Origin: an uncultured beta proteobacterium
GTDB lineage: Bacteria; Pseudomonadota; Gammaproteobacteria; Burkholderiales; SG8-41
Direction: 5' to 3'
DNA length: 64,000 nucleotides
Assembly (NCBI GenBank): GCA_963808765.1
Contig: CAWEHH010000030.1
Coordinates: forward strand, 97,483 to 161,482
A program made the position numbers and the translations under genes. Positions 1 to 64,000 of this stretch are shown here, in pieces. Numbering within the stretch: the first letter of the stretch is position 1; every line of letters begins with the position of its first letter. The notes beneath the pieces were generated by a model. The model did no database searches. It was not told the DNA's origin and worked only from the letters and a program-made list of their open reading frames with translations.

Positions 1-26
1 GACCCAGGCAACAGCTCGACGTCGAG

Positions 27-97
27 CCTGGATTCCGGACGTGCGTGCTGCGCGGCCTTGCCCTGGAATGCTTCAGTCCAGGGTCCGGAATGACGAT
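27..97. repeat. REP-like palindromic units, family 1 (CGTCAYYCCGG..loop..CCGGRRTCCAGG)
   Basis: Reads cctggattccgg...ccagggtccggaatgacga. The same hairpin unit recurs at about 9 intergenic sites in the window. Confidence 0.7.
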
Positions 98-143
98 GCT
101 TTGACGGTTCGCATGCGCCTGACGCGGCGCGAGCTCCCGTCAG

Positions 144-1787
144 CTACTTCGCTGGGATCACCGGCAGCACCAGATACGACTGCTTGTCGCCGCCCGTGTG
201 CACGCTGTTCTGCGCGCCGATGTTGTAGTCGGCGTGGTAGTGGCGGTAGACGGAGGCGCCCACGCCGTCGCGCGGCTGGATGTCGAGCTGCAGCCGGTGC
301 CCCTTCTTGAACACCATGGAGGTCGGCCAGATCTCGACTTGACACTCGACGGGCGCGTCGCGCTCGAGCCACTGGCGTTCGGTATGTGCGTGATACGGCC
401 GAAAGGGAAGCGAGCGCTCCGGATCGAGCTTGCGGTGCGAGGCACGCAGCCAGCCCTTCGTGACCGGCACCTCGTCATGCCCCTGCTGGCCGATCTCCCA
501 CACGTCCTTGCCGTCGGGGCCGATGTTTCGAAGCGTCGCGAAGATGTCCATGTCTTCCGATGTGCTCGACACCCATACGACGAGCACGATGGGGCCGGTG
601 ATCTCGGTGTCTTCCGTGAACGGCGCCGATCTGAACGAAATGCCCGTGCGGTCCTTGCTGCCCGTCGCATGCGAGGGCGCGGATGAGCTCACGCCGGCAT
701 GGGTCGGCGGACTCGCCGCATAGGTGCACGTCGCGCCGTTGGCCGGCGCATCGCGGACAATCTCGCCTTCCGCCGAGGCATCCGCATTCTGGGCGGACAC
801 GGTGACGTCGAGATACATCTTCGTCCACTGCGTGCGCGCGAGCGGCCACTCGTTCTCGAATCGGAACCTGTAGTTCTGCGGGTTCTCGCCTCCGGTGCGG
901 ATCATGAGCTTCACCGGCGGCTCGTCCATGATCCCGGTGTCCCGGCCTTTCAGCCAGTGATCGAAGAAGCGCAACTGGTCCATGCGCCCTTCCTCGGAGT
1001 GGAAAGGATGAAAGTGCGTGCCGCTGTGGATGCGAAGCTTCTTGTGCTGCGAAGCGGCGTGCGTGAACCCTTCGATGTTGCCCCGCAGGTGGAGGCCGAC
1101 GCCGGTCCAGTTGCCGACGCTCAGGATCGGCACCTTGATCTGATCCCACTTCGCGCTGCGCATGCGCCAGAACTCCGAATCGAGACTGTTCGACGCCCAC
1201 GTCCAGAGCATGTTGTTGTTGAACGCGCCGGGGTTGTAGGTGCGCGCGCGGCCCATCAGATGGTGCGCCATGTTGGTCGCGACCCACGTGTGGAAGAAGC
1301 CGATCGCGAAGATGCCGCCGTGGAAGGTCTGATCGCGATAGAGATCGGCGCGGCCTTCCCACGGGATGATCGCCTTCAGTGATGGCGGATTGAGGTTTGC
1401 CACGCGCCACTGGCAGTTCGCGTGATACGAAACGCCGAGCGTGCCGATGCTGCCCGAGCACCACGGCAGCTTCGCCACCCACTCGATCGCGTCGTAGAAA
1501 TCGACGGCCTCGGCATGCGAGCTCGGATCGGACGTTCCCGGCGACTTGCCCGAGCCGCGCGCATCCACGCGCACGCACGCATAGCCGCGCGGACACCACC
1601 ATTCCGGGTTGGCGGTTTCCCACGCGAGATGCGGATTCGCCTTCTCTTCGAGGTCCTCGGGCGGGATCCACAGCCGGTCCTTCTGATACGGGCCGATGTT
1701 CATGATCGCCGGGAAGCGCTCGGCTCCGCCGTCGGGACGGAACACGTCCGCATACAGGATCGCACCGTCGCGCATCGGAATCTTCAC
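144..1787 (-). CDS. CocE/NonD family hydrolase (S15 X-Pro dipeptidyl-peptidase-like alpha/beta hydrolase)
   Basis: 547-aa ORF with MRDGAILYADVFRP...VRVDARGSGKSPG and a C-terminal beta-sandwich region, typical of the family. The GTG at 1787 is a minimal start; the frame is open back to CTG 1847 (..SKSISQPKDYKLIVEKDV). Confidence 0.85.
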   Translation of the reverse strand: MKIPMRDGAILYADVFRPDGGAERFPAIMNIGPYQKDRLWIPPEDLEEKANPHLAWETANPEWWCPRGYACVRVDARGSGKSPGTSDPSSHAEAVDFYDAIEWVAKLPWCSGSIGTLGVSYHANCQWRVANLNPPSLKAIIPWEGRADLYRDQTFHGGIFAIGFFHTWVATNMAHHLMGRARTYNPGAFNNNMLWTWASNSLDSEFWRMRSAKWDQIKVPILSVGNWTGVGLHLRGNIEGFTHAASQHKKLRIHSGTHFHPFHSEEGRMDQLRFFDHWLKGRDTGIMDEPPVKLMIRTGGENPQNYRFRFENEWPLARTQWTKMYLDVTVSAQNADASAEGEIVRDAPANGATCTYAASPPTHAGVSSSAPSHATGSKDRTGISFRSAPFTEDTEITGPIVLVVWVSSTSEDMDIFATLRNIGPDGKDVWEIGQQGHDEVPVTKGWLRASHRKLDPERSLPFRPYHAHTERQWLERDAPVECQVEIWPTSMVFKKGHRLQLDIQPRDGVGASVYRHYHADYNIGAQNSVHTGGDKQSYLVLPVIPAK

Positions 1788-1883
1788 GTCCTTCTCGACG
1801 ATGAGCTTGTAGTCTTTCGGCTGCGAGATGCTTTTCGAGCTTGTCAGTCATTGTTGTTTCCTTGAATGGCCCCTCACCCTGGT

Positions 1884-1908
1884 CCTCTCCCCGCGCACGG
1901 GGAGAGGG
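1884..1908. repeat. GC-rich hairpin repeat, family 2 (CCTCTCCCCG..CGGGGAGAGG flanked by CCCTCACCC)
   Basis: Perfect 10-bp stem cctctccccg/cggggagagg between the CocE/NonD and Bug genes. Related units lie at 18258, 44077 and 50354. Confidence 0.65.
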
Positions 1909-1942
1909 AAACGATCCTCCCGCCTCCCACTCCCGACATGGC

Positions 1943-2932
1943 TCACTCGACCTGGAGCGCACCCGACGCAATCAGTTTCCGCATGTCGTCCGCCTGCTGC
2001 TTGATGAAGCCGCCAAACCGTTCCGGCGTGCCGCCTTCCGCATCGAGTCCGAGCTGCTCGAAGCGTTGCTTCACGTCCGGCAACTGGAGGATGCGGTTCA
2101 CTTCGCGGTTGAGCTTCTCGACGATCACGCGCGGGACCCTGGCCGAGGTGACGAGACCCATCCACAGCAGATTGTCGGCGCCCTTGATGCCCTGCTCGGC
2201 GAGCGTCGGCACATTCGGGATGAGCGCCTGGCGCTTGGGTCCCGCGACGCCGATCACCTTCGCGCGGTTGCTGCGGATGAAGGACTCCGCGGAGACCGTG
2301 GTCGTATAAAGGCCGTCGATCTGCCCGCTCACCACGTCGGTAAGCGCCGGCGCCGTACCCTTGTATGGCACATGCACGATGTTCACGCCCGTGACCGCTT
2401 TGAGAAGCTCGAGCGCCGCGTGCGGATTGCTGCCGGTGCCCGACGAGCCCCACGTGACTTTGCCGGGGTTCGCCTTCGCGTACGCGAGCAGCTCCTTCAT
2501 GTCGTTCGCGGGAAACTTCGGATTCACCACCGCGATCACCGGCGCCGAGCCGATATAAACGATCGGCGCAAAGTCGGCGAACGTGTAGCTCGGCTTCTTC
2601 CTGAGCAGGACGTTGTTGATAGCGGGTCCGGGATTCGTGACGAGCAGCGTGTAGCCGTCCGGCTCGCTGCGCGCGACCGTTTCGGCGCCGATCGCCCCGC
2701 CCGCCCCCGGCCGGTTGTCCACGATGAACTGCTGGCCGAAGGTTTCGGAGAGTTTCTGCCCGAGGAGTCGAGCGATGAGGTCAGTCGATGCAGCGGGCGC
2801 AAAAGGAACGACCACGCGCACCGGCTTCGTCGGGTAGGCGTCGCCGGGAGCCGCGCCCAGCGCTCCAACGGAGACCGCGCTCGCGCATAGAAGCGCGGCG
2901 CAAAGCCGCAGCGATTTGCCGAAAAGCGTCAT
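1943..2932 (-). CDS. Bug/TctC family tripartite tricarboxylate transporter substrate-binding protein
   Basis: Signal peptide followed by YPTKPVRVVVPFAPAASTDL and FIVDNRPGAGG. The ATG at 2932 overlaps the upstream stop (ATGA). The 428-aa ORF-track N-extension was rejected. Confidence 0.9.
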   Translation of the reverse strand: MTLFGKSLRLCAALLCASAVSVGALGAAPGDAYPTKPVRVVVPFAPAASTDLIARLLGQKLSETFGQQFIVDNRPGAGGAIGAETVARSEPDGYTLLVTNPGPAINNVLLRKKPSYTFADFAPIVYIGSAPVIAVVNPKFPANDMKELLAYAKANPGKVTWGSSGTGSNPHAALELLKAVTGVNIVHVPYKGTAPALTDVVSGQIDGLYTTTVSAESFIRSNRAKVIGVAGPKRQALIPNVPTLAEQGIKGADNLLWMGLVTSARVPRVIVEKLNREVNRILQLPDVKQRFEQLGLDAEGGTPERFGGFIKQQADDMRKLIASGALQVE

Positions 2933-3762
2933 GCGTTCGCCCCGTCGTATCCGCGCAGAAAACTCAGCAGGCGGGTCGCACACGCATCGGGCTCGACCGT
3001 GAGAACCGCATGCGAGGCGGTCGGCATGTGAACCAGCGTGAAGTTTCTTATACCCGCGCGCAGCAAAGCCTCCTGTTCGGACGTCGTGAGCGGACCCGCG
3101 GTTGGATAGAGCCCGAGCACCGGCGCGTCGATCCGCGGCAGGAAAGCTTCGGCGCTCGCGTGTTTGACCAGCCCGTACAGGCCGCACAGCACCTCGGCGT
3201 CGTTCTTCGCGATCTCGACCACGTACCATTCGCGCAGCCGCGGATCCGTGCCCGGCGGAAAGAAATTATCGGCGCCGTAGATCGCCTCCGCCCACTTGCG
3301 CGTGCCGAGCGTGCGCAGCGCCTCCTCACGCGTGGGGAAGCCCGCGGAGTAGGCCGCGTTCGCATTCTGATAAACCGGAGAAGCGACGAGCGTCAGCGTG
3401 CGAACACGCTTCGGTTCCTGCGCCGCGAGGACCATGCCCAGGATGCCACCGAAGGATTCGCCGCAGTAGTGGACCGCAGCAATCCCGAGATGATCGAGGA
3501 CATCGCACAGATCGCCGACGTACGCATCCAGCGTGCTGCCGGTCGCGGGATCGAAGTCACGCAGCGATTCGCCATGGCCGCGCAGATCGATGCGCAACAC
3601 CCTGTAATCGCGTGCAAGGTGCGGCACCCACGCGTACCAGAACTTCGACGAGCGCGCGTAGCCATGCTGGAGGACGAGCACGGGCGCGTTCCTCCAGGGA
3701 TCCGTGTAGTCGTGGATCTGGTAGTGGAGCGTGGGCCGATTCGTTCGCTCGAGAAGCGGCAT
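2929..3762 (-). CDS. alpha/beta fold hydrolase
   Basis: 277 aa with VLVLQHG, RIDLRGHGES and the GESFG nucleophile elbow. Paralogous to 59905-60691. Confidence 0.85.
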   Translation of the reverse strand: MPLLERTNRPTLHYQIHDYTDPWRNAPVLVLQHGYARSSKFWYAWVPHLARDYRVLRIDLRGHGESLRDFDPATGSTLDAYVGDLCDVLDHLGIAAVHYCGESFGGILGMVLAAQEPKRVRTLTLVASPVYQNANAAYSAGFPTREEALRTLGTRKWAEAIYGADNFFPPGTDPRLREWYVVEIAKNDAEVLCGLYGLVKHASAEAFLPRIDAPVLGLYPTAGPLTTSEQEALLRAGIRNFTLVHMPTASHAVLTVEPDACATRLLSFLRGYDGANA

Positions 3763-3768
3763 GTCGGC

Positions 3769-4890
3769 TCAGAAGGGTTCGATCTTGAGCAGCGCCGCCG
3801 CCGTGCCGCCGAGCATCGCGATGCGCTCCTCGTCGGTGAAGTCCGGTGCATTCAGGATGTGATCGACCGGATTCGGGTGCCATGGAATCGGGTGATCGGT
3901 GCCGATCACCAGGCGATCGGTGCCCACCTCGGCCGCGAGGTGCCGCAGCATCTCGGACGTGAAGACGAGCGTGTCGAAGTACATGTCGCGCAGATACTCC
4001 GTGGGCTGCTTCTTCAACCGGATGTTGGGATCGCAACCATCCGGTCCCACACGGCAGGCGTGGTCGGATCGCGGCGCATACGACGGAAGATAACCGCCGC
4101 CGTGCGCGGCGCAGATCTTCAGTCCCGGAAATCGGTCGAGCGTGCCCTCGAAGATGAGATGCGAGAGACAGATCGTCGTATCGAGCGGATTGCCGATCGT
4201 GTTGGAGAGCCAGCCGTTCCCCTTGAATCGCTTCGCAAGCTCCGGCGTGCTCTGCGGATGGATGAAGACGAGAACGCCGAGGTCTTCGCACTTCTTCCAG
4301 AACGGATGGAACTTCGCATCCGCGAACTCGTCGTTCGCGCAGCTCGCGCCCACCGCCGCACCGCGCAGGCCCAGCTTCTTCACCGCGTGCTCGAGTTGCT
4401 CGGCGGCAAGCTCCGGAAACTGAAGTGCGACCGACGCGAACGCGACGATGCGATCCGGATAGGTCGCGCAGTATTCGGCCAGCCGATCGTTGTTGATCCG
4501 CACGATCTCCGCGGCCGTGTCGCGGTCCGCCTTGTACCGGTACGGATTGATGCTGATCGCCTCGACGTCGATGCCCTGCTCGTCCATCTCCCGGATGCGC
4601 CGCTCGCCCACTTCCGCGATGCCGGGACCGCGCTGGCTTTCAGCCTTGAGGCCCACCATCTCCAGCGTCTCGGGAATCACGCAATGGCAATGCACGTCGA
4701 TCGTCTTCACGCGCTTGCCGTTGACCGAGACTTCGCGACGCCGGGGCACGCTCGAAGTGCGTGCTGCACCCGATTGCGGATTCGCCGCCGCCGCTGTACG
4801 GCCTTCGCTGGCCGCCATCATTTCGCAGCTCGTAAAGACGATCGGCGACGGTGGCGTCGGCTCTTGAGCTGGTGCTATACGTAGGTTCAT
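3769..4890 (-). CDS. amidohydrolase-2 family metal-dependent hydrolase/decarboxylase (ACMSD-like)
   Basis: Contains IDVHCHCV, FIHP, AAHGGGYLP and GTDHP metal-ligand motifs. AAGGGAG lies 5 nt upstream of the ATG at 4890. Confidence 0.8.
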   Translation of the reverse strand: MNLRIAPAQEPTPPSPIVFTSCEMMAASEGRTAAAANPQSGAARTSSVPRRREVSVNGKRVKTIDVHCHCVIPETLEMVGLKAESQRGPGIAEVGERRIREMDEQGIDVEAISINPYRYKADRDTAAEIVRINNDRLAEYCATYPDRIVAFASVALQFPELAAEQLEHAVKKLGLRGAAVGASCANDEFADAKFHPFWKKCEDLGVLVFIHPQSTPELAKRFKGNGWLSNTIGNPLDTTICLSHLIFEGTLDRFPGLKICAAHGGGYLPSYAPRSDHACRVGPDGCDPNIRLKKQPTEYLRDMYFDTLVFTSEMLRHLAAEVGTDRLVIGTDHPIPWHPNPVDHILNAPDFTDEERIAMLGGTAAALLKIEPF

Positions 4891-4946
4891 TCGATCTCCC
4901 TTCGTTTACGCGCTGGTTGCGAGCCCCGACGCGGCCGTTTTAATGG

Positions 4947-5033
4947 CGTCATTCCGGCGAAGGCCGGAATCCAGAACCCTACCGGACTGGCCTGCACCCC
5001 GCCTGGACCCCGGCCTGGCGCCGGGGTGACGAA
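4947..5033. repeat. REP-like units, family 1 (two variants)
   Basis: cgtcattccggcgaaggccggaatccag (4947-4974) and cctggaccccggcctggcgccggggtgacgaa (5002-5033). Confidence 0.75.
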
Positions 5034-5087
5034 TCGTTCTGCATTACGCTCCTACGTCATTCAATCACCTTCACTCGCCACCTGATC

Positions 5088-6185
5088 TCACGTCTCCAGC
5101 GGCAGCCTTACGGCCTCACCGGTCTCCGCGGCACGCACGATCGCGAGCGTCGTCTCGAGATTGATGCGCGCCTGCTCGGGCGTCGTGTGCACCGTGGGCT
5201 GCCCCGTGACGAGCGAGTCGATCCACGCCCGCGTTTCGTTGGCGATCGAGCCCCAGAAATCGCCCACGGCCCAGTCTCCGCCGCTGTTCGCCCCGAGGAA
5301 TGCCATGTTGACGCTGTGACCCGGCAGATAGCCCGCCGGGTAACCCTTCTCCGTGTAGAGCAGATGATCGCGATGATCGTCGTCGATGATCATCGTGCCT
5401 TCCATGCCGAGGAGCTCCACGCGATCCGACTGGCCCATCGCCGGCCAGTCCGCGGGCAGCGCGTAGCTCACGCCGAAACTGAACGTCGCGCCGTCCGCGA
5501 ACGTGACGATCGCCCACGTGACGTCATCCGCGTCGTAGCCCGCCTCCCTGAAAATTCCGCGCTGGCCGCGCGCGACAATCTCCACCGGCCGATTGCCTTC
5601 GAGGAGCCAGCACACGAGATCGACGTAGTACGTGAGCACGTCGAGGACGGGCGTCGCGTGCGGATCGCGCTGGAGGATGTTGAGCGCGACCGCTCGGCCG
5701 TTGTAGACGCGCGCCATGCCGCCGACGACTTTGCCGAGCCGGCCCTGAAGCATCTGCTCCTTGGCGCGCAGAAAGCATTCCTTGTAGCGGCGGCTGTAGG
5801 CGATGCGGAGATTGCCGCGCGTGCGTCGAACCGCCTCCAGCATGTCGTCGGCATCGCGCAGCGTGAGCGCGATCGGCTTCTCGACGAGGACCGGCTTGCC
5901 GAGCTCGAGCGCGCGTCGCACCGGCGCCGAGTGCTCGCCTTCCGGCGTCGAGACGATCACGGCGGTCACTTCGGGACGCTCGATGACTTCGGTGTTGTCC
6001 GCTGAATGAAACTGCGCGCCGGTCTGGTCCGCTAGGCGGCGCGCTTTCGCCATGTCCCGATCGGACACCGCGAGATAGCTCACCGCAGGATGCTTCGCGG
6101 CGAGACGCGCGCGGAGCGACCCGATGCGGCCCGACCCGACGACGGCGACGCCGACCTGTTTACGATCGTTCATGTGTGGGCGCAC
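5088..6185 (-). CDS. Gfo/Idh/MocA family NAD(P)-dependent oxidoreductase
   Basis: Contains VGVAVVGSGRIG Rossmann motif and VLVEKP. GTG 6185 has GAGGAA 4 nt upstream; ATG 6173 is an alternative start. Confidence 0.85.
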   Translation of the reverse strand: MRPHMNDRKQVGVAVVGSGRIGSLRARLAAKHPAVSYLAVSDRDMAKARRLADQTGAQFHSADNTEVIERPEVTAVIVSTPEGEHSAPVRRALELGKPVLVEKPIALTLRDADDMLEAVRRTRGNLRIAYSRRYKECFLRAKEQMLQGRLGKVVGGMARVYNGRAVALNILQRDPHATPVLDVLTYYVDLVCWLLEGNRPVEIVARGQRGIFREAGYDADDVTWAIVTFADGATFSFGVSYALPADWPAMGQSDRVELLGMEGTMIIDDDHRDHLLYTEKGYPAGYLPGHSVNMAFLGANSGGDWAVGDFWGSIANETRAWIDSLVTGQPTVHTTPEQARINLETTLAIVRAAETGEAVRLPLET

Positions 6186-6586
6186 CCGTTTCCTCTCACC
6201 CCGGCCCTTGCCCCGCGCGCGGGCGCGGCAGGTTATCGATCATCTCCGGCGCTCTCGCGTCCGCTCACGGTGCGCGCCGTCGCCGGCCACGGCGCCGTCC
6301 GCGAGCTGCATCGCACGCAAGCCGATCTGCGCCGGGCCTCCACCCGGGAAGATGTCGCCGCGCGCTTTCCCCGCGCGGGCGAGATCGCTTCCGGGCTCAG
6401 ATCATCGGATGGATTCGACACGGGCGGCGCTCCCTGTGGTGAGGTGTTGCGAAGGCGCCCGATTATCAGTCGGGGATGCGCGGCACCGCAATGGTCGTCG
6501 GTCGTTCGCGCAACGCCGCTGACATCGCACGGCGCCGCGCTGTTACCATGTGCTCGACATTGCCACGGCCGCGCCAAGGAGTTCGC

Positions 6587-7561
6587 ATGAAGCATTCGAA
6601 ATCACTCGCCGCAGCTCTCGCGTGTGCAGCCGTGTTGGTGCCGCACTCGCAGGCCGCGGAACAGGCTTACCCTTCGAAGGTCGTTCGCATCCTGGTCGGG
6701 GCGCCGCCGGGCGGCAGCAACGACATCTTCGCGCGCGCGATCGGACAGCGCATCACGACCGGCCTCGGCCAGCAGGTGATCGTGGATAACCGTCCCGGCG
6801 CGAATCAGTTGATCGCCGCGGACCTGACCGCGAAGGCGGCGCCCGACGGTCACACGCTCTACATCACGACGACGTCCTTCGCAGCCGGCGTCGCGATCCA
6901 GCCGAAGCTTCCCTTCGATCCCGTGAACGATCTCACCGGCATCACGATGGTCGCGAACGGGCCCATGGTGCTCGTCATCCATCCGTCCCTGCCCGCGAAG
7001 ACGGCAAAAGACCTCGTCGCGATTGCCCGGTCGAAGCCGGGTCAGCTCAACTACACGTCCTCGGGGATCGGCAGCATCAACCACATGGCGATGGAGGTGT
7101 TCAAGGCGCAGGCGAAAGTCGACGTCGTGCACATTCCACACAAGGGGATGGCGCCTGCGCTGACGGACCTCATGTCGGGCAACGTGCAGATCCTCATCGT
7201 GAGCCTGCCGTCGGTCGCGGGACAGATGAAGTCGGGGCGGCTACGCGCGCTCGGCGTCACGGGCGAGAAGCGCACGAGCTTCGCTCCGGAGTTGCCCACG
7301 ATCGCCGAAAGCGGCGTTCCCGGCTACGAAGCGTCGCTGTGGTGGGGTATGTTCGCGCCTTCGAAAACGCCGAAGCCCATCATCGATCGCCTGAACGGCG
7401 AGATCCACAAAGCGATGACGAGTCCGGAGATGAAGAAGCTCTACGTCGAGTTCGGCGCCGAGCCCGCGCCCACCACGCCCGAAGCATTCTCTGCGATGGT
7501 CAAGAAGGAGATCGCGAAGTGGTCGAAGGTGGTGAAGGATGCGGGGATCAAGCCGGAGTGA
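6587..7561 (+). CDS. Bug/TctC family substrate-binding protein
   Basis: AAGGAG lies 5 nt before ATG 6587. Signal peptide, YPSKVVRILVGAPPGGSND, VIVDNRPGA and C-terminal KWSKVVKDAGIKPE. Confidence 0.9.
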   Translation: MKHSKSLAAALACAAVLVPHSQAAEQAYPSKVVRILVGAPPGGSNDIFARAIGQRITTGLGQQVIVDNRPGANQLIAADLTAKAAPDGHTLYITTTSFAAGVAIQPKLPFDPVNDLTGITMVANGPMVLVIHPSLPAKTAKDLVAIARSKPGQLNYTSSGIGSINHMAMEVFKAQAKVDVVHIPHKGMAPALTDLMSGNVQILIVSLPSVAGQMKSGRLRALGVTGEKRTSFAPELPTIAESGVPGYEASLWWGMFAPSKTPKPIIDRLNGEIHKAMTSPEMKKLYVEFGAEPAPTTPEAFSAMVKKEIAKWSKVVKDAGIKPE

Positions 7562-7624
7562 AGGTGCACACCGCTCATGCACGTATGAAGGGTGACTGGT
7601 GTCCACGCCGGAGCAGCACAGTGT

Positions 7625-7697
7625 CGTCATTCTGGCGAGCAGGTGCACCCCGGACCATTGGCAGCCATGCCCGGCGATCCGGGGCCAAAAATCCAGG
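7625..7697. repeat. REP-like unit, family 1, nested variant
   Basis: An outer cgtcattctgg..aatccagg unit encloses an inner caggtgcaccccggacca..gatccgggg hairpin. The same composite occurs at 58791-58859. Confidence 0.7.
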
Positions 7698-7780
7698 AGG
7701 TGTTTGCCATGTTCTGGATCTGCGGATCACTTCGCGCGGGGCCGCGCTGTCCGCAATGACGACGTGGTCGTGACACGGTA

Positions 7781-9043
7781 TTGGAAGTGACAAGACCCCT
7801 CGCCAAACGCGACTACCGGCCCGATGCACAAGGCACGCTCGCGAACATCCGCGTGCTCGATCTCTCGCGCCTGATCGCAGGCAACACGCTCACACAGGTG
7901 CTCGGCGATTTCGGCGCGGAAGTGATCAAGGTCGAGCCGCCCGCCGGCGACACGCTGCGCGCCTGGCAGACGAACGGCGTGCAGACGAACTGGAAGATCT
8001 ACGCGCGCAACAAGAAGAGCCTCTGCCTCGAGCTGCGCAAGCCCGAAGCGCGCGCGCTGCTCATGAAGCTCGTCGGCACTGCGCACGTCTTCGTCGAGAG
8101 CTTCCGTCCCGGTACGCTGGAGAAGATGGGGCTCGCACCCGAGACGCTGCTCGAAGCCAATCCAAAGCTCGTCATCGTGCGCATCTCCGGCTTCGGACAG
8201 GAAGGTCCGTATCGCCGCCGCCCCGGCTTCGGCACGCTCGTCGAAGGCATGTCGGGGTTCGCGTCGTTCAACGGTTTCGCCGACCGCGAGCCGGTGCTGC
8301 CGCCGATGTATCTCGCAGACACGATCTCGGGGCTCTACGGCTCGAGCGCGGTGATGATCGCGCTGCGGGAAGTCGAGCAGAACGGCGGCGCAGGCCAGGT
8401 GATCGATCTGCCGCTGCTCGATCCGGTGTTCGCCGTGCTCGGGCCGCAGGCCGCGAACTACCGCCTCACGGGCAAGGTGAAGCCGCGCACCGGCAGCCGT
8501 TCGACGAACGCCGGGCCGCGCAACGCGTATCGCTGCAAGGACGGCCACTACGTATGCCTGTCCGCATCCACACAGAAGATGGCCGAGCGCGTGCTCGCGT
8601 CGGTCGGCCGCGCGGATCTCATCGACGATCCGCGATACAGCACCAACGCGGCGCGGGTCCAGCACGCCGCCGATCTCGACGCGATCATCGGCGCCTTCGT
8701 GGCGGAGCGCACCCAAGCAGAGAACGTGGAGTTCTTCGAGCGCGCCGAAGTGACGATCGGTCCGATCTACGACATCACGCAGATCCTGGAAGACCCGCAT
8801 TTCATCGAGCGTGAGCTCGTTGCGGACTATCCGGACGCCGACATGGGCGCGTTCCCGATGCACCACGTCGTGCCGCGCCTCAGCGGCACGCCCGGCTCGA
8901 TTCGCACGCCCGCCCCGCGCCTCGGCGCGCACAACCGCGCATTGCTCGCTGAAGTCGGCGTCGGCGATGACGCTTACAATGCGCTCGTCGCGACAGGGAT
9001 CGTCTGCGAGCACGGCAGCGCGAGCGCGGCCCCCGAAGAGTAG
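7781..9043 (+). CDS. CaiB/BaiF family III CoA-transferase
   Basis: Contains IRVLDLSRLIAGN..LGDFGAEVIKVEPP and RISGFGQEGPY. The start is uncertain (TTG 7781 or GTG 7787). Confidence 0.85.
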   Translation: MEVTRPLAKRDYRPDAQGTLANIRVLDLSRLIAGNTLTQVLGDFGAEVIKVEPPAGDTLRAWQTNGVQTNWKIYARNKKSLCLELRKPEARALLMKLVGTAHVFVESFRPGTLEKMGLAPETLLEANPKLVIVRISGFGQEGPYRRRPGFGTLVEGMSGFASFNGFADREPVLPPMYLADTISGLYGSSAVMIALREVEQNGGAGQVIDLPLLDPVFAVLGPQAANYRLTGKVKPRTGSRSTNAGPRNAYRCKDGHYVCLSASTQKMAERVLASVGRADLIDDPRYSTNAARVQHAADLDAIIGAFVAERTQAENVEFFERAEVTIGPIYDITQILEDPHFIERELVADYPDADMGAFPMHHVVPRLSGTPGSIRTPAPRLGAHNRALLAEVGVGDDAYNALVATGIVCEHGSASAAPEE

Positions 9044-9080
9044 GTCGGCGACGCCGCGCGACCCCACGAAAGGACCACCG

Positions 9081-10097
9081 ATGATCATCGACTGCCACGG
9101 ACACTACACGACCGAGCCCAAACCGCTGCTCGACTTCCGCAAGCGCCAGACCGAAGCCCTCAAAGATCCCGCCGCCCCACCCCTTTCGCCCGACTTCAAG
9201 GTGAGCGACGACGACATCCGCGAGACCATCGAAAAGAACCAGCTCCGCGTGCAGCAGACGCGCGGCGTCGATCTCACGATCTTCTCGCCGCGCGCGGGGG
9301 GCATGGCGCACCACGTCGGGACCGAGCGCACGAGCCTCGACTGGACGCGCGCGAGCAACGACATGATCCACCGCGTCTGCACCCTCTTCCCGAAGAACTA
9401 CGTCGGCGTGTGCCAGCTTCCGCAGTCTCCCGGCGTGAAGCCCGCGAACTGCATTCCCGAGCTCGTGCGCTGCGTGGAAGAGCTCGGCTTCATCGGCTGC
9501 AACCTGAATCCCGACCCGTCCGACGGCTACTGGACCGATCCGCCGCTCACCGATCGGCACTGGTATCCCCTCTACGAGAAGCTCGTCGAGCTCGACGTGC
9601 CGGCGATGGTCCACGTAAGCACGTCGTGCAATCCGAATTTCCACGGAACCGGCGCGCACTACATCAACGGCGATACGACGGCGTTCATGCAGTTCATCCT
9701 GTCGGATCTCTTCCGTGACTTCCCTACCCTGCGGGTCATCATTCCGCACGGTGGCGGAGCGGTGCCCTATCACTGGGGGCGCTACCGCGGGCTCGCGCAG
9801 GATCTGAAGCGCCCGCCGCTCACGGAACTCCTGAAAAACGTCTACTTCGACACGTGCGTGTATCACAAACCGGGGATGGAGCTCCTGCTTCGGGTCGTGC
9901 CTGTGGATAACGTGCTCTTCGCATCCGAGATCATCGGCGCCGTCAAAGGCATCGACCCCGAAACGGGTCACCACTACGACGACACGCGGCGCTACATCGA
10001 CGGCATCGAAACGCTCAGCGCCGCACAGCGCGAAAAGATCTTCAGCGCCAACGCGCTGAAGGTGTATCCGCGATTGAAATCGAGGCTGGCGCCTTGA
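9081..10097 (+). CDS. amidohydrolase family protein, LigJ-like (4-oxalomesaconate hydratase-like)
   Basis: Contains MIIDCHGHYT, DLTIFSPRA, GFIGCNLNPDPS, PPLTDRHWYPLYEKLVELDVPAMVHVS and IIPHGGGAVPYHWGR. These match my memory of LigJ; the activity itself is not established. Confidence 0.75.
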   Translation: MIIDCHGHYTTEPKPLLDFRKRQTEALKDPAAPPLSPDFKVSDDDIRETIEKNQLRVQQTRGVDLTIFSPRAGGMAHHVGTERTSLDWTRASNDMIHRVCTLFPKNYVGVCQLPQSPGVKPANCIPELVRCVEELGFIGCNLNPDPSDGYWTDPPLTDRHWYPLYEKLVELDVPAMVHVSTSCNPNFHGTGAHYINGDTTAFMQFILSDLFRDFPTLRVIIPHGGGAVPYHWGRYRGLAQDLKRPPLTELLKNVYFDTCVYHKPGMELLLRVVPVDNVLFASEIIGAVKGIDPETGHHYDDTRRYIDGIETLSAAQREKIFSANALKVYPRLKSRLAP

Positions 10098-10103
10098 CGG
10101 CCG

Positions 10104-10172
10104 CCCAAAAGCGGGACAGACCCATTTATCGCAAAAGTGGGACAGACCCGCTTTTGGGTGGGACCGTCTTTT
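10104..10172. promoter_or_regulatory. hairpin / 17-mer repeat cluster (AAAAGYGGGACAGACCC x2 direct plus one inverted degenerate copy)
   Basis: cccaaaagcggg (10104-10115) pairs with cccgcttttggg (10147-10158). The direct 17-mers are at 10107-10123 and 10133-10149. Confidence 0.4.
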
Positions 10173-10186
10173 GCACGGGCCAAGGC

Positions 10187-10939
10187 ATGGTTCATCCGCC
10201 ACTCCATGTCGTGCTTCGCGCGGCCGTTGCTGCCGCGGCGCTGTCGCTCGCGCCTTCCGCGGAATCGACCCTCTACAAGTGGACGGATCAGAACGGGAAC
10301 GTGACCTACTCGAACGTGCTGCCGCCCGAAAGCGCACAAGTGCGCGACATCGAGACGATCGATGAAACCCGCTCGCCGACCGCGACGGAAGCGCGGACGC
10401 GACAGATTCTGGAAGAGGCCGCGCGCGAGCGCCGCGCACTCGGAGTGCCCGACCCGGCGCTGGCGCCGCCGACCACCGCGAGGGGCGGGCGCGCTGCAAA
10501 CCTCGATTCGGACCTCTCCGGCGTTCGATACGAGTGGGTTCCGGACACCGCGCGACAGGGTGTTCGGGCCTCGCTCCCGGACAGCGCGACGCTACGGTAT
10601 CCGCCCGCTACGCCGGTTACAGTGCGCGATCCCTGCCTGCTCAGCGCGGACCCGCGCTGTTACGAGTTGAACGCGGGGAACTACGATCCGTATCTCGGCT
10701 ACGCTCCCGCGCACGGCGTAATTGCCCCGGCGGCGTCGGGAGCAACAGGCGGCGAGGGGGAGGGAACCACTGGCGCATCGACCGTACCGTCCCCACAATC
10801 GTCGAGCTTCCCGTTACGCAACGGCGCGGCCGACACACTGACCGCCAACGTCGTGCCCGCGGCACCGGCGTCGAGCCCGGCGCCTCGTGGATTCCGAGGC
10901 TTGCCGCCGGGCACGCCCGTCTTGCCGATCAGCCGCTGA
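10187..10939 (+). CDS. DUF4124 domain-containing secreted protein
   Basis: Signal peptide, then LYKWTDQNGNVTYSN (DUF4124 signature), then a low-complexity Pro/Ala/Gly tail. The last 9 codons lie inside repeat family 3. Confidence 0.7.
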   Translation: MVHPPLHVVLRAAVAAAALSLAPSAESTLYKWTDQNGNVTYSNVLPPESAQVRDIETIDETRSPTATEARTRQILEEAARERRALGVPDPALAPPTTARGGRAANLDSDLSGVRYEWVPDTARQGVRASLPDSATLRYPPATPVTVRDPCLLSADPRCYELNAGNYDPYLGYAPAHGVIAPAASGATGGEGEGTTGASTVPSPQSSSFPLRNGAADTLTANVVPAAPASSPAPRGFRGLPPGTPVLPISR

Positions 10940-11163
10940 CGGGGCGCGCTTCCCTCGGTCGCGCCTTTTTGCTTTTGCCCGTTCTGTCCCGACCCTCGTA
11001 CAACCGGACGAGAGTGCTGACAGACGCCGGAATGCTACGCGAGCGGGGACCCCGGTCCTGCCGATCAGCCGCTGAACGGGGCGGCGCTTCCCTTCGGCCC
11101 GACCCTCGCACAATCGGACGAGAGTGCTGACAGACGCCGGAATGCTACGCGAGCGGGGACCCC
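10914..11163 (+). repeat. tandem duplication of unclassified repeat family 3 (units of ~140 and ~110 bp)
   Basis: ...ccgatcagccgctga..ccctcg[t/c]acaa[c/t]cggacgagagtgctgacagacgccggaatgctacgcgagcggggacccc occurs twice in tandem. Confidence 0.8.
10943..10976 (+). terminator. rho-independent terminator candidate
   Basis: GGCGCG-cttccctcggt-CGCGCC followed by TTTTTGCTTTT, 4 nt after the DUF4124 stop. Confidence 0.55.
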
Positions 11164-11198
11164 CCGTTTCACGGCCCCCGCTCGCCCAAAAAGGTGTG

Positions 11199-12392
11199 TC
11201 ACGTTGCGCAGCCTGTTCGCCGCAGCTCCGCAATTTCCTCGCGCGAATAGCCGACGGCCTTCAGGATTTCGTCCGTGTGCTCTCCGAGGCGCGGCGGCGG
11301 CGAATCCACGCGCGCGCCATCGTGCCGGAACTTGAATGCCGTGAGCGGCACCGTCACGGGCTTCTCCACTCCCGGCACCGTCTGGTGCCGATGGAGCAGT
11401 GACCGGTGTTCGAGTTGCGGATCCTGCAACGCTTCGTGCAGCTCCCGCACACGCGTCGCCGGCACGTGCTTCGACTGAAAATAGTCTTCCCACTCCTGAG
11501 CACTGCGCTCCTTCAGCTTCGCCGCGATCATCGCCTGCTTCTCTTCGTAGCGCGCGTAGCGCTCGTCCAGGTTGCAGCGATCCGCTTCCGCCTGTTCGCC
11601 GATGGCGGAATAGAAGCGCCGGTGCTGCCGCTTGTTGGACGCCGCAAGCTGAACGAGGCCATCGCTTGCCTGCTGCATCGATGACTCCGGAAAGCGCATC
11701 CTGTTTCCGGCGCGCTTCGTCTTGTGTCCGTTGTGAAAATGATCGACCAGATGCGAGGCCTGAAGGATGAGTGCGACGTCGAGCATCGCCATGTCGATGT
11801 ACTGCCCTTTGCCCGTGCGCAGCGTCTGATACAGCGCGGCGGAGATGGCGAACGCGCCCGTCGTCCCTGTCGCATAGTCGATCACCGGGGAACCGGTCTT
11901 GAGCGGTCCGCTCGCCTCGGTGCCCGTCGAGGCCGTGATTCCCGAAGTCGCCTGGATGGCGTGGTCGTAGGCCGTCTGATTGCCGCGCGGACCGTCCTGC
12001 CCGAACGCCGTCATCGAGGCATACACGAGCTTCGGATTCAATCGCGAGAGGTCTTCGTAGCCCAGACCCAGCGCACGGAACGCACCCGGACGATAGTTCT
12101 CGACGAACACGTCGGCCCAGTCCGTCGCGAGGCGCTTCAACGCTTCGCGGCCGCCCTCGGTCTTCAGGTCGAGCGCGATCGAGCGCTTGTTCGAGCCCTG
12201 CGTGAGGAAGCTCGTGCCCATGCGTGCCTTGTTGAGCGCCATGTCGCTGCCGCTCTCCCGACTCTGGTCCGGATCGTTCGGGTCCTCGACCTTGATCACG
12301 TCGGCGCCGAGCAGCGCCAGTTGATAGGCCGCGAACGGGCCGGCGAGCACATGCGTGCAGTCCAGGATTTTCACGCCTTCGAAGGGTCGCAT
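11199..12392 (-). CDS. CaiB/BaiF family III CoA-transferase
   Basis: Contains MRPFEGVKILDCTHVLAGPFA..LLGADVIKVEDP. ATG 12392 has GGAGA 9 nt upstream. Confidence 0.85.
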   Translation of the reverse strand: MRPFEGVKILDCTHVLAGPFAAYQLALLGADVIKVEDPNDPDQSRESGSDMALNKARMGTSFLTQGSNKRSIALDLKTEGGREALKRLATDWADVFVENYRPGAFRALGLGYEDLSRLNPKLVYASMTAFGQDGPRGNQTAYDHAIQATSGITASTGTEASGPLKTGSPVIDYATGTTGAFAISAALYQTLRTGKGQYIDMAMLDVALILQASHLVDHFHNGHKTKRAGNRMRFPESSMQQASDGLVQLAASNKRQHRRFYSAIGEQAEADRCNLDERYARYEEKQAMIAAKLKERSAQEWEDYFQSKHVPATRVRELHEALQDPQLEHRSLLHRHQTVPGVEKPVTVPLTAFKFRHDGARVDSPPPRLGEHTDEILKAVGYSREEIAELRRTGCAT

Positions 12393-12581
12393 CTTCAATC
12401 GTCTCCAGAGGGGCACGCCGCCGCGTCGGCCACGCGCAGTTGATTCAGGTCATGAGGACACCGCAAACTACCCGACTCGCGGCGTGCCAGCGTCTAAGCT
12501 TCGAGCGCCGGTTCTTTTCCGTGCCTTCCGCGGCTTCGCGTCGCGAGCTTCCAATGCTATCAGTTGCCTTCAGCCGAGCCC

Positions 12582-13829
12582 ATGCCGCTGCAACCTGAAG
12601 GGCGCCGTACGGTCGCGCTCGTCGTCCTTTCGCAGGCCATCCACTTCCTGACGTTCAGCGGGATCGCGCTCCTGCTGCCGCTCATACGTGAGGACATGCG
12701 CCTCAGCTTCGCTCAGGCCGGCATGCTCTCCGCCGCGTCGACTGTGAGCTACGCCCTCGGGCAGATCCCGGCGGGCTACATGGCGGATCGCTTCGGTCCC
12801 AAGCGCCTGTTCTTCGTCGGACTCGTCGGATGGTCGAGTCTGGCGGTGATCCTCGGGTTCACGCACCTCTTCTGGATCGCGATCGTCAATCAGTTCTTCG
12901 CCGGGCTCTTTCGCGCGCTGCTCTTCGCGCCGGGCGTCACCCTGCTCGCTTCGTGGTTTCCGGCCGACCGCCGCGCCACGGCGATGAGCCTGTTCCCTGC
13001 CGCCGCTGTGATCGGCACGATGATCGTCGCGCTCGCCGCGCCGACCGGCGTGGATCTCGTCGGCTGGCGACTCACGTTCATTTGCTTCGCGCTGCTCGGC
13101 ATCGTTGCCGCACTGGTGTTCGGGAAGTTCGCGAAAGATAAACCGCGCAGCGCCACGGCGGAGCACGTGGGCTTGCGGGAGGCGGCGCGCGTCCTGAAGC
13201 ATCCGGTCATGTGGGTGTGCAGCGCGCTTCAATTCGTCCGGTTCACGGTCGGCACGGCGTTCATCGTGTGGCTGCCTTCATTGCTGCATGCCGACAGGGG
13301 ATTCTCTCTGCACGCGACCGGCATCATCGTTGCCGTGGCGGCCGCGTTCTCGGCGCCGGCGAACTGGCTCGGCGGCTATGTCTCCGATCGTCTCCGGAAT
13401 CCGCCGCTCGTGATCGGTGCGTCGCTCGCGGTGCTCGCGTGCACGTGCACGCTCATCGTGACGGTGAACCCCTTGCCCGTGCTGCTCGTCGTGGTCGCGA
13501 TCAATGCGATCTTCGTGCAGTTCTACTTCGGACCGCTGTTCCTCGTGCCGGTCGAAGTGCTCGGGCATCGCATGGCCGGATCGGCGACCGGGTTTGCGAA
13601 TCTCTTCGCGAACATCGGCGCGTGTCTCTCCGCCTTCGGTCTGGGCGTCGTGAAAGACCAGGCCGGCACGTTCACGGCGGGATACCTCGGGCTCGCCGCC
13701 CTGTGCGTGATCGGCGTCGCCTTGAGCTTCGTGCTCGCGCGTGTGAGACGGCAGGCGCTGGCGGGCATAGCCGACGGCACCGAACATGGCGAAGGGTCTC
13801 TGCGGCCGGCGGGCGCGAAAGCGACTTAG
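12582..13829 (+). CDS. MFS transporter
   Basis: About 12 hydrophobic segments and a GQIPAGYMADRFGPKR loop motif. The ORF is open from TTG 12564; the first ATG is at 12582. Confidence 0.8.
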   Translation: MPLQPEGRRTVALVVLSQAIHFLTFSGIALLLPLIREDMRLSFAQAGMLSAASTVSYALGQIPAGYMADRFGPKRLFFVGLVGWSSLAVILGFTHLFWIAIVNQFFAGLFRALLFAPGVTLLASWFPADRRATAMSLFPAAAVIGTMIVALAAPTGVDLVGWRLTFICFALLGIVAALVFGKFAKDKPRSATAEHVGLREAARVLKHPVMWVCSALQFVRFTVGTAFIVWLPSLLHADRGFSLHATGIIVAVAAAFSAPANWLGGYVSDRLRNPPLVIGASLAVLACTCTLIVTVNPLPVLLVVVAINAIFVQFYFGPLFLVPVEVLGHRMAGSATGFANLFANIGACLSAFGLGVVKDQAGTFTAGYLGLAALCVIGVALSFVLARVRRQALAGIADGTEHGEGSLRPAGAKAT

Positions 13830-13918
13830 AGCCGCCCTGTAGATGCGGCGCTTCGTGTGTCTACAGCGGCATGGTGGAAGAGCTTAGAGACGGCCTGCCA
13901 CGGAACCCGGGCGCACGG

Positions 13919-14734
13919 CTACTTCGGAGGCGTCTCTTCTTTCGCCTGCGCTTCTTGTCGAGCATCGAGAGGACCGAGCTTCTGGAACTCGAGGTAGGCC
14001 GCCGGGTGAAAGAGACGATAGGAGACGATCCGCTCGACGGGGAGGAGGGTGATGAAATCCTCCGGCGTCAGATATTCCAAGGGCGGGGCCAGCGGCGCAC
14101 TCTGATCCATCGATTCGGTCGGACCATAGAGCTCCGTGTAGAACGTCGTGAATTTGACGACGTGCGTTTCCGAGTCCCGATATCCGCTCATGAGCGGCAA
14201 TAGCTCGATGCACTTGCGGCCGATCGTCGGGTCGAACCCCTCCACCACGAAACCGACATAGACTTTCTGGTCGTCCATCGTGACGGCAATCGAATTGTCG
14301 CGTTCCGCGGCATCCAGCAGAAACGCTTCGACGTCGTCCTTCAAGATCGCGCGTCGAAGCCAATAGCTTCTCCAGAAGACCAGATTCAGGAGCCAGGCGA
14401 GCGGCCACCCTGCCAGCATTGAGATCAGGCAGATGACGGTCAGATCGGCAAAGGCTTCGGTCGCTGCCCCTTGTTCCGCCAACGGCTGGGCGAAATCCTT
14501 TACGGTCTCAACGGCGCCCGCGTAGGGCGGCGCAATCATCTGCACATGCGGGTGGGCTAACGCGACCAGTGAAAAGATCAGCGCGCCGAAAAAGATCGCC
14601 CGGAAGTAGAGGCGGTGGCCTTCCTCCCTCACGATCCGCCAGCGCGTGAAATTCCAGTTGCTGCAAAAAATAAACCCTCCCACGAGAGGGAGGGCGAACA
14701 GAAAGACGGTGTCCAAGCGAGCCCCGTCTGACAA
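13919..14734 (-). CDS. hypothetical membrane protein (3 N-terminal TM segments plus a ~150-aa soluble domain)
   Basis: 271-codon ORF in a locally lower-GC stretch. TM-like VFLFALPLVGGFIFC, AIFFGALIFSLVALA and VICLISMLAGWPLAWLLNLVF. TTG start with no clear RBS. I cannot assign a family. Confidence 0.5.
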   Translation of the reverse strand: MSDGARLDTVFLFALPLVGGFIFCSNWNFTRWRIVREEGHRLYFRAIFFGALIFSLVALAHPHVQMIAPPYAGAVETVKDFAQPLAEQGAATEAFADLTVICLISMLAGWPLAWLLNLVFWRSYWLRRAILKDDVEAFLLDAAERDNSIAVTMDDQKVYVGFVVEGFDPTIGRKCIELLPLMSGYRDSETHVVKFTTFYTELYGPTESMDQSAPLAPPLEYLTPEDFITLLPVERIVSYRLFHPAAYLEFQKLGPLDARQEAQAKEETPPK

Positions 14735-14740
14735 GCGAGG

Positions 14741-14992
14741 CTACGTGTGTTTACCGCTCACGCGTCGGATTGCCGCGATCTCCTTAACCACGCTCACCTG
14801 GCGCTGCACCTTGGGGGAGTTCACGATGCTGTTGACGGAGACGGAGACCTTGCCGCCGCCTGAGTAGCTCAACTTGCTCTGCGACCCTGCGGTCGACGCG
14901 CGACTGTCCTTCGGTTTCGAGTTCATAGGCCTGTCACCGTCCCTGTATTCGAAATGGATGACATTAAAAGGGCCAATTAGTTCTCCAGTCAA
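14741..14992 (-). CDS. hypothetical small protein (83 aa from the TTG, or 61 aa from the internal ATG)
   Basis: The ORF ends 6 nt before the start of the 13919-14734 ORF. No RBS and no recognisable domain. Confidence 0.3.
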   Translation of the reverse strand: MTGELIGPFNVIHFEYRDGDRPMNSKPKDSRASTAGSQSKLSYSGGGKVSVSVNSIVNSPKVQRQVSVVKEIAAIRRVSGKHT

Positions 14993-15224
14993 GGAAAAGC
15001 GGTATGCCCTCGGCCGGCGGCGCGCTGCATGCGCGAGCGTTTGCGTGGACCGTCACTTTTTGACGAGATCCAGCGAAGACGCTGCTTCATCGTTTCACCG
15101 CTCCCCTCCCGATCGTCCGTAAGTCCGCCCGCCACGGATGTGACATACACTCCGGCAGCACGCCATCCTAATACACACACGTTGCGCCTCGGCTGACAGG
15201 CGCCTCTTGCCGTGGAGTTCCGGG

Positions 15225-16235
15225 ATGACGCTGAAAAAGAGGAAACCATTGACAACCCTGCACACGATTGCGCGACGCCTTGTCGCATTCTCCATCATGT
15301 TGGCATTCGGCCTCGCGGCCGGCGCTGCGCCGGCGCAGACCAACTATCCCAATCGTCCGATCCGAGTGCTCACGCCGTTTTCGGCGGGAGGCGGATCGGA
15401 CATCCTCGCGCGGCTGATCGGTCCCCAGATCACGGAAGCATGGGGGCAGCCGGTGATCGTGGACAACCGCCCCGGCGGCGGCGGAACGCTCGGTGCGGGC
15501 ATCGCCGCGCGCGCGGAGCCGGATGGCTACACGCTTATCGTCGTCTCCGGCACGTACGGCGCGAACGCCGCGCTCTACAAAGTGCCTTACGACACCGTGG
15601 ACGGCATCTCGCCGATCATTCTCATCGGCACGACGCCGCTCGTGCTGCTCGTGCATCCGTCGCTTCCCGTGAAAAGCCTCCCGGAGTTCGTCAACTACGC
15701 GAAAGCCAATCCGGGCAAGTTGAGCTTCGGCACCGCGGGCGTCGGCGATCTCGGGCATCTCGCGGGCGAGCTCTTCAAGCAGCATGCGAAGATCGCGATG
15801 ACGCAGGTGCCGTACAAGGGCAGCGGGCCGCTCATGACCGGCATCGTGTCCGGCGAAGTTCCCGTGAGCATGAACAGCATGGTGCCGGCGATGCCTCATG
15901 TGAAAGCCGGCCGCCTGCGCGTGATCGCCGTCACGACACTGCAACGTTCGCGCGCGCTGCCGGACACGCCCTCGTTCGCGGAGACCGTGCCGGGCTACGA
16001 GGTGATCCACTGGTACGGGATGTGGGGACCCAAAGGCCTGCCGCAGGAGATCGTCACGCGCTGGAACCGTGAAGTCGCCCGAATCGTGAAGACGGATGCC
16101 ATGCAGAAGTTTTTCGAGCGCGAAGGCATGGAACCCGCGGGCGGTGCGCCTCAGGAGTTCCGCGACCGTGTGCGCGCGGACCTCGAGAAATGGAAGAGAG
16201 TCGTGAAGGACGCGAAGATCGTGGTGAACGAGTGA
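15225..16235 (+). CDS. Bug/TctC family substrate-binding protein
   Basis: Signal peptide, YPNRPIRVLTPFSAGGGSD, VIVDNRPGGGG and C-terminal KWKRVVKDAKI. Confidence 0.9.
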   Translation: MTLKKRKPLTTLHTIARRLVAFSIMLAFGLAAGAAPAQTNYPNRPIRVLTPFSAGGGSDILARLIGPQITEAWGQPVIVDNRPGGGGTLGAGIAARAEPDGYTLIVVSGTYGANAALYKVPYDTVDGISPIILIGTTPLVLLVHPSLPVKSLPEFVNYAKANPGKLSFGTAGVGDLGHLAGELFKQHAKIAMTQVPYKGSGPLMTGIVSGEVPVSMNSMVPAMPHVKAGRLRVIAVTTLQRSRALPDTPSFAETVPGYEVIHWYGMWGPKGLPQEIVTRWNREVARIVKTDAMQKFFEREGMEPAGGAPQEFRDRVRADLEKWKRVVKDAKIVVNE

Positions 16236-16426
16236 GTGGATCCGGAGCCGTGACAAGCTGTGACAGCGCGCTGCGACACGCCTGATCATTCCACCGGAAC
16301 TGCGGACGGCTGCACGATCACCGGAGCCGCACGACTCGACGGTACGACTCCCATTGTTCCACTCTTCCGGTGCAGGCCCGGCCGACAACGAATACTCGTG
16401 TGCCGGCCGCGCGCAAGCAAGGGCCG

Positions 16427-17008
16427 CTACATTTCCAGCCGCGTAATCTTGCTGCCATCGAACTTCAGGCCGGCATAGAGCCCGGCGTTCGTCAGCGCGA
16501 AACCGACGATCGACTGCTTCGCCGTGTTCGTGTCGATGTCGCCGGTCGCACCGACGTTCGCGATTGCGACACTCGCATCCACGCCGGCCGTCCAGCCACT
16601 GCTCTTGCGGAAGCGGTCGAGCGCGTCCTGCGTCAGAAACATCAGCACGATCGCCTGCGATTGCGCGCCGGCCTGCCAGCCCAGGGAGCCGCCCACGAGG
16701 CGATAGTACCCCCCTGGGCGCCCGCCCGTGCGCAACACGCCGTCGCCATACTCGCCGCCGACCACCAGACCACCCGAGAGCACGCGCGGGAAGATAAGGA
16801 TGCCTTGCGCCCGCTGCGCAAGCTCCTTCGCGGACTTCGCATTGGAATACAGCCGCGACATCGTCGCGTCCGCGCCGCTGTCGATTTCGCGCCGGCGGGC
16901 GGTCCTGTCCTCGGGGGTATCCGGCTGCGTTGTGGTGCAGCCTGCCGCTACGAGGCCCGTCCCGCCGATGACAGCGGCTGCCTTGATCAAGAATGTCCGT
17001 CTTTCCAC
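16427..17008 (-). CDS. SYLF (DUF500/Ysc84-like) domain lipoprotein
   Basis: AAGGAG lies 7 nt before GTG 17008. RRTFLIKAAAVIGGTGLVAAGC signal/lipobox, then ILIFPRVLSGGLVVGGEYGDGVL...GGSLGWQAGAQ. Confidence 0.75.
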   Translation of the reverse strand: MERRTFLIKAAAVIGGTGLVAAGCTTTQPDTPEDRTARRREIDSGADATMSRLYSNAKSAKELAQRAQGILIFPRVLSGGLVVGGEYGDGVLRTGGRPGGYYRLVGGSLGWQAGAQSQAIVLMFLTQDALDRFRKSSGWTAGVDASVAIANVGATGDIDTNTAKQSIVGFALTNAGLYAGLKFDGSKITRLEM

Positions 17009-17154
17009 CTGTTTTGCTCCTTCGAAGGATCGCCGGCGCAGCCCCCTCGCGATCGAGGCCGGCGAGGCGGACCCTGGCCCGGCGCAGGCAATATGCAAGG
17101 AACAGGCCCTCGATACAGCCAACACGTTCAGTGCCGGGCCGCGAGTGACTTTGC

Positions 17155-18214
17155 TCACTCCGATCTCAGCGAGGCCATGTCGATCGAGAAGCGGTATTTA
17201 ACGTCGGACTTCAGCAGCCGCTCGTACGCCTCGTTGACCTTCTGGATCGGAATGACTTCGACATCCGAGGTGATGTCGTGCTTCCCGCAGAAATCGAGCA
17301 TCTCCTGCGTTTCCGCGATACCGCCGATGGGCGAGCCCGAGAGGCTGTGGCGCCCGAAGATGAGGCCGAACGCAGCCACGGAGAGCGGCTTCTCCGGCGC
17401 GCCGACGAGCGTGATGTTGCCGTCGCGGCGCAGGAGCTGGATGTAGGCGTTGATGTCGTGATCGGCGGCGACGCAATCCAGAATGAAGTCGAAGCTCGCC
17501 TGCGTGCTTCTGCATCTCGTTGGCATTGCGCGAAACGACCACTTCGTCGGCGCCGAGACGCAGAGCGTCTTCGATCTTGCCCGGCGACGTCGTGAATGCG
17601 ACGACATGCGCACCGAGCGCATGCGCGAGCTTCACTGCCATGTGACCCAGCCCGCCCAGACCGACGACGCCCGCTTTCTTGCCCTTGGTCACGCCCCAAT
17701 GGCGCAGCGGCGAGTACGTCGTGATGCCCGCGCAGAGTAGCGGCGCGGCGCCCGCGAGGTCGAGATTCGAAGGCACGCGCAGCACGAAGCGCTCATCGAC
17801 GACGATGCTGTCCGAGTAGCCGCCGTAGGTCATGCCGCCGAGATGCTTGTCCGGCGCGTTGTAGGTGAGGACGAGATTCGGACAGAACTGCTCCATGCCC
17901 TCCTGGCAATTCTCGCAGGTGCGATCGGAGTCGACGAGGCAGCCGACCGCGGCGAGATCGCCCTGCTTGAACTTCGTGACGGCGGAACCGACTTTCGCGA
18001 CACGGCCGACGATTTCGTGCCCCGGAACGCAGGGATAGACCGTCGGCAGCGTGCCGCTCCACTCGTTTCTCACCTGGTGCAGGTCCGAGTGGCAGATGCC
18101 GCAGAAGAGGATATCGATCTGCACGTCGTGCTCCGTTGGATCGCGCCTCGGAATCGTGCTGGATGCCAGCGGCGAGGTCGCACTGGCGGCGGAATAGGCT
18201 TTGGTGTTGTACAT
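17155..18214 (-). pseudogene. Zn-dependent NAD(P) alcohol dehydrogenase (YahK/cinnamyl-ADH-like), one frame break
   Basis: Contains GICHSDLH, GHEIVGRV and GLGGLGHMAVK. The C-terminus continues in another frame (SFDFILDCV...RFSIDM). Break at ~17497-17503 (GG run). AGGAGG lies upstream of ATG 18214. Confidence 0.85.
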
Positions 18215-18257
18215 GCGGAAAAGCCTCCTATTGGTATTGCGCAAGCTTCACAAAAAC

Positions 18258-18300
18258 CTCCCCTCGCCCTTCGGGAGAGGGGCCGGGGGTGAGGGGGATC
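18258..18300. repeat. GC-rich hairpin repeat, family 2 (inverted orientation)
   Basis: cctcccctcgcccttcgggagaggggccgggggtgaggggg. Confidence 0.6.
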
Positions 18301-18573
18301 AAGTGCCTACGCAGTCGTAAAAGCGCCATAGGCACATCGGACATTACGGCCCAAAGCTCATGAGCCCGCTGATGATTGAGCGCTTGCGCGCGCGAACGGC
18401 GCCTATCTCGTGTCGACGCAGTGGCTCGTCGCATTCACCGTAGCAAGCTCGTCAGACTATCCGGCGAAGACGTTATGATTGGCCAGCGTTCGAATTCGTT
18501 CCGGCTCGCGCAATGGGATTAAATGTCCGCCCTAAATTGGTGCTGGCGGTCGTCTCACGTGGGAGCACGGCTC

Positions 18574-18969
18574 ATGCCGCACATCCAGCTGTTCCTTTCT
18601 GCCGTGTCCGCGGAGTTTCGGAGCTATCGCGACGCCCTGCGCCGGCCGCTGACGCGTCCGAACGTCAGCATCGCGGTGCAGGAGGACTTCATCCCGACCG
18701 GCACGGAAACGCTGGATAAGTTGGACGAGTACGTCAAAGCATGCGCCGCGGTTGTTCACCTCGTCGGAGACATGACGGGCGCGCTGGCACAGCCTTCAGC
18801 GGTTGCGTCGATCTGTCTGCGTTATCCCGATCTCGCCGACCGCTTGCCTGCGCTGCGCCCATTCCTCGCACCCGACGCGCCTGCGCTTTCCTACACGCAA
18901 AGGAAAGCGGCAAGACGGATTCCGAGATCAAGACTGCGCTCGCTACGCTACACCCTCCGACGACGATGA
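18574..18969 (+). pseudogene. truncated TIR-like/DUF4062-like N-terminal domain fragment
   Basis: MPHIQLFLSAVSAEFRSYRDAL..VSIAVQEDF..TLDKLDEYVKACAAVVHLVGDMTGA has the flavodoxin/TIR-like pattern. Sense is lost after ..PALSYTQ and no downstream NTPase or effector part follows. Confidence 0.4.
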
Positions 18970-18992
18970 GCAGACAACCGTAGCACACGTCA

Positions 18993-20728
18993 TCAGTTGT
19001 CCGTTCGGCGGCTACTCTCCGCAACCAGGGCCTCCCAGTTCTTCGGCACCACCACCCGCCTGCTCGTCGCATAGCCCTGCTTGAAGTTCTGCCGGTAGAT
19101 GCACGAGCGGTTTCGCAGCGGATCGCCGGCGACGACGATCAGCCACTCGCTCTCGCGGCAGCAGCAGCGGAACGAGCCGATCGGGGTCATCTGACAGGTG
19201 CCATTCCTTCGGCAGCTCGCCCTCCTCGACCAGCCCGGCGAGCGTCGTGCCCGGTGTGTGATGATCGCCTAGCATCATGCTCCACTCGTAATAGCGCGCC
19301 GGCACCATGGCGTTCTTCTTGATGTACTCCGCGACGTCATGCTTCGAGTAACCCGCCTTCGCGAGCAGCGAAGCGATCACCGGCGTGAGCACGAGCACGT
19401 GCGACTCCACGTAGCCGCGCGAGCTCTGGTACGGCTCGATCATGCGCTTCACCCAGTCGACGATATAGTCGAGGTGCCGCTCGGCGGATTCGCCGGCGGT
19501 CGTGAACGGATCGCTGCGTGCGCACGGAAGTGATCGTGACGACGTTGTCCGCGGCGTCGAAGCCGCGTGTGACATGCAGCGGCTGACCACCCGATTTCGG
19601 CGCACGCCTCGCTCGTTCTCGGCGACGACGGCTCTGAACATCTGTCCGAACGTCGCCATGTCGGTCGAGCCGGGCAGGAAGCGCGGAACATTCCGCGCGA
19701 AGAGCCGATAGAAGCGGCCGATGCTGGTATTCGCCTGGTTGCCGGGCCGCTGCAGCGCCCTGCCCGCATTCGAACCCGAGCTGATCGCGGATCGGGCCGT
19801 TCAGGATGATCATCGCCTCCCAGCCCGGCGTGCTCCCGCCGTGCTTCATGCCGTACGCCGGATCGGCCATGACCTCGACGATAGCGAGCAGAATCGGCAT
19901 GTACTCCGGACGGCAGCCCGCCATCACGCCGTTCACCGCGACGTTCCAGACCGTCGCCGCGCCTGGCTTGGGTGCAGCACGCCGAGCACCTCATCCGGCG
20001 AACGGTCGGTGAAGCGCAGGAACGCTTCGACGTTCTCCAGAGTGGGCGGGACGACTGGCAGGCCGTCGCTCCAGCGTTGCTCATGGAAGAGCTCGTTGAC
20101 GTCCTCGAACGTCCCGGTGAAAACGATCTCCCGCTCGGCCGGGCGGCGCGCTCCGTGCATCCGTCTCCGCGGCGCCTCGTCCGACGTGAGCTGCCGCACG
20201 ATCTGGTCGACGAGCACGTCCTCGATGTTCCTCGCGATCGTCTCGCGCTCGTGCGTGGAAATCACGCCCGGGTAGGTCGCGACCGCAAGCTCGAGCCCGG
20301 CCTGCTTGCCGATCGCCTTGACCGAACGCGTGAAGCCCTGATCGATCGCGATCGTGACCGTCGGAACTCCGGCGTTCTCGGCTGCAATGCTCGCTCGCGA
20401 ACTCGCGGCGGTGCAGCTCCCTCACCCGGCGTTGCCGGAGATCACGACATCGCATTCGAGCCGCTCGAGCTTCTCCGGCAGCGCACTCGATCACCTCCGT
20501 CTCGCGCGATCCGTAGGTGTCGCCGAACTCGGTGTGAGGAACGAAGCGGATGTTCGGAAAGCGTTTCAGCAACGCTTTCTCGATCACGTCGAACGTGAAG
20601 TCGGTGTCGAACTTGTTGTTCGAGAGCTCGCCCATGGTCACGCCGTCGAGCGTTCGCGGACGCTGCGCATGACCTTTCCGCTGCTCTGCCCTTCTGCCGA
20701 GTGGAGAAACAACCTGGTATAGCGACAT
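18993..20728 (-). pseudogene. U-G-S-C motif (seleno)protein domain fused to a ~430-aa domain of unknown function; in-frame TGA plus ~6 frame breaks
   Basis: MSLYQVVSPLG...ALPEKLERLECDVVISGNAG[TGA 20424-20422]GSCTAASS...; later segments GVMAGCRPEYMPILLAIVEV, QPLHVTRGFDAADNVVTITSV, HLDYIVDWVKRMIEPY and LIVVAGDPLRNRSCIY lie in shifting frames. Confidence 0.6.
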
Positions 20729-20894
20729 CGCGTGCTCCGGTGGTTGGATGCGGGATGGCCATTCAGGCGCCACGAGGGCGGCTTTCACGACGCCCGCCTT
20801 TGTTGAACGTGAGGCATCGCTACACCCGGAGGCCAGACGTCGGCGTGCGATGAACTCTGCCGAACTGCCCGCCGAGCCGCTCGCGATGTAACGT

Positions 20895-21944
20895 ATGAGC
20901 TTTGTCGGATCGTTTTCAGGGAAGGAAGACTCGTTGAAGATCTGCGTCTACGGTGCCGGCGCCATCGGCGGTCATGTTGCCACACGGCTCATCGCGGTAA
21001 AACGCCACGACGTCAGCGTCATCGCACGCGCCGAAACTCTGGCTGCAATCCGTAGCCGCGGATTGCTGTTGCGCAGCGCAAGTGAGGTTATCAAAGCGAT
21101 GCCCGCAGTGGTTACCGACGACCCGACGAGCTTGCCGCCGCAGGACCTGGTGATCGTGACCGTCAAGGCGCCGGGCCTGCCGCCGATCGCCAAATCGATC
21201 GCATCGATGCTGGGACCGGCAGGCTGTGCCTTGTTCATGGTCAACGGTATTCCCTGGTGGTGGCATTACGGACGAGAGGGTGAGCCCCGGCCGCTGCTTG
21301 CGCTGGATCCGGGCGCTGCGCTGTGGACCCACGTGAAGCCCGAGCGCGCGCTGGGCAGCGCGGTCTACTCATCCAACGAGCTCGAGGCGCCGGCCGTCAT
21401 CAATCACACGGCCAACAATCGCTGGGTCATCGGTGAACCCGACGGCTCACTGAGCCCGCGCCTGGAAGAGGCCGTGCAGGCGCTTGGGGAGGCGGGGCTC
21501 GCTGCGGAAGCGACGCGCGACATCCATCGGGTGATCTGGCAGAAAAACGTGACCACCGCCACGGGCAACTCCGTGAGCGCTCTGACCCACCTGGATTTCT
21601 ACGCGCTGGGCGTCGACCCGCAGACGCGAGCGTTGTTGGTGCGGCTCATGCGCGAGATCATCGACGTCGGCGTGGCTCTGGGCATCGATCTGCGTTCCGA
21701 AATGGACGTCGAGAAGCTCGCACAGCGAGGGAAGGCACACTCGCAGCAGCGCCCGCATTCCATGCTCTGGGACGTGTTGACGAACCGTCGATTGGAGGTC
21801 GATGCACAGCTCGGACAGGTGCAGGCGTTCGCAAACGAGCGGGGCGTACCCACGCCGACCATCGACGTGATCGTGACGCTGCTGCGTGCCCTCGATCGTG
21901 CAGACCGGAATCCGAAGCTCATCGGCCAGGTTGGCACCGTCTGA
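20895..21944 (+). CDS. ketopantoate reductase (PanE/ApbA) family 2-dehydropantoate 2-reductase-like oxidoreductase
   Basis: Contains KICVYGAGAIGG Rossmann motif and a family-like C-terminal helical domain. TTG 20934 (GGAAGGAAG upstream) is the likelier start. Confidence 0.8.
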   Translation: MSFVGSFSGKEDSLKICVYGAGAIGGHVATRLIAVKRHDVSVIARAETLAAIRSRGLLLRSASEVIKAMPAVVTDDPTSLPPQDLVIVTVKAPGLPPIAKSIASMLGPAGCALFMVNGIPWWWHYGREGEPRPLLALDPGAALWTHVKPERALGSAVYSSNELEAPAVINHTANNRWVIGEPDGSLSPRLEEAVQALGEAGLAAEATRDIHRVIWQKNVTTATGNSVSALTHLDFYALGVDPQTRALLVRLMREIIDVGVALGIDLRSEMDVEKLAQRGKAHSQQRPHSMLWDVLTNRRLEVDAQLGQVQAFANERGVPTPTIDVIVTLLRALDRADRNPKLIGQVGTV

Positions 21945-21996
21945 TCGACGTGCCGGGCTCATGGCTCGGCGTTTCTTGGCAGCGTGATGCAAACGA

Positions 21997-22084
21997 TTCG
22001 TCACCCCGGCGCGAAGCCGGGGTCCAGGCCCATCGACATGGCCGCGTGAGCCGGTTCTGGATTCCGCCTACCCCGGAATGACGA
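21997..22084. repeat. REP-like units, family 1 (two units)
   Basis: ttcgtcaccccggcgcgaagccggggtccagg and ctggattccgcctaccccggaatgacga. Confidence 0.75.
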
Positions 22085-22162
22085 CTTCGCGACTTTGCAG
22101 CGACCTGCTAGCACGCCGCACGAGCAGTGTTACGATGAACACGATCGAAGGGGGAGCACCCT

Positions 22163-23329
22163 ATGAAAACAGCCACGTGCCTGCGTCGCGCATGCAGCGT
22201 ATTCGCCATCGTCGCCGTCGCATCGATCGCTGCCTGCGTCTCCGCGCCCACCGGCGATCGCCAGGCGCGCGAAGTGCCGCAGTTCGAGGTCGATCCGTCG
22301 TGGCCGAAGCTTCCGCCGCAGTGGGTCTTCGGCCAGGTCTCCAGCGTGTCCGTAGACGAACGGGGCCACGCCTGGATACTCCAGCGCCCGACCACCGTGA
22401 GAGCCGACCAGAAAAGCAAAGCCGCCCCGCCGGTCCTCGAGTTCGATGAAGACGGCAACTTCATCCAGGGCTGGGGCGGTCCGGGCGCGGGTTACGACTG
22501 GCCCGAGAGCGAGCACGGCATCTACGTCGATCCGAAAGGCTACGTGTGGATCGGTGGCAACGGCAAGACCGACCATCACCTCCTGAAGTTCACGAAGGCC
22601 GGAAAGTTCGTGATGCAGATCGGCCGCAAAGGCGAGAGCAAGGGCAACAGCGATACGCAGAATGTGAACATGGCCGCCGACACGTTCTTCTACGCGAAGA
22701 CCAATGAGCTGTTCGTCGCCGACGGCTACGGTAACCGCCGCATCATCGTGTTCGATGCCGACACCGGCGCGTTCAAGCGCATGTGGGGCGCATTCGGCAA
22801 GGCGCCGCTCGACAAGGTCCCGCCCAAGCCGAAAGTCCCGGAGGCGTCACGCATCCCCGCAAAGGAAGAAACCGGTCCCGGCCCCGATCATTTCGACAAC
22901 CCGGTGCATGCGGCACGCGTTTCAAACGATGGGCTGGTGTACGTCTCGGACCGCGGGGGTAAGCGCGTGCAGGTCTTTACGCTCGAGGGCAAGTTCGTCA
23001 ACCAGGTCTTCATCGATCGCTGGTGCGAGGCGCCTCATTGCGGCAATGGCCAGACCGTCGCGAGCACCGCGTTCTCACACGATCCGGAACAGCGATTCCT
23101 CTATGTCGCCAGCAGAAGCCCGGCGCGCGTGTGGATCCTCGACCGCAGGAGCCTGCAGGTGCTCGATTCCTTTGGGCGCCCCGGTGTCGCCCCCGGAGAG
23201 TTCTACGTCCTGCATCATATGAACGTCGATGCCAAAGGCAATCTCTACGTAACCGAAGTGCAGGATGGAAAAAGGGCGCAGAAGTTCGTTTATAAGGGCA
23301 CGGTGATGAAGCAGGTGCTGACGCCCTAG
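22163..23329 (+). CDS. NHL-repeat beta-propeller lipoprotein (peptidylglycine amidating-lyase-like fold)
   Basis: Lipobox ASIAAC. Repeated ..G.V.V.D.gN.RI..F-type blades (LFVADGYGNRRIIVFD, LVYVSDRGGKRVQVF, NLYVTEVQDGKRAQKF). Confidence 0.65.
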   Translation: MKTATCLRRACSVFAIVAVASIAACVSAPTGDRQAREVPQFEVDPSWPKLPPQWVFGQVSSVSVDERGHAWILQRPTTVRADQKSKAAPPVLEFDEDGNFIQGWGGPGAGYDWPESEHGIYVDPKGYVWIGGNGKTDHHLLKFTKAGKFVMQIGRKGESKGNSDTQNVNMAADTFFYAKTNELFVADGYGNRRIIVFDADTGAFKRMWGAFGKAPLDKVPPKPKVPEASRIPAKEETGPGPDHFDNPVHAARVSNDGLVYVSDRGGKRVQVFTLEGKFVNQVFIDRWCEAPHCGNGQTVASTAFSHDPEQRFLYVASRSPARVWILDRRSLQVLDSFGRPGVAPGEFYVLHHMNVDAKGNLYVTEVQDGKRAQKFVYKGTVMKQVLTP

Positions 23330-23389
23330 TTCAAAGACCTGGAGCGCTGCGTGCCCGAAAGCATTCAGAGCAGAGGCCCCTCGACAGGC

Positions 23390-23485
23390 GCCTGCATGCT
23401 CGACCCGGAGCTCGACAAGCTCATCGCCGAAGAAGTGCAGGTCGCAATGAAACTTGCGCGTCAGGCGGGAATCAAGGCGGAGTAG
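23390..23485 (+). pseudogene. Bug-family gene remnant (C-terminal ~30 codons only)
   Basis: DPELDKLIAEEVQVAMKLARQAGIKAE* resembles the conserved Bug C-terminus (..PEEF..I..E..KW.KV.K.AGIK.E*). No upstream part is present. Confidence 0.35.
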
Positions 23486-23514
23486 TGTAAGCATGCGTAC
23501 ATGAGAACCCATCG

Positions 23515-24156
23515 ATGACGAGCTCGGATCGCGCGACGCACGCTGAAGGCGCAGAGGACATTCTTCGGTTCTGGTTCCCGGACCTCGCGGACGCGGACCA
23601 CGAGCAAATGGTCCGTCAATTCAAATGGTGGTTTGGCGGCGGCGCCGACGCCACCATCGTCCAGCGTTTCGTCCCGTTGCTCGAGCGGGCAGTGCGCGGC
23701 GAGCTCGATCGCTGGGCAGGTGAAGCGAGGTCGAGGATCGCGCTCATCATCGTTCTCGATCAGTTCTCCCGTTCGGCTTACAGGAACACGCCGCGGGCTT
23801 TCGCTCAGGACCCCAAGGCGCTTGCGCTTGCGATCGAGGGCTTGGAAAACGGCCAATACGCGGCGCTCGAAACGCCGTGGCAGAAGATCTTCTTCATGCT
23901 TCCCTTCGGACATTCCGAAGAGCTCGCGCACACCGAGCGCGCGGTTGCGCTCGCCGACGAGCTCGCTGCGGAGGCGCCGCCGCAATGGCGCAAGATCCTG
24001 GAGCATTCCGCGTCGCAAGCACGCGGACATCGGGACGTCATCGCCCGCTTCGGACGTCACCCGCATCGCAATGCCGTGCTTGGGCGAACGTCGACACCCG
24101 AGGAAGCGGCTTACCTCGCGAGCGGCGATTTAGTTCATCTGCGAGCACCACAATAG
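23515..24156 (+). CDS. DUF924 family protein
   Basis: Contains ILRFWF, IVLDQFSRSAYR and RFGRHPHRNAVLGR motifs. Confidence 0.8.
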   Translation: MTSSDRATHAEGAEDILRFWFPDLADADHEQMVRQFKWWFGGGADATIVQRFVPLLERAVRGELDRWAGEARSRIALIIVLDQFSRSAYRNTPRAFAQDPKALALAIEGLENGQYAALETPWQKIFFMLPFGHSEELAHTERAVALADELAAEAPPQWRKILEHSASQARGHRDVIARFGRHPHRNAVLGRTSTPEEAAYLASGDLVHLRAPQ

Positions 24157-24205
24157 CGTCTTCGCACCTCACCCAGTCTCAAGACCTGATGTTAGACTTG
24201 CATCG

Positions 24206-24406
24206 ATGAGCAAGATTGAACAACTGGAAGAACAGATTCAGGCGCTTTCGCCCGAAGAACTCGCGCAATTCCGCGCCTGGTTCCTCGAGTTCGATTGGCA
24301 GATGTGGGATCGGAAGCTGGAGCACGATGCGGCCTCCGGCAAACTCGATGCACTCGCAGAGAAGGCCCTTCGCGATCACGCAGACGGGAAGTCGACACCG
24401 CTTTGA
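24206..24406 (+). CDS. type II antitoxin (addiction-module component partnering ParE-like toxins)
   Basis: 66 aa: MSKIEQLEEQIQALSPEELAQFRAWFLEFD..GKLDALAEKALRDH. Its stop overlaps the toxin TTG start (TTGA). Confidence 0.7.
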   Translation: MSKIEQLEEQIQALSPEELAQFRAWFLEFDWQMWDRKLEHDAASGKLDALAEKALRDHADGKSTPL

Positions 24407-24655
24407 AACACCACGCGTCCCCGGCTTTCTGGACGTGTTACCGAGCGTTGCCGTCAGACATCCAGAGGCTTGCGGATCAAGCCTTTGAGCATCTACGGGT
24501 TGATTCAACCTATCCTTCCATTCGGCTCAAGAGAGTAGGTCGATTCTGGTCTGCCCGCATCGGTATCGGATATCGAGCTTGCCGTGGAAGCAGCGGACGG
24601 GCTTCTCTGGTTTTGGATCGGCACGCATGCCGAATACGACAAGCTGATCGGATAA
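24403..24655 (+). pseudogene. RelE/ParE-superfamily (ParE-like) toxin, one frame break
   Basis: KHHASPAFWTCYRALPSDIQ..YPSIRLKRVGRFWSARIGIGYRA, then in the next frame LAVEAADGLLWFWIGTHAEYDKLIG*. Break at ~24578. Confidence 0.65.
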
Positions 24656-24725
24656 TTTCACGCACGCTGCGGCGCGTTCGAAGGGCTGTCATGAGGCGAT
24701 GCCCGTGGTGTGCGTCGACAGACGC

Positions 24726-25703
24726 TCAATTCCCCTGCAATCCCGTCGCTTTGACGAGCGGCCCCCACTTGGCCAGCTCCTCGCGAATGAACTGAGCCGA
24801 CTTCTGCGGATTGGAGTCCGTGACCGGATCGAAGCCGATCACGAGCAGATCCTTCTGAAACGCTTCGTCGTTCACGATCTTCATCGTCGCCTGATGGAGC
24901 TGATCGACGATCGGTTTCGGCGTGCCGGCAGGCGCGGCCAGCAGGACGCACGAGTATGAAATCATGTTCGGCACGCCCTGCTCGATCGCAGTGGGAATGT
25001 CCGGCGCCACACCCGACCGTTTCTCGCTGAACGCGGCAACCACGCGGATCTTGCCTGCGCGATGATGCGGGATCGACGTGCCGAGCGCCATCACGCCCAT
25101 CGGCACCTCGCCCGAGATCACGTCCACCACGCTGTTGCCGCTGCCGCGGTACGGCACGTGCACCATGTCGAGCCTGCCTGCGCGCTCCTTGAAGAGCTCT
25201 CCGGCGAGATGCAGGATGCTGCCCTGCCCGGAGGAGCCGTACGAGAACTTGCCGGGCATCGCCTTCACGCGCTGGATCAGCTCCGGGAGGGTCTTCGCGA
25301 TCGTGGGATGCAGCGCAAGGGAGGAGGTGTTCGTGCCGAGCAGCGCGATGTTCGCGAAGTCCTTGAGGGGGTCATAGGGCAGGTTCTTCATCGTGAGCAC
25401 GTTGAGCACGTGAGTGGACACGGTGCCGAAGATGAGCGTGTGCCCGTCGGGCTTCGCGCGCGCGACTTCCGCGGCCGCGATCGAGCCCGACCCTCCACCA
25501 CGATTGTCGACAAACACCGACTGACCGATGAGCGGCGTCAATACGAGCGCGAAGCGGCGCGCCGCGGCATCGGTGGACGCGCCCGGAGCGAATGGAGACA
25601 CGAGACGAATCGGGCGCTCGGGGTATTTGTCCTGGGCGCTGATGACGGATGGCGCCAGTATCACTGACGCCGCAAAACCTGCGAGTACGGTCAACTTGCT
25701 CAC
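24726..25703 (-). CDS. Bug/TctC family substrate-binding protein
   Basis: GAGGAAG lies before GTG 25703. Signal peptide, YPERPIRLVSPFAPGASTD and VFVDNRGGGSG. Confidence 0.9.
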   Translation of the reverse strand: MSKLTVLAGFAASVILAPSVISAQDKYPERPIRLVSPFAPGASTDAAARRFALVLTPLIGQSVFVDNRGGGSGSIAAAEVARAKPDGHTLIFGTVSTHVLNVLTMKNLPYDPLKDFANIALLGTNTSSLALHPTIAKTLPELIQRVKAMPGKFSYGSSGQGSILHLAGELFKERAGRLDMVHVPYRGSGNSVVDVISGEVPMGVMALGTSIPHHRAGKIRVVAAFSEKRSGVAPDIPTAIEQGVPNMISYSCVLLAAPAGTPKPIVDQLHQATMKIVNDEAFQKDLLVIGFDPVTDSNPQKSAQFIREELAKWGPLVKATGLQGN

Positions 25704-25713
25704 GCTCTTCCTC

Positions 25714-26571
25714 TCAATCGCCCTCGAACACCGGCCGCTGCTTCGCGACGAACGCGTTGTAAGCGCGCTCGTAATCCTTCGTCTGCATGCAGATCGCCTG
25801 CGCCTGGGCCTCGGCTTCGATCGCCTCGTCGATGCCCATGCTCCATTCCTGGTGGATGCAGCGCTTGGTCATGGCGTGCGCGAAGGTCGGTCCCGACGCG
25901 ATGGAGCGCGCCAGCGCCAGCGCGTCCGTGATAAGCGCGTTGGACTCGCACAGCTTGTTGTAGAACCCCCAGCGTTCGGCCTCGGCGCCGTCCATGGAGC
26001 GCCCGGTGTAGAGCAGCTCGGCTGCACGCCCGGCGCCGACGATCCGCGGCAGAATGTTGCAGGCCCCCATATCGGCGCCCGCAAGACCGACGCGCACGAA
26101 CAGGAATGCCACTTTGCTCTGCGCAGTGCCGTAGCGCATGTCCGAAGCCATCGCGATGATCGCTCCGGCGCCGGCGCACACACCGTCCACCGCCGAGATG
26201 ATGGTCTGCGGACAGGCGCGCATCGCCTTCACCAGGTCGCCCGTCATGCGCGTGAACTCGAGCAGCCCGGACATGTCATCCTTGCGCTGCATTTCGACAA
26301 GCGGTCCGATGATCTCGTGCACGTCGCCGCCCGAGCAGAAGTTGCCGCCGGCGCCGGCAATGACGACAGTCTTCACTTCGTCCGCATACGTCAGATTGCG
26401 GAACGTATCGCGCAGCTCGGCATAGGACTCGAACGTGAGCGGGTTCTTGCGCTCGGGCCGGTTCAGCGTGATCGTCGCCACTTTCCCGTCGAGCTGCCAG
26501 AGGAAGTGCTTCGGTGTGAAAGTCTTGAAATCCACGTCCCGCGGGCGGAAGCGGCGTGCGGTATCGCTCAT
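25714..26571 (-). CDS. enoyl-CoA hydratase/isomerase (crotonase) family protein
   Basis: Contains [23 protein letters not shown] and [11 protein letters not shown] oxyanion-hole motifs. Confidence 0.85.
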
Positions 26572-26657
26572 GATGACTCCGTTGAACAGCGGTTAAATGG
26601 CCGGACGGCTATGTGTTCGTGCACATCGAGGCGCCGAAGAACGACGGCCTGACGGCG

Positions 26658-26731
26658 CCTGGATTCCGGTCTCGCACTGCAATGACGAAGGTTTGCGGCG
26701 CCTGGATTCCGGTCTGGCACCGGAATGACGA
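26658..26731. repeat. REP-like units, family 1 (two units)
   Basis: cctggattccggtctcgcactgcaatgacga and cctggattccggtctggcaccggaatgacga, between the SDR and crotonase genes. Confidence 0.75.
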
Positions 26732-26762
26732 TGGGCTGGAGCGCAAGCACAGCTACCTGACG

Positions 26763-27531
26763 TCACGGCATGAAAAACCCGCCGGTCACGTCGATCACCG
26801 TGCCGGTGATGAACGCGGCCGCGTCGGATACGAGGTAGCGCACCGCGCCGGCGACGTCTTCGGTCGTGCCGACCTTGCGCAGCGGCGTGCGCACGATGTA
26901 TTGCCGATCCACCTCGCTCTCGTTCGCAAAGCTCGCCGCCATCGCGGTCTTGATGCGTCCGGGAGAGACGCAATTCACCGTGATGCCATACTCGCCGACC
27001 TCCCCCGCCAGCACGCGCGAGAACCCGATCAGGCCCGACTTCGACGCAGCGTAACAGGCGCTGCCGAAGCCCGTGTACATGCGGCCCGATTGAGACGCCA
27101 TGTTGATGATGCGTCCCCAGCGCTCTCGTTTCATCGGCGCGATTGCGGCACGCGAAACCAGAAAGGCGCCGGTCAGATTCACGGCGATCGTTCTCTGCCA
27201 GTCATCGAACGGGCGTGTCCTCGACGCGCGCGCTGCGGCCGGCGATGCGCGGCGCGATCCCCGCGTTGTTGACGACGATGTCGAGACGCCCGAAGCGCGC
27301 CTCGATCGCCTCGAACATGCGGGCGACGGCCTGCTCGTCCGATACGTCGGCGGCGATGCCGATCGCATCAAGCCCCTCGCCGCACAGCCGGCGTGCGGCC
27401 TCCTCCACCGCGTTCTCCCGTCGCCCGTTCACCACGATGCGAAAACCGTCGGCCGCAAGCGCCTGCGCGACCGCGAAGCCGATGCCCTGGTTCGCGCCGG
27501 TGATCAAAGCCACTCTGCGGGTCTCAGACAA
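26763..27531 (-). pseudogene. SDR family oxidoreductase (FabG-like), one frame break
   Basis: ALITGANQGIG..NNAG in one frame; FDDWQRTIAVN..YAASK..PGRIKT in the next. Break at the CCC/GGG run 27211-27213. Confidence 0.8.
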
Positions 27532-27560
27532 CGCGCACCACGTCTGTCGTCGGCTTGCAG

Positions 27561-27570
27561 TTCAATTGAA
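27561..27570. promoter_or_regulatory. perfect 10-bp palindrome TTCAATTGAA in a divergent promoter region (candidate operator)
   Basis: AT-rich palindrome in the 105-bp gap between the divergent SDR and acyl-CoA dehydrogenase genes. The binding protein is unknown. Confidence 0.2.
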
Positions 27571-27636
27571 TGGTCGTTAATCTAGCTCGCCCGAAGATAG
27601 GGAACTCCCGGTGTCGAGTCAATAATACGTCCGACG

Positions 27637-28791
27637 ATGAGCTTCACGCTTGAGGAGGAGCACCGGCAGATCCAGTCACTCGTGCGCCGCGTCGCCCGTG
27701 AGAAAGTCGCGCCGCGCGCCAACGAGATCGACCGCAGTGGGGAGTATCCGCAGGACATGTTCGAGCTCCTGCGGGAGTTGGGACTTTTCTCGCTGCCCTT
27801 TCCGAAGACGTATGGCGGCACCGGCAGCACGCTGGCGGCGAGCCTCGTGGTCGAAGAGCTCGCCCGCGTCTGCTACAACACCGCCTATCTCCTCGTCGTG
27901 CAGTGGACACCTATCGGCGCGGTGCTCGCCTGCGGCACCGAAGCGCAGAAGACGCGCTATCTTCCCGGGCTTGCCAAAGGACAGACACGCGGCGCCATCG
28001 CCATCACCGAGCCGCAGAGCGGATCCGACGTGGCCGGCATCGCCACGCGCGCACGGCGCGTGCCGGGCGGCTATCGCCTGAGCGGCTCCAAGATCTGGTG
28101 CACGGGCGCGCCGGTCGCCGAGCTCATCTTCATCGGCGCGAAGACAGGCGAAGACGAAGGCCGTGGCAGCATCAACCTCTTCATCGTCGAGGCGAACGCG
28201 AAGGGGCTCACGATCGGCCGCCCGGAAGAGAAGATGGGCGCGCGCGGCATCCCGTCGTGTCCGCTCTTTCTGGACGACGTGTTCGTGCCCGACGAGAATC
28301 GGCTTGGCGAAGAAGGCAAGGGCTTCAAGGCGGTCATGGAAACGTTCAATACGGCGCGCCCGATCCACGGCGCGCGGGGCGTCGGGCTCGCCCAGGGGGC
28401 GATCGATCATGCCTCCGCGTTCGTCAGGGAACGGCACGCCTTCGGCCAGGCCGTTGCCGATTTCCAGGGTGTGCGCTGGATGCTCGCCGACATGGCCATG
28501 CAAACCGAGGCGGCGCGCAGCCTCGTGTATCGTGCGGCGGCGATGGTCGATGCGGGCACGTCCGGCAGCGAGCTCGCGCCCTACGCCGCGATGGCCAAAT
28601 GCTTCGCGAGCGACGTCGCGATGAAGGTGACGACCGATGCCGTGCAACTCTTCGGCGCTGCCGGCATCTCCGCCGAATTTCCGATCAACCGTTACATGCG
28701 GGACGCAAAAGTGCTCCAGATCGTCGAAGGCACCAATCAAATCCAGCGCAACATCATCGCGAACGCGCTGCTCGGGCGGGCGCGCCGATGA
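27637..28791 (+). CDS. acyl-CoA dehydrogenase family protein
   Basis: 384 aa with AITEPQSGSD, KIWCTGA and QIVEGTNQIQRNII. Confidence 0.9.
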   Translation: MSFTLEEEHRQIQSLVRRVAREKVAPRANEIDRSGEYPQDMFELLRELGLFSLPFPKTYGGTGSTLAASLVVEELARVCYNTAYLLVVQWTPIGAVLACGTEAQKTRYLPGLAKGQTRGAIAITEPQSGSDVAGIATRARRVPGGYRLSGSKIWCTGAPVAELIFIGAKTGEDEGRGSINLFIVEANAKGLTIGRPEEKMGARGIPSCPLFLDDVFVPDENRLGEEGKGFKAVMETFNTARPIHGARGVGLAQGAIDHASAFVRERHAFGQAVADFQGVRWMLADMAMQTEAARSLVYRAAAMVDAGTSGSELAPYAAMAKCFASDVAMKVTTDAVQLFGAAGISAEFPINRYMRDAKVLQIVEGTNQIQRNIIANALLGRARR

Positions 28792-29946
28792 GCATGCCCT
28801 CCGAAGCCATCCAGGAACGCGCGCCGTCGCAGCTCTTCTCTCCGCTCGAAATCCGCGGCGTCACGCTGAAGAACCGCATCGTCGTCTCGCCGATGGCGCA
28901 GTACGCCGCCGTCGGACGGCTTCGCGAACGAGTGGCATTTCGCGCATTACGCGAAGTTCGCGATGGGCGGCGCGGGGCTCGTCTTCACGGAAGCGACGAA
29001 AGTCGAACGCCGCGGACTGGGCACGGTCGGCGACATGGGGCTTTGGAATGACGAGCACGTCGAGCCGCTGCGCCGGATCACGGCGTTCGTGAAGAAGCAT
29101 GGTGCCGTTCCCGGGATGCAGTTGAACCACGCCGGACGCAAAGCCGGCAACGCGCGACCGTGGGAAGGCTTCGGTCCGCTCGACCGCAGCAAGCCCGTGG
29201 AAGGTGAAGCGCACTGGCCGGTGATCGCTCCGAGCGCGGTGTCCTATATGGACGGCTGGCCGACGCCGCAGGAGATGTCGAAGCAGGACATCGCCGAGGT
29301 CATCGGCGCCTGGGTGAAAGCCGCGAAGCGTGCACTCGACGCCGGGTTCGAGGTGCTGGAGCTCCACGGCGCACACGGCTATCTCCTCCATGAATTTCTA
29401 TCGGACGTTTCGAACCGCCGCACCGACGAGTATGGCGGGAGCCTGCGCAACCGTTTGCGTTTCGTGCTCGAGCTGACGGAAGCCGTTCGCACGGTCTGGC
29501 CGGATGAGAAGCCGCTCTTCTTCCGCGTTTCGGCCGTCGACGAAGGCGGCTGGACGCTCGAGCACAGCGCCGTGCTCGCACGCGAGTTGAAGGCACGCGG
29601 CGTGGACGTGATCGACTGCTCGTCGAGCGGCATCTCGATCCGCTCGCCCACGGCGGGCCGCGGCAAGCTGAAGCTCGGCTTTCAGGTGCCTTACGCGGAA
29701 TACGTGCGGCGCGAGGCGGACATCATGACCATGGCGGTCGGCCTCATCGTTCACGCGAAGCAGGCGGAGAGGATCATCGCCGAGGGCCGGGCAGACCTCG
29801 TCGCCATCGGCCGCGAGATCCTCGACAACCCGTTCTGGCCCGCGCATGCAGCACGCACGCTCGGCGCCGACCTCGAATACAAGTCGCTGCCCGTGACATA
29901 CGGCTGGTGGCTCGACCGGCGGCAGAAGCTCGGCTACGAGGAGTGA
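28788..29946 (+). pseudogene. NADH:flavin oxidoreductase / Old Yellow Enzyme family (NamA-like), one frame break
   Basis: LFSPLEIRGVTLKNRIVVSPMAQYAAV, then DGFANEWHFAHYAKFAMGGAGLVFTEAT...HGAHGYLLHEFLS in another frame. Break at GG 28914-28915. ATGA overlap with the ACAD stop. Confidence 0.85.
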
Positions 29947-29956
29947 AGGAGAAGGG

Positions 29957-30424
29957 ATGGAAACCGTCGGGCTCGGACTGCACTTCGAAGATCTGCCGGT
30001 GGGACGCCGGTTCAAGACCATCGGCCGCACCATCACCGAAGTCGACATCGTCAACTACGTGAACTGCACCGGCTTGACCGAGGTGCTCTTCACGAACATC
30101 GAGTTTCTGAAGAACGACTCGGACATCAAAGGACGCCTCGCGCCGGCCATGCTCACGCACGCGTTTGCGGAAGGCCTTCTCGCGCAGGCGACGATGCAGC
30201 ACACGGCATTCGCATTCCTCGGCATGGAACTGAACATCCACGGTCCCGTCTTTGCCGGCGACACGATTCATGTCGAAGTGGAAGTGATCGAAGCACGGCT
30301 GAGCCGCAGCCGCCCGGGCCGCGGGCTCGTGCGCACGCGCAACGACATCGTGAAGCAGGACGGCACGAAGGCGATCACGTATACGCCGCTCCGGATGGTG
30401 AAGTGCCGGGCCCCGCATGAGTGA
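29957..30424 (+). CDS. MaoC-like (R)-specific enoyl-CoA hydratase/dehydratase
   Basis: 155-aa hot-dog-fold pattern (EVDIVNYVNCTG..., GDTIHVEVEVIEAR). Overlaps the next gene by 8 nt. Confidence 0.8.
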   Translation: METVGLGLHFEDLPVGRRFKTIGRTITEVDIVNYVNCTGLTEVLFTNIEFLKNDSDIKGRLAPAMLTHAFAEGLLAQATMQHTAFAFLGMELNIHGPVFAGDTIHVEVEVIEARLSRSRPGRGLVRTRNDIVKQDGTKAITYTPLRMVKCRAPHE

Positions 30425-31602
30425 GCCGAAGCCGCGCGCATCCGGGCCGCTCGCCGGCTTTCGTGTGGTCGACATGACGCAGTTCATCCTGGGGCCGGTC
30501 GCAACGCAGATCCTCGGCGACTACGGCGCCGAAGTGATCAAGATCGAATCGCCCGGCGGCGACCTCAATCGCAAGATCGGGCCGTCGCGCTATCCCGAGA
30601 TGACCGCGATGTTCCTCGGCATGAACCGCAACAAGAAGAGCGTCGTGCTGAATCTCAAGCAGCCGAAGGCGCTCGAAGCGCTCAACCGCATGCTCGACGA
30701 TGCGGACGTGTTCGTGCACAGCACGCGCGCACAATCCGCCGAACGCTTCGGGGTCGGCTATGCAGCCGTCGCCGCGCGCAATCCGCGCATCGTCTATGCG
30801 TTCGCGCCGGGCTATCGCCAGGACGGACGTTATCGCGACCGCCCCGCCTACGACGACGTGATCCAGGGCGAGAGCGGCATTGCCGGCATCATGGCGCTCT
30901 CCACCGGCGAGCCGCGCTACCTGCCGACCGTGATCGCGGACAAGTTCTGCGGCCACATCCTCGCCTCCTCGATCGGCATGGCGCTCGTGCATCGCGAGCG
31001 CACCGGCGAGGGGCAGGAAGTCCAGGTGCCGATGCTCGAGACGATGATGTCGTTCAACCTGATCGAGCATCTCTGGGGCGGCGTGTTCGACGAGCCGATG
31101 GGCGAGCTCGGCTACGACCGCGCGCTCATGTCGTACCGGCGCCCGTATGCGACGAAGGACGGACACATCTGTCTCATGGCGACGAGCGACGCGCAATGGC
31201 GGGGGCTGTTCACGGCATGCGGCCGCCCCGAGCTCGCCGACGATCCGCGTTATGCGACGCTGCCGGAGCGCTCGAAGCGTTTCGCGGAGCTCTATCAGTT
31301 GATCGCGGCAGAGATGGCGAAGCGCACCACCGCCGAATGGCGTGAACGGCTCGATGCGGCGGACGTGCCGAACGGCGTCGCGAAAGCACTCGCGGACCTG
31401 CCGCGCGATCCGTATCTCGTCGAGACCGGCTTCTTCCATCGCTATCGCGCATCCGCAGGCCGGGCCGATGGTGACGACATCGATCCCCGTGCATTTCTCG
31501 AAGACGCCGGGCGCCATCCGGTCGCCGCCGCCCACGCTCGGCGAGCACACGCACGCGGTGCTCTCCGCGATGGGCTACAGCGACGCCGAGATCGCGGGAT
31601 GA
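30417..31602 (+). pseudogene. CaiB/BaiF family III CoA-transferase, one frame break near the 3' end
   Basis: FRVVDMTQFILGP..GDYGAEVIKIESP. The C-terminus HPQAGPMVTTSIPVHFSKTPG..LGEHTHAVL is in another frame. Break at ~31446-31450. Confidence 0.8.
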
Positions 31603-31606
31603 GCCG

Positions 31607-32764
31607 GTGACGCGCAAAGGGCCGCTCGCCGGTCTCAAGATCGTGGAGCTCGCGGGTCTCGGCCCCGCGCCGATGTGCGCGATGCTGTTCGCCGATCTCG
31701 GCGCCACCGTGATCCGCATCGAGCGCAAGGAGCCGGTGGACCTCGGGCTGAAGCGCCCGCGCAAATACGATCTGCTCCTGCGCAGCCGCCCCGCGATCGC
31801 CGTCGATCTCAAGACGCCTGAAGGCTTTCGGGCTCGTGCTGAAGCTGGTCGCGCAGGCCGACGCGCTGATCGAAGGCTTCCGGCCCGGTGTGATGGAGCG
31901 CCTCGGCCTTGGGCCCGACGTATGCCTCGAACGCAACCCGCGTCTGGTCTACGGGCGCGTGACCGGATGGGGCCAGACCGGGCCGCTCGCGCAGGCCGCG
32001 GGGCACGACCTCAACTACGTCGCACTCACCGGCGCGATCAACGCGATGGGTCGCCGCGGCGAGGCGCCGGTCGATACCGCTCAACCTGATCGGCGACTTC
32101 GGCGGCGGCGCGCTGTATCTCGCGTTCGGCGTGCTCGCGGCGATCATCGAGGCTCGCGCAGTCCGGCAAGGGCCAGGTGGTCGATGCGGCGATGATCGAC
32201 GGCGTGGCGTCGCTGCAGACGATGTTCTTCGGCATGCACGCGGCCGGCCTGTGGCGCGACGAGCGCGGTACCAACGCGACCGATTCGGGCTCCCACTTCT
32301 ACCAGGTCTACGAATGCGCGGACGGCCAGTGGGTGAGCGTCGCGGCGCTCGAAGCGACGGTTTCACGCCGAGTTGCTGAAGCGGCTCGGGGTCGATGCCG
32401 ACGACGATCGGCGACTCAGATGGATCCCGCGAACTGGCCGAAAGCGAAAGAGATCCTGGCGGCGCGCTTCCGGACGAAGACGCGGGCCGAGTGGTGCGCG
32501 ATCGCTCGAAGGCACCGATGCGTGCTTCGCGCCGGTGCTCTCGTGGCGCGAAGCGCCGCGCCATCCGCACCTCGACGAGCGCGCAGACTTTCATGCGAGA
32601 TCGACGGCGTCGTTCAGCCCGCGCCCGCGCCGCGCTTCAGCCGCAGCGGACAGAGTGTGCCCACGCTGCCCCGAGGCATCACGCCGGAAGGCACGCGCGA
32701 AGCGCTTTCCGCATGGCTCGCCGCGGACGAGATCGAGGCGCTGTGCGCGGCCGGCACCGTGTGA
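31607..32764 (+). pseudogene. family III CoA-transferase (alpha-methylacyl-CoA racemase-like), ~7 frame breaks
   Basis: LKIVELAGLGPAPMCAMLFADLGATVIRIE; then [58 protein letters not shown] and EIDGVVQPAPAPRFS alternate among all three frames. Confidence 0.75.
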
Positions 32765-32832
32765 TTACGGTCACTTCCAGCGCGCCGCGCCGGGATCTTA
32801 AATGAGCACCAAATCGGCGAATCGGTACGTTC

Positions 32833-33552
32833 ATGGCACGAAAGAAAGAAGCGAGTCGCACGCGCGGGGCTTCAAAGCGAACGAAGCCACTGAAGGCCAC
32901 GAAGCGTGCGCCGGCTGAGCGCGACCGCGCCACCGAACGCGACGAAGCTCTGCGACGGCGCATCGTGCGCGCGGCGGCGGAGATCTATCGAGAGCACGGC
33001 TACGAACGCGCGGGCATGAACGACATCGCGCGGCGCCTCGGCATGACTGCCCCCGCCCTCTACTGGTACTTCCGGTCGAAGGAAGAGATTCTCGTCGCCT
33101 TCCTCGAGCATACGATCGCCGACCTGATCCAGTTCGTCCGCACGTTCATCCATTCCGCGGATCCGAAGCAGCGACTGTGGGAGTTCACGTATGCATATGT
33201 GCTGTGGCAGCTCCAGCAGCAGGAGCTATCCGCCGCCTACGAGCGCATCTATGCGTTGGGGCACCTGCGCAACAGCCTCCCCGAGCGCCAGCGGCAGCGC
33301 ATCACGGCGCTCGAGCGCGAGTTCTACGGGATATGTCGCGATCTCGTCGCGGCGGTTCAGGGCAATGAAAGCCGCCTCCCCGCGGCGCCGAGCGCGTTCG
33401 CGCTGATCGGCATGGTCGAGCACCTGATTGCGTGGTTCCGGCCGGACGGATCGATGGCGGTGAAGGACGTGGCGGCGCTCTACGCGGACTATGCCGTGTC
33501 GATCGCCACGACGTCGCGCGAGGGCGCAAAGGCAACGCAGAAAGCGGCTTAG
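32833..33552 (+). CDS. TetR/AcrR family transcriptional regulator
   Basis: HTH region ERAGMNDIARRLGMTAPALYWYFRSKEEIL, with a basic N-terminal tail. Confidence 0.85.
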   Translation: MARKKEASRTRGASKRTKPLKATKRAPAERDRATERDEALRRRIVRAAAEIYREHGYERAGMNDIARRLGMTAPALYWYFRSKEEILVAFLEHTIADLIQFVRTFIHSADPKQRLWEFTYAYVLWQLQQQELSAAYERIYALGHLRNSLPERQRQRITALEREFYGICRDLVAAVQGNESRLPAAPSAFALIGMVEHLIAWFRPDGSMAVKDVAALYADYAVSIATTSREGAKATQKAA

Positions 33553-33621
33553 GACGGCCTCCCGCCGTTGCTTTCATCGTGCGTGGGCTGGCCCGAGCGT
33601 TCTTTAACGACCGTTAAGCAC

Positions 33622-34590
33622 CTACGTCCCACCGGTTCCCGGCAGGCCGCGCAGGAGCTTGCCCCACTTCAGCATGTCGCTGCGGATGATGTCGGCGAAC
33701 TCGTCGGGCTTGTTGCCGATCGTCTGAAACCCCTGCTCCAGGCCGTAGGCCTTCACGTCGGGCTGATGGAGGACGCCTGCGATATCGGCATGCAGCTTCG
33801 CCATGACCGGCTGCGGGGTGCCGGCGGGCGCGAGCAATCCGTACCACGTCGCCGCTTCGAAACCGGGCAGAGCCGATTCCGAGACCGTCGGCACGTTGGG
33901 CACGGACGGCCAGCGCGTCGGACTGCTGACCGCAATCGCCCGCAGCTTGCCGGACTTCACGTGCGGGAACGTGGTCGAGACCGCGCCGAACATGAGCTGT
34001 ATGTGTCCGCCGACGAGGTCGGTGACCGCGGGATTGCTCCCCTTATAGGGCACATGGACGATGTCGGTACCAGTGAGCGATTTGAAGAGCTCCATCGCGA
34101 GGAAGGGCGACGTGCCGCTGCCGCTCGAGCCGTACGTGAGCTGCCCGGGACGTGCCTTCGCCAGCGCGATGAGGTCCTTCACGCTCTTCACGGGCAACGA
34201 AGGATGGACGAGGAGCAGGTTGGGATTCGACGCGACGAGCGTGACCGGCACGAAGTCCTTCACCGGGTCATAGCCGAGTTTCCGCTGAAACGGCGTGATC
34301 GTGTGCGCGTTGGACACCATCACGAGCGTATAGCCGTCGGGGGTTGCTTTCGCGACGAGCTCCGTCGCGATCGAACCGTCCGCGCCCGGCCGGTTCTCGA
34401 CGACGAGTGCGTGAGGCCACGCGTCCGCGAGCTTCTTGCCGATGACGCGCGCCATGATGTCCGTACCGCCGCCGGGCGCGAAACCGACGATCATCCGCAC
34501 CGGCTTCGCGGGATAGCCCTGTGCGGATGCATGCGACATGAGCGCAATCCCAAGCGCAGCGGTGAACGCGGCGGCAACCCGACACAACAT
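33622..34590 (-). CDS. Bug/TctC family substrate-binding protein
   Basis: AGGAGGA lies before ATG 34590. Signal peptide, YPAKPVRMIVGFAPGGGTD and VVENRPGADG. Confidence 0.9.
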   Translation of the reverse strand: MLCRVAAAFTAALGIALMSHASAQGYPAKPVRMIVGFAPGGGTDIMARVIGKKLADAWPHALVVENRPGADGSIATELVAKATPDGYTLVMVSNAHTITPFQRKLGYDPVKDFVPVTLVASNPNLLLVHPSLPVKSVKDLIALAKARPGQLTYGSSGSGTSPFLAMELFKSLTGTDIVHVPYKGSNPAVTDLVGGHIQLMFGAVSTTFPHVKSGKLRAIAVSSPTRWPSVPNVPTVSESALPGFEAATWYGLLAPAGTPQPVMAKLHADIAGVLHQPDVKAYGLEQGFQTIGNKPDEFADIIRSDMLKWGKLLRGLPGTGGT

Positions 34591-34852
34591 CAGCCCTCCT
34601 CCTGTTCGCAACGGCGATGCTCGAATCGTCAGTCGCCACGCAAGCAGCGCGATGGGCAGGACTCGCGGGAACCGTTTGCATGCTCCATCGCCTTGCGGCG
34701 CCAACGCCTTTCCGCTTCCGCTCCATTCGGTGTTCCGCGGTCGCGCGATGTGGCAGAATTTAACCGCGATTCAATTCATGCCGCAACGGGCGCACCGGGT
34801 GGCCGCCGTACAGCGGCGTCGCGACGGGCGTATCGAGCACGAGGACGAAGAG

Positions 34853-35375
34853 ATGACCATCTACATGGTCCAGCACGTGGTTGACCGTCCCGAATGGGAG
34901 GACGAATGGAACGCGTGGTACCACGCCAACCTTAAGGTTCTCCTCGCCGTGCCGGGATTTCGCACGGCGCAGCGCTTCAATGCCGTCGAAGGCGCGCCTC
35001 CGCGCTACATGGCGGTCTACACGGTCGACTCTCCGGGCGTTTTCGAAAGCCGTGCGTACATGGACGCGGGCGGCGGCGGCATGAACAGCGTGCGCTTTCA
35101 TCCGGCCTATCAGGTGTGGATACGCAACCTGTTCGAGGGCATCGGTATCGCGCCTGAAGTGCGCGAGGGCGAATACCTCGCCTCGATCGACGCCGCCTCT
35201 GCGGACGTGGAAGTGCCGGGCGTGAAACCAGCGTGGCTCGAATCCACCGGCTTTCACAAAAGCACCCCGCATCGTGGCATCGCCGTCGGTACAGGAAGCC
35301 GATGTCGCACGCATCCGCGGCGTACACGACCTCACACTCTATCGACCGCTCGCGGCGCAACAGCGCCCTCTGTAA
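34853..35375 (+). pseudogene. hypothetical protein (possibly an EthD/Dabb-like small alpha+beta protein), one frame break
   Basis: MTIYMVQHVVDRPEWEDEWNAWYHANLKVLLAVPGFRTAQRF... The C-terminus VQEADVARIRGVHDLTLYRPL* is in another frame. Break at GG 35288-35289. The 402-aa ORF-track read-through was rejected. Confidence 0.45.
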
Positions 35376-35505
35376 CTGAGCGCGCGTCCGGCGGTGGTCG
35401 AACACCCGGCCCTGTTACGCATGATCTTCGCGCTGCACGCATAGAATGGCGACGCGTTCTGCCCATCCTGTCGGGAGCCGGACGCTTCGATGAGCGTGAG
35501 TACGC

Positions 35506-36929
35506 ATGTCTGACTCGGTCCACTACGACGTCGTCGTCATCGGCGGCGGCATCTCGGGCCTCGTCGCGGCCAATCGAGCGGCGCAACTCGGACTGCGTCC
35601 GATCGTGCTCGAACAAGGGACCGAGGAGAAGTATCTCTGCAACACACGCTTCACCGGCGGCACGCTGCACATCGGCCTGCGCGAGATCACGCTGGACGAA
35701 GCGACGCTCGAGCAGAAGATCCTCGAAGGCTCCGAAGGCTTCGTGACGCGCGGGCTCGCGCAGGTGATCGCACGCGAGGGCCGGCGTGTCGTGAAGTGGC
35801 TTCAGGACGAAGGCATGCGCTTCATCCGTGCGAGCGCTTCCGAATACCACAAATGGGTGCTGGCGCCGCCCGGCCGAAGCCGGCCCGGCCTCGACTGGGA
35901 GGGCCGCTCCGGCGACGTACTCCTGCGTACGCTGGAAAGCCGCCTTCTCTCCCGTAACGGCACGCTCGTGCGCGGCGCCCGTGCCACATCGCTCGTCATG
36001 GACGACCGCCGATGTGTGGGCGTCGTCGCAAACATTCAGGGCGCCGCGAAGACCTACTCCGCCCGCGCCGTCATGATTGCGGACGGCGGCTTCCAGGGAA
36101 ACCCCGACCTCGTTCGAAAATACATCTCCAAGCATCCCGAACGGCTCAGGCAGCGCGGCGCCGGAACCGGCCGCGGAGACGGACTGACGATGGCGGCCGC
36201 AGTCGGAGCGGACCTCGTCGGTCTCGATCGCTTCTACGGTCACACGCTGTCGAAGGACGCACTCACGAACGACAATTTGTGGCCGTATCCATACCTCGAC
36301 AGCCTCGTCACGGCCGGCATCGTCGTCGGCGCGAATGGACGGCGCTTCACGGACGAAGGACGCGGCGGCGTGTACGTGGCGAACGCGGTGGCGCAACTCG
36401 ACGACCCGTTGAGCGCGTGCGTCATTTTCGACAGCGCGATCTGGGCAGGCGCCGGCCGCAACGGCCTCATCCCCGCCAATCCGCATCTCGAACGCGAAGG
36501 CGCGACGATTCATCGTGCGGAAACGCTCGCTGCGCTGGCGGCGGCCGCGTCGATCCGCACTGATGCTCTCGAACGCACCGTTGCCGAATACAACGCAGCG
36601 ATAGGCGGCGCGCGAACCGCTTCGGACCTCGAGCCGTCGCGACACACCGGACGGCACCACGCGCTCCCGATCGCAGAGCCCCGTTCTATGCGGTGCCCAT
36701 GTGCGCCGGCATCACCTACACGATGGGCGGCATCCGCGTAAACGAGCACGCGTGCGCGCTTCGCGCAGACGGCAGCATCATCGAAGGCTTGTACGCGCTG
36801 GGCTCATCAACCGGGGGACTCGAAGGCGGGCCGGCGGTCGGCTACACCGGCGGGCTTGCGAAGAGCGGTGTGACCGCGTTGGTGGCAGCGGAGCATGCGG
36901 CGGAGTCGTGTCACGGCACGTCGGTTTGA
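35506..36929 (+). pseudogene. FAD-dependent oxidoreductase (fumarate reductase/succinate dehydrogenase flavoprotein-like), one frame break
   Basis: YDVVVIGGGISGLVAA dinucleotide motif. The C-terminus PFYAVPMCAGITYTMGGIRV..GLYALGSSTGGLEGG is in another frame. Break at the CCCC run 36679-36682. Confidence 0.8.
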
Positions 36930-37071
36930 GAGCAGACAGCGGCTCGAGCCGCCTGCTCCATGAGCCAATTCAGATCGCCGGCGGCCTTTGAAATGAGGCG
37001 GGCGATCTGCTCCGCACACCGACCTTCGACAAGCTCGTCGGTGCGCGAGGTGGCTGCGGTAAGCTTCGAAC

Positions 37072-38325
37072 ATGGCAGCCAAAGCCGCCCCACCCTCCGA
37101 AGACGAAGCCAATCCCCTCGCCGCCCTCAGGGTGCGCAGCTTTCGCCTCTACTGGCTTGCGCTCGTCACGCAGGTGGTGGGGCAGCACATGTTCGCCTTT
37201 ACGCTGGGATGGCTCGCCTTCGAGATCACGGGCTCGCAGGCGCAGCTCGGCTTCGTCCACCTGTGCGGGTTCCTTCCGCAGTTCACGCTGACGCTGCTCG
37301 GCGGCGTGCTGGCCGACCGGATCGACGCACGCAAGCTGATCGGTACGGCGCAGGCCAATGCCGCGATCGGAATGATCATCGTAGGCGTGACGGCGATGCT
37401 CGGCATGGCGCAGTTGTGGCATCTTGCGCTGGGTGCGTTCCTGGTGGGCCTGTCGGGCGCGATCGACGAGCCTGCGCGTGCCGCGTTCTTCCCGCGCCTG
37501 CTGCCGCGCATCCTTCTGCGCTCGGGGGTGCCGCTCATCTCGATGGCTTTCGGCGGCAGCCGGGTGATCGCCCCGTCGATCGCGGGCTTCCTCATCGCGG
37601 CGGCGGGTGCGCCACCGGTTTTTCTGCTGAGCGCGGCGGCCGTCACGACAATGGCGGCGATGCTGTTCTTCATCCATCCCGAGCGCGAAGCGGCGCCTTC
37701 GCACGGCAGCCTCTTGAGCAACTTTACGGACAGCGTGCGTTACATACGCGCGAACGAAGCCTTCGCCAAAGCGATCGGCGCCTCGCTGCTGAACGCGACA
37801 CTCGCCATGGGCTTCATCCACGTGCTGCCGGTGTTCGCCAAGGATCTGTTGATGGTCGATTCGCGCGGTCTTGGCATTCTCACCGCCGCTGCCGGTGCCG
37901 GCGCGCTGATCGGGTTCTTCACCTACGCCTGGTTGCAACTGCACGTCTCGGCGAGAAACCTGATCGTCAGCGCTCTGACGATCTACAACCTGGCGCTGAT
38001 CGGCCTCGCCTTCAGCGATTGGTACTGGCTCTCCTTCTCTTTCATTCTGCTCTCCGGCTTGTGCCACGCCTATTTCCTGACCTGCGTGCAGGTGATGCTG
38101 CAAACGCTCGTCGAGGACAGCTACCGCGGGCGCGTGATGAGCACGTTCGCGCTGGTTTGGAGCCTGATGTTCTTCAGCGGATTTCTATTGAACAGCGCCG
38201 GGGCGCTGGTCGGCCCGCGGCTTGCGCTCGCGGGCGGCGCGGCGATCGTGCTTGCCTACGTATGGCTCTCGCTCGTGCGCGCCCGCGCGTTGAGAAACGT
38301 CGTGCTGGCAACGAAGACGAGCTGA
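37072..38325 (+). CDS. MFS transporter (EntS/MFS_3-like)
   Basis: 417 aa, about 12 TM segments, with FRLYWLALVTQVVGQHM and GGVLADRIDARK motifs. Confidence 0.8.
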   Translation: MAAKAAPPSEDEANPLAALRVRSFRLYWLALVTQVVGQHMFAFTLGWLAFEITGSQAQLGFVHLCGFLPQFTLTLLGGVLADRIDARKLIGTAQANAAIGMIIVGVTAMLGMAQLWHLALGAFLVGLSGAIDEPARAAFFPRLLPRILLRSGVPLISMAFGGSRVIAPSIAGFLIAAAGAPPVFLLSAAAVTTMAAMLFFIHPEREAAPSHGSLLSNFTDSVRYIRANEAFAKAIGASLLNATLAMGFIHVLPVFAKDLLMVDSRGLGILTAAAGAGALIGFFTYAWLQLHVSARNLIVSALTIYNLALIGLAFSDWYWLSFSFILLSGLCHAYFLTCVQVMLQTLVEDSYRGRVMSTFALVWSLMFFSGFLLNSAGALVGPRLALAGGAAIVLAYVWLSLVRARALRNVVLATKTS

Positions 38326-38373
38326 AGCGGGGCCGTCAAGGGACTACGAGATCACGTCAGCATTTGTCACGCG

Positions 38374-38466
38374 GTCCCGTTCCTGCCCGAGGTGCCGACG
38401 TTCGCCGAGGCCGGCGCCCCGTAGTGGACGAAGGTGATCGGGACGATGGGCATCAAGCCGCAGTAG
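38374..38466 (+). pseudogene. Bug-family gene remnant with an internal deletion
   Basis: VPFLPEVPTFAEAGAP*WTKVIGTMGIKPQ*. The PxVPT.aEaG motif and the C-terminal W.KVI...GIKP. motif are joined by an in-frame stop, with about 70 codons missing. Confidence 0.4.
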
Positions 38467-39665
38467 AGACGGCCTCACGAGCCTGGAGCTTGTCCGCGAG
38501 CCAGTCCGCCATCACGTCGCACACGGCGGTGAGGTAGTCGCGCTGGCAGTGCTGCGCGCCGCCTTCCTCGGGCGTGAAGACGCGGAAGGTCTTGTCTTCC
38601 GAGCCGACGGCATCGAAGAGCTTCTGCGCGTCCGACATCGGGACCTGCTTGTCTTCGGTGCCGTGCGTGAGCAGAAACGGGCACTTCATCTTCTGCACGA
38701 TGCCGTCCAGCCTGAAGGCTTCGAGCTTCGCGAGCGCCTGCTCGAACGTCTCCACACCGAATACCCACTTCACGTGATCAGCGGGAACCGGCAGCGCGAC
38801 CGGCTTGCCCTCCTTCATTGCGGCTATCCGCTTCACCCACAACGCATGCACGTCCCACTGCGCGCCCCAGGCGATGCACGCGGCGAAGCGATGATCGAGC
38901 GCGGCACAGCGCGGTGCATAGTAGCCGCCGAGACTCAACGCGACGACCGCCACGCGATCGCTGTCGACGTCGGCACGCGTGGCGAGATAATCGAGGCACG
39001 CGCTGCCTGCGAGCTCGTAGTCGTGATGCAGGTGGATATTGCGGAAGCGGATCGACTCGCCCATCCCGGGGCCGTCGACCAGCAAGACCGAGAAGCCGCG
39101 GCGCGCGAGATCGCCGACGCCCCGCAGGTACTGCAGCTCTTTCTGGGTGTCGAAGCCACCGAAGCGCACGACGCAGGGCGCGCGCGGCCCCTTCTTCCAC
39201 TCCGCGTGGACGAAGATAGGCGGGAAGCCTGCCGTGCTCGTAGGCAATCTCCACTTTCTCGATGCGCGGACGATCGGTGAGCTTCATGTAATTATCGAAG
39301 CACTCGAGCGAGCGCCGGAACGTGTCCATCGCCGCTGCGTCCTTCGGATGCCGGAAGTGCTCGGCGTGCTGATACTGGGCACACGCACGCAGGTAACGCG
39401 ACGCCGCCGTGAAGCGATGTCGTGCGCCCTCCGCTTCCGCCGCACGCCGGCGCATCAGGTCTCCGCCTGCCGTCCACGCACGGAACCAGGCGTCGTCATC
39501 GCCGACGCAGGACTTCAACTGCCTGCCGATGCGATCGATCTCGCTGATATCCGGCTCCTCCGTAAGGCGCGGTGCCAGCATGGCGAGCATCTCCGCGGAC
39601 CAGCGGTAGTGCGTCGGGAAATACATGAAGTAGTTCGGCTGCTCGGCAGCAGGACTCGTTGTCAT
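38453..39665 (-). pseudogene. alpha/beta hydrolase with an N-terminal helical domain (DLH/S9-like), one frame break
   Basis: N-terminal NYFMYFPTHYRW...IEKVEIAYE. The next frame gives FPPIFVHAE..VVRFGGFD..ALSLGGYYA (nucleophile elbow)..LLTHGTEDKQVP. Break at ~39238-39245. The ATG overlaps the patatin stop (ATGA). Confidence 0.75.
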
Positions 39666-42636
39666 GCTCGCTCCTTCTCTTCTTTGCGCCTGAACAGGCC
39701 GCGCGCTTTGCCTGCGGCCTTCTCGGCCTGAACGCGCTTGGCGTAGGCCGCGACCTTCTGCTCATAAGCCGCCAGTGCCGGCTCGTCGGGCCACCCCGTG
39801 TTGCCGCCTGCCGCCGGCTTCCAGAGCTTCGCGATCGTATGCCAGCCCAGGAGCCGGTAGCTTTCGAACTGCGCTTCGTCGAAGAACTGATCGCCCGTGG
39901 ACTGGTGGGGAAACGGGCTCTTCGGATCGCGCGAGCGGCTCTCCTGCGCGTAGTGCATCACGTCGAGCGGTTCATCGCCGCAGAGAGTCGGTTTCACGTA
40001 GTAGACAACGCCCGGCGCACCGTCGTGATATCCGATGTGGCCGATGATGCAGCGACGCGGTTTGTCGAGCGTCTCGGGTGCGAAGTCGATGGAGATGCCG
40101 AAATCGACACGGATCTTGCGCATCACGTCCTGCAGATCCTTGTAGGCGCATTGCGGATCGGAGGTCGCATCCACGACGAGGATGCGGCGGCAGCCCCGGC
40201 GCACCATCTCGTAGAGCCCCAGGTTGTCGAAGTGGCCGCCGTCGGACAAGTAGAGGTACGGCCGACGCTCGTTCGTCGCGCTGAGCGCCTCCCACAGGAG
40301 CGGCCGCAGCGCCCAGCGCGGTTCGCTCGCGGCGTTGGCGAAGGCCGCCATTCTCCCCGTGTATCCGGGATTGGGCAGCCACCATCCGAGGCGCACGTTG
40401 AACAGCGTCATCACGATCGCCACCGGCGCGGAAGAGTGATAGCCCATGTTCGACGAGGCGGCCGCACCCGATATCGCCATCGCACGGCCCAGGCTGATGC
40501 CCGAATAGTCGCGCGAAGGAAGAAAGCCGACCACGTTGCTGCCCGAATGGAGCGCCGACACCGTGAACGAGGCCGCCTTGCGCTGCTGCCATTCGAGGCG
40601 ACCGCCGGTGGCGGACACGAGGTTCAGCGCGATGTTGACGACATGCAGCAGGCGGCGAGTGCCGGCGGGCTTACCGTCCGCGCCAGTCAACCCGTGCACT
40701 GCGCCGCGAATCCGGCCCGTCTCGAGCTCGCCCATCGTCACGTTGTCCCCGAAGTCGAGACCCGTGAACCAGTGCTGCTCGCGTTTATTCGGATCGCGCG
40801 CCGCCCCGAAGTACGCACGAACGAGCCGGTTGCCGTACATGCTGTGCAGCGAAAAAGTGTTGACGCCAACGAATCCGGCCGTGACGGCCGACAACACGAG
40901 CAGCAGGGCGAATAACGTCAGCGGCCATGCAACGCCCGCGGCATTCATGCGGCGGGCATAGGCCTTGCCCCAGGACTCGTCCGCGGCGCGGTTCGCTTCC
41001 GTAGCGGGCGCGCCGAGCGGGATCGCGTCCGCGGACGCCCGCGCGTCCTTCCTTTCGATCGCGGGCGGAGACTTCTCTGCCATTCCTTCGCGGCGAATCT
41101 CCTGCACCGTCTCGAAGGCTTCGGGTGTATTCTGACGGCAAAATCGATCGCGAAGCAGAACGCGATCAGCACCGCGACGATGAATACGATCGCCGCCAGA
41201 TCGAGGAGCCGCAGTCCGATGGCGCCGGCGACGGTTTGCGCCCGATCGGTGATCTTCGCGCCGTTCTTCGTCCAGTAGCCGATCGCCGCGACGGCGATGC
41301 CCCACAGCCCGCCGGCAGCCGCCACCGATTTTTCTTTCCCGTCGAGCGCTTCGGCGATCAATTCGGGCACGCATATCACGAGACTGAAGCCGAGCAGCCA
41401 GCACAGTGAGAAGCGCAGCCACCACGCGCCCGATCGCGACCACCATTCGCGGTCGCCTTCGGAGGTCCAGTACTTCACGAGCGCCACGTACAAGGTCGTG
41501 GCGAGCCAGAAGGCAAGCAGCAGCACGGGCGCGGTCACGAGGGCGTGCAAGGCCGGTTCTCTCAAGGCCGGCACGACGTTCGGAAGCCATACGGCCAGCG
41601 CATAGACCAGCGCGCCGCCCGCCGCGCCGCTCAATGCGAGCAGTGCCGCATCCGTGAGAAACGCAAGACGCGGATGGCGCTCGGACTTCGGGCGTTCGCC
41701 GATCTTGCGGACCTTGCGCCAGATCATTCCTGCGACACAGCCGAGGACGTGCAGCACGACACCGGCGATCACATACTGTGGAAAACGATCCGCCTCACGC
41801 AGGACTGAATCGTGCCAACCGATGACGATGCCGAGGAGCGCGGCAGCCCCCGCGATCGGCAGGAAGCAGAACAGCGGAAACCGATCGCGCGGCTCGGGCA
41901 AGGGACGTTTGTCGCTCGGCAGATCCGCGACCACGTAAGCGAGGCCGATCACGATCAGCAGCCCGGCTGCGCCAATGAGCGTCCACTCCCAGGAGGGCGC
42001 CGGGGCCGAACCCGCCGTGATGCCGACATAGAGCCGCGGCAGCAGGACCACCGCGAACAGCAGCGGCAGCAGCACGAGCCAGTTGAGCAGCAGATTGCGG
42101 AAGAAGATCGAGACGAGAGTGAAAAAATCGGTGGAGAGTCCCCAGACCGGGCTGAGATAGTTGCTGTAAGCGCGCAGGCTGCGTACCTGGCGCGGCCCGC
42201 CGGATGGAGAGGGCGCAGCGGCATGTCCGTCCAGCGCGTCCTGCACGCGATCGAGATCGCCCTGCTCCTCGTGTATCCAGCGTGACAGCCAGCTTCCGAT
42301 ATATCCGCCGCCGGAAACAGTGGAGAGATAATGGAAGCGCGTGAGCGCGCGCACCTCCGCAAGTCCCTGGAGCACGCCGAGCCCGAACGTGGCGCTGCGG
42401 ATTCCGCCACCCGACAGACAGAGCGCCCACGGCTCGTCCGCGTCGGCCGACGGCGGCGAGGCGTTCGCATTCCCCGGATCGACCTCATCACCCGCGATCG
42501 ATTGGGCGTCCGCTCCCGATGCGGCCGTGTAGATATCCGGGTTGATCGTGTCGGACAACCCGAGGAACCGGCGTTCCGCCCGGATCACGTCCTGGATGTC
42601 GATAGGATCAGGCAGCTTCCCTTCTGCTTCGGCCAT
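39662..42636 (-). pseudogene. patatin-like/cPLA2-like phospholipase (~990 aa) with a central multi-TM insertion, one frame break
   Basis: LCLSGGGIRSATFG (oxyanion hole) and YLSTVSGGGY (nucleophile) are in ORF 40945-42636. YLSDGGHFDNLG (catalytic Asp) is in ORF 39662-41590. About 10 hydrophobic helices lie between them. Frame change at ~41120-41140. Confidence 0.8.
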
Positions 42637-42659
42637 GAGCGTTCTCCCCTGAAGTCAGC

Positions 42660-42902
42660 GACAGCCTCCGCCGCGGCCTTGAACAGCTCCGCCTCGAGGT
42701 GCAGCCCGCTGCCGACGCCGCTCGACGCGTCGTTGAGTTGACCCCGACGCGATTTGCCGTAAGCGATCAGCTCCTGCACCGATTGAACCGGCAGCTTGGT
42801 CGCAGAGAAGAGAATGAAAGGCGAGCTTCCGACGAGCGACACCGGCGCGAGCTGCTTCGCGACATCGTAATCGAGCTTGCGGTAGAGGTACGGGTTGGTG
42901 AA
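42660..42902 (-). pseudogene. Bug-family gene fragment (central ~80 codons only)
   Basis: EFTNPYLYRKLDYDVAKQLAPVSLVGSSPFILFSATKLPVQSVQELIAYGKSRRGQLNDASSGVGSGLHLEAELFKAAA. Both ends are missing; it abuts the ABM stop and the patatin start. Confidence 0.6.
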
Positions 42903-42905
42903 CTC

Positions 42906-43208
42906 CTAAATGCAGTCGTTCGTGATCGCCTCGAAGTGCTCGGCCTGCGGCGGGTTCGCCCAGAACTTGCCGATGAGATCGCGGAACTGCTGGCGCTTGG
43001 GCGTCTGGCGGAAGTTCTTCTCGTGCGCTTCGACGCTCTCCCAGCGGATCATGTAGAAGTACTTCCCCGGCGTCTCGATGCAGCGCTGCATCTCGTGCGA
43101 GATATAACCTTCGCAGCTCGCGCTGATCGCCGCCGCCTGCGGGAATACGGTCTCGAACTCCTTCATCGATTCGGGCTTCACGGTCATGATTGCGACTTCG
43201 AGAATCAT
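42906..43208 (-). CDS. antibiotic biosynthesis monooxygenase (ABM) domain protein
   Basis: 100 aa. AAGGAG lies 7 nt before the ATG. Ferredoxin-like pattern EVAIMTVKPESMKEFE..YMIRWESVEAH. Confidence 0.75.
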   Translation of the reverse strand: MILEVAIMTVKPESMKEFETVFPQAAAISASCEGYISHEMQRCIETPGKYFYMIRWESVEAHEKNFRQTPKRQQFRDLIGKFWANPPQAEHFEAITNDCI

Positions 43209-43260
43209 CGTTGCGCTCCTTCGGTGTGGCGCCGGGCGTGGGGCCGCGGGGCTGGAGTGG

Positions 43261-44034
43261 TCAGCTGATCGTCACTGCGCCGTCGAGCAGCAGCGTGTGG
43301 CCGGTCACGTATGCGGCGCCCGGACTGGCGAGCCAGCGCACCGCTTCCGCGACATCTTCCATCGTGCAGAAACGTTTGATGGGGATCTGGGCAAGCGCCG
43401 CTTCGACGTACTTCGGATCGGCGGAGTTCTTCGCGCGGCTCGGCGATTTCGTGTCGACGCGTCCCGGCGCGACCGAATTCACGCGGATGCCGTGAGACGC
43501 CCACTCGACCGACAGCATGCGCGTCATGTGGTCGATCGCCGCCTTCGAGACGCCGTAAGCAACGCGTCCGGGCCGCGTGTTGACGAATCCGTGCGCGGAA
43601 GTGATGTTGATGATGAGCCCCGGGCGCTTCGCTTCGATGAGCCTACGCGCGAACGTCTGGGTCATGAAGAACGTGCCGTCGATGTTCGTGTTCATCACGT
43701 CGTCCCATTCGGGCGGCGTGATGTCGAGCGTCGGCTTCTGAAGCGGGACGCCGGCGTTGTTGACGAGCACGTCGAGGCTGCCGAAGTGATCGAACACCGC
43801 GGCGAACGCGGCCTCGATGCTTTCGAGGGAGCGGATGTCGACACTGACGCGCAGCGTGCGAGCGCCGGCCGCCTCCAGCTTCCGGTACGTCTCCGAGAGG
43901 CGCTGCGGATCACGCGCCGAGACCGCGAGGTCGAAACCGTCGCGCGCGAGCGCGAGCGCCGTCGCCGCGCCAATGCCGAATGCGGCGCCGGTGACGAACA
44001 CTGTTCGGCGGTTTGCAGCGTCTTGCTTCTCCAT
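43261..44034 (-). CDS. SDR family oxidoreductase
   Basis: Contains VFVTGAAFGIG, NNAG, YGVSKAA and PGRVDT. Confidence 0.85.
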   Translation of the reverse strand: MEKQDAANRRTVFVTGAAFGIGAATALALARDGFDLAVSARDPQRLSETYRKLEAAGARTLRVSVDIRSLESIEAAFAAVFDHFGSLDVLVNNAGVPLQKPTLDITPPEWDDVMNTNIDGTFFMTQTFARRLIEAKRPGLIINITSAHGFVNTRPGRVAYGVSKAAIDHMTRMLSVEWASHGIRVNSVAPGRVDTKSPSRAKNSADPKYVEAALAQIPIKRFCTMEDVAEAVRWLASPGAAYVTGHTLLLDGAVTIS

Positions 44035-44076
44035 CCTCCGTCCTTCGTTATGCTTGATTTCCCCCAACCCCTTTTT

Positions 44077-44137
44077 CCTCACCCACAGGGAGGGGAAACC
44101 TGCCCTTCTCCCCGTGGGAGAAGGGTCAGGGATGGAG
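44077..44137. repeat. GC-rich hairpin repeat, family 2
   Basis: cctcaccc..CCCTTCTCCCcgtGGGAGAAGGGtcagggatggag, with a perfect 10-bp stem at 44103-44125. Confidence 0.7.
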
Positions 44138-44142
44138 AGTTC

Positions 44143-45057
44143 TCACCACCCCCGCGGTTCGGCGCGGAGCACGTCCAGGCGCTCCAGCTCCGCCGCGAAA
44201 CCACTCCTCCCCTCCTCCTTCAATCCTTCCATCGGCGGGCGCGGCTCGCCCACGTCGCGGCCCATCGCGCGATGCGCAGACTTGAGCGCGCCGAATCCGT
44301 AGCGCTTCAGCGTCTGATACAACACCGCCGTGGCTTCCTGCGCTTTCCGCGCTTCGAAGTACTGCTCCGTGCGGCAGATGTCGTAGAGCCGCTTCACGAG
44401 CACCGGCGCGACACCCGCGAGCGCCGAGATCATCCCCGTCGCGCCGTTCGCGCCGGCCGAGATCATGTACTCCGTTCCGCAGATCAACTGAAAATCGGCG
44501 CGCACGCGTTGCGCGTTCGAGAGCACGTTGATCTGCCACTGCCAGTCGTTGCTGCTGTCGACGACGCCCGCGAAATTCGGGCGCTTGTCGATCAGCTTGA
44601 GCACGGTGTCGGTCCCGATCTTGGGCCCCGCCATATCCTCGGGCGCGTGCCACGCGAACACCGGCAGCTTGGTCGCCTTGCACACTTCGTCGAGGTGCTC
44701 GACGAGCATGTTGGCGGGCGGCGTCCAGTAATAGGGCGTCGTCACGATCACGCCCGCGGCGCCGGCCTGTTCGGCATGCTGCGCGCGCGACGCGGCGATC
44801 GAGGTTCCGGAGTCGCTCACGTGCGCGATGACGGGCACCTTGCCGCCCACGCGATTCACTACGAAGGAAACCAGTTTGCGTTGTTCCTCGTCGGTGAGGC
44901 TCACCGATTCCCCGACGTGCAGCGGCAGAGCGAGACCTTCCGCGCCGTGCTTCAGGTGAAAATCGATGAGCTTCCCGTAGAGCTGCCAGTCGACCGCGTT
45001 GTCGCGGTTGAACGTCGTGACGGGCGTGTGCAGGAGGCCGGGTCTTAGCGTTGACAT
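44143..45057 (-). CDS. dihydrodipicolinate synthase/N-acetylneuraminate lyase family (class I aldolase) protein
   Basis: 304 aa: LLHTPVTTF, GESVSLT, VIAHV, TTPYYW. Confidence 0.85.
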   Translation of the reverse strand: MSTLRPGLLHTPVTTFNRDNAVDWQLYGKLIDFHLKHGAEGLALPLHVGESVSLTDEEQRKLVSFVVNRVGGKVPVIAHVSDSGTSIAASRAQHAEQAGAAGVIVTTPYYWTPPANMLVEHLDEVCKATKLPVFAWHAPEDMAGPKIGTDTVLKLIDKRPNFAGVVDSSNDWQWQINVLSNAQRVRADFQLICGTEYMISAGANGATGMISALAGVAPVLVKRLYDICRTEQYFEARKAQEATAVLYQTLKRYGFGALKSAHRAMGRDVGEPRPPMEGLKEEGRSGFAAELERLDVLRAEPRGW

Positions 45058-45096
45058 AGTGGATCTCGTAATCGATGAATGGATCTCGATGGATGC

Positions 45097-46011
45097 CTAC
45101 CAGCCGTGCGGCTCGGTCGCGAAGATGCCGAGCTCGTCCAGTTGCTTGCCGATGTAGTCGATGCGCTCCTTGCTCGCAGTCGGCAGCGGCGGGCGCGTCG
45201 GTCCGACCGGACGGCCCATCAGCACCATCCCGCCCTTGAGCGACGACGGATACTGATCGCGGAAGAGATCCCACAGGCGTGCCAGCTTGAACTGAAGCTC
45301 GCGCGCTTTAACCGCGTTGCCGGAAGCGCACGCTTCGTAAAGCGACGTGCACAGATTCGGACAGATCGCGCCGGCCGAGGAGTACGAACCCTTGCCGCCC
45401 ATCGGAATCGCGGGCGCCAGAAACTCGACGCCGGAAATGAGAGAGAACTCTGGACGCAGCGCCAGTGCCACGCGCGCGATCTCCAGATACTTCTCGCTGT
45501 TGAAGCTCGCCTCCTTCATCGCGATAAAGTTCGGCAGCCGCTCGATCAGCCGGCGCGTGAGCTCCGCGTCGAACTCGACGCCGTCGAGATAGCTCGGCGA
45601 GTTGTAGGCGATCAGCGGCAGATCGGTCGTCGTGCCGAGCTTCACGAAGTAGTCGTGGAGCGACTCCTTCGTGTACTTCCAGAAGTAGGGCGTGATCGCG
45701 ATGATCGCGTCGGCGCCGATCTTCTTCGCGTGCTTCGCGAGCTCGATCGAGTCTTCGATGGCGAGCGCGCTCACGTGAATCGACACGGGCACGCGCTTGT
45801 TGACCACCTTCACCGCAACTTCGGCGAACGCCTTGCGCTCCGGAATCGTCAGGTTGAGCGATTCGCCCTTGTGGTGCGGCCACGAGATGGCGGTCGCGCC
45901 GGTGCGCACGTGGAAATCGAGCAGCTTTTCGAACGTCGCGAGGTCGGGACTGAAGTCCTCCTCGAGCGGCGTTACGGGGCTTTGCATCACGCCCTTGAGA
46001 ACGAGAGACAT
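45097..46011 (-). CDS. dihydrodipicolinate synthase family protein (second paralog)
   Basis: GGAG lies 5 nt before ATG 46011. Contains SPVTPL, GESLNLT, ITPYFW, YNSP and a C-terminal EPHGW like its neighbour (EPRGW). Confidence 0.85.
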   Translation of the reverse strand: MSLVLKGVMQSPVTPLEEDFSPDLATFEKLLDFHVRTGATAISWPHHKGESLNLTIPERKAFAEVAVKVVNKRVPVSIHVSALAIEDSIELAKHAKKIGADAIIAITPYFWKYTKESLHDYFVKLGTTTDLPLIAYNSPSYLDGVEFDAELTRRLIERLPNFIAMKEASFNSEKYLEIARVALALRPEFSLISGVEFLAPAIPMGGKGSYSSAGAICPNLCTSLYEACASGNAVKARELQFKLARLWDLFRDQYPSSLKGGMVLMGRPVGPTRPPLPTASKERIDYIGKQLDELGIFATEPHGW

Positions 46012-46028
46012 GGTCACTCCAGATGTCA

Positions 46029-46152
46029 GGTGCGGCGCTCGCCTCCGGCTCGGGCCTCGCCGCGGGAACAGAGGAAAACCAAGGTTTTCCTCCGTAACCT
46101 CCTTTCCTTTGGCCAAGCCGGGTGCGGCGCTCGCCTCCGGCTCGGGCCTCGC
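46029..46152. repeat. perfect 32-bp direct repeat pair flanking a 22-bp palindrome
   Basis: ggtgcggcgctcgcctccggctcgggcctcgc occurs at 46029-46060 and 46121-46152. The palindrome gaggaaaacc-aa-ggttttcctc is at 46071-46092. Confidence 0.8.
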
Positions 46153-46154
46153 TG

Positions 46155-46262
46155 CCCTTCGGAACCCCGCATGTTCTGCTCGAGGCCCCGTACATATTGA
46201 TGGAAATGCTAACGGACGCCGGAAGGCTTCGTTCGCGGGGCCCCGCTGCTTCGCAGCCCCAC
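46155..46262 (+). repeat. diverged copy of repeat family 3
   Basis: ctcgaggccccgtacatattgatggaaatgctaacggacgccggaaggcttcgttcgcgg aligns with the cores at 47400 and 48525. Confidence 0.45.
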
Positions 46263-46275
46263 TCACGATAACGGG

Positions 46276-47361
46276 GTGGTCCTAAGCAAAGGTGTTCCAA
46301 TTCTAGGTGATCGCGGTTGGAGCAGGCAGCCGAGGGCGGATAGAATCACTGTTAATCCACACGTTGAGAATCGAGGGCTTCCCATCGACCGTCTGCACGG
46401 AATACTGGTGTTCCTGCGCGTCGTCGAGAGCGGCAGCCTGAGCGCGACCGCGCGCACGCTCGGCGTTTCGACCTCCGCGGTGAGTGCCGCGCTCGCGCGC
46501 CTCGAGCGCAAGCTTGCGGTGCGGCTGCTCGATCGCACGACACGGCGTTTGAGCCCCACCGCGGAAGGCGCCGAGTTCTACGCGCGCTGCAAGCAGATCA
46601 CGGCGGACCTCGAGGAAGCGGAGTTGATCGTCGGACGCGCCGGCCGGGTCCCGAGCGGACGCCTGCGTGTGGGCATGCCTTCCGCGCTCTCGGCGATGTG
46701 GATCGTGCCGCGGCTTCCGGATTTCACGCGCGCCTATCCCTCGGTTTCGCTGGAAGTCGTGTGCAGCGATTTCGTGCCGTCAACGATCGCTGAGGGCGTC
46801 GACGTTTCAGTGCAGGTGGGCGAGCTCCACGCGTCGAGCTTGAGTGTGCGAAGGCTCGCTTCGGTGCGCTACGTCGTGTGCGCCGCGCCGAGTTACCTCG
46901 CGATCCACGGTCAGCCGCTCACGCCGGACGACCTGAGGTCGCACACGTGTCTCGAGTATCGCCGGCCGCGCAACGGCCGTATCCGCGACTGGCGTTTCGC
47001 CGAGAAGGGCGAGGTTCACGAGATCACGGTGACCGGTGCGATGACGTTCAACAGCGGCGAGGCGCTCGTCGCGGCGGCTGCAGCCGGACTCGGCGTGATC
47101 CAGGTCGCCGAGTACTACGCGTGGCCGCTCATCGACAGCGGGCGGCTGGTGGAGCTCCTGAGCGACTTCAAGACGGAAGGCCACGACATCTCCGTCGTGT
47201 TCCCGCAGCAGAAGCGCGTCGCGCCGAAGCTTCGCGTCTTCGTGGATTTTCTCGTGGCGCTGTTCGATCCACCGCCGTGGAAGCGCATGCCGGCGGCGAT
47301 CAAGACGCACAAGACGGCGCCGGTTCGAAGCGGCGAACGGGCGGCGTCGCGGGTGGCGTAA
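46276..47361 (+). CDS. LysR family transcriptional regulator
   Basis: HTH LHGILVFLRVVESGSLSATARTLGVSTSAVSAALARLE, then a LysR substrate-binding domain. The start is uncertain (GTG 46276 adds about 30 extra residues). Confidence 0.85.
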   Translation: MVLSKGVPILGDRGWSRQPRADRITVNPHVENRGLPIDRLHGILVFLRVVESGSLSATARTLGVSTSAVSAALARLERKLAVRLLDRTTRRLSPTAEGAEFYARCKQITADLEEAELIVGRAGRVPSGRLRVGMPSALSAMWIVPRLPDFTRAYPSVSLEVVCSDFVPSTIAEGVDVSVQVGELHASSLSVRRLASVRYVVCAAPSYLAIHGQPLTPDDLRSHTCLEYRRPRNGRIRDWRFAEKGEVHEITVTGAMTFNSGEALVAAAAAGLGVIQVAEYYAWPLIDSGRLVELLSDFKTEGHDISVVFPQQKRVAPKLRVFVDFLVALFDPPPWKRMPAAIKTHKTAPVRSGERAASRVA

Positions 47362-47384
47362 GCAGGCGTTGCACGCCACCCCGC

Positions 47385-47490
47385 CTTCTACCTTAGGCCT
47401 CGCACGCTCGGACGAGAGTGCTAACTGGCGCTCGAATGCTACGCTCGCGGCGACAGGCTCTCCGAGCCGCGCCGCTCGCCGATACACGTT
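47385..47490 (+). repeat. repeat family 3 copy
   Basis: ccttaggcctcgcacgctcggacgagagtgctaactggcgctcgaatgctacgctcgcggcgacaggctctccgagccgcgccgctcgcc. Confidence 0.75.
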
Positions 47491-47507
47491 CCTTCTAACG
47501 TACGGTA

Positions 47508-48488
47508 TCACTCCGGCTGCACTTTCGCGACGCGCATATGCTCCGCCGTCTCGGCGAAGTACTTCTTCAGGAACGCACGGAACTCCGCCGGAGTGTTGGC
47601 AACGATCACGTAGCCGCCCGCCTCGTAGAACTCGCGGATCTTGGGATTCTGCGTCGCTTTCGCAACGTCGCTCTGGATGCGCGAGACGATTGCGGGCGGC
47701 GTCCCGGCCGGAGCGAACATGCCGTGCCACGCGGCCTCGAACGCAAAGCCGGGCACCGTCTCACCGACTGTCGGTACTTCCGGCATCACAGTCCAGCGCT
47801 TCGCACCCGTGTAGGCGAGCACTTTCATCCGCCCCGCCTTGATGTGCTGGATCACCGTTGTCGGTGGAGCGAACGCCACCTGCACTTCGTTGCCCAGCAC
47901 GCCCGTGATGATGAGCGGCAGGCCCTTGTATGGCACGTGCATGAGCGCGGCACCCGAGCGATTGTTGAAGATCTCGCCGAGCAGATGCTGACTGTTGCCG
48001 ACGCCGCCGGAACCGTAGCGCACGGGCGGCTGCGCTTTCTTCGAAAGCTCGATCAGCTCTTTCAGCGATTGCACGGGCAACTGAGCGTTCGCGATGATCA
48101 GATAGCCCGGCAGCGTCGCGACGTTGGTGATCGGCGCGAAGTCGCGCATCACGTCGAACGGAAGCTTCTTGTACGCGAGCTGATTATTGGCAAACGAGTT
48201 CGACGTATAGAGCATCGTGTGGCCGTCAGGCGCCGCGCGGGCAACCGTCTCGCCGGCGATAATGCCGTTCGCGCCGCCACGGTTCTCGATCACGATGTTC
48301 TGCCCGAGCAGCTTCGTGAGAGGCTCGCTCAGCGCGCGCACGTTCGTGTCCTGACTGCCGCCCGGCGGCTGCGGCACGACGATGCGCACGGCGCGGATCG
48401 GATAGGGCTGCGCCCATGCGGAAGACGTGACGATCGCGAGCAGAGCGCAGGTCGCGAATACATGCAGCATCGACTTCGAGTCATGCAT
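47508..48488 (-). CDS. Bug/TctC family substrate-binding protein
   Basis: Start at MHDSKSM (48488). Signal peptide, YPIRAVRIVVPQPPGGSQD and VIENRGGANG. The ORF-track N-extension reads through repeat family 3. Confidence 0.9.
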   Translation of the reverse strand: MHDSKSMLHVFATCALLAIVTSSAWAQPYPIRAVRIVVPQPPGGSQDTNVRALSEPLTKLLGQNIVIENRGGANGIIAGETVARAAPDGHTMLYTSNSFANNQLAYKKLPFDVMRDFAPITNVATLPGYLIIANAQLPVQSLKELIELSKKAQPPVRYGSGGVGNSQHLLGEIFNNRSGAALMHVPYKGLPLIITGVLGNEVQVAFAPPTTVIQHIKAGRMKVLAYTGAKRWTVMPEVPTVGETVPGFAFEAAWHGMFAPAGTPPAIVSRIQSDVAKATQNPKIREFYEAGGYVIVANTPAEFRAFLKKYFAETAEHMRVAKVQPE

Positions 48489-48509
48489 CGGCTGGGGCTG
48501 TTTCGTTTT

Positions 48510-48615
48510 AAGCTCTCCTTCTGCCTCAGGCCTCGTACAATCGGACGAGAGTTCTAACGGGCGCCTGAATGTTACGCTCGCGGCGACAGCCTCTCCGAGG
48601 CGCGCCGCTCGCCAA
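48510..48615 (+). repeat. repeat family 3 copy
   Basis: ctcaggcctcgtacaatcggacgagagttctaacgggcgcctgaatgttacgctcgcggcgacagcctctccgaggcgcgccgctcgcc. Confidence 0.75.
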
Positions 48616-48619
48616 TGTG

Positions 48620-49585
48620 TCATTCGGGCTTGATATTGGCTTCACGCACCACCTTGCTCCATCTCGCCGTCTCGCTGCGTATGTACTTGCCGAATTCCAC
48701 CGAGCTCATGATCACCGTCTCGGCGCCCTCGGCTTCGAAGCGCTTGCGGATATCCTCGCTCTTCAGGACCGGCGCGATCTCCGAGTGCAGCTTCGAAATG
48801 ATGTCGCCCGGCGTGCCGGCAGGCGCGAGGATGCCCCACCAGTTGTTGGCTTCGTAACCGGGCAAACCGGACTCCATCACCGTCGGCACGTCGGGCATCG
48901 CGGGAACGCGTTTCGCACCACCGGTCGCGAGCGCCCTCAAGCGTCCCGATCGCACGTGGGGTATCACCTGGATGAGGGATCCAATGCACAGCTCCGTGTT
49001 GCCGGCAATCACATCGGCCATTGCCGGCCCGCCGCCCTTGAACGGCACGTGAGTGATCTTCACACCCGCGAGCACGTTGAACATCTCGCTGCTCAGGTGC
49101 TGAAAGCTGCCGACCCCGGCAGACGCATAGTTGAGCGCGCCCGGTTTCGACTTCGCAAGCGCGATGAGGTCCTTGACCGTCTTCACCGGCAGTTGCGGAT
49201 GCGCCGTAAACGCGTTCGGCCCGCGACCCAGTATCGATACGGGCACGAACGACTTCTCCGGATCGTATTTCAGCATCGATTTATACATTGCCGGGTTATA
49301 GGCGTACGCCACCGAGATCACGAGCAGCGTGTAGCCGTCGGGCTTCGAGTTCGCTGCCGCCTCAGTGCCGATCATGCCGCCCGCGCCGCCACGATTGTCT
49401 ACGATCACCTGCTGGCCGAGCCGACCGGTCAGCTCGTGCCCGATCTGGCGCGCGACGATATCGTTGCTTCCGCCGGGCGGAAACGGCACGATCAGCCTGA
49501 CGGGCTTCAACGGATATTGAGCGAACGCTGCGGTGCTGGCCGCGAGCAGCGCGAGCGACACCACGGCTTTTGCAACACGTTTCAT
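48620..49585 (-). CDS. Bug/TctC family substrate-binding protein
   Basis: GAGGAG lies before ATG 49585. Signal peptide, YPLKPVRLIVPFPPGGSND and VIVDNRGGAGG. Confidence 0.9.
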   Translation of the reverse strand: MKRVAKAVVSLALLAASTAAFAQYPLKPVRLIVPFPPGGSNDIVARQIGHELTGRLGQQVIVDNRGGAGGMIGTEAAANSKPDGYTLLVISVAYAYNPAMYKSMLKYDPEKSFVPVSILGRGPNAFTAHPQLPVKTVKDLIALAKSKPGALNYASAGVGSFQHLSSEMFNVLAGVKITHVPFKGGGPAMADVIAGNTELCIGSLIQVIPHVRSGRLRALATGGAKRVPAMPDVPTVMESGLPGYEANNWWGILAPAGTPGDIISKLHSEIAPVLKSEDIRKRFEAEGAETVIMSSVEFGKYIRSETARWSKVVREANIKPE

Positions 49586-49608
49586 TAGGGTCTCCTCGGT
49601 CGATCCGC

Positions 49609-50304
49609 ATGAAGCATAGCAGCATCAGGGTGGTCACTTCGAACGCGACACACACGCTTCTCGCAGCGCTCGTGCGGGTCTTCGAACGCGCGCAGCCGCA
49701 GTCGAGCGTCATGCTCGAGGCGGATTCGGCAAAATCGATGCTGGAACGGATCAAGAACGGCGAGCGCGCGGACATGGCCGTTCTGAACGCGCCGCACGTC
49801 GAAGAACTCGCGACCGCCGGCATTCTCGACGAGAACACACGGCGGGCGTTTACGCGCTCGCGGATCGGAATCGCCGTGCGCACCGGGGCGCCGCACCCCG
49901 ATATCCGCAGCGTAGAAGCGTTCAGACGGATGCTGCTGGACGCGCGTTCGATCGCTCACACGGTGCACGGCGCAAGCGGCATGTACGTCCCGACGCTGAT
50001 CGAGTGTCTCGGTCTCTCCGACGAAGTGCGCCCGAGGGTAGTGACGCGGCCGGGCGGACTGATCGGCAAGTTGGTTGCCGCTGGCGAAGCCGAGATCGCG
50101 ATCCAGCAGATCTCCGAGTTGCTGGCGGTGGATGGCATCGAGGTCGTCGGGCCGCTCCCGGATGCGCTTCAGATGACGTTCGATTCGGCGGTGGCTCTAT
50201 TTGCCGGCAGCGCGAACGCCGATCGCGCAGCGGAGCTCGTGCGTTTCTTCTGGTCGCCCGAGGTCGCCGCGCTGTTCGAATCGCACGGGCTGGAGCGGCT
50301 GTGA
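49609..50304 (+). CDS. ModA-like (SBP_bac_11-type) substrate-binding-fold protein without an obvious signal peptide
   Basis: IRVVTSNATHTLL..., ADMAVLNAP..., EIAIQQISELL..GIEVVGPLP resemble the molybdate/sulfate-type binding fold. The N-terminus is not hydrophobic. Confidence 0.55.
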   Translation: MKHSSIRVVTSNATHTLLAALVRVFERAQPQSSVMLEADSAKSMLERIKNGERADMAVLNAPHVEELATAGILDENTRRAFTRSRIGIAVRTGAPHPDIRSVEAFRRMLLDARSIAHTVHGASGMYVPTLIECLGLSDEVRPRVVTRPGGLIGKLVAAGEAEIAIQQISELLAVDGIEVVGPLPDALQMTFDSAVALFAGSANADRAAELVRFFWSPEVAALFESHGLERL

Positions 50305-50353
50305 ATTCCGGGTGTCCTGAAACTCGAGTCGTCACGACAGGCGTTGCCCTGCT

Positions 50354-50434
50354 GCCCTCACCCTGCTTCCCTCTCCCGAGGGGAGAGGGACACGTGAGCC
50401 CTTCTCCCCTCGGGAGAAGGGCTGGGATGAGGGC
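50354..50434. repeat. GC-rich hairpin repeat, family 2 (double hairpin nested in an outer stem)
   Basis: gccctcaccc..TCCCTCTCCCgagGGGAGAGGGA..GCCCTTCTCCCctcGGGAGAAGGGC..gggatgagggc. Confidence 0.7.
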
Positions 50435-50495
50435 TCGGCGGCCTTGGTCAGTCGGCACGAATATCTGATATGGCCGCGAATCCTGAATCGCGACG

Positions 50496-51260
50496 CTAAT
50501 ACGACGTCAACCCTCCGTCGATCAGCAGCGTCTGTCCGGTGATGTACTCCGCCTGCGGGCTCGCGAGATAGCTCGCCAGCCCCGCGATCTCTCCTTCGGT
50601 ACAGAAGCGACCGACCGGAATGCGGTCGAGCAGCCCCTGGCGCCGCTCGGGCTGGGCAGCCAGCGCCGCGGCGCGCGTCGGCGTCATCGTCGAGCCGGGC
50701 GCGATCGCGTTCACGCGGATGCCGTTCTTCGCCCACTCGATCGCGAGCATCTGCGTCATGTGGGCGATGCCCGCTTTCGAGATGCCGTAGACGGAGAAGT
50801 TCGGCACACCGACGGCCCCGTGCGTCGACGCGATGCTGATGATGCTTCCTTTGCGCCCACTCGAGAGCAGATATCGGCCCATGGCCTGGCTCATGAAGTA
50901 CGTGCCCGTCAGGTTGACATCCATCACGCTCGCCCACTGCTCGCGCGTCATGTCGACGACGGGTCCGCGCACGATGCAGCCCGCGTTGTTGACGAGAACG
51001 TCGAGGCAGCCGAATTCGGCGAGCACGCGCTGCATCGCCTCGTCGATGCTCGACTGCGCGCGCAGATCGAGAGCGACCGTGACGGCACGCATCCCTTCGC
51101 TGCGGATCGACGCCACCGTGTTTTCGAGCATGGCGGTATCGAGATCGGCGACGGCCACGTCGAATCCATCGCGTGAGAGCGCGTTCGCGATCGCCGCGCC
51201 GATGCCCCACGAGGCGCCCGTGACGAAGGCGGTGCGGCGCTGAGTTCGTACCGGCTTCAC
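50496..51260 (-). CDS. SDR family oxidoreductase
   Basis: Contains AFVTGASWGIG, NNAG, YGISKAG and PGSTMTP. GTG start. Confidence 0.85.
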   Translation of the reverse strand: MKPVRTQRRTAFVTGASWGIGAAIANALSRDGFDVAVADLDTAMLENTVASIRSEGMRAVTVALDLRAQSSIDEAMQRVLAEFGCLDVLVNNAGCIVRGPVVDMTREQWASVMDVNLTGTYFMSQAMGRYLLSSGRKGSIISIASTHGAVGVPNFSVYGISKAGIAHMTQMLAIEWAKNGIRVNAIAPGSTMTPTRAAALAAQPERRQGLLDRIPVGRFCTEGEIAGLASYLASPQAEYITGQTLLIDGGLTSY

Positions 51261-51386
51261 TCATGGCGGGCCGCTCCATGCGAGTACTCGTGTCGAGTCG
51301 ATATGCAATCATCACTGCTCCTCCTTCTCGCCTACAATCCCCGGTACTCTTGCCGTTCCTGCGGCAACAATCAAGATGGAGACCCC

Positions 51387-52172
51387 ATGGCGGCTTACCC
51401 CAATCCCGCGAAGGAAGCTCTGAGTCAGGGACGCATAGCCCTCGGCTTCGGCGTCAGTCAATCACGCACGATCGAGATCGCTCAGATCGCGAAAACGTGC
51501 GGCTTCCACTGGCTCTTCATCGATATGGAACACTCGCCGCTCAATACAGAGACGGCATCACAGATGGCCGCCGCGGCGCTTGCTGTGGGCATCGCGCCGA
51601 TCGTGCGGGTGCCGGGGAAGGAGGGGCATCACGCGGCGCGCCTGCTCGACGCCGGTGCGCAGGGCATCGTCGTGCCGCACGTCGATACCGTCGAAGAGGC
51701 GGAGCGCGCGGTTGCGCATTGCAAGTATCCGCCGATCGGGGACCGCTCGGCGATGGGCGCCCATCCGCTCATGCGCTATGAGAGCGTGTCGGTCGGAGAG
51801 ACGATCCGCGCGGTGAACGACGTCACCCTGGTCGTCGTCATGCTGGAGACACCGGATGCGATCGCGCGCACGGACGAAATCGCGGCGGTCGAGGGCGTCG
51901 ACGTGATTCTGATCGGCACCAACGATCTGTGCGCGACGATGGGCATTCCCGGCGAGTTCGAGCACGCGAACGTGGTGAAGGCCTACGAGACGGTCATCGC
52001 CGCGTGCCGGAAACACGGCAAGCATCCGGGCATGGGCGGCGTCTACGAGCCGAAAATCATGGAGAAGTACATCCGCATGGGCATGCGCTTCATCCTGAGC
52101 GGCAGCGACATGAGCTTCATCATTGCCGGTGCGCGCGCCCGGGCGAAGGTGTTGGGCGAGATTCCGCTATGA
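51387..52172 (+). CDS. HpcH/HpaI aldolase/citrate-lyase family protein
   Basis: GGAGA lies before ATG 51387. Contains WLFIDMEHSP, VRVP, GIVVPHVDT and VMLETP motifs. Confidence 0.85.
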   Translation: MAAYPNPAKEALSQGRIALGFGVSQSRTIEIAQIAKTCGFHWLFIDMEHSPLNTETASQMAAAALAVGIAPIVRVPGKEGHHAARLLDAGAQGIVVPHVDTVEEAERAVAHCKYPPIGDRSAMGAHPLMRYESVSVGETIRAVNDVTLVVVMLETPDAIARTDEIAAVEGVDVILIGTNDLCATMGIPGEFEHANVVKAYETVIAACRKHGKHPGMGGVYEPKIMEKYIRMGMRFILSGSDMSFIIAGARARAKVLGEIPL

Positions 52173-53534
52173 CGCACGTCCGGGGATCGTGAGCAAGTCG
52201 AGGAGTTGCCGCACGTCGGGCGCTTTTTCGAGATCCCGCAGAAAGGCGAGCACGGCATCGGCCTGAGCGGGCGCGAGCGCGGCGCTGGCGAGGTCGCGGA
52301 ACTTGCGCTCGATGTCCTCGTCGTTCATCGGATTGCGTGCGTGCCCTTTCGGGTACGCCGTGCGCTCGACATGGCTGCGGCCGGCGCGCGTCGTGACCGT
52401 GATTTCCGAAATCAGCGCATCGGGAAAAGCCTTCGTGAACTCCGGGTTCTCGGCGATGCGTATGCGGTTCATGAGCGGCCGCAGCGCGGGATCCAGAAAA
52501 CATTCGGGCTCGAAAATCGCCGGCGTGACACGCCCGTCGCGCAGCGCAACGGCGAGCAGATACGGCAGGCTGTGATCGGCGGTCTCGCGGCTGCGCGGGT
52601 CCCATTTCTCCGCTTCGCTTCCGATCTCGCTGTACGCCGTCCAGTATGTCTGCACGTCGACCGTCCCGATCTCCTCGCCTTTGAGCTTTTCGCGCAGCAC
52701 GAGCGCCGCCCACACCGGCGCCTGCGAGTGGTACTCGGTCGCGTAGTACTTGAGATTCGCGCGTTCGATCGCGGAAGCGGAGTTGCCGCCCAGCGTGCCG
52801 AGCTCGAAGGGTCCCGTCACCTGCTCGCACAATCCGTGTCGGCCCTCGAACGCGGCGGTCGGCCCCGTCATGCCTTCTCTCGCGAGCTCCGCCGCGAACA
52901 AGCCACCGATGGCGGCGGCGGCCGTCGCGCTGCCCTTCCACATCGAGAGCTCACCGGCGCGCGTCTGGCGCGTCGGCACGTTTGCCGTGACTGCGATCGC
53001 AATCGCGTTGCCCATCTGCTCCGTCGTGAGACCGAACAAGAGGCCGACGCCTGCCGCGGCCGCCGGCGCGAGGAAGACGCCCTGATCCCAGCCGCGGTCA
53101 CGCAGTCCGACCGCGTTGGCGAGCGTACCGAAGACCTCGTACGCCGCCACCGTCGCCGCGATGAGCTCCTTGCCCGAGGCCCCCTTCGTTTCCGCCGCCG
53201 CGAGGACCGCCCCGAACACGTCGCTGGGATGCCCTGATCCGCGTGCGATGTAGGTGTCGTTCGCGTCGAGATATCGGATCATCACCGAGTTCGCGAACGC
53301 CGCCATCCGCAGGGAGGTGCGCGTGCCGTCGCCGAGAAGGCGGGCGCCCGGCGTTCCGCTGCTCGCGTGCGCAAGACGCCGTGCGATGTTCGCGGGTTCG
53401 CTGCCATGGCCGCCCATCGCACATCCGATGGTGTCGATGATGTGGCGCTTCGCCGCGCGGACTGCGCCGGCGCTCAGGTCTTCATAGCGCACCGACGAGG
53501 CATAGCGCGCGAGGGCTTCGGTGGTCTTGTCCAT
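52167..53534 (-). CDS. MmgE/PrpD family protein (2-methylcitrate dehydratase-like)
   Basis: 455 aa. LARYASSVRYEDL..IDTIGCA and a family-typical two-domain length. GGAGAAGG lies upstream. Confidence 0.85.
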   Translation of the reverse strand: MDKTTEALARYASSVRYEDLSAGAVRAAKRHIIDTIGCAMGGHGSEPANIARRLAHASSGTPGARLLGDGTRTSLRMAAFANSVMIRYLDANDTYIARGSGHPSDVFGAVLAAAETKGASGKELIAATVAAYEVFGTLANAVGLRDRGWDQGVFLAPAAAAGVGLLFGLTTEQMGNAIAIAVTANVPTRQTRAGELSMWKGSATAAAAIGGLFAAELAREGMTGPTAAFEGRHGLCEQVTGPFELGTLGGNSASAIERANLKYYATEYHSQAPVWAALVLREKLKGEEIGTVDVQTYWTAYSEIGSEAEKWDPRSRETADHSLPYLLAVALRDGRVTPAIFEPECFLDPALRPLMNRIRIAENPEFTKAFPDALISEITVTTRAGRSHVERTAYPKGHARNPMNDEDIERKFRDLASAALAPAQADAVLAFLRDLEKAPDVRQLLDLLTIPGRAS

Positions 53535-53708
53535 ACCGCCTTCTCCGATGTTGAGCGCCGGCGTCCGAGACCCGGTCTGGCATGGCTATCATGCACGAGA
53601 ATGGCAGGGCAGGCGCAAAACGCGAGGAGCCGAATGCCGACGGAGGAACCGCACTTCGACCGACAGGCCGCGCTCGTTCATCGCCCCACGTCGAATCGGT
53701 TCCCGGAA

Positions 53709-54094
53709 TCATTGGATGAAGACGCGGTTGCGGATCGGCGTCCGGCCCTCGAACGCGATCGGGATACCCGCGCGACTCTCGGGGTCAACGGCATGGATGT
53801 GCAGGTGCGGTTCGGTCGTGTTTCCGGAATTGCCGACCCGCGCGATCGCGTCGCCGACGCGAACGCTTTCTCCCGTCCGGACCGAGATGCTGTGTCGCTG
53901 CAGATGCGCCAACTCCACGTTCACCCCGCCGCAGGAGAGGATGACGTGGTTGCCGGCGGGATTCTCCGGATCGGTTTGTGATGGGCGAAGATCGGGTAAG
54001 CCGTCGCGAACGTGGCCGATCGCGCAACTCGCCAGGCATAGCCAAGCGGCAAGCCGACGCACACGAGCAGCATGATGAGGACGAGCACTTTCAT
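53709..54094 (-). pseudogene. M23 family metallopeptidase remnant (frame break; the HxxxD segment appears to be missing)
   Basis: TM/signal MKVLVLIMLLVCVGLPLG in one frame. In another: NPAGNHVILSCGGVNVELAHL..VGNSGNTTEPHLHIH. The total is only ~128 codons. Confidence 0.5.
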
Positions 54095-54190
54095 GGTAGT
54101 ACAGAGGCAGTCGGCAAGGAATGGACCGGTAATGAAGCTCGGTCGTTTACAACGGCTGTATGCGGGCGCCGGTGCGGTGATTCCCGAATC

Positions 54191-54250
54191 CGTCATTCCT
54201 GCGAAGGCAGGAATCCAGGCCTGGGTCCCTGCTTCGCGCAGGGACGACGA
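54191..54250. repeat. REP-like units, family 1 (two units sharing a junction)
   Basis: cgtcattcctgcgaaggcaggaatccagg, then cctgggtccctgcttcgcgcagggacgacga. Confidence 0.75.
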
Positions 54251-54373
54251 TCGGGCGAATCTCTGAGTCGGCACATAGCGTGGGAGCAGTGCCTTGGAAC
54301 AGCGTCTGGATGCGACGCTTTACGGCCCCGTCTCACAACTCGCCGCACAGTGCTTCACCGGCGCAGCGCAGGC

Positions 54374-55069
54374 CTAGATCGTCAGTCCGAGCTCGAACGT
54401 GCCCGCATAGCCCGCATCCTCCTTCGCGAGCGGCAACATGAGCTGGCGGCCGCCCCTCGAGTAGATTCCGTCGTCGGCATTGCGCGTGTCGCGCTTGCCG
54501 CGCAAGGCATACGGCGCCGCCGTGAAAATGGTATCGCTCAGCGCATCATCGAAGTAGATCTGGGAAGTGAACTCGTGCGTGCGCTTCGCATCGGCCGGGT
54601 AACGCACCTTGAAGTGGATGTGCACCGCGCGCCCGCGATACCAGCCCGGATAGATCGTGCCGAAGGTGGCGACGCCGTTGGCATCCGTCTTCTGGTACCC
54701 GCGCAGGAATTTCTGGCCGCGCGTGTCGAAGCCGGGATCGCGCACGTCGGAGTAAACGCCAGCCGCATCGCAATGCCACACGTCGATCTGTGCGCCCGCA
54801 AGCGGCACGCATTCCCCGGCGTTCACGCGTGAAACTCTGAACGCAACGCGCAGCGGCACGCCCGGCTTCGGTGTCCCCTTTCCCGGTTCCGAGCGGATGT
54901 CGGAGCGATCGAGGCGCTCCTCGACGAAATACGGCCCTTCCGTCTGCGAGGGACGCACCACGCACGCCGGCGTGCTCCGCGATTGCGCGCGGGCACGGTG
55001 CGCCAGCGGCGCCAGCACGGCAGCGGCGGCGCCGAGCACCGCGAGCGCTTTGCGGCGCGTGTGCGCCAT
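54374..55069 (-). CDS. intradiol ring-cleavage dioxygenase family protein (Tat-signal)
   Basis: MAHTRRKALAVLGAAAAVL..ARA; TEGPYF; IDVWHCDAAGVYS; RGRAVHIHFKV. The start overlaps the upstream stop (TGATG). Confidence 0.8.
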   Translation of the reverse strand: MAHTRRKALAVLGAAAAVLAPLAHRARAQSRSTPACVVRPSQTEGPYFVEERLDRSDIRSEPGKGTPKPGVPLRVAFRVSRVNAGECVPLAGAQIDVWHCDAAGVYSDVRDPGFDTRGQKFLRGYQKTDANGVATFGTIYPGWYRGRAVHIHFKVRYPADAKRTHEFTSQIYFDDALSDTIFTAAPYALRGKRDTRNADDGIYSRGGRQLMLPLAKEDAGYAGTFELGLTI

Positions 55070-56757
55070 CAATGTCCTTTCGACGAACCCGGCGTTCGGG
55101 CGCGCGGGGGAAAATGCTGCGCGACGGGAATCTCGATGACGCTCGGGCCCTCGAACGCGAGCGCCGACTTGAACGCATCGGCAATCTCGTCCGGCTTCGT
55201 GACGTAAAAGCCTTTGCCGCCGAGCACCTCCGCGAGCTTGTCGAAGCGCGGGTTCTGAAGGTCGACGCCGACGTAGCGTTCGTTCCACTGGCGCATCTGC
55301 TGTGCTTTCTCCGATCCGTGACAACTGTTGTTGAAGACCACCGTGACGTTCGCGATGCGGTGGCGCATCGCCGTGTTGATCTCCTGCGCGGTGTAGAGGA
55401 ATCCCCCGTCGCCATGCAAGGTCAGTGCCGCGCGATCGGGCCGCCCCAGCTTGGTACCCATACCGACACACATGCCCATGCCCAGCGCGCCGTGGCTGAA
55501 ATAGTTGTAGAGCGTCCGCGGCGACTCGAAGTTAAGACGGTCGTAACCGAGACCCGGAGAAACGCCCGCGTCGATCGTTACCATGCAATCGGGCGGCATT
55601 ACCTTGGCGAGTTCCGGATAGACGCGCTCCGCCCGCATGGGATCGCCGGTCAACTGAAGCTCTGCGCGCAGCCGAGCCTGCCGCTTTTCCCTGAGCTCGC
55701 CGATCTGCGCGCGCCAGCCCGCTCGGCTGGGCGGCGTATCGCGGCCCTTGCCCAGCGCCTCGATGAGTTGCAGCGCGACCGCCTTTGCGTCTCCGACGAT
55801 GCCGATCTCCACCGCATGATTGCGCCCGATCTCCGCCGCTTCGATGTCCACCTGGATGATCTTCGAGGCGGGATTGACGATGCTTGAATCCCATCCGGTG
55901 GATGACTGGCTGAGGCGTGAGCCGAGCGCGAGGATTACGTCTGCGCGGTGCACGGCTTCGGCCGCTTCCTCCGCACCGCGCCAGCCGGGAATGCCGATGT
56001 AGAGCGGATGGCTGTTCGGGAGCGCATCGTTGTGCCCGTACGCAGCCACGAGCGCCATGTCGAGCATCTCGCCGAGCTTCACGGCCTCGCCCGTCGCCTC
56101 CGAATCGATAACGCCGCTGCCCGCAAGCAGCAGCGGCCGCTCGGCTTTCAGGAGGAGCGCGGCGGCGGCGCCCACCGCCTCTTCGTCGCCGCGCATGCGC
56201 TGCGCGGTCGGCCGGTAGCGTGACGGTGCGAGCGGCTCGTAGTCGAGCTCCTCGTGATCGAGCAGGTCGCGCGGAATGTTGAGCATGACCGGCCCACGCT
56301 TGCCCGAGAGCGCGATGCGAAACGCGTCGTGGATCGCTTCCAGCACGCGCTCCGGCTTGTGCACGTGCTTCGCGAGATACGTCACCGGTTTGAAGAGGCC
56401 GACGAGATCGAACGCCTGATTGCCTTCGCGATCGAGGTGGTCGCGGCTCACGTCGCCCGCGATCGTGATCACCGGCGAGCGCCCCTTGTACGCGAGCGCG
56501 ATGCCGGAGAGGAGATTGATGGTCGCGGGACCGGAGGTCGTGAGACACACGCTCGGCTTGCCGGAGGCGCGCGAATAGCCATGGGCCATCAACGCCGCGT
56601 TCTGCTCGTGCCGCGTGTCCACGAACCGGATGTCGGTGCGGCCGTAAAGCTCTGTGAGAATGTTGTTCGTGGTGGAGCCGCACACTCCGAAGATGTACTC
56701 GACGCCTTCCGCTTTCAGCGCTTCGAGGACCGCTGCGCCTGCTCTCATCATCGTCAT
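55069..56757 (-). CDS. thiamine diphosphate-dependent enzyme (acetolactate synthase large-subunit-like)
   Basis: Start at MTMMRAG (56757). Contains GVCGSTTNN, TSGPATINLL and the GDGGF..NN ThDP motif. Confidence 0.85.
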   Translation of the reverse strand: MTMMRAGAAVLEALKAEGVEYIFGVCGSTTNNILTELYGRTDIRFVDTRHEQNAALMAHGYSRASGKPSVCLTTSGPATINLLSGIALAYKGRSPVITIAGDVSRDHLDREGNQAFDLVGLFKPVTYLAKHVHKPERVLEAIHDAFRIALSGKRGPVMLNIPRDLLDHEELDYEPLAPSRYRPTAQRMRGDEEAVGAAAALLLKAERPLLLAGSGVIDSEATGEAVKLGEMLDMALVAAYGHNDALPNSHPLYIGIPGWRGAEEAAEAVHRADVILALGSRLSQSSTGWDSSIVNPASKIIQVDIEAAEIGRNHAVEIGIVGDAKAVALQLIEALGKGRDTPPSRAGWRAQIGELREKRQARLRAELQLTGDPMRAERVYPELAKVMPPDCMVTIDAGVSPGLGYDRLNFESPRTLYNYFSHGALGMGMCVGMGTKLGRPDRAALTLHGDGGFLYTAQEINTAMRHRIANVTVVFNNSCHGSEKAQQMRQWNERYVGVDLQNPRFDKLAEVLGGKGFYVTKPDEIADAFKSALAFEGPSVIEIPVAQHFPPRARTPGSSKGH

Positions 56758-56923
56758 GGTTCGTTCCTGTCGAATGCCCCCACGCCGGGAGCGTCGGGAA
56801 GTGAGGAATGGAATGGAGCGCCTTCTCGTCAGCGCGCCTCTCGGCCGCCGCGAGGTCACTCCCTGCGAGGGCGCTACAATCGCGCTTCCCTCGACGTTTC
56901 CTATTCTGTCACAGGTGCCCCGC

Positions 56924-58627
56924 ATGAGTTCTGAACGGAAAGCCATGCACGCCGGAGAAGCCGTCGCCGAAGCGCTGCGCGAAGAAGGCGTGGAGAGGGT
57001 CTACAGCGTTCCGGGCTCTCACATCCACCCGATCTACGACGGCCTTTCCCGCGTCGAGACGATCCGCATCGTGACGTGCAAGCAGGAGCCCAACGTTTCA
57101 CTGATGGCGGACGCTTACGGGCGCCTCACGGGCAAGCCCGGCGTGTGTCTCGTGACCGCGGGCCCGGGCGGGCTCAATTCGATGGCCGGCGTCGCGCAGG
57201 CGTATGGCGCTGCCTCGCCGATGGTGCACATCGGCGGCGCGGTGCCGCTGAAGGCCGACATGGAAGCGTTTCACGGCGTCGATCATCCGGCGTTCGTGCA
57301 CGAGATGTTCCAGCACATCACGAAATGGAGCGCGCGCGTCGAGCGCATCGAGGACATTCCGGAGGTCATTCGCTAAAGCGTTCCACATCGCGCGGAGCGG
57401 ACGCCCGGGCCCCGTGCACGTCGAGCTGCCGCGGCTCACCGACTACAGCGAATACATTCTCCAGGATACGCCCGCGGTGGTGCCGCCGTACAAGCGCATC
57501 CCTCCGGTCGTGCAGAAGCCCGAAGGGGCGGACGTGGATCGCTTCGCGCGGCGTCTGAAGGAAGCCGGTTCCGTCGTGATCGCGGCGGGCAAGGGCATCA
57601 TGCGGCGCGGGGCGATGGGTGAGCTCGCGGACCTCGCGTTACGCCTTCAGGCGCCGGTGGTGTGCGCGCAGGATGCGATCGGCGTCATGCCGGAAACGCA
57701 TCCACTTTTCGCGGGTCACTTCGCGAGGAATCGCAGCAATCCGCTGGCGGACAGCGTGCTGCGTGGCGCGGACCTCGTGATCGGCATCGGACTGCGCGCA
57801 GGCACGGCGGAGATGAGCGAGCTGCGCGATCGGGCGCCGAAGAATTTCATCCTGATCGGATTCGACAGCATCGCGGAAGCACGTTATCGCGGCGAGGACG
57901 AGCGTGTCGCCGATCCGAAACTCTTTCTGGATGCGCTGCTCGAACGCCTCGGCGACTTCCGTAAGCCGTCAAACGATGCGCTCGTGAAGACGCTGGCGGA
58001 TGCGAAAGCGGCGGCGCTCAAGGATGCCGTCGCACAGGTCGAGCCTTACAGGGACGAAAAGCCGATCCATCCCGGCGTGCTGCTCGATGCGATGCGCAAG
58101 GTGCTGAAGGAGGATGCGGTCGTCACGAGCGACGTCGGCAATTGCCAGCAGTGGGCGCGGAGCTTCTGTCCGATCACGAATCCCGAATCGCTGATGCAGT
58201 CGGGTGTGTGGAACGCGATGAGCTATGCGCTGCCGACCGCGATCGTCGCGAAGATGGAGTGTCCCGCAGCGCGACGTCGTCTGCGCTCGCGGGCGACGGC
58301 GCGTTCCTCATGACGAGCGGCGATCTGCCCACGGCGGCCGAGTACGGCGCGAACATCCTCATGGTCGTGCTCAACAACGGCGCGTTCGGGCAGACCTACA
58401 TGCAGCAGACCAACCTCTACGGCCACACGTACGGAACGACGTTCAAGAGTCCCGACTTCGCGCAGTTGGCCGAATCGTGCGGTGCGGAGGGCATACGTGT
58501 GACGGAGCCGCGTGAAATCGAAGCCGCGCTCCGTGCCGGGCTCGCGGCGACGAAGGAGCGCCCTGCGCTGGTCGAAGTGATCGTGGAGGACAGGCCGTAT
58601 TTGAAGCTGAACCGAGGTGAAGTGTGA
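56924..58627 (+). pseudogene. thiamine diphosphate-dependent enzyme (second, divergent paralog), two frame breaks
   Basis: VPGSHIHPIYDGL..TAGPGGLNS; an inserted T creates a TAA at ~57374. The middle domain is in frame 2. AGDGAFLMT..LNNGAFG is in frame 3 (break at ~58265-58285). Confidence 0.8.
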
Positions 58628-58765
58628 GGAAGTGAAGGGATGACGGGAGTGCGAAAGGTCACGAGCGTGAAGCGTGAGATGTGAAACGTAAGGGCAGGAC
58701 GGCGTGAGGGTGTGAGAGTGAAGGCGTGGAGGGTGTGAGAGTGAAGGCGTGGAGGGTGAAGAGTA
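58615..58765 (+). repeat. C-depleted GTGA/GAGGG-rich low-complexity tract with a 23-bp tandem repeat (2.6 copies)
   Basis: gagggtgtgagagtgaaggcgtg occurs at 58706-58728 and 58729-58751, with a partial third copy. There is almost no C on the + strand for about 150 bp. Confidence 0.8.
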
Positions 58766-58790
58766 AGCGCAGGCGCCTGGAAAAACGAGT

Positions 58791-58859
58791 CGTCGTTCCG
58801 GCGCGCAGGTGCACCCCGGACCACGTCGGCGCGACGACGATCCGGGGCCGGAATCCAGG
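58791..58859. repeat. REP-like unit, family 1, nested variant
   Basis: cgtcgttccggcgcgcaggtgcaccccggaccac..gatccggggccggaatccagg. Same architecture as 7625-7697. Confidence 0.7.
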
Positions 58860-58899
58860 CGCCGTTTCAACGATTCTCACGCCTGGATTGCGGATCTGT

Positions 58900-59891
58900 G
58901 TGCTGACGCACCTCCGCAATGACGGCCGTTTGTGGTTGCTCATGACTGCGCTCGTCGCTGCCGCGCTGTTTCATGTACACGCTGAAGCCCAAACGTATCC
59001 GACGCGCCCTGTGCGAATGATCATCCCCGCCGGCGCGGGCGGGATCACCGACATTCTCGGCCGCGTGATCGCCGCGAAGCTCACCGACGCGCTCGGCCAG
59101 CAGGTCATCGTAGACAACCGTCCGGGCGCAAGCGGCATCGTCGGCTCGAGCATCGTCGCGAAATCGGCGCCGGACGGTCACACGCTGCTGATGGTGTTCC
59201 CCTCGCACCCGGTCAATCCGAGCCTGTATCCGGACATTCCCTTCGACACGTCGAAAGCGTTCGCGCCGATCAGCATGGTGAGCGCCGTCGCGCCGGTGCT
59301 CATCGTGAGCAGCCAATCCCCGGCGAAGTCGGTGCAGGACCTCATTGCGCTCGCCAAAGCGAAGCCCGGAGCGCTGCAACCACGGCTCGGTCGGCAGCGG
59401 CAGCATGGGCGCGCTCGCGGCGGAGCTTCTGCGCACGCTGGCAAAGATCAACTTCACGCAAGTGAGCTACAAAGGTTCGCCGCAGGCGCTGACGGCGCTC
59501 CTCTCGGGCGAGATCGAGTTCTATCTCATCGGCTCCGCCGGCACCGTCGTGCCGCACGTGAAGGCGGGCCGCATCCGCGCGCTCGGCGTCGGCGCGAAGC
59601 AGCGCATATCCGTGCTGCCCGACGTGCCGCCGATCGGTGAGACCGTGCCCGGCTACGAAGCGCGCGGCTGGAACGGCATCCTCGCGCCCGCCGGCACGCC
59701 GAAGCCGATCGTCGATCGCCTGCATCAGGAGATCGTCGAAGGTCGTGCGCTCGCCCGAGTTCGGCCAGGTGCTGACCGGCGAAGGCGCGACGCCGATCGG
59801 CAACACGCCCGCCGAGTTCGACGCGATCATTCGTGCGGACATCGCCAAGTGGGCGAAGATCATCAAGGAAAACGGAATCCGCGCGCAGTAA
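58900..59891 (+). pseudogene. Bug/TctC family substrate-binding protein, two frame breaks
   Basis: GTG 58900. Signal, YPTRPVRMIIPAGAGGITD and VIVDNRPGASG. Breaks at ~59377 and ~59738. C-terminal KWAKIIKENGIRAQ*. Confidence 0.8.
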
Positions 59892-59904
59892 TCGAGGAAC
59901 CCCG

Positions 59905-60691
59905 ATGCCTTACATCGAAGCGAAAGACTGCAAGCTGCATTACACGATCGACGATCACACCGACCCATGGAGCACGCCCGATACGGTGCTGTTCGTCCAC
60001 GGATTCACCGAGAACACCGAAGCGTGGCGCCAGTGGGTGCCGCATTTCTCGCGACACTATCGCGTCGTTCGCATCGACCAGCGCGGCTTCGGCAAATCCG
60101 GGGCGGTGCCGAAGGACTATCGGTTGACGACCGAGCTCTACGTCGACGACCTCGTGAAAGTCATCACTGAGGTGTGTGGCGGACGCGCCCACGTCGTGGG
60201 AGGGAAGAGCGGCGGCATCAGCGTGATGAGTCTCGCGGCGAGCCGGCCCGACATCGTGAAGACGATCACGGCGATCTGCTCGCCGGTCACGCCGCCCGCG
60301 GCCGAGGGCTGGATCGAAGAGATGGAGCGCGACGGCATGCGCAGTTGGGCGAAGCGCACGCAGCGAAGCCGCATGGGCTCGCAGATGCCGGATGCGGGCA
60401 TCGAATGGTGGTCGGACCTGATGGGCGCGACGCCGCTCTCGACTGCGCATGCCTACCTTCGCTGGGTCGGCGCGATCGATATCCGCGAAGACATCAGGCA
60501 GATCCGCTGTCCGACGCTCGTCATCGGCACCGACACGCAGCGCCGCGGACGGGAGGTGTTCGAAGGCTGGGCAGAAGACGATTCCGAATGCCGAGCTGGG
60601 GATGATTCCGGTGGACGGCTATCACGCCGCGGCAACGGATCCCGATCAGACGGCGGGCGTCGTGCGTAAGTTCATCGACCGGCATCGTTGA
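59905..60691 (+). pseudogene. alpha/beta fold hydrolase (paralog of 2929-3762), one frame break
   Basis: GAGGAA lies before ATG 59905. Contains LHYTIDDHTDPW, VLFVHGF, RIDQRGFGKS and GGKSGG. The C-terminus QKTIPNAELGMIPVDGYHAA is in another frame. Break at the GGG run 60569-60571. Confidence 0.8.
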
Positions 60692-60829
60692 TGCCCTCAC
60701 CCCCGGACCAGTTGCGTTCCGGGGCATCGCCTGGGCCCTCTCCCGCATGAGCGGGGCGGAGGCAGTGTCGAGGAGCCGCACTCTCTCCTGAATCGCGGGT
60801 TGTGCTCGACTTCCGTCACTTTGCTTTCG

Positions 60830-60860
60830 CCTGGGTTCCGGCCTCGCGCCGGAACGACGA
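60830..60860. repeat. REP-like unit, family 1
   Basis: cctgggttccggcctcgcgccggaacgacga. Confidence 0.7.
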
Positions 60861-60886
60861 ATCGAGCGAATCACCGGCACAATATG

Positions 60887-62901
60887 CTAGCCGAACTTGG
60901 CGGATTCGCGGGGGTCACGGCGGCCAAGTGCTTGATTAATCATAAGGGGACCCTACAAGGTCTGCACTACACGAGCGTTGCCGCCGCGGCCTGTGCGGCG
61001 CTAATTTTCGGCGGTGATTGAGCCGGCAGCGTGAGCTTGAGTTTGTCGAGCAGCAGCTTCAACGCGGGCTCGGGCTGGGTGTAGCGCGTGAAGCTGAGCT
61101 CCCGGTCATCGGTGGTCGGCACGTGGACGTCGATCATCTGGACGGCACCGAACTTCTCGAACACCGAGCGCGGGGTGAGCCCTGGCGCCAGTGCTTTCAA
61201 TTGCTGGCCGAGCGTGACATGCAGGCAGTAGGCAAGGAAGGCGATGAAGATGTGCGCCTCGATTCTCGGCTCGGCCTGATGGAACACGGGGCGGATGGCG
61301 AGATCGCTTTTGAGCGTCTTGAACGCGGCTTCCACTTCGACCAGCTGCAGATAGAACTGCCAGAGCTTCGCCGGATCGGCTTCGGTGAGATTGGTGCGCA
61401 GCAAATAGCGGCCCTCCCGGCGCCGCGCCTGTTTGAGCTTGTCGCGGTTAAGCCGATAGCTGAAGGTGCCAGCGCTTTCGGCAACGGTGAGCTCGACGAG
61501 GCGCCACGCCGTGGGTGTTTTGCTCTTGGCCGCGCCGAGCTTCATGAGCAGCTGATCGCGCGTGAGCTCCATCGTGCTCAACTTCTCCAGTCGCGCCCAC
61601 AGCCATTTCATCTGCCGGCGGCGCATCGAGCGCTCCTTGGCCACGCGATCGCGGCTCTCGGCGAAGACGTAGAGCTCATCCTCCTGCGCCAGCAGCTTCA
61701 CCTTCACCTCGGGCCGCGCCTGATGCCAGGGTTGCTCCAGTAGCGCCTGCTCCAAGCGCGTGAGCCGCCCCTTCGGCGTGCCGACCAGGTACTGCACCGG
61801 CGGGTCGGCTGCCCGCATCTGCGCCAGCACCTCTTCGGTCGGGATGCCGCGATCCATGCACCACACCCGCCGCGCCTTGCCGTACTGGCCCTCGATGCGC
61901 GCCAGGAAGTCTTTGAGCGTGGTCGAGTCGGCGGTGTTGCCCGCCAGCACCTCGTAGGCCAATGGAAAGCCTTGCGGGGTTACCACCAGCGCAATGACCA
62001 CCTGCACGCAGTCCGGGCGATGATCGCGTGAGTAACCGTAGCGGCGCTTGTCCTCATCATCGAACGGCGGGTCGGATTCGAAATAGGTGCTCGTGAGGTC
62101 ATACAGGAGCACATCGAAGCGCGCATTAAACAAGTCACGCCAGCGATTCACCAGATGATCGAAGAGCGCTCGCTTGTGCTCGAGCAGCCGATCATGACAA
62201 GCGTAGAGCGTGTGGATGTCGGCCGCCGCGTGATCCACACCGAGCAGATCGGCCAGCGCGCTGCGGTCGAACCAGTGCCGGTGCAGACGCCATTCGCTGC
62301 CCGGCGCAAGCAGCCGATACACCACCAGCACCGCGAGCACCTGATCGAAACGCGTGCCCTTGCGCGTGGGCGGCAAGCGCGCGCTCCAGAAGCGATCGAG
62401 TTGAAGCTCCTGCCACAGCCTCAGCGCCAGCCAGCACGCGCCCCACTGCCGCGGGCGCTCCAGCCGCCGCTGTGCCAGCCGGAGCCGCACCACCGCGTCG
62501 TCACCGACGAGCGCCTCACACCGATCCTCCGCAAACAGCGCCACCGTACGCGGTGCGCGCGTGACCTCGTCCAGCACTTCGATCGAGCGCCGCCAGGCAA
62601 GCTCTTGCGACGAATTGATCTCCCCCAGATACAGCACGTGGCGCTGCATCACGCGCCCGCCGCTCACACGCTTGTTCTCAACAATGGAGAAGTAGCGGTG
62701 CTCCTTGCCGTCCTTCTTGCGAGTCGTCGCGCGTAGAAACATCTCGACGCGCAATTATCCGCAGAAGTTCACCGTGCGCCAGAGGCAAGGTCTTCACTAC
62801 AGCCGAATTCGCGCGATTCGCTGGGGCCGCGCTCAGAAAAAACAGTCGGTTACACTGCGCGAGAATGCGAAAATCGAAACGAATCCGCTAAGTCAGGCTA
62901 G
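60887..62901 (-). mobile_element. IS1634-family (IS4-superfamily) insertion sequence, ~2.0 kb
   Basis: Imperfect 22-bp terminal inverted repeats: ctagccgaacttggcggattcg (60887-60908) versus the reverse complement of 62880-62901, ctagcctgacttagcggattcg (19/22). A single transposase ORF lies inside. Confidence 0.8.
60967..62754 (-). CDS. IS1634 family DDE transposase
   Basis: 595 aa (probably starting at MFLRATTRKKDGKEHRYFSIVEN, 62742). The N-terminal motif and length are typical of IS1634-family transposases. The ORF is intact. Confidence 0.85.
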   Translation of the reverse strand: MRVEMFLRATTRKKDGKEHRYFSIVENKRVSGGRVMQRHVLYLGEINSSQELAWRRSIEVLDEVTRAPRTVALFAEDRCEALVGDDAVVRLRLAQRRLERPRQWGACWLALRLWQELQLDRFWSARLPPTRKGTRFDQVLAVLVVYRLLAPGSEWRLHRHWFDRSALADLLGVDHAAADIHTLYACHDRLLEHKRALFDHLVNRWRDLFNARFDVLLYDLTSTYFESDPPFDDEDKRRYGYSRDHRPDCVQVVIALVVTPQGFPLAYEVLAGNTADSTTLKDFLARIEGQYGKARRVWCMDRGIPTEEVLAQMRAADPPVQYLVGTPKGRLTRLEQALLEQPWHQARPEVKVKLLAQEDELYVFAESRDRVAKERSMRRRQMKWLWARLEKLSTMELTRDQLLMKLGAAKSKTPTAWRLVELTVAESAGTFSYRLNRDKLKQARRREGRYLLRTNLTEADPAKLWQFYLQLVEVEAAFKTLKSDLAIRPVFHQAEPRIEAHIFIAFLAYCLHVTLGQQLKALAPGLTPRSVFEKFGAVQMIDVHVPTTDDRELSFTRYTQPEPALKLLLDKLKLTLPAQSPPKISAAQAAAATLV

Positions 62902-64000
62902 ATCACCGCGAGCGACTTCTCTTTCCCGCGCGCGGCGTCGGCGCTGACGCTCTCGGACCTCGCGAACATCGCATCCTCGTACTGAAGTAACTCCGGCCCC
63001 AGTTCTTTGATACTGCTGCAACCGATGAGCGCCAGAACACGACCGATCTCGTCTCGCAGGATGTCGATCGCGCGCGTCGCGCCTGCCTCTCCCGCTGCCG
63101 CCGTGCCGTAGAGCGTCGCGCGTCCCACGAGTACCGCGGACGCACCCAGTGCGAGCGCCTTCACGATGTCGGATCCGCGCCGATAGCCGCTATCGACGAG
63201 CACCGGTACCCGTCCGCCGACGCGATCCACCATCGCCGGCAGCGCCTGCAGCGGCGCGATCGAGCTGTCGAGATTGCGTCCGCCGTGATTCGAGACGATG
63301 ACCGCGTCGGCGCCGCAGTCGACCGCCTTCGCCGCATCGTCCGGATGCATGACGCCCTTCACCATCAGAGGCCCCGGCCACATCTTCCGCAGCGCGCGCA
63401 GGTGCTCGTAGCTGAACTCTTCGCACTTCATCATTGCCCGGCCCATCGGCTGCGCAGTGAACTTCGTCTTGAGCTCGTCGGGATAGTTCTCGTAGGTCGG
63501 CGTCCCGGTGGTCAGGAGGTAGCGGACCAGCACGCCGAAGAGCCACCGCGGATGCGTGATCACGTCCCACACATTGCTGCGCGTGAGCGTGAACGGAACC
63601 GTGAAGCCGCTGCGCAGGTTGTATTCGCGATTGGCCGGGACCGCGCTGTCGAGCGTGACGAGGAGCGCTTCGTAGCCGGCTGCCCTGGCACGCTCCACGA
63701 CTTTGTAGGTGAGGGAGAGGTTCGCCCACACGTAGAGCTGGAACCACAGGCGCCCGCCCGCCTCGGCCGCGACGCGCTCCATCGCCGTGAGCGAACCTGT
63801 TGCAAGCGTGAATGGAATGCCCGCGGCTTTCGCCGCACGCGCAAGAGCGATCTCGCCTTCGTACCACATGAGGCCCGCCATGCCGGTGGGCGCGACCACG
63901 ATCGGCATCGGCTGCTTGCGGCCGAGCAGCGTGATCTCCTGGCTGCGCGCCGAGACGTCTACGAGCGTGCGCGGCTTGAACTTGATGCGATCGAAGACGG
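62898..64000 (-). CDS. FMN-dependent alpha-hydroxy-acid dehydrogenase/oxidase (LldD/glycolate-oxidase family), 5' end outside the window
   Basis: Contains PIVVAPTG, WFQLY, VSNHGGR and DSGYRRGSD. The frame is open to the window edge. The stop codon TAG (62898-62900) lies inside the IS terminal repeat. Confidence 0.85.
   Translation of the reverse strand, partial: VFDRIKFKPRTLVDVSARSQEITLLGRKQPMPIVVAPTGMAGLMWYEGEIALARAAKAAGIPFTLATGSLTAMERVAAEAGGRLWFQLYVWANLSLTYKVVERARAAGYEALLVTLDSAVPANREYNLRSGFTVPFTLTRSNVWDVITHPRWLFGVLVRYLLTTGTPTYENYPDELKTKFTAQPMGRAMMKCEEFSYEHLRALRKMWPGPLMVKGVMHPDDAAKAVDCGADAVIVSNHGGRNLDSSIAPLQALPAMVDRVGGRVPVLVDSGYRRGSDIVKALALGASAVLVGRATLYGTAAAGEAGATRAIDILRDEIGRVLALIGCSSIKELGPELLQYEDAMFARSESVSADAARGKEKSLAVI

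Follow-up and report, generated by a model that had tools for sequence, protein, structure and literature searches.

A probable two-domain selenoprotein gene of the UGSC family, carrying nine frame breaks as assembled, in an uncultured beta proteobacterium

On the minus strand of the 64,000-nucleotide stretch of DNA analyzed here (the window), which comes from an uncultured beta proteobacterium, positions 18993 to 20728 hold a gene of about 578 codons, counted once its small insertions and deletions are removed, that encodes a UGSC domain, a linker and a C-terminal domain. The gene is collinear with intact homologs that form a single open reading frame (ORF), for example locus L001 (5641 to 7377). 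Its start codon is an ATG at 20726 to 20728, where the orthologs begin with an aligned M/V-S-x-Y-E-V-V, and a GGAG ribosome-binding site can be read directly from the sequence 6 nt 5′ of this ATG (20738 to 20735), just as the original prediction had it. The stop codon, likewise read from the sequence, is the TGA at 18995 to 18993. Three-frame translation reproduced the peptides reported earlier and placed an internal TGA (20424 to 20422) in the context ...VVISGNAG-TGA-GSCTAASSRAS.... The codons TGA-GGG-AGC-TGC (20424 to 20413), which follow SGNAG, would spell the motif U-G-S-C if the UGA is read as selenocysteine (Sec), a reading suggested by the TGA and Cys forms of the homologs. Past this TGA, the next 162 codons (486 nt) are free of stops, in agreement with the earlier figure of about 490 nt. 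The ATG and the TGA share a frame only after a +1 break near 20485 is removed, as the original prediction implied, and as sequenced the frame is interrupted, apart from the UGA, by nine indels of 1 to 2 nt. A SECIS-like hairpin, GCUGCAC-CGC-CGCG [AGUU] CGCG-A-GCG-A-G-CAU-UGCAGC, occupies positions 20417 to 20381 of the same strand. Its closing GCUGCA/UGCAGC stem begins 4 nt past the UGA, where it had been predicted, and its apical loop AGUU (20403 to 20400) begins 18 nt past the UGA.

The indels were placed by alignment of the window copy with five orthologs. Insertions of 1 nt fell near 20485 (20483 to 20487), 20143 (20141 to 20145, beside a CCC), 19754 (19752 to 19756), 19610 (19608 to 19612), 19586 (19584 to 19588) and 19154 (19152 to 19156), deletions of 1 nt near 20168 (20166 to 20170) and 19961 (19959 to 19963), and a deletion of 2 nt near 19518 (19516 to 19520). 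Matches to distant homologs changed frame near 20485 and also registered the breaks near 19754, 19518 and 19154; near 19961, 63 subject ORFs change frame. The deletion near 20168 is compensated 25 nt later, and its corrected reading, xETDARSAPPAERE, matches HETDVRGALPAERE of the syntenic relative L004. The total of nine exceeds the roughly six breaks reported originally: the pair near 20168 and 20143, which compensates itself, had been missed, a single break assigned to about 19595 proved to be two insertions 24 nt apart (near 19610 and 19586), and a break assigned to about 19187 lies near 19154. The statement that at least two breaks sit in C-runs did not hold either, since at most one, near 20143, touches a CCC, and none of the nine falls within a run of four or more identical bases. 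Multi-frame blastx against the close relative L004 was dropped as a frameshift count, and distant homologs were used instead, because a DNA identity of 85% lets out-of-frame translations match and because L004 has frameshifts itself. A GC3 frame HMM gave candidate frame switches, but it flagged ordinary gene boundaries too.

Six of the indels are insertions and three are deletions, and they are clustered, with nine in 1.7 kb versus no gaps in about 2.9 kb of neighboring syntenic genes. Comparison with distant homologs, or truncation of Pfam matches, revealed further frameshifted genes in the window, including an ADH gene near 17500 and an SDR gene near 27232, with additional cases near 31830, 32070, 59380 and 59735. 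The genes that look broken extend over 28775 to 28914, 31439 to 32152 and 59365 to 59906 as well as these two. Both L004 and a relative from the ENA, P0272, carry private frameshifts of their own in the same gene. In NCBI and ENA, the frameshifted allele of the window, including its out-of-frame tail, is on record from one 435,880-bp contig only. A TctC gene and three others that flank the L004 ortholog are missing from the window, which points to some real remodeling at this locus.

With the indels removed, no stop codon remained in the frame apart from the UGA, and the corrected protein was 88% identical to that of L004. The dN/dS ratio of the window copy was 0.13 against L004 and 0.12 to 0.20 against the other orthologs, compared with 0.09 to 0.18 for pairs of intact genes. 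Among the 352 alignment columns at which all five orthologs share a residue, the window copy has six private changes, all of them conservative (E>Q, I>M, D>E, K>N, L>I, and L>V); the equivalent count for the intact orthologs is 9 to 16 each. Mutation-accumulation studies give a ratio of substitutions to indels of 5 or more. At a neutral ratio of at least 5, nine indels would be expected to come with about 21 or more extra changes (P ~1e-4). The gene thus has no raised dN/dS, no excess of private substitutions and no stops created by substitution, as a decayed pseudogene would. This pattern reveals no relaxed selection, and the original description of a gene disguised as dead fits better than one of a gene that has simply decayed.

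Could the nine indels nevertheless be real, and the window copy be a recently dead pseudogene of a selenoprotein gene, for instance because the organism lost Sec decoding or no longer needed the enzyme? The gene does carry nine frame breaks as sequenced, and the clustering of the indels in this gene beside gap-free syntenic neighbors, which real decay would produce too, together with an allele known from one contig, leaves a very recent pseudogene a minor share of the probability; the loss of the TctC gene and of the three other flanking genes and the several further broken genes in the window would also suit a pseudogene-rich genome. Against this stand the low dN/dS, the private changes, fewer than in any intact ortholog, the lack of a premature stop, the absence of the excess substitutions expected at a ratio of 5:1, and a TGA and hairpin that are both intact. 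Bacterial indels usually show a spectrum opposite to the insertion-biased, homopolymer-avoiding one seen here, and the gene is broken by different private frameshifts in long contigs of relatives. We therefore regard a recently dead gene as unlikely. Errors in the assembly consensus, rather than decay, are the likely source of the indels, because there is no signature of decay, because the indels are rich in insertions and lie outside homopolymers, because other genes of the window are frameshifted, because relatives have private frameshifts and because the allele is recorded from a single contig.

The frame-corrected N-terminus (20185 to 20716, minus strand; residues 5 to 181 of the corrected protein) matched the Pfam family PF24696 (UGSC) with an E value of 4e-26 and 92.5 bits, against a cutoff of 25, and the match covered model positions 1 to 171 of 172, running across the TGA. 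The NCBIfam equivalog NF041046 was also matched, with 57.2 bits (E = 1.9e-15), which is less than its curated cutoff of 125. The “UGSC family (seleno)protein” that the original prediction had named exists and is matched by this gene. What the gene shares with the family is the full length of the N-terminal Pfam match, the same U-G-S-C motif, UGA as the presumed Sec codon, and a minority of homologs with Cys instead. NF041046 describes a protein of about 147 amino acids that stands alone, whereas the window protein is fused to a C-terminal domain of about 400 amino acids; it is related to the stand-alone equivalog without being a member of it and belongs to a fusion subfamily. The window copy also differs from the known UGSC members in being broken by nine indels.

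A “UGSC-containing protein” was described by Zhang and Gladyshev (PMC2398784), and a 2026 review lists the UGSC family under NF041046 (PMC13188914). The published metagenome survey counted 255 Sec forms and 21 Cys forms (PMC2398784), the same picture of a Sec majority as among the homologs of the window gene. That 2008 paper on the Global Ocean Sampling (GOS) selenoproteome also noted a UGSC/Unknown_1 fusion (its Figure S1A) and proposed a thioredoxin (Trx)-like fold for UGSC (PMC2398784). Like the window protein, this fusion joins a UGSC selenoprotein domain to a conserved domain of unknown function with a conserved Cys (PMC2398784), and Unknown_1 is likely the same domain as the C-terminal domain described here. 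The fusion to a large uncharacterized domain that had been predicted is real, and a large subfamily has it as its standard architecture. The locus represents a known selenoprotein family in a common fused form and is nothing categorically new.

More than 3,000 relatives emerged when 5.8 billion proteins were searched. The best of these were 62 to 81% identical and 376 to 472 amino acids long, every one of them starting just past the UGA, and in their contigs a “UGSC” gene of about 108 amino acids lies directly upstream in the same frame. In L001, a clean ORF covers the entire region and contains just one TGA, in GMAG-U-GSC; gene callers split this ORF into products of 108 and 458 amino acids. 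We then scanned one genome per species and found at least 580 loci, of which 79 were kept and, with L001 and L004 added, gave 85 TGA genes. All 85 have an in-frame TGA at the motif column and none has Cys there; the motif of the window, U-G-S-C, falls within the consensus UG[SAT]C found in 85 of 85. The frame is open for 459 to 481 codons after the TGA in all but two genes, and the two exceptions (404 and 430 codons) are presumably cut by the end of a contig. A search seeded with a Dehalococcoidia member recovered 15 full-length Cys-form homologs of 570 to 607 amino acids, with CGSC or CGAC at the motif. The alignment check that the original prediction had proposed for this column thus returned TGA in 85 of 85 genes and Cys in 15 full-length proteins. 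Such alternation of UGA with Cys is the classic signature of a selenoprotein and argues that the UGA at 20424 to 20422 is a selenocysteine codon, a reading drawn from the family as a whole.

The family spans Burkholderiales, Chloroflexi/Dehalococcoidia, Alphaproteobacteria and some Clostridia, with at least 13 Sec paralogs in one Chloroflexi genome, and Sec is the majority among the forms examined. Database annotation either divides each Sec-form homolog into two genes or records it as a “hypothetical protein” that lacks its N-terminus.

The manner in which gene callers divide every Sec-form homolog, as in L001, and the many database proteins that begin just after the TGA are what one would see if the TGA were an ordinary stop between two genes, one for a UGSC fragment of about 100 amino acids and one for a downstream protein of about 450 amino acids. 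The two parts, however, invariably share one frame and have no other stop between them, the called starts sit inside the conserved UGSC domain (Pfam positions 1 to 171 span the TGA), the Cys-form homologs are single proteins, and the codons past the TGA are conserved and show a synonymous bias that preserves structure. A pair of separate genes is accordingly highly improbable.

We examined that bias at the SECIS-like hairpin. RNAfold gave −19.4 kcal/mol for positions 20424 to 20378, and this folding energy by itself is unexceptional for G+C-rich sequence (z = −1.56; 14 of 200 shuffled sequences fold as well). Across 86 sequences, the 60 nt from the UGA align without gaps, and all 86 have a hairpin in the same place, with a G-containing loop 17 to 18 nt past the UGA, in support of the predicted SECIS position. 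A loop start at this distance lies within the range of bSECISearch. The stem occurs in two registers, that of the window (n = 16; loop AGUU) and that of the majority (n = 64; CGCCCGC[CGUGUU]GCGGGCG). The core helix of the window type is 91% paired in its 16 orthologs versus 20 to 53% in slid controls; inner stem pairs are 91 to 100% paired and the whole stem 79 to 84%, again versus 20 to 53% for slid partners. Synonymous codon choice, which we used in place of a covariation test, was strongly skewed in the stem. All 64 sequences of the majority type encode the stem Arg with CGG (22% elsewhere in these genes), 58 of 64 use CCC for Pro (31% elsewhere), and 58 of 64 use ACG for Thr (40% elsewhere). 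Among the 16 sequences of the window type, Ser is always AGU, against a background of 4%, UCG is found in 15, and Ala is always GCG. Three Cys-form genes use CGT, CGG, and CGT together with CCC, CCG, and CCA at the stem sites, and the stem is lost.

Counts of covariation compared with shuffles were not significant within either subfamily, because the core stem is invariant. RNAalifold on the 86 sequences yielded nothing beyond a trivial 4-bp helix, which we attribute to the different stem registers of the two subfamilies. Rfam returned no SECIS or other credible family, either for the whole window at the gathering score or for 20300 to 20500 at E ≤ 10. The significance of the hairpin lies in the comparative data, decisively in the bias at synonymous sites, and not in folding energy. 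The apical-loop G is conserved in bacterial SECIS elements (PMC1794560), and the AGUU loop holds a G. As expected for a selenoprotein gene, then, a SECIS-type stem-loop with a loop G lies 3′ of the UGA.

To describe the genomic setting of the family, we clustered the neighbors of the 85 Sec-form genes. Genes for TctC-type binding proteins lie beside 25 of them, and for 20 of them a gene for a thioredoxin reductase (TrxR)-like flavoprotein occurs no more than about 4 kb away (TIGR01292, E = 1.6e-63, with a score short of the model cutoff); this neighbor carries a CADC/CASC motif. A Pyr_redox_2 or TrxR-like gene directly adjoins all four of the Cys forms that we looked up. Paralogs of the gene itself are frequent neighbors, some of them C-domain-only proteins of about 400 amino acids encoded directly downstream and others full-length proteins with SGGSTT replacing UGSC. 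A SelB gene is found beside 10 of the 85 genes, and ARAGORN detected tRNA-Sec in 9 of these 10 loci; the SelA (585 bits) and SelB (360 bits) matches in homologous loci exceed the curated cutoffs. In nine loci, selA, selB, and tRNA-Sec adjoin the gene. Within the 64-kb window there is no sel gene, tRNA-Sec or TrxR-like gene, and a TrxR-like gene is not found beside the closest orthologs of the window copy either. The candidate selenoprotein put forward originally is thus supported by the Sec/Cys column of the family, the codon bias of the hairpin and the Sec machinery adjacent to the gene in nine loci. Readthrough of the UGA by other means, that is, a code in which TGA is sense or near-cognate suppression with Trp or Cys, is implied by the open frame only insofar as any readthrough is and seems highly improbable, given that the motif column alternates with Cys only, that Sec machinery adjoins the gene in nine loci, and that orthologs and the window gene itself end on an ordinary TGA stop, so that TGA is not generally reassigned to sense.

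The C-terminal domain (18996 to 20133, minus strand; about 380 to 400 amino acids) contains the motifs WSDGLPxxPPT, NGVMAGCRPEYMP and QRPGNQANTSIGRFYRLFARN, and at E ≤ 1e-3 it gathers 4,444 clusters at 50% identity. We found no Pfam or NCBIfam family and no sequence relative in the PDB for it, and the N-terminal domain gave only weak matches to PDB sequences. Several Arg residues of the C-terminal domain are invariant, as is the Cys of GCRPEYMP (codon 19913 to 19915, minus strand) in the 92 aligned sequences. This Cys is kept also in the Sec-less paralogs and the C-domain-only paralogs and is a candidate catalytic residue of the domain. An AlphaFold model of the Cys form P0147 (pLDDT 89.7; pTM 0.91) placed the Sec position between a strand (98 to 104) and a helix (109 to 122) of an alpha/beta domain, a predicted location that is typical for a CxxC-type redox motif. 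Foldseek comparison of this model with the PDB gave generic alpha/beta matches to the N-terminal domain and no convincing match to the C-terminal domain. Matches to FtsZ were rejected at an rmsd of about 19 Å.

Two known redox systems resemble parts of this protein. PrdB and GrdB, the selenoprotein B of D-proline and glycine reductase (TIGR04483; Pfam GRDB), share a UxxC motif with it and, like the UGSC fusion homologs, have a thioredoxin-reductase-type partner gene nearby. The likeness stops short of membership: a local match of residues 83 to 128, spanning the Sec, to PrdB model positions 130 to 174 was not significant (E = 0.062), no PrdA/GrdE-like pyruvoyl subunit turned up, and nothing in the PrdB/GrdB systems is related to the C-terminal domain. 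In the bacilliredoxins YphP/YqiW (PDB 7rzb), Trx-fold carriers of CxC/CxxC, the redox motif likewise sits where a beta strand ends and a helix starts. The alignment of ...VVISGNAGCGSC... with ...VVINSTCGCAAG... of 7rzb was weak and not significant (E = 0.35), and a difference is that the structural matches of the N-terminal domain are to generic flavodoxin- or Rossmann-like alpha/beta folds.

Taken together, we give a probability of roughly 0.7 to the joint reading that this locus encodes a two-domain UGSC selenoprotein whose UGA is recoded, that the protein acts as a redox relay and that the frame breaks are mostly consensus errors. SelB and tRNA-Sec would recode the UGA at 20424 to 20422 to Sec under the direction of the hairpin, which begins 4 nt farther 3′. 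The product would consist of an N-terminal alpha/beta redox domain, with U-G-S-C flanked by a beta strand and the beginning of a helix, joined by a linker to the C-terminal domain of about 400 amino acids with its invariant Cys and Arg residues. Judging from genomic context, a TrxR-like flavoprotein fed by NAD(P)H may reduce the selenenylsulfide formed in U-x-x-C, and this motif could then hand reducing equivalents on to the Cys-based site in the C-terminal domain; the UGSC domain would act as a built-in thioredoxin-like carrier. The nine indels of 1 to 2 nt are most likely consensus errors, and the organism probably has an intact gene.

Beyond this single copy, the UGSC fusion, the TrxR-like flavoprotein and the C-domain-only paralog may together constitute an uncharacterized selenium-dependent reductase system in which the C-terminal domain might have a new fold and chemistry and might act on an anionic organic-acid substrate, of a kind to which the TctC neighbors point, a proposal whose chances we judge to be evenly balanced. 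A new enzyme fold and chemistry is suggested by the 4,444 clusters of the domain, its lack of a Pfam model and the absence of a convincing counterpart among solved structures.

The case illustrates that a real gene can look dead in two independent ways, through a Sec-encoding UGA that splits gene calls and through indel errors in an assembly. Its family-wide features are not specific to the window, and the UGSC selenoproteins have been known since the mid-2000s. The residual interest lies in the C-terminal domain, which is large, widespread and uncharacterized, and the TrxR-like neighbor conserved in homologs provides a concrete biochemical starting point for the family.

Apparent frame changes were found in several window genes besides the UGSC gene. 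The zinc-type alcohol dehydrogenase gene (17158-18244, minus strand) changes frame at about 17500: the Pfam domain ADH_zinc_N covers just positions 1-52 of 129, and the rest of the gene is 91% identical to its ortholog on L004, the syntenic contig of a close relative, but in a different frame. Apparent frameshifts were likewise detected in a short-chain dehydrogenase gene (at about 27232), an acyl-CoA dehydrogenase/FMN oxidoreductase region (28775-28914), a homolog of an approximately 400-aa protein (31439-32152; at least four switches), and a TctC-like gene (59365-59906; three). Matches to distant homologs switched frame at 27232, 31830, 32070, 59380, and 59735. The closest relatives, which are represented by ENA contigs, have private frameshifts of their own, both in the UGSC gene (L004 and protein P0272) and in the CoA-transferase gene, the window copy of which (11199-12416) is intact. 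These private frameshifts lie at about 9730 and within 19065-20386 of L004 and in P0272.

We compared the surroundings of the UGSC gene (window 18245-18990 and 20790-20900) with the syntenic stretches of L004 (8540-9436 and 11335-15204). In L004 the ApbA-like and UGSC genes are separated by a TctC gene that is absent from the window; a 669-aa gene, a hexapeptide transferase gene, and a TctC gene follow downstream in L004, and the window lacks these three as well. Where L004 has these genes, the window carries a 148-aa ORF (18523-18969, plus strand) with a weak N-terminal match to DUF4062. Farther along, ARAGORN predicted a 94-nt tRNA-Ser(CGA) at 23836-23929 (plus strand), within an ORF syntenic with the DUF924 gene of L004. 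Rfam returned no tRNA there at gathering score, and the ARAGORN prediction is probably a false call.

In several uncultured Betaproteobacteria (loci L034, L038, L045, L048, and L050, at about 4.6-9.5 kb), tRNA-Sec, a TrxR-like gene, selB, and selA form a compact cluster, divergent from the adjoining UGSC-fusion gene. The cluster occurs in other arrangements in one Clostridium, in one alphaproteobacterial MAG, and in other MAGs (L018, L049, L053, and L054).

Three kinds of paralog of the UGSC-fusion gene were found (L061, 7744-9505; L033, 3027-4764; L041, 11260-12442; protein P0194): a full-length type in which SGGSTT replaces UGSC, leaving neither Sec nor Cys there; a C-domain-only type of about 400 aa, immediately downstream of the Sec gene; and an 861-aa called protein joining these two kinds. 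A single groundwater Chloroflexi genome bin, MAG JACPQD01, contains at least 13 Sec-containing UGSC-fusion paralogs, some in tandem (L020, L021, L025, L029, L039, L044, L046, L051, L059, L075, and L081), which is an unusually large expansion for one selenoprotein family.

Follow-up and report, generated by a model that had tools for sequence, protein, structure and literature searches.

A predicted polytopic patatin/cPLA2-like gene in the remnant of a Bug/TctC gene, beside an apparently resident alpha/beta hydrolase gene

The closest described relatives of the protein considered here are the cPLA2 enzymes (GIVA/GIVD; 1CJY, 5IZ5) and the patatin-type hydrolases ExoU, VipD and CapV/CapE (PF01734). 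In cPLA2 the oxyanion motif reads GGGxR, the Ser nucleophile sits in an xxSGG elbow and the Asp belongs to a DGG-type motif; a big insertion, a soluble cap with a lid, separates Ser from Asp. ExoU, VipD, CapV and CapE are soluble, secreted or peripheral proteins whose activation depends on host cofactors or cyclic nucleotides; CBASS is one of the defence systems that employ patatin effectors. The protein encoded in the 64-kb window (the whole stretch of DNA analysed) has the three cPLA2 motifs and, like cPLA2, an insertion between Ser and Asp, but this insertion is a predicted 10-helix integral membrane domain; moreover the protein is bacterial, has no C2 domain and is only 12–13% identical to cPLA2, with TM-scores of 0.2–0.3. 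With ExoU, VipD, CapV and CapE it shares a Pfam Patatin match above the gathering score over the first 47 profile positions and, as expected, the Ser-Asp dyad chemistry; unlike them it is polytopic and stands without a partner cyclase or a secretion-system context.

The patatin gene (39662..42636, minus strand) was delimited using its open reading frames, the Pfam Patatin match and its closest full-length homolog, P0001 (1016 amino acids, 66% identity over the full length). The N-terminal part corresponds to ORF 40945..42636(-) and the C-terminal part lies inside ORF 39662..41590(-); a tblastn search with P0001 as the query placed the frame switch between 41143 and 41119, which fits a 1-nt deletion at ~41134 (gtc/cag, with one c common to both), and the frame-corrected polypeptide has 991 amino acids. 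Invariant positions were read from a 30-sequence alignment (A1) of patatin homologs. The oxyanion-hole motif SGGGIRS (residues 75–81, 42394..42414(-); S75, G76, G77, G78, R80 and S81 invariant) conforms to the patatin/cPLA2 pattern G-G-G-x-[RK]. The nucleophile elbow TVSGGG (residues 106–111, 42304..42321(-); V107, S108, G109 and G110 invariant; S108 codon 42313–42315) represents G-x-S-x-G as T-V-S-G-G, Thr taking the place of the first Gly, and falls within the Pfam Patatin match (residues 72–120). The catalytic Asp motif SDGGHFDNLG (residues 798–807, 40217..40246(-); D799 codon 40241–40243) contains D-G-[GA], with S798, D799, G800, G801, H802, F803 and N805 invariant. All three motifs had been recognised in the earlier note (the first as GGGIRS), which placed the Asp about 500 residues after the Ser; the actual spacing is 691 residues, a minor error. 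We infer that the protein is a Ser108/Asp799 acyl hydrolase.

Assignment to the patatin/cPLA2 superfamily is based on the Pfam Patatin score (31.3 bits against a cut-off of 27.7, covering only positions 1–47 of the 191 of the profile) and on a Foldseek search, in which human cPLA2alpha (1CJY) was the best fold match at a probability of 1.0, cPLA2delta (5IZ5) scoring likewise, with ~400 aligned columns. Sequence searches scarcely detect cPLA2 from the patatin (E 0.19): a profile search of PDB sequences, swamped by spurious coiled-coil matches that some homologs attract through their C-terminal extensions, yielded only VipD and cPLA2delta as relevant matches (E 0.03–0.2). VipD, ExoU and CapE gave weak sequence and fold matches, and no NCBIfam model matched the patatin. 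Hydropathy and the positive-inside pattern predict ten transmembrane (TM) helices at residues 182–592 (40862..42093(-)), in line with long helices at residues 169–590 in an AF2 model (pLDDT 77, pTM 0.76) in which a helical bundle is visible. SGGGIRS and TVSGGG precede these helices and SDGGHFDNLG follows them, a predicted periplasmic loop of 72 amino acids joins TM9 and TM10, and the positive-inside pattern predicts that both catalytic parts are cytoplasmic. These predictions bear out the initial description of a Ser-Asp hydrolase of ~990 amino acids split by about ten TM helices.

On its 5' side the patatin gene is preceded by a fragment of a Bug/TctC gene and then, all on the minus strand, by genes for ABM (42906–43208), SDR (43261–44082) and two DHDPS proteins (44143–45057 and 45097–46266), with a divergent LysR gene (46276–47361, plus strand) beyond them; these surroundings are as first noted. 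On its 3' side lie an alpha/beta hydrolase gene (38453..39665(-)) and a convergent MFS_3 transporter gene (37072..38325(+)) that is syntenic with L001, a related contig without the patatin. The Bug fragment, an internal piece of 72 codons (42677..42893(-)), matches Pfam TctC at positions 53–129 of 274 (E 1.6e-14) and is truncated at both ends, as the earlier note had seen; instead of a complete TctC domain behind a signal peptide, it has neither signal peptide nor start nor C-terminal lobe and is non-functional. By identity and synteny it is orthologous to the TctC gene of L001 (8915–9883), within which it corresponds to 9428–9212 (83.9% identity).

Comparison with L001 located the breakpoints. 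Alignment covers the MFS gene (37053–38325), the hydrolase (38483–39677) and the ABM gene (42903–43230), and a 9-nt junction (42894..42902(-)) connects the region of the ABM stop with the interior of the Bug gene where, relative to L001, ~8 kb has been deleted on the upstream side. A further ~2.4 kb is deleted downstream; in L001 the MFS and hydrolase genes are separated by a TctC gene and a gene of the beta-lactamase family. In L001 the orthologous hydrolase (88.7% nucleotide identity) lies directly 3' of the intact version of the Bug gene now reduced to a stump, so this synteny places the patatin in the stump of an L001-type Bug gene, as had been proposed. At the 5' end of the patatin, similarity to L006, the contig encoding P0001, begins 13 nt upstream of the ATG; the 40-nt leader (42637..42676(-)), of which the Shine-Dalgarno sequence GGGGAG and spacer (42637–42649) are conserved with L006, came in together with the patatin. 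At the 3' end, similarity to L006 stops at AAAGAAGAGAAG, where L006 goes on for 27 codons more, and the patatin has by this comparison lost ~27 tail codons. Homology to L001 restarts at 39677 with GAAGGAGCGAGCATGA, the hydrolase leader with its own Shine-Dalgarno sequence, and the patatin must therefore borrow its last 4–5 codons and stop (39662–39677) from that leader: given the position of the 3' junction, its reading frame enters the leader and stops at the overlapping TGA.

Nothing marks the patatin as cargo of a mobile element or genomic island: no meaningful flanking repeats or compositional shift were found (GC is uniform, and its GC3 of 0.80–0.83 is similar to that of its neighbours), the neighbouring genes are metabolic, no promoter-like site was seen upstream of the patatin, and there were no meaningful terminators. 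Even the nearest patatin homolog shares no more than 66% identity, and the movement of a single gene is not accounted for by any mobile-element signature. We considered whether the 3.0-kb patatin segment was misjoined during metagenome assembly, giving an arrangement present in no cell. The contig does look metagenome-style, with many indel-type frame breaks, look-ups of the exact proteins P0003 and P0121 retrieved no record, and a metagenome scan for close patatin relatives or the same junctions returned nothing above 60% identity and the same junctions in no other sample. Neither junction, however, lies in a repeat able to mislead an assembler, composition is uniform, unique sequence bounds the Bug fragment on both sides, and the 3' junction resembles microhomology-mediated recombination that left an open reading frame, so that we hold a chimera to be very unlikely.

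The patatin stop and hydrolase start share an ATGA at 39662–39665, an overlap correctly reported in the earlier note, where the two genes were taken to be co-translated and to have jointly replaced the 3' part of the Bug gene. That patatin and hydrolase form a co-translated two-enzyme module for lipid processing, and entered the Bug gene as one piece, now appears extremely improbable. The overlap itself, the fact that both proteins are serine hydrolases and the presence of another esterase-type gene upstream of the patatin at two sister-clade loci (a GDSL lipase at L087, DUF900 at L090) agree with such a module. Against it, relatives of the hydrolase with 85–92% identity occupy the same place, between the same Bug gene and the MFS gene, without a patatin, and none of the five contigs with intact 396-aa orthologs (L001–L005) has a patatin neighbour. 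Conversely, tblastn searches with the hydrolase gave zero matches at 80 patatin loci from GTDB (+/-10 kb) and at 16 more (11 metagenomic and five further; 6–10 kb scope), making recurring adjacency 0/96 from the patatin side and 0/5 from that of the hydrolase; the pairing is not a conserved operon. The immediate neighbours at the 80 loci belong to 134 different Pfam families, with no enrichment of alpha/beta hydrolases, and the partner conserved in the nearest patatin clade, a 184-aa lipoprotein, is absent here. The overlap is also built from the hydrolase's own leader: GAAGGAGCGAGC, which includes the Shine-Dalgarno sequence, and the first base of the ATG (39665) make up the native sequence at 39665..39677(-), and the hydrolase retains its own GGAG. 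By these comparisons it was chance at a recombination junction, rather than evolved coupling, that put the two genes side by side with an ATGA overlap; the hydrolase has no relation to the patatin and was resident at the locus, and only the 3.0-kb patatin segment replaced part of the Bug gene. An accidental overlap may still couple translation in this strain.

The hydrolase is FrsA-like, or DHPON-hydrolase-like, as judged by Pfam (FrsA-like, Peptidase_S9 and Hydrolase_4), its 396-aa orthologs and its similarity to 2,6-dihydroxy-pseudo-oxynicotine hydrolase (2JBW), its nearest solved relative, which the intact ortholog P0122 matched over residues 58–391 (E 7e-24). As in these hydrolases, an N-terminal helical domain is combined with an alpha/beta core; at 45.8 bits against a cut-off of 477 it is not an NCBIfam FrsA equivalog. 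P0122 also matches C-C hydrolases of the Ayg1/AntI type, and the hydrolase thus appears closest to the C-C bond hydrolases of catabolic pathways and not to lipases, contrary to the earlier description of two lipase folds and to the idea of a lipid-processing pair.

Reading frames are disrupted in both genes. In the hydrolase a 1-nt insertion at ~39216 breaks the frame between 39226 and 39213, and three more 1-nt indels (39576, 39554 and 38483) set the gene apart from the 396-aa orthologs. The frame break reported for each gene is thus real in the sequence, at ~41134 and ~39216, but is not particular to this locus: at least seven genes are split in the window, those elsewhere including ADH, SDR, FAD, TPP-enzyme and TctC genes. 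Since the pattern is window-wide and the hydrolase has a dN/dS of 0.08 (MFS, 0.09; ABM, 0.07; Bug fragment, 0.08), the most likely cause of the breaks is erroneous indels in the assembly consensus. If they were real instead, patatin and hydrolase would be recent pseudogenes in a locus undergoing piecemeal deletion, a reading suggested by three rearrangements within 5 kb, by the four 1-nt indels in the 1.2 kb of the hydrolase compared with none in the MFS gene, ABM gene or Bug fragment, and by the loss of the hydrolase's presumed pathway neighbours. We consider this distinctly unlikely, as the hydrolase dN/dS equals that of intact neighbours, similar breaks occur in the genes named above, and in neither gene has a catalytic motif or full-length similarity been lost. 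The indel density in the hydrolase is above that predicted from a uniform error rate, which counts against assembly error. As an old pseudogene the hydrolase is ruled out by its dN/dS.

We therefore regard a single-gene insertion with an accidental overlap, likely assembly indels and an inferred lipid deacylase as, taken together, a probable account of the locus. A gene-sized fragment of 3.0 kb would have replaced ~455 nt of the 3' part of the Bug/TctC gene and the following intergenic spacer, the site being a plastic catabolic cluster, rich in Bug genes, in a genome of Burkholderiales type. Its only cargo would have been the patatin gene with its own Shine-Dalgarno sequence, minus the last ~27 codons, joined at a short GAAG/GAG-rich microhomology just 5' of the start of the resident hydrolase, and the two deletions seen relative to L001 would have reshaped the locus further. 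Transcription of the patatin may occur by read-through from the LysR-associated DHDPS/SDR/ABM operon. In the product, a cytoplasmic cPLA2-like catalytic domain would be held on the 10-helix domain inserted between nucleophile and Asp, where it would probably deacylate phospholipids or lysophospholipids of the cytoplasmic leaflet of the inner membrane, the membrane domain probably gating substrate access or answering an envelope signal. The locus represents no new system, and is a clean case of a stop/start overlap created by a recombination junction, an arrangement usually taken as the sign of a functional pair.

Homologs of the patatin form a large family of 10,251 clusters at 50% identity (E<=1e-30), present in at least 591 GTDB species genomes of many phyla; its members are mostly solo and uncharacterised, and a literature search for membrane-embedded or polytopic bacterial patatins found nothing relevant. 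One alternative to a role in lipid turnover is that the polytopic patatin is a self-contained effector of conflict or abortive infection, its TM/periplasmic part sensing attack and the cell's own membrane being destroyed. CapE is among the weak fold matches, one homolog has an N-terminal TIR_2 domain, HerA-like neighbours occur at 4–5 loci, and the distribution varies from strain to strain in a patchy way, the insertion described here being an example. This alternative nevertheless seems unlikely. The TIR domain was found in only 1/120 top homologs (the other long N- or C-terminal extensions, in a set of 15 homologs, were unannotated or coiled-coil), and phages lack the family and few plasmids carry it (41/72,556, mostly megaplasmids; around one annotated Burkholderia megaplasmid homolog the neighbours are all hypothetical proteins). 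PADLOC matched no model to patatin or hydrolase and showed no defence enrichment among 139 immediate neighbours save one lineage-specific HerA-like synteny. No cyclase or other defence gene lies near the patatin in the window and no cyclase beside the 80 homologs, which upholds the original view that this is not a CBASS-type system.

The interest of the locus lies in this family of more than 10,000 clusters, in which a cPLA2-like catalytic domain is split by a polytopic membrane domain; Pfam covers only 47 profile positions of this family, and NCBIfam and PADLOC offer no model. Characterisation of its members could reveal by what means bacteria remove acyl chains from lipids of their own inner membrane, and how gating from within the bilayer can control a phospholipase. 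More tentatively, this integral-membrane cPLA2-like class, in which the 10-helix domain replaces a soluble cap, might be signal-gated: envelope state would be perceived by the membrane domain and its variable periplasmic loop, and inner-leaflet deacylation triggered in response, the 184-aa lipoprotein of sister clades joining in sensing, with stress-driven membrane remodelling or regulated self-lysis as the outcome. If so, these phospholipases would be controlled in a way that has not been described for patatins. In the sister clades the periplasmic loop is larger and the lipoprotein is co-translated with the patatin.

Three features occupy positions 38453-42902 on the minus strand; in order of transcription, these are a fragment of a Bug/TctC solute-receptor gene, a gene for a polytopic patatin/cPLA2-like protein (hereafter the patatin) and a gene for an FrsA-like alpha/beta hydrolase. 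The Bug/TctC stump, an internal fragment of 72 codons at 42677-42893, matched positions 53-129 of the 274 in the Pfam TctC profile (E 1.6e-14). ORF calling placed the N-terminal part of the patatin at 40945..42636 and its C-terminal part within an ORF at 39662..41590, and split the hydrolase over two ORFs (38778..39665 and 38453..39247), all on the minus strand. The patatin stop overlaps the hydrolase ATG in the ATGA at 39662-39665. The genes upstream of these features encode ABM, SDR and two DHDPS-family proteins, and a LysR regulator gene diverges from them; downstream, beyond the hydrolase, lies a convergent MFS_3 transporter. ORFs, Pfam and tblastn thus recovered the split patatin, ATGA overlap, Bug stump and hydrolase described in an earlier note on this DNA. 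The 64 kb contain at least five Bug/TctC genes or fragments (33622-34704, 47508-48623, 48620-49585, 58726-60127 and the fragment at 42677-42893); several such genes in a stretch of this kind are typical of Burkholderiales.

After correction of one frame break, the patatin comprises 991 aa. Its oxyanion motif SGGGIRS (residues 75-81), nucleophile motif TVSGGG (residues 106-111, including Ser108) and SDGGHFDNLG motif (residues 798-807, including Asp799) did not vary among 30 aligned homologs with 41-68% identity. The motifs are those noted before, with the Asp 691 residues past the Ser rather than the ~500 originally given. Hydropathy analysis indicated ten TM segments, an even number, between residues 182 and 592, and the Lys/Arg counts of the short loops alternated in line with the positive-inside rule, so that the oxyanion hole and Ser part and the Asp part are both predicted to be cytoplasmic, and the 72-aa TM9-TM10 loop periplasmic. 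An AlphaFold2 model built from the alignment (mean pLDDT 77, pTM 0.76) contained a long helical bundle (169-590) flanked by beta/alpha elements (70-160 and 597-940). The top Foldseek matches in the PDB were human cPLA2alpha (1CJY) and cPLA2delta (5IZ5), with probability 1.0 over ~400 aligned columns, followed by weak matches to VipD, CapE and ExoU; the membrane domain had no significant match in this search. At the sequence level, the Pfam Patatin profile matched over positions 1-47 only (31.3 bits, cut-off 27.7), a PDB search barely detected VipD and cPLA2delta, and neither NCBIfam nor PADLOC had a model for the protein. By sequence and by fold the protein belongs to the patatin/cPLA2 superfamily, and motifs, Pfam, hydropathy and AlphaFold2/Foldseek support its initial description as patatin/cPLA2-like and interrupted by about ten TM helices; it did not fall among the CBASS effectors.

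Clustering at 90% identity groups the C-terminal ORF of the hydrolase with intact 396-aa proteins from Burkholderiales MAGs, and no patatin was present on any of five contigs carrying such intact orthologs. L001, the contig most similar to the window, is syntenic with it over MFS (window 37053-38325, L001 14867-13595; 85% nucleotide identity), hydrolase (38483-39677, 11182-9989; 88.7%), Bug fragment (42677-42893, 9428-9212; 83.9%) and ABM (42903-43230, 1233-906; 89.6%). Positions 9212-9428 of L001 lie inside an intact TctC gene (8915-9883) that directly precedes the hydrolase. As L001 has this Bug gene whole and the window retains an internal fragment of it, the window arrangement is the derived state. 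Relative to L001, the window lacks ~8 kb, comprising seven genes and the first 99 codons of the hydrolase-upstream TctC, and the loss leaves a 9-nt junction (42894-42902). A 3.0-kb patatin segment (39678-42676), not recognisable as a mobile element, stands where L001 has the last ~455 nt of TctC and a 105-nt spacer. Both L001 and L002, another contig with a hydrolase ortholog, have a beta-lactamase-family gene and a TctC between hydrolase and MFS, which the window lacks (38326-38482 vs L001 11192-13594); as judged by synteny, the missing pair is a third rearrangement at this locus.

The origin of the ATGA overlap could be read from the junctions. The closest full-length patatin homolog, P0001 (1016 aa), is 66% identical to the patatin over its whole length, and similarity to its contig, L006, starts 13 nt 5' of the patatin ATG (GGGGAGAACGyTCATGGCC) and stops at ...AAAGAAGAGAAG. 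Past this end L006 runs on as ACGGAGAAGAGCGGC... for 27 more codons, and the window has the hydrolase leader instead. L001 homology resumes at GAAGGAGCGAGCATGA, the hydrolase's own Shine-Dalgarno and start (L001 counterpart GAAGGAGCGATCGTGA). The last 4-5 codons of the patatin, its stop and the ATGA overlap therefore come from the hydrolase leader; the hydrolase retains its own ribosome-binding site. The donor-type GAGAAGAGCG and recipient-type GGAAGGAGCG have 8/10 bases in common, and microhomology-mediated illegitimate recombination is a plausible route to this 3' junction. The locus is a cautionary example of an ATGA overlap made by a junction.

The overlap had been taken to imply a co-translated pair of two lipase folds. 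Against co-translation as a pair stand the patatin-free hydrolase orthologs of the five contigs, the derivation of the overlap from the hydrolase leader and the patatin loci themselves: tblastn found no match to the hydrolase within +/-10 kb of the best 80 GTDB patatin loci, nor at 16 further ones, and a conserved patatin-hydrolase operon was not found. The intact hydrolase ortholog was most similar to 2,6-dihydroxy-pseudo-oxynicotine hydrolase (2JBW, E 7e-24), SMU_737 and the Ayg1/AntI C-C hydrolases and, on this similarity, is not a lipase. The neighbourhoods of hydrolase orthologs are catabolic, of the Bug/CoA-transferase/PrpD type, which fits the similarity to C-C hydrolases. The two-lipase module was rejected as a real unit on synteny, patatin-locus scans, junction and hydrolase similarity; these comparisons indicate that the pairing is an accident.

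Clustering of all flanking ORFs at the 80 patatin loci yielded no widely conserved neighbour, and most family members stand alone, without a conserved operon partner. The 139 immediate neighbours matched 134 different Pfam families, led by Patatin (7) and HerA-like ATPase (4), the latter reflecting Nitrospira-lineage synteny, and PADLOC detected no defence enrichment among them. The commonest flanking cluster, at 9/80 loci, consisted of soluble patatin-like genes immediately upstream, which give these loci a second patatin. The product, of ~480 aa, is patatin/cPLA2-like, begins with a signal or lipoprotein-like sequence and lacks a TM insertion; its gene shares a strand with the polytopic one downstream, from which it is separated by ~160 nt (for example, L029 1357-2799), and was found mainly in Nitrospira and Acidobacteriota.

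With each GTDB species represented by one genome, relatives of the patatin occurred in at least 591 genomes, the matches listed including Proteobacteria, Acidobacteriota, Nitrospirota, Verrucomicrobiota, Bacteroidota, Gemmatimonadota, Planctomycetota, Methylomirabilota and others. The family forms 10,251 clusters at 50% identity (E<=1e-30); 41 plasmids out of 72,556 carried a member, chiefly megaplasmids, and none of the phages searched did. No paper was found on the polytopic membrane architecture, an as yet uncharacterised form of a known type of enzyme, already abundant in databases; its interest is modest and lies in the family more than in the window locus. In members of the nearest clade (46-60% identity; P0005, P0009, L094, L096, L097, L101), the periplasmic loop between TM9 and TM10 is longer and the C terminus is extended by ~200 aa. 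In this clade the patatin is followed by a conserved gene for a predicted lipoprotein of ~184 aa (L087 11858-12412; L090 7581-8135; L094, L096, L097, L101), with a signal peptide and lipobox Cys and no Pfam family; its overlap with the patatin stop is 4 nt in both L087 and L090, and neither the window nor L006 has this gene. In P0085 (1443 aa), a homolog from a JGI metagenome, the polytopic patatin is preceded at the N terminus by a TIR_2 domain (E 1.2e-10), the only such member among the 120 best hits. The loop, extension and lipoprotein gene of the nearest clade, together with this TIR-bearing homolog, are sequence-level hints that the family may be regulated.

We propose that the patatin would act as a Ser108/Asp799 acyl hydrolase on inner-membrane glycerolipids from the cytoplasmic side. 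Where cPLA2 has its cap region, the patatin would have its membrane domain, controlling lipid access to the active site. Deacylation of phospholipids or lysophospholipids is the somewhat favoured chemistry, and a role in defence or self-lysis seems unlikely. No promoter-like site of its own was found for the patatin in the window genome, so transcription by read-through from the DHDPS/SDR/ABM operon would be expected.

The frame break reported in each of the two genes was confirmed by tblastn frame switches (~41134 and ~39216). With P0001 as query, the patatin frame changed between 41143 and 41119, and the DNA fits one missing base at ~41134, with codons gtc (V501) and cag (Q502) sharing a c. 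The hydrolase frame switched between 39226 and 39213; compared with orthologs, 1 nt is inserted at ~39216, and three further 1-nt indels were seen against L001 and L002 (39576, 39554 and 38483). Pfam domains run on across two frames in five other window genes, namely a zinc ADH (~17500; ADH_zinc_N 1-52, then 54-127), an SDR (~27200), an FAD protein (~36700; FAD_binding_2 1-344, then 364-405), a TPP enzyme (~58270; TPP_enzyme_C 1-46, then 48-151) and a TctC (~59350). At least seven split genes in 64 kb, patatin and hydrolase included, suggest indel-type consensus errors over the whole contig. The hydrolase dN/dS relative to L001 (0.08) is on par with that of MFS (0.09), ABM (0.07) and even the Bug fragment (0.08), values that imply purifying selection on these genes up to a very recent time. 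Indel errors in the consensus are the simplest explanation; very recent pseudogenisation is a less simple one, and the clustering of four indels in the hydrolase is only partly explained. Within the hydrolase, the 1-nt deletion and 1-nt insertion of 39554-39576, 22 nt apart, enclose a 7-codon out-of-frame stretch after which the frame is restored; this could be a compensated frameshift or a pair of errors. On L001, a metagenome contig, one TctC is in two pieces (163 + 142 aa) and a second FrsA-like hydrolase is present as a 164-aa fragment (2076-2946 and 8341-8835); Bug-rich clusters look highly plastic in relatives too, or L001 carries similar errors.
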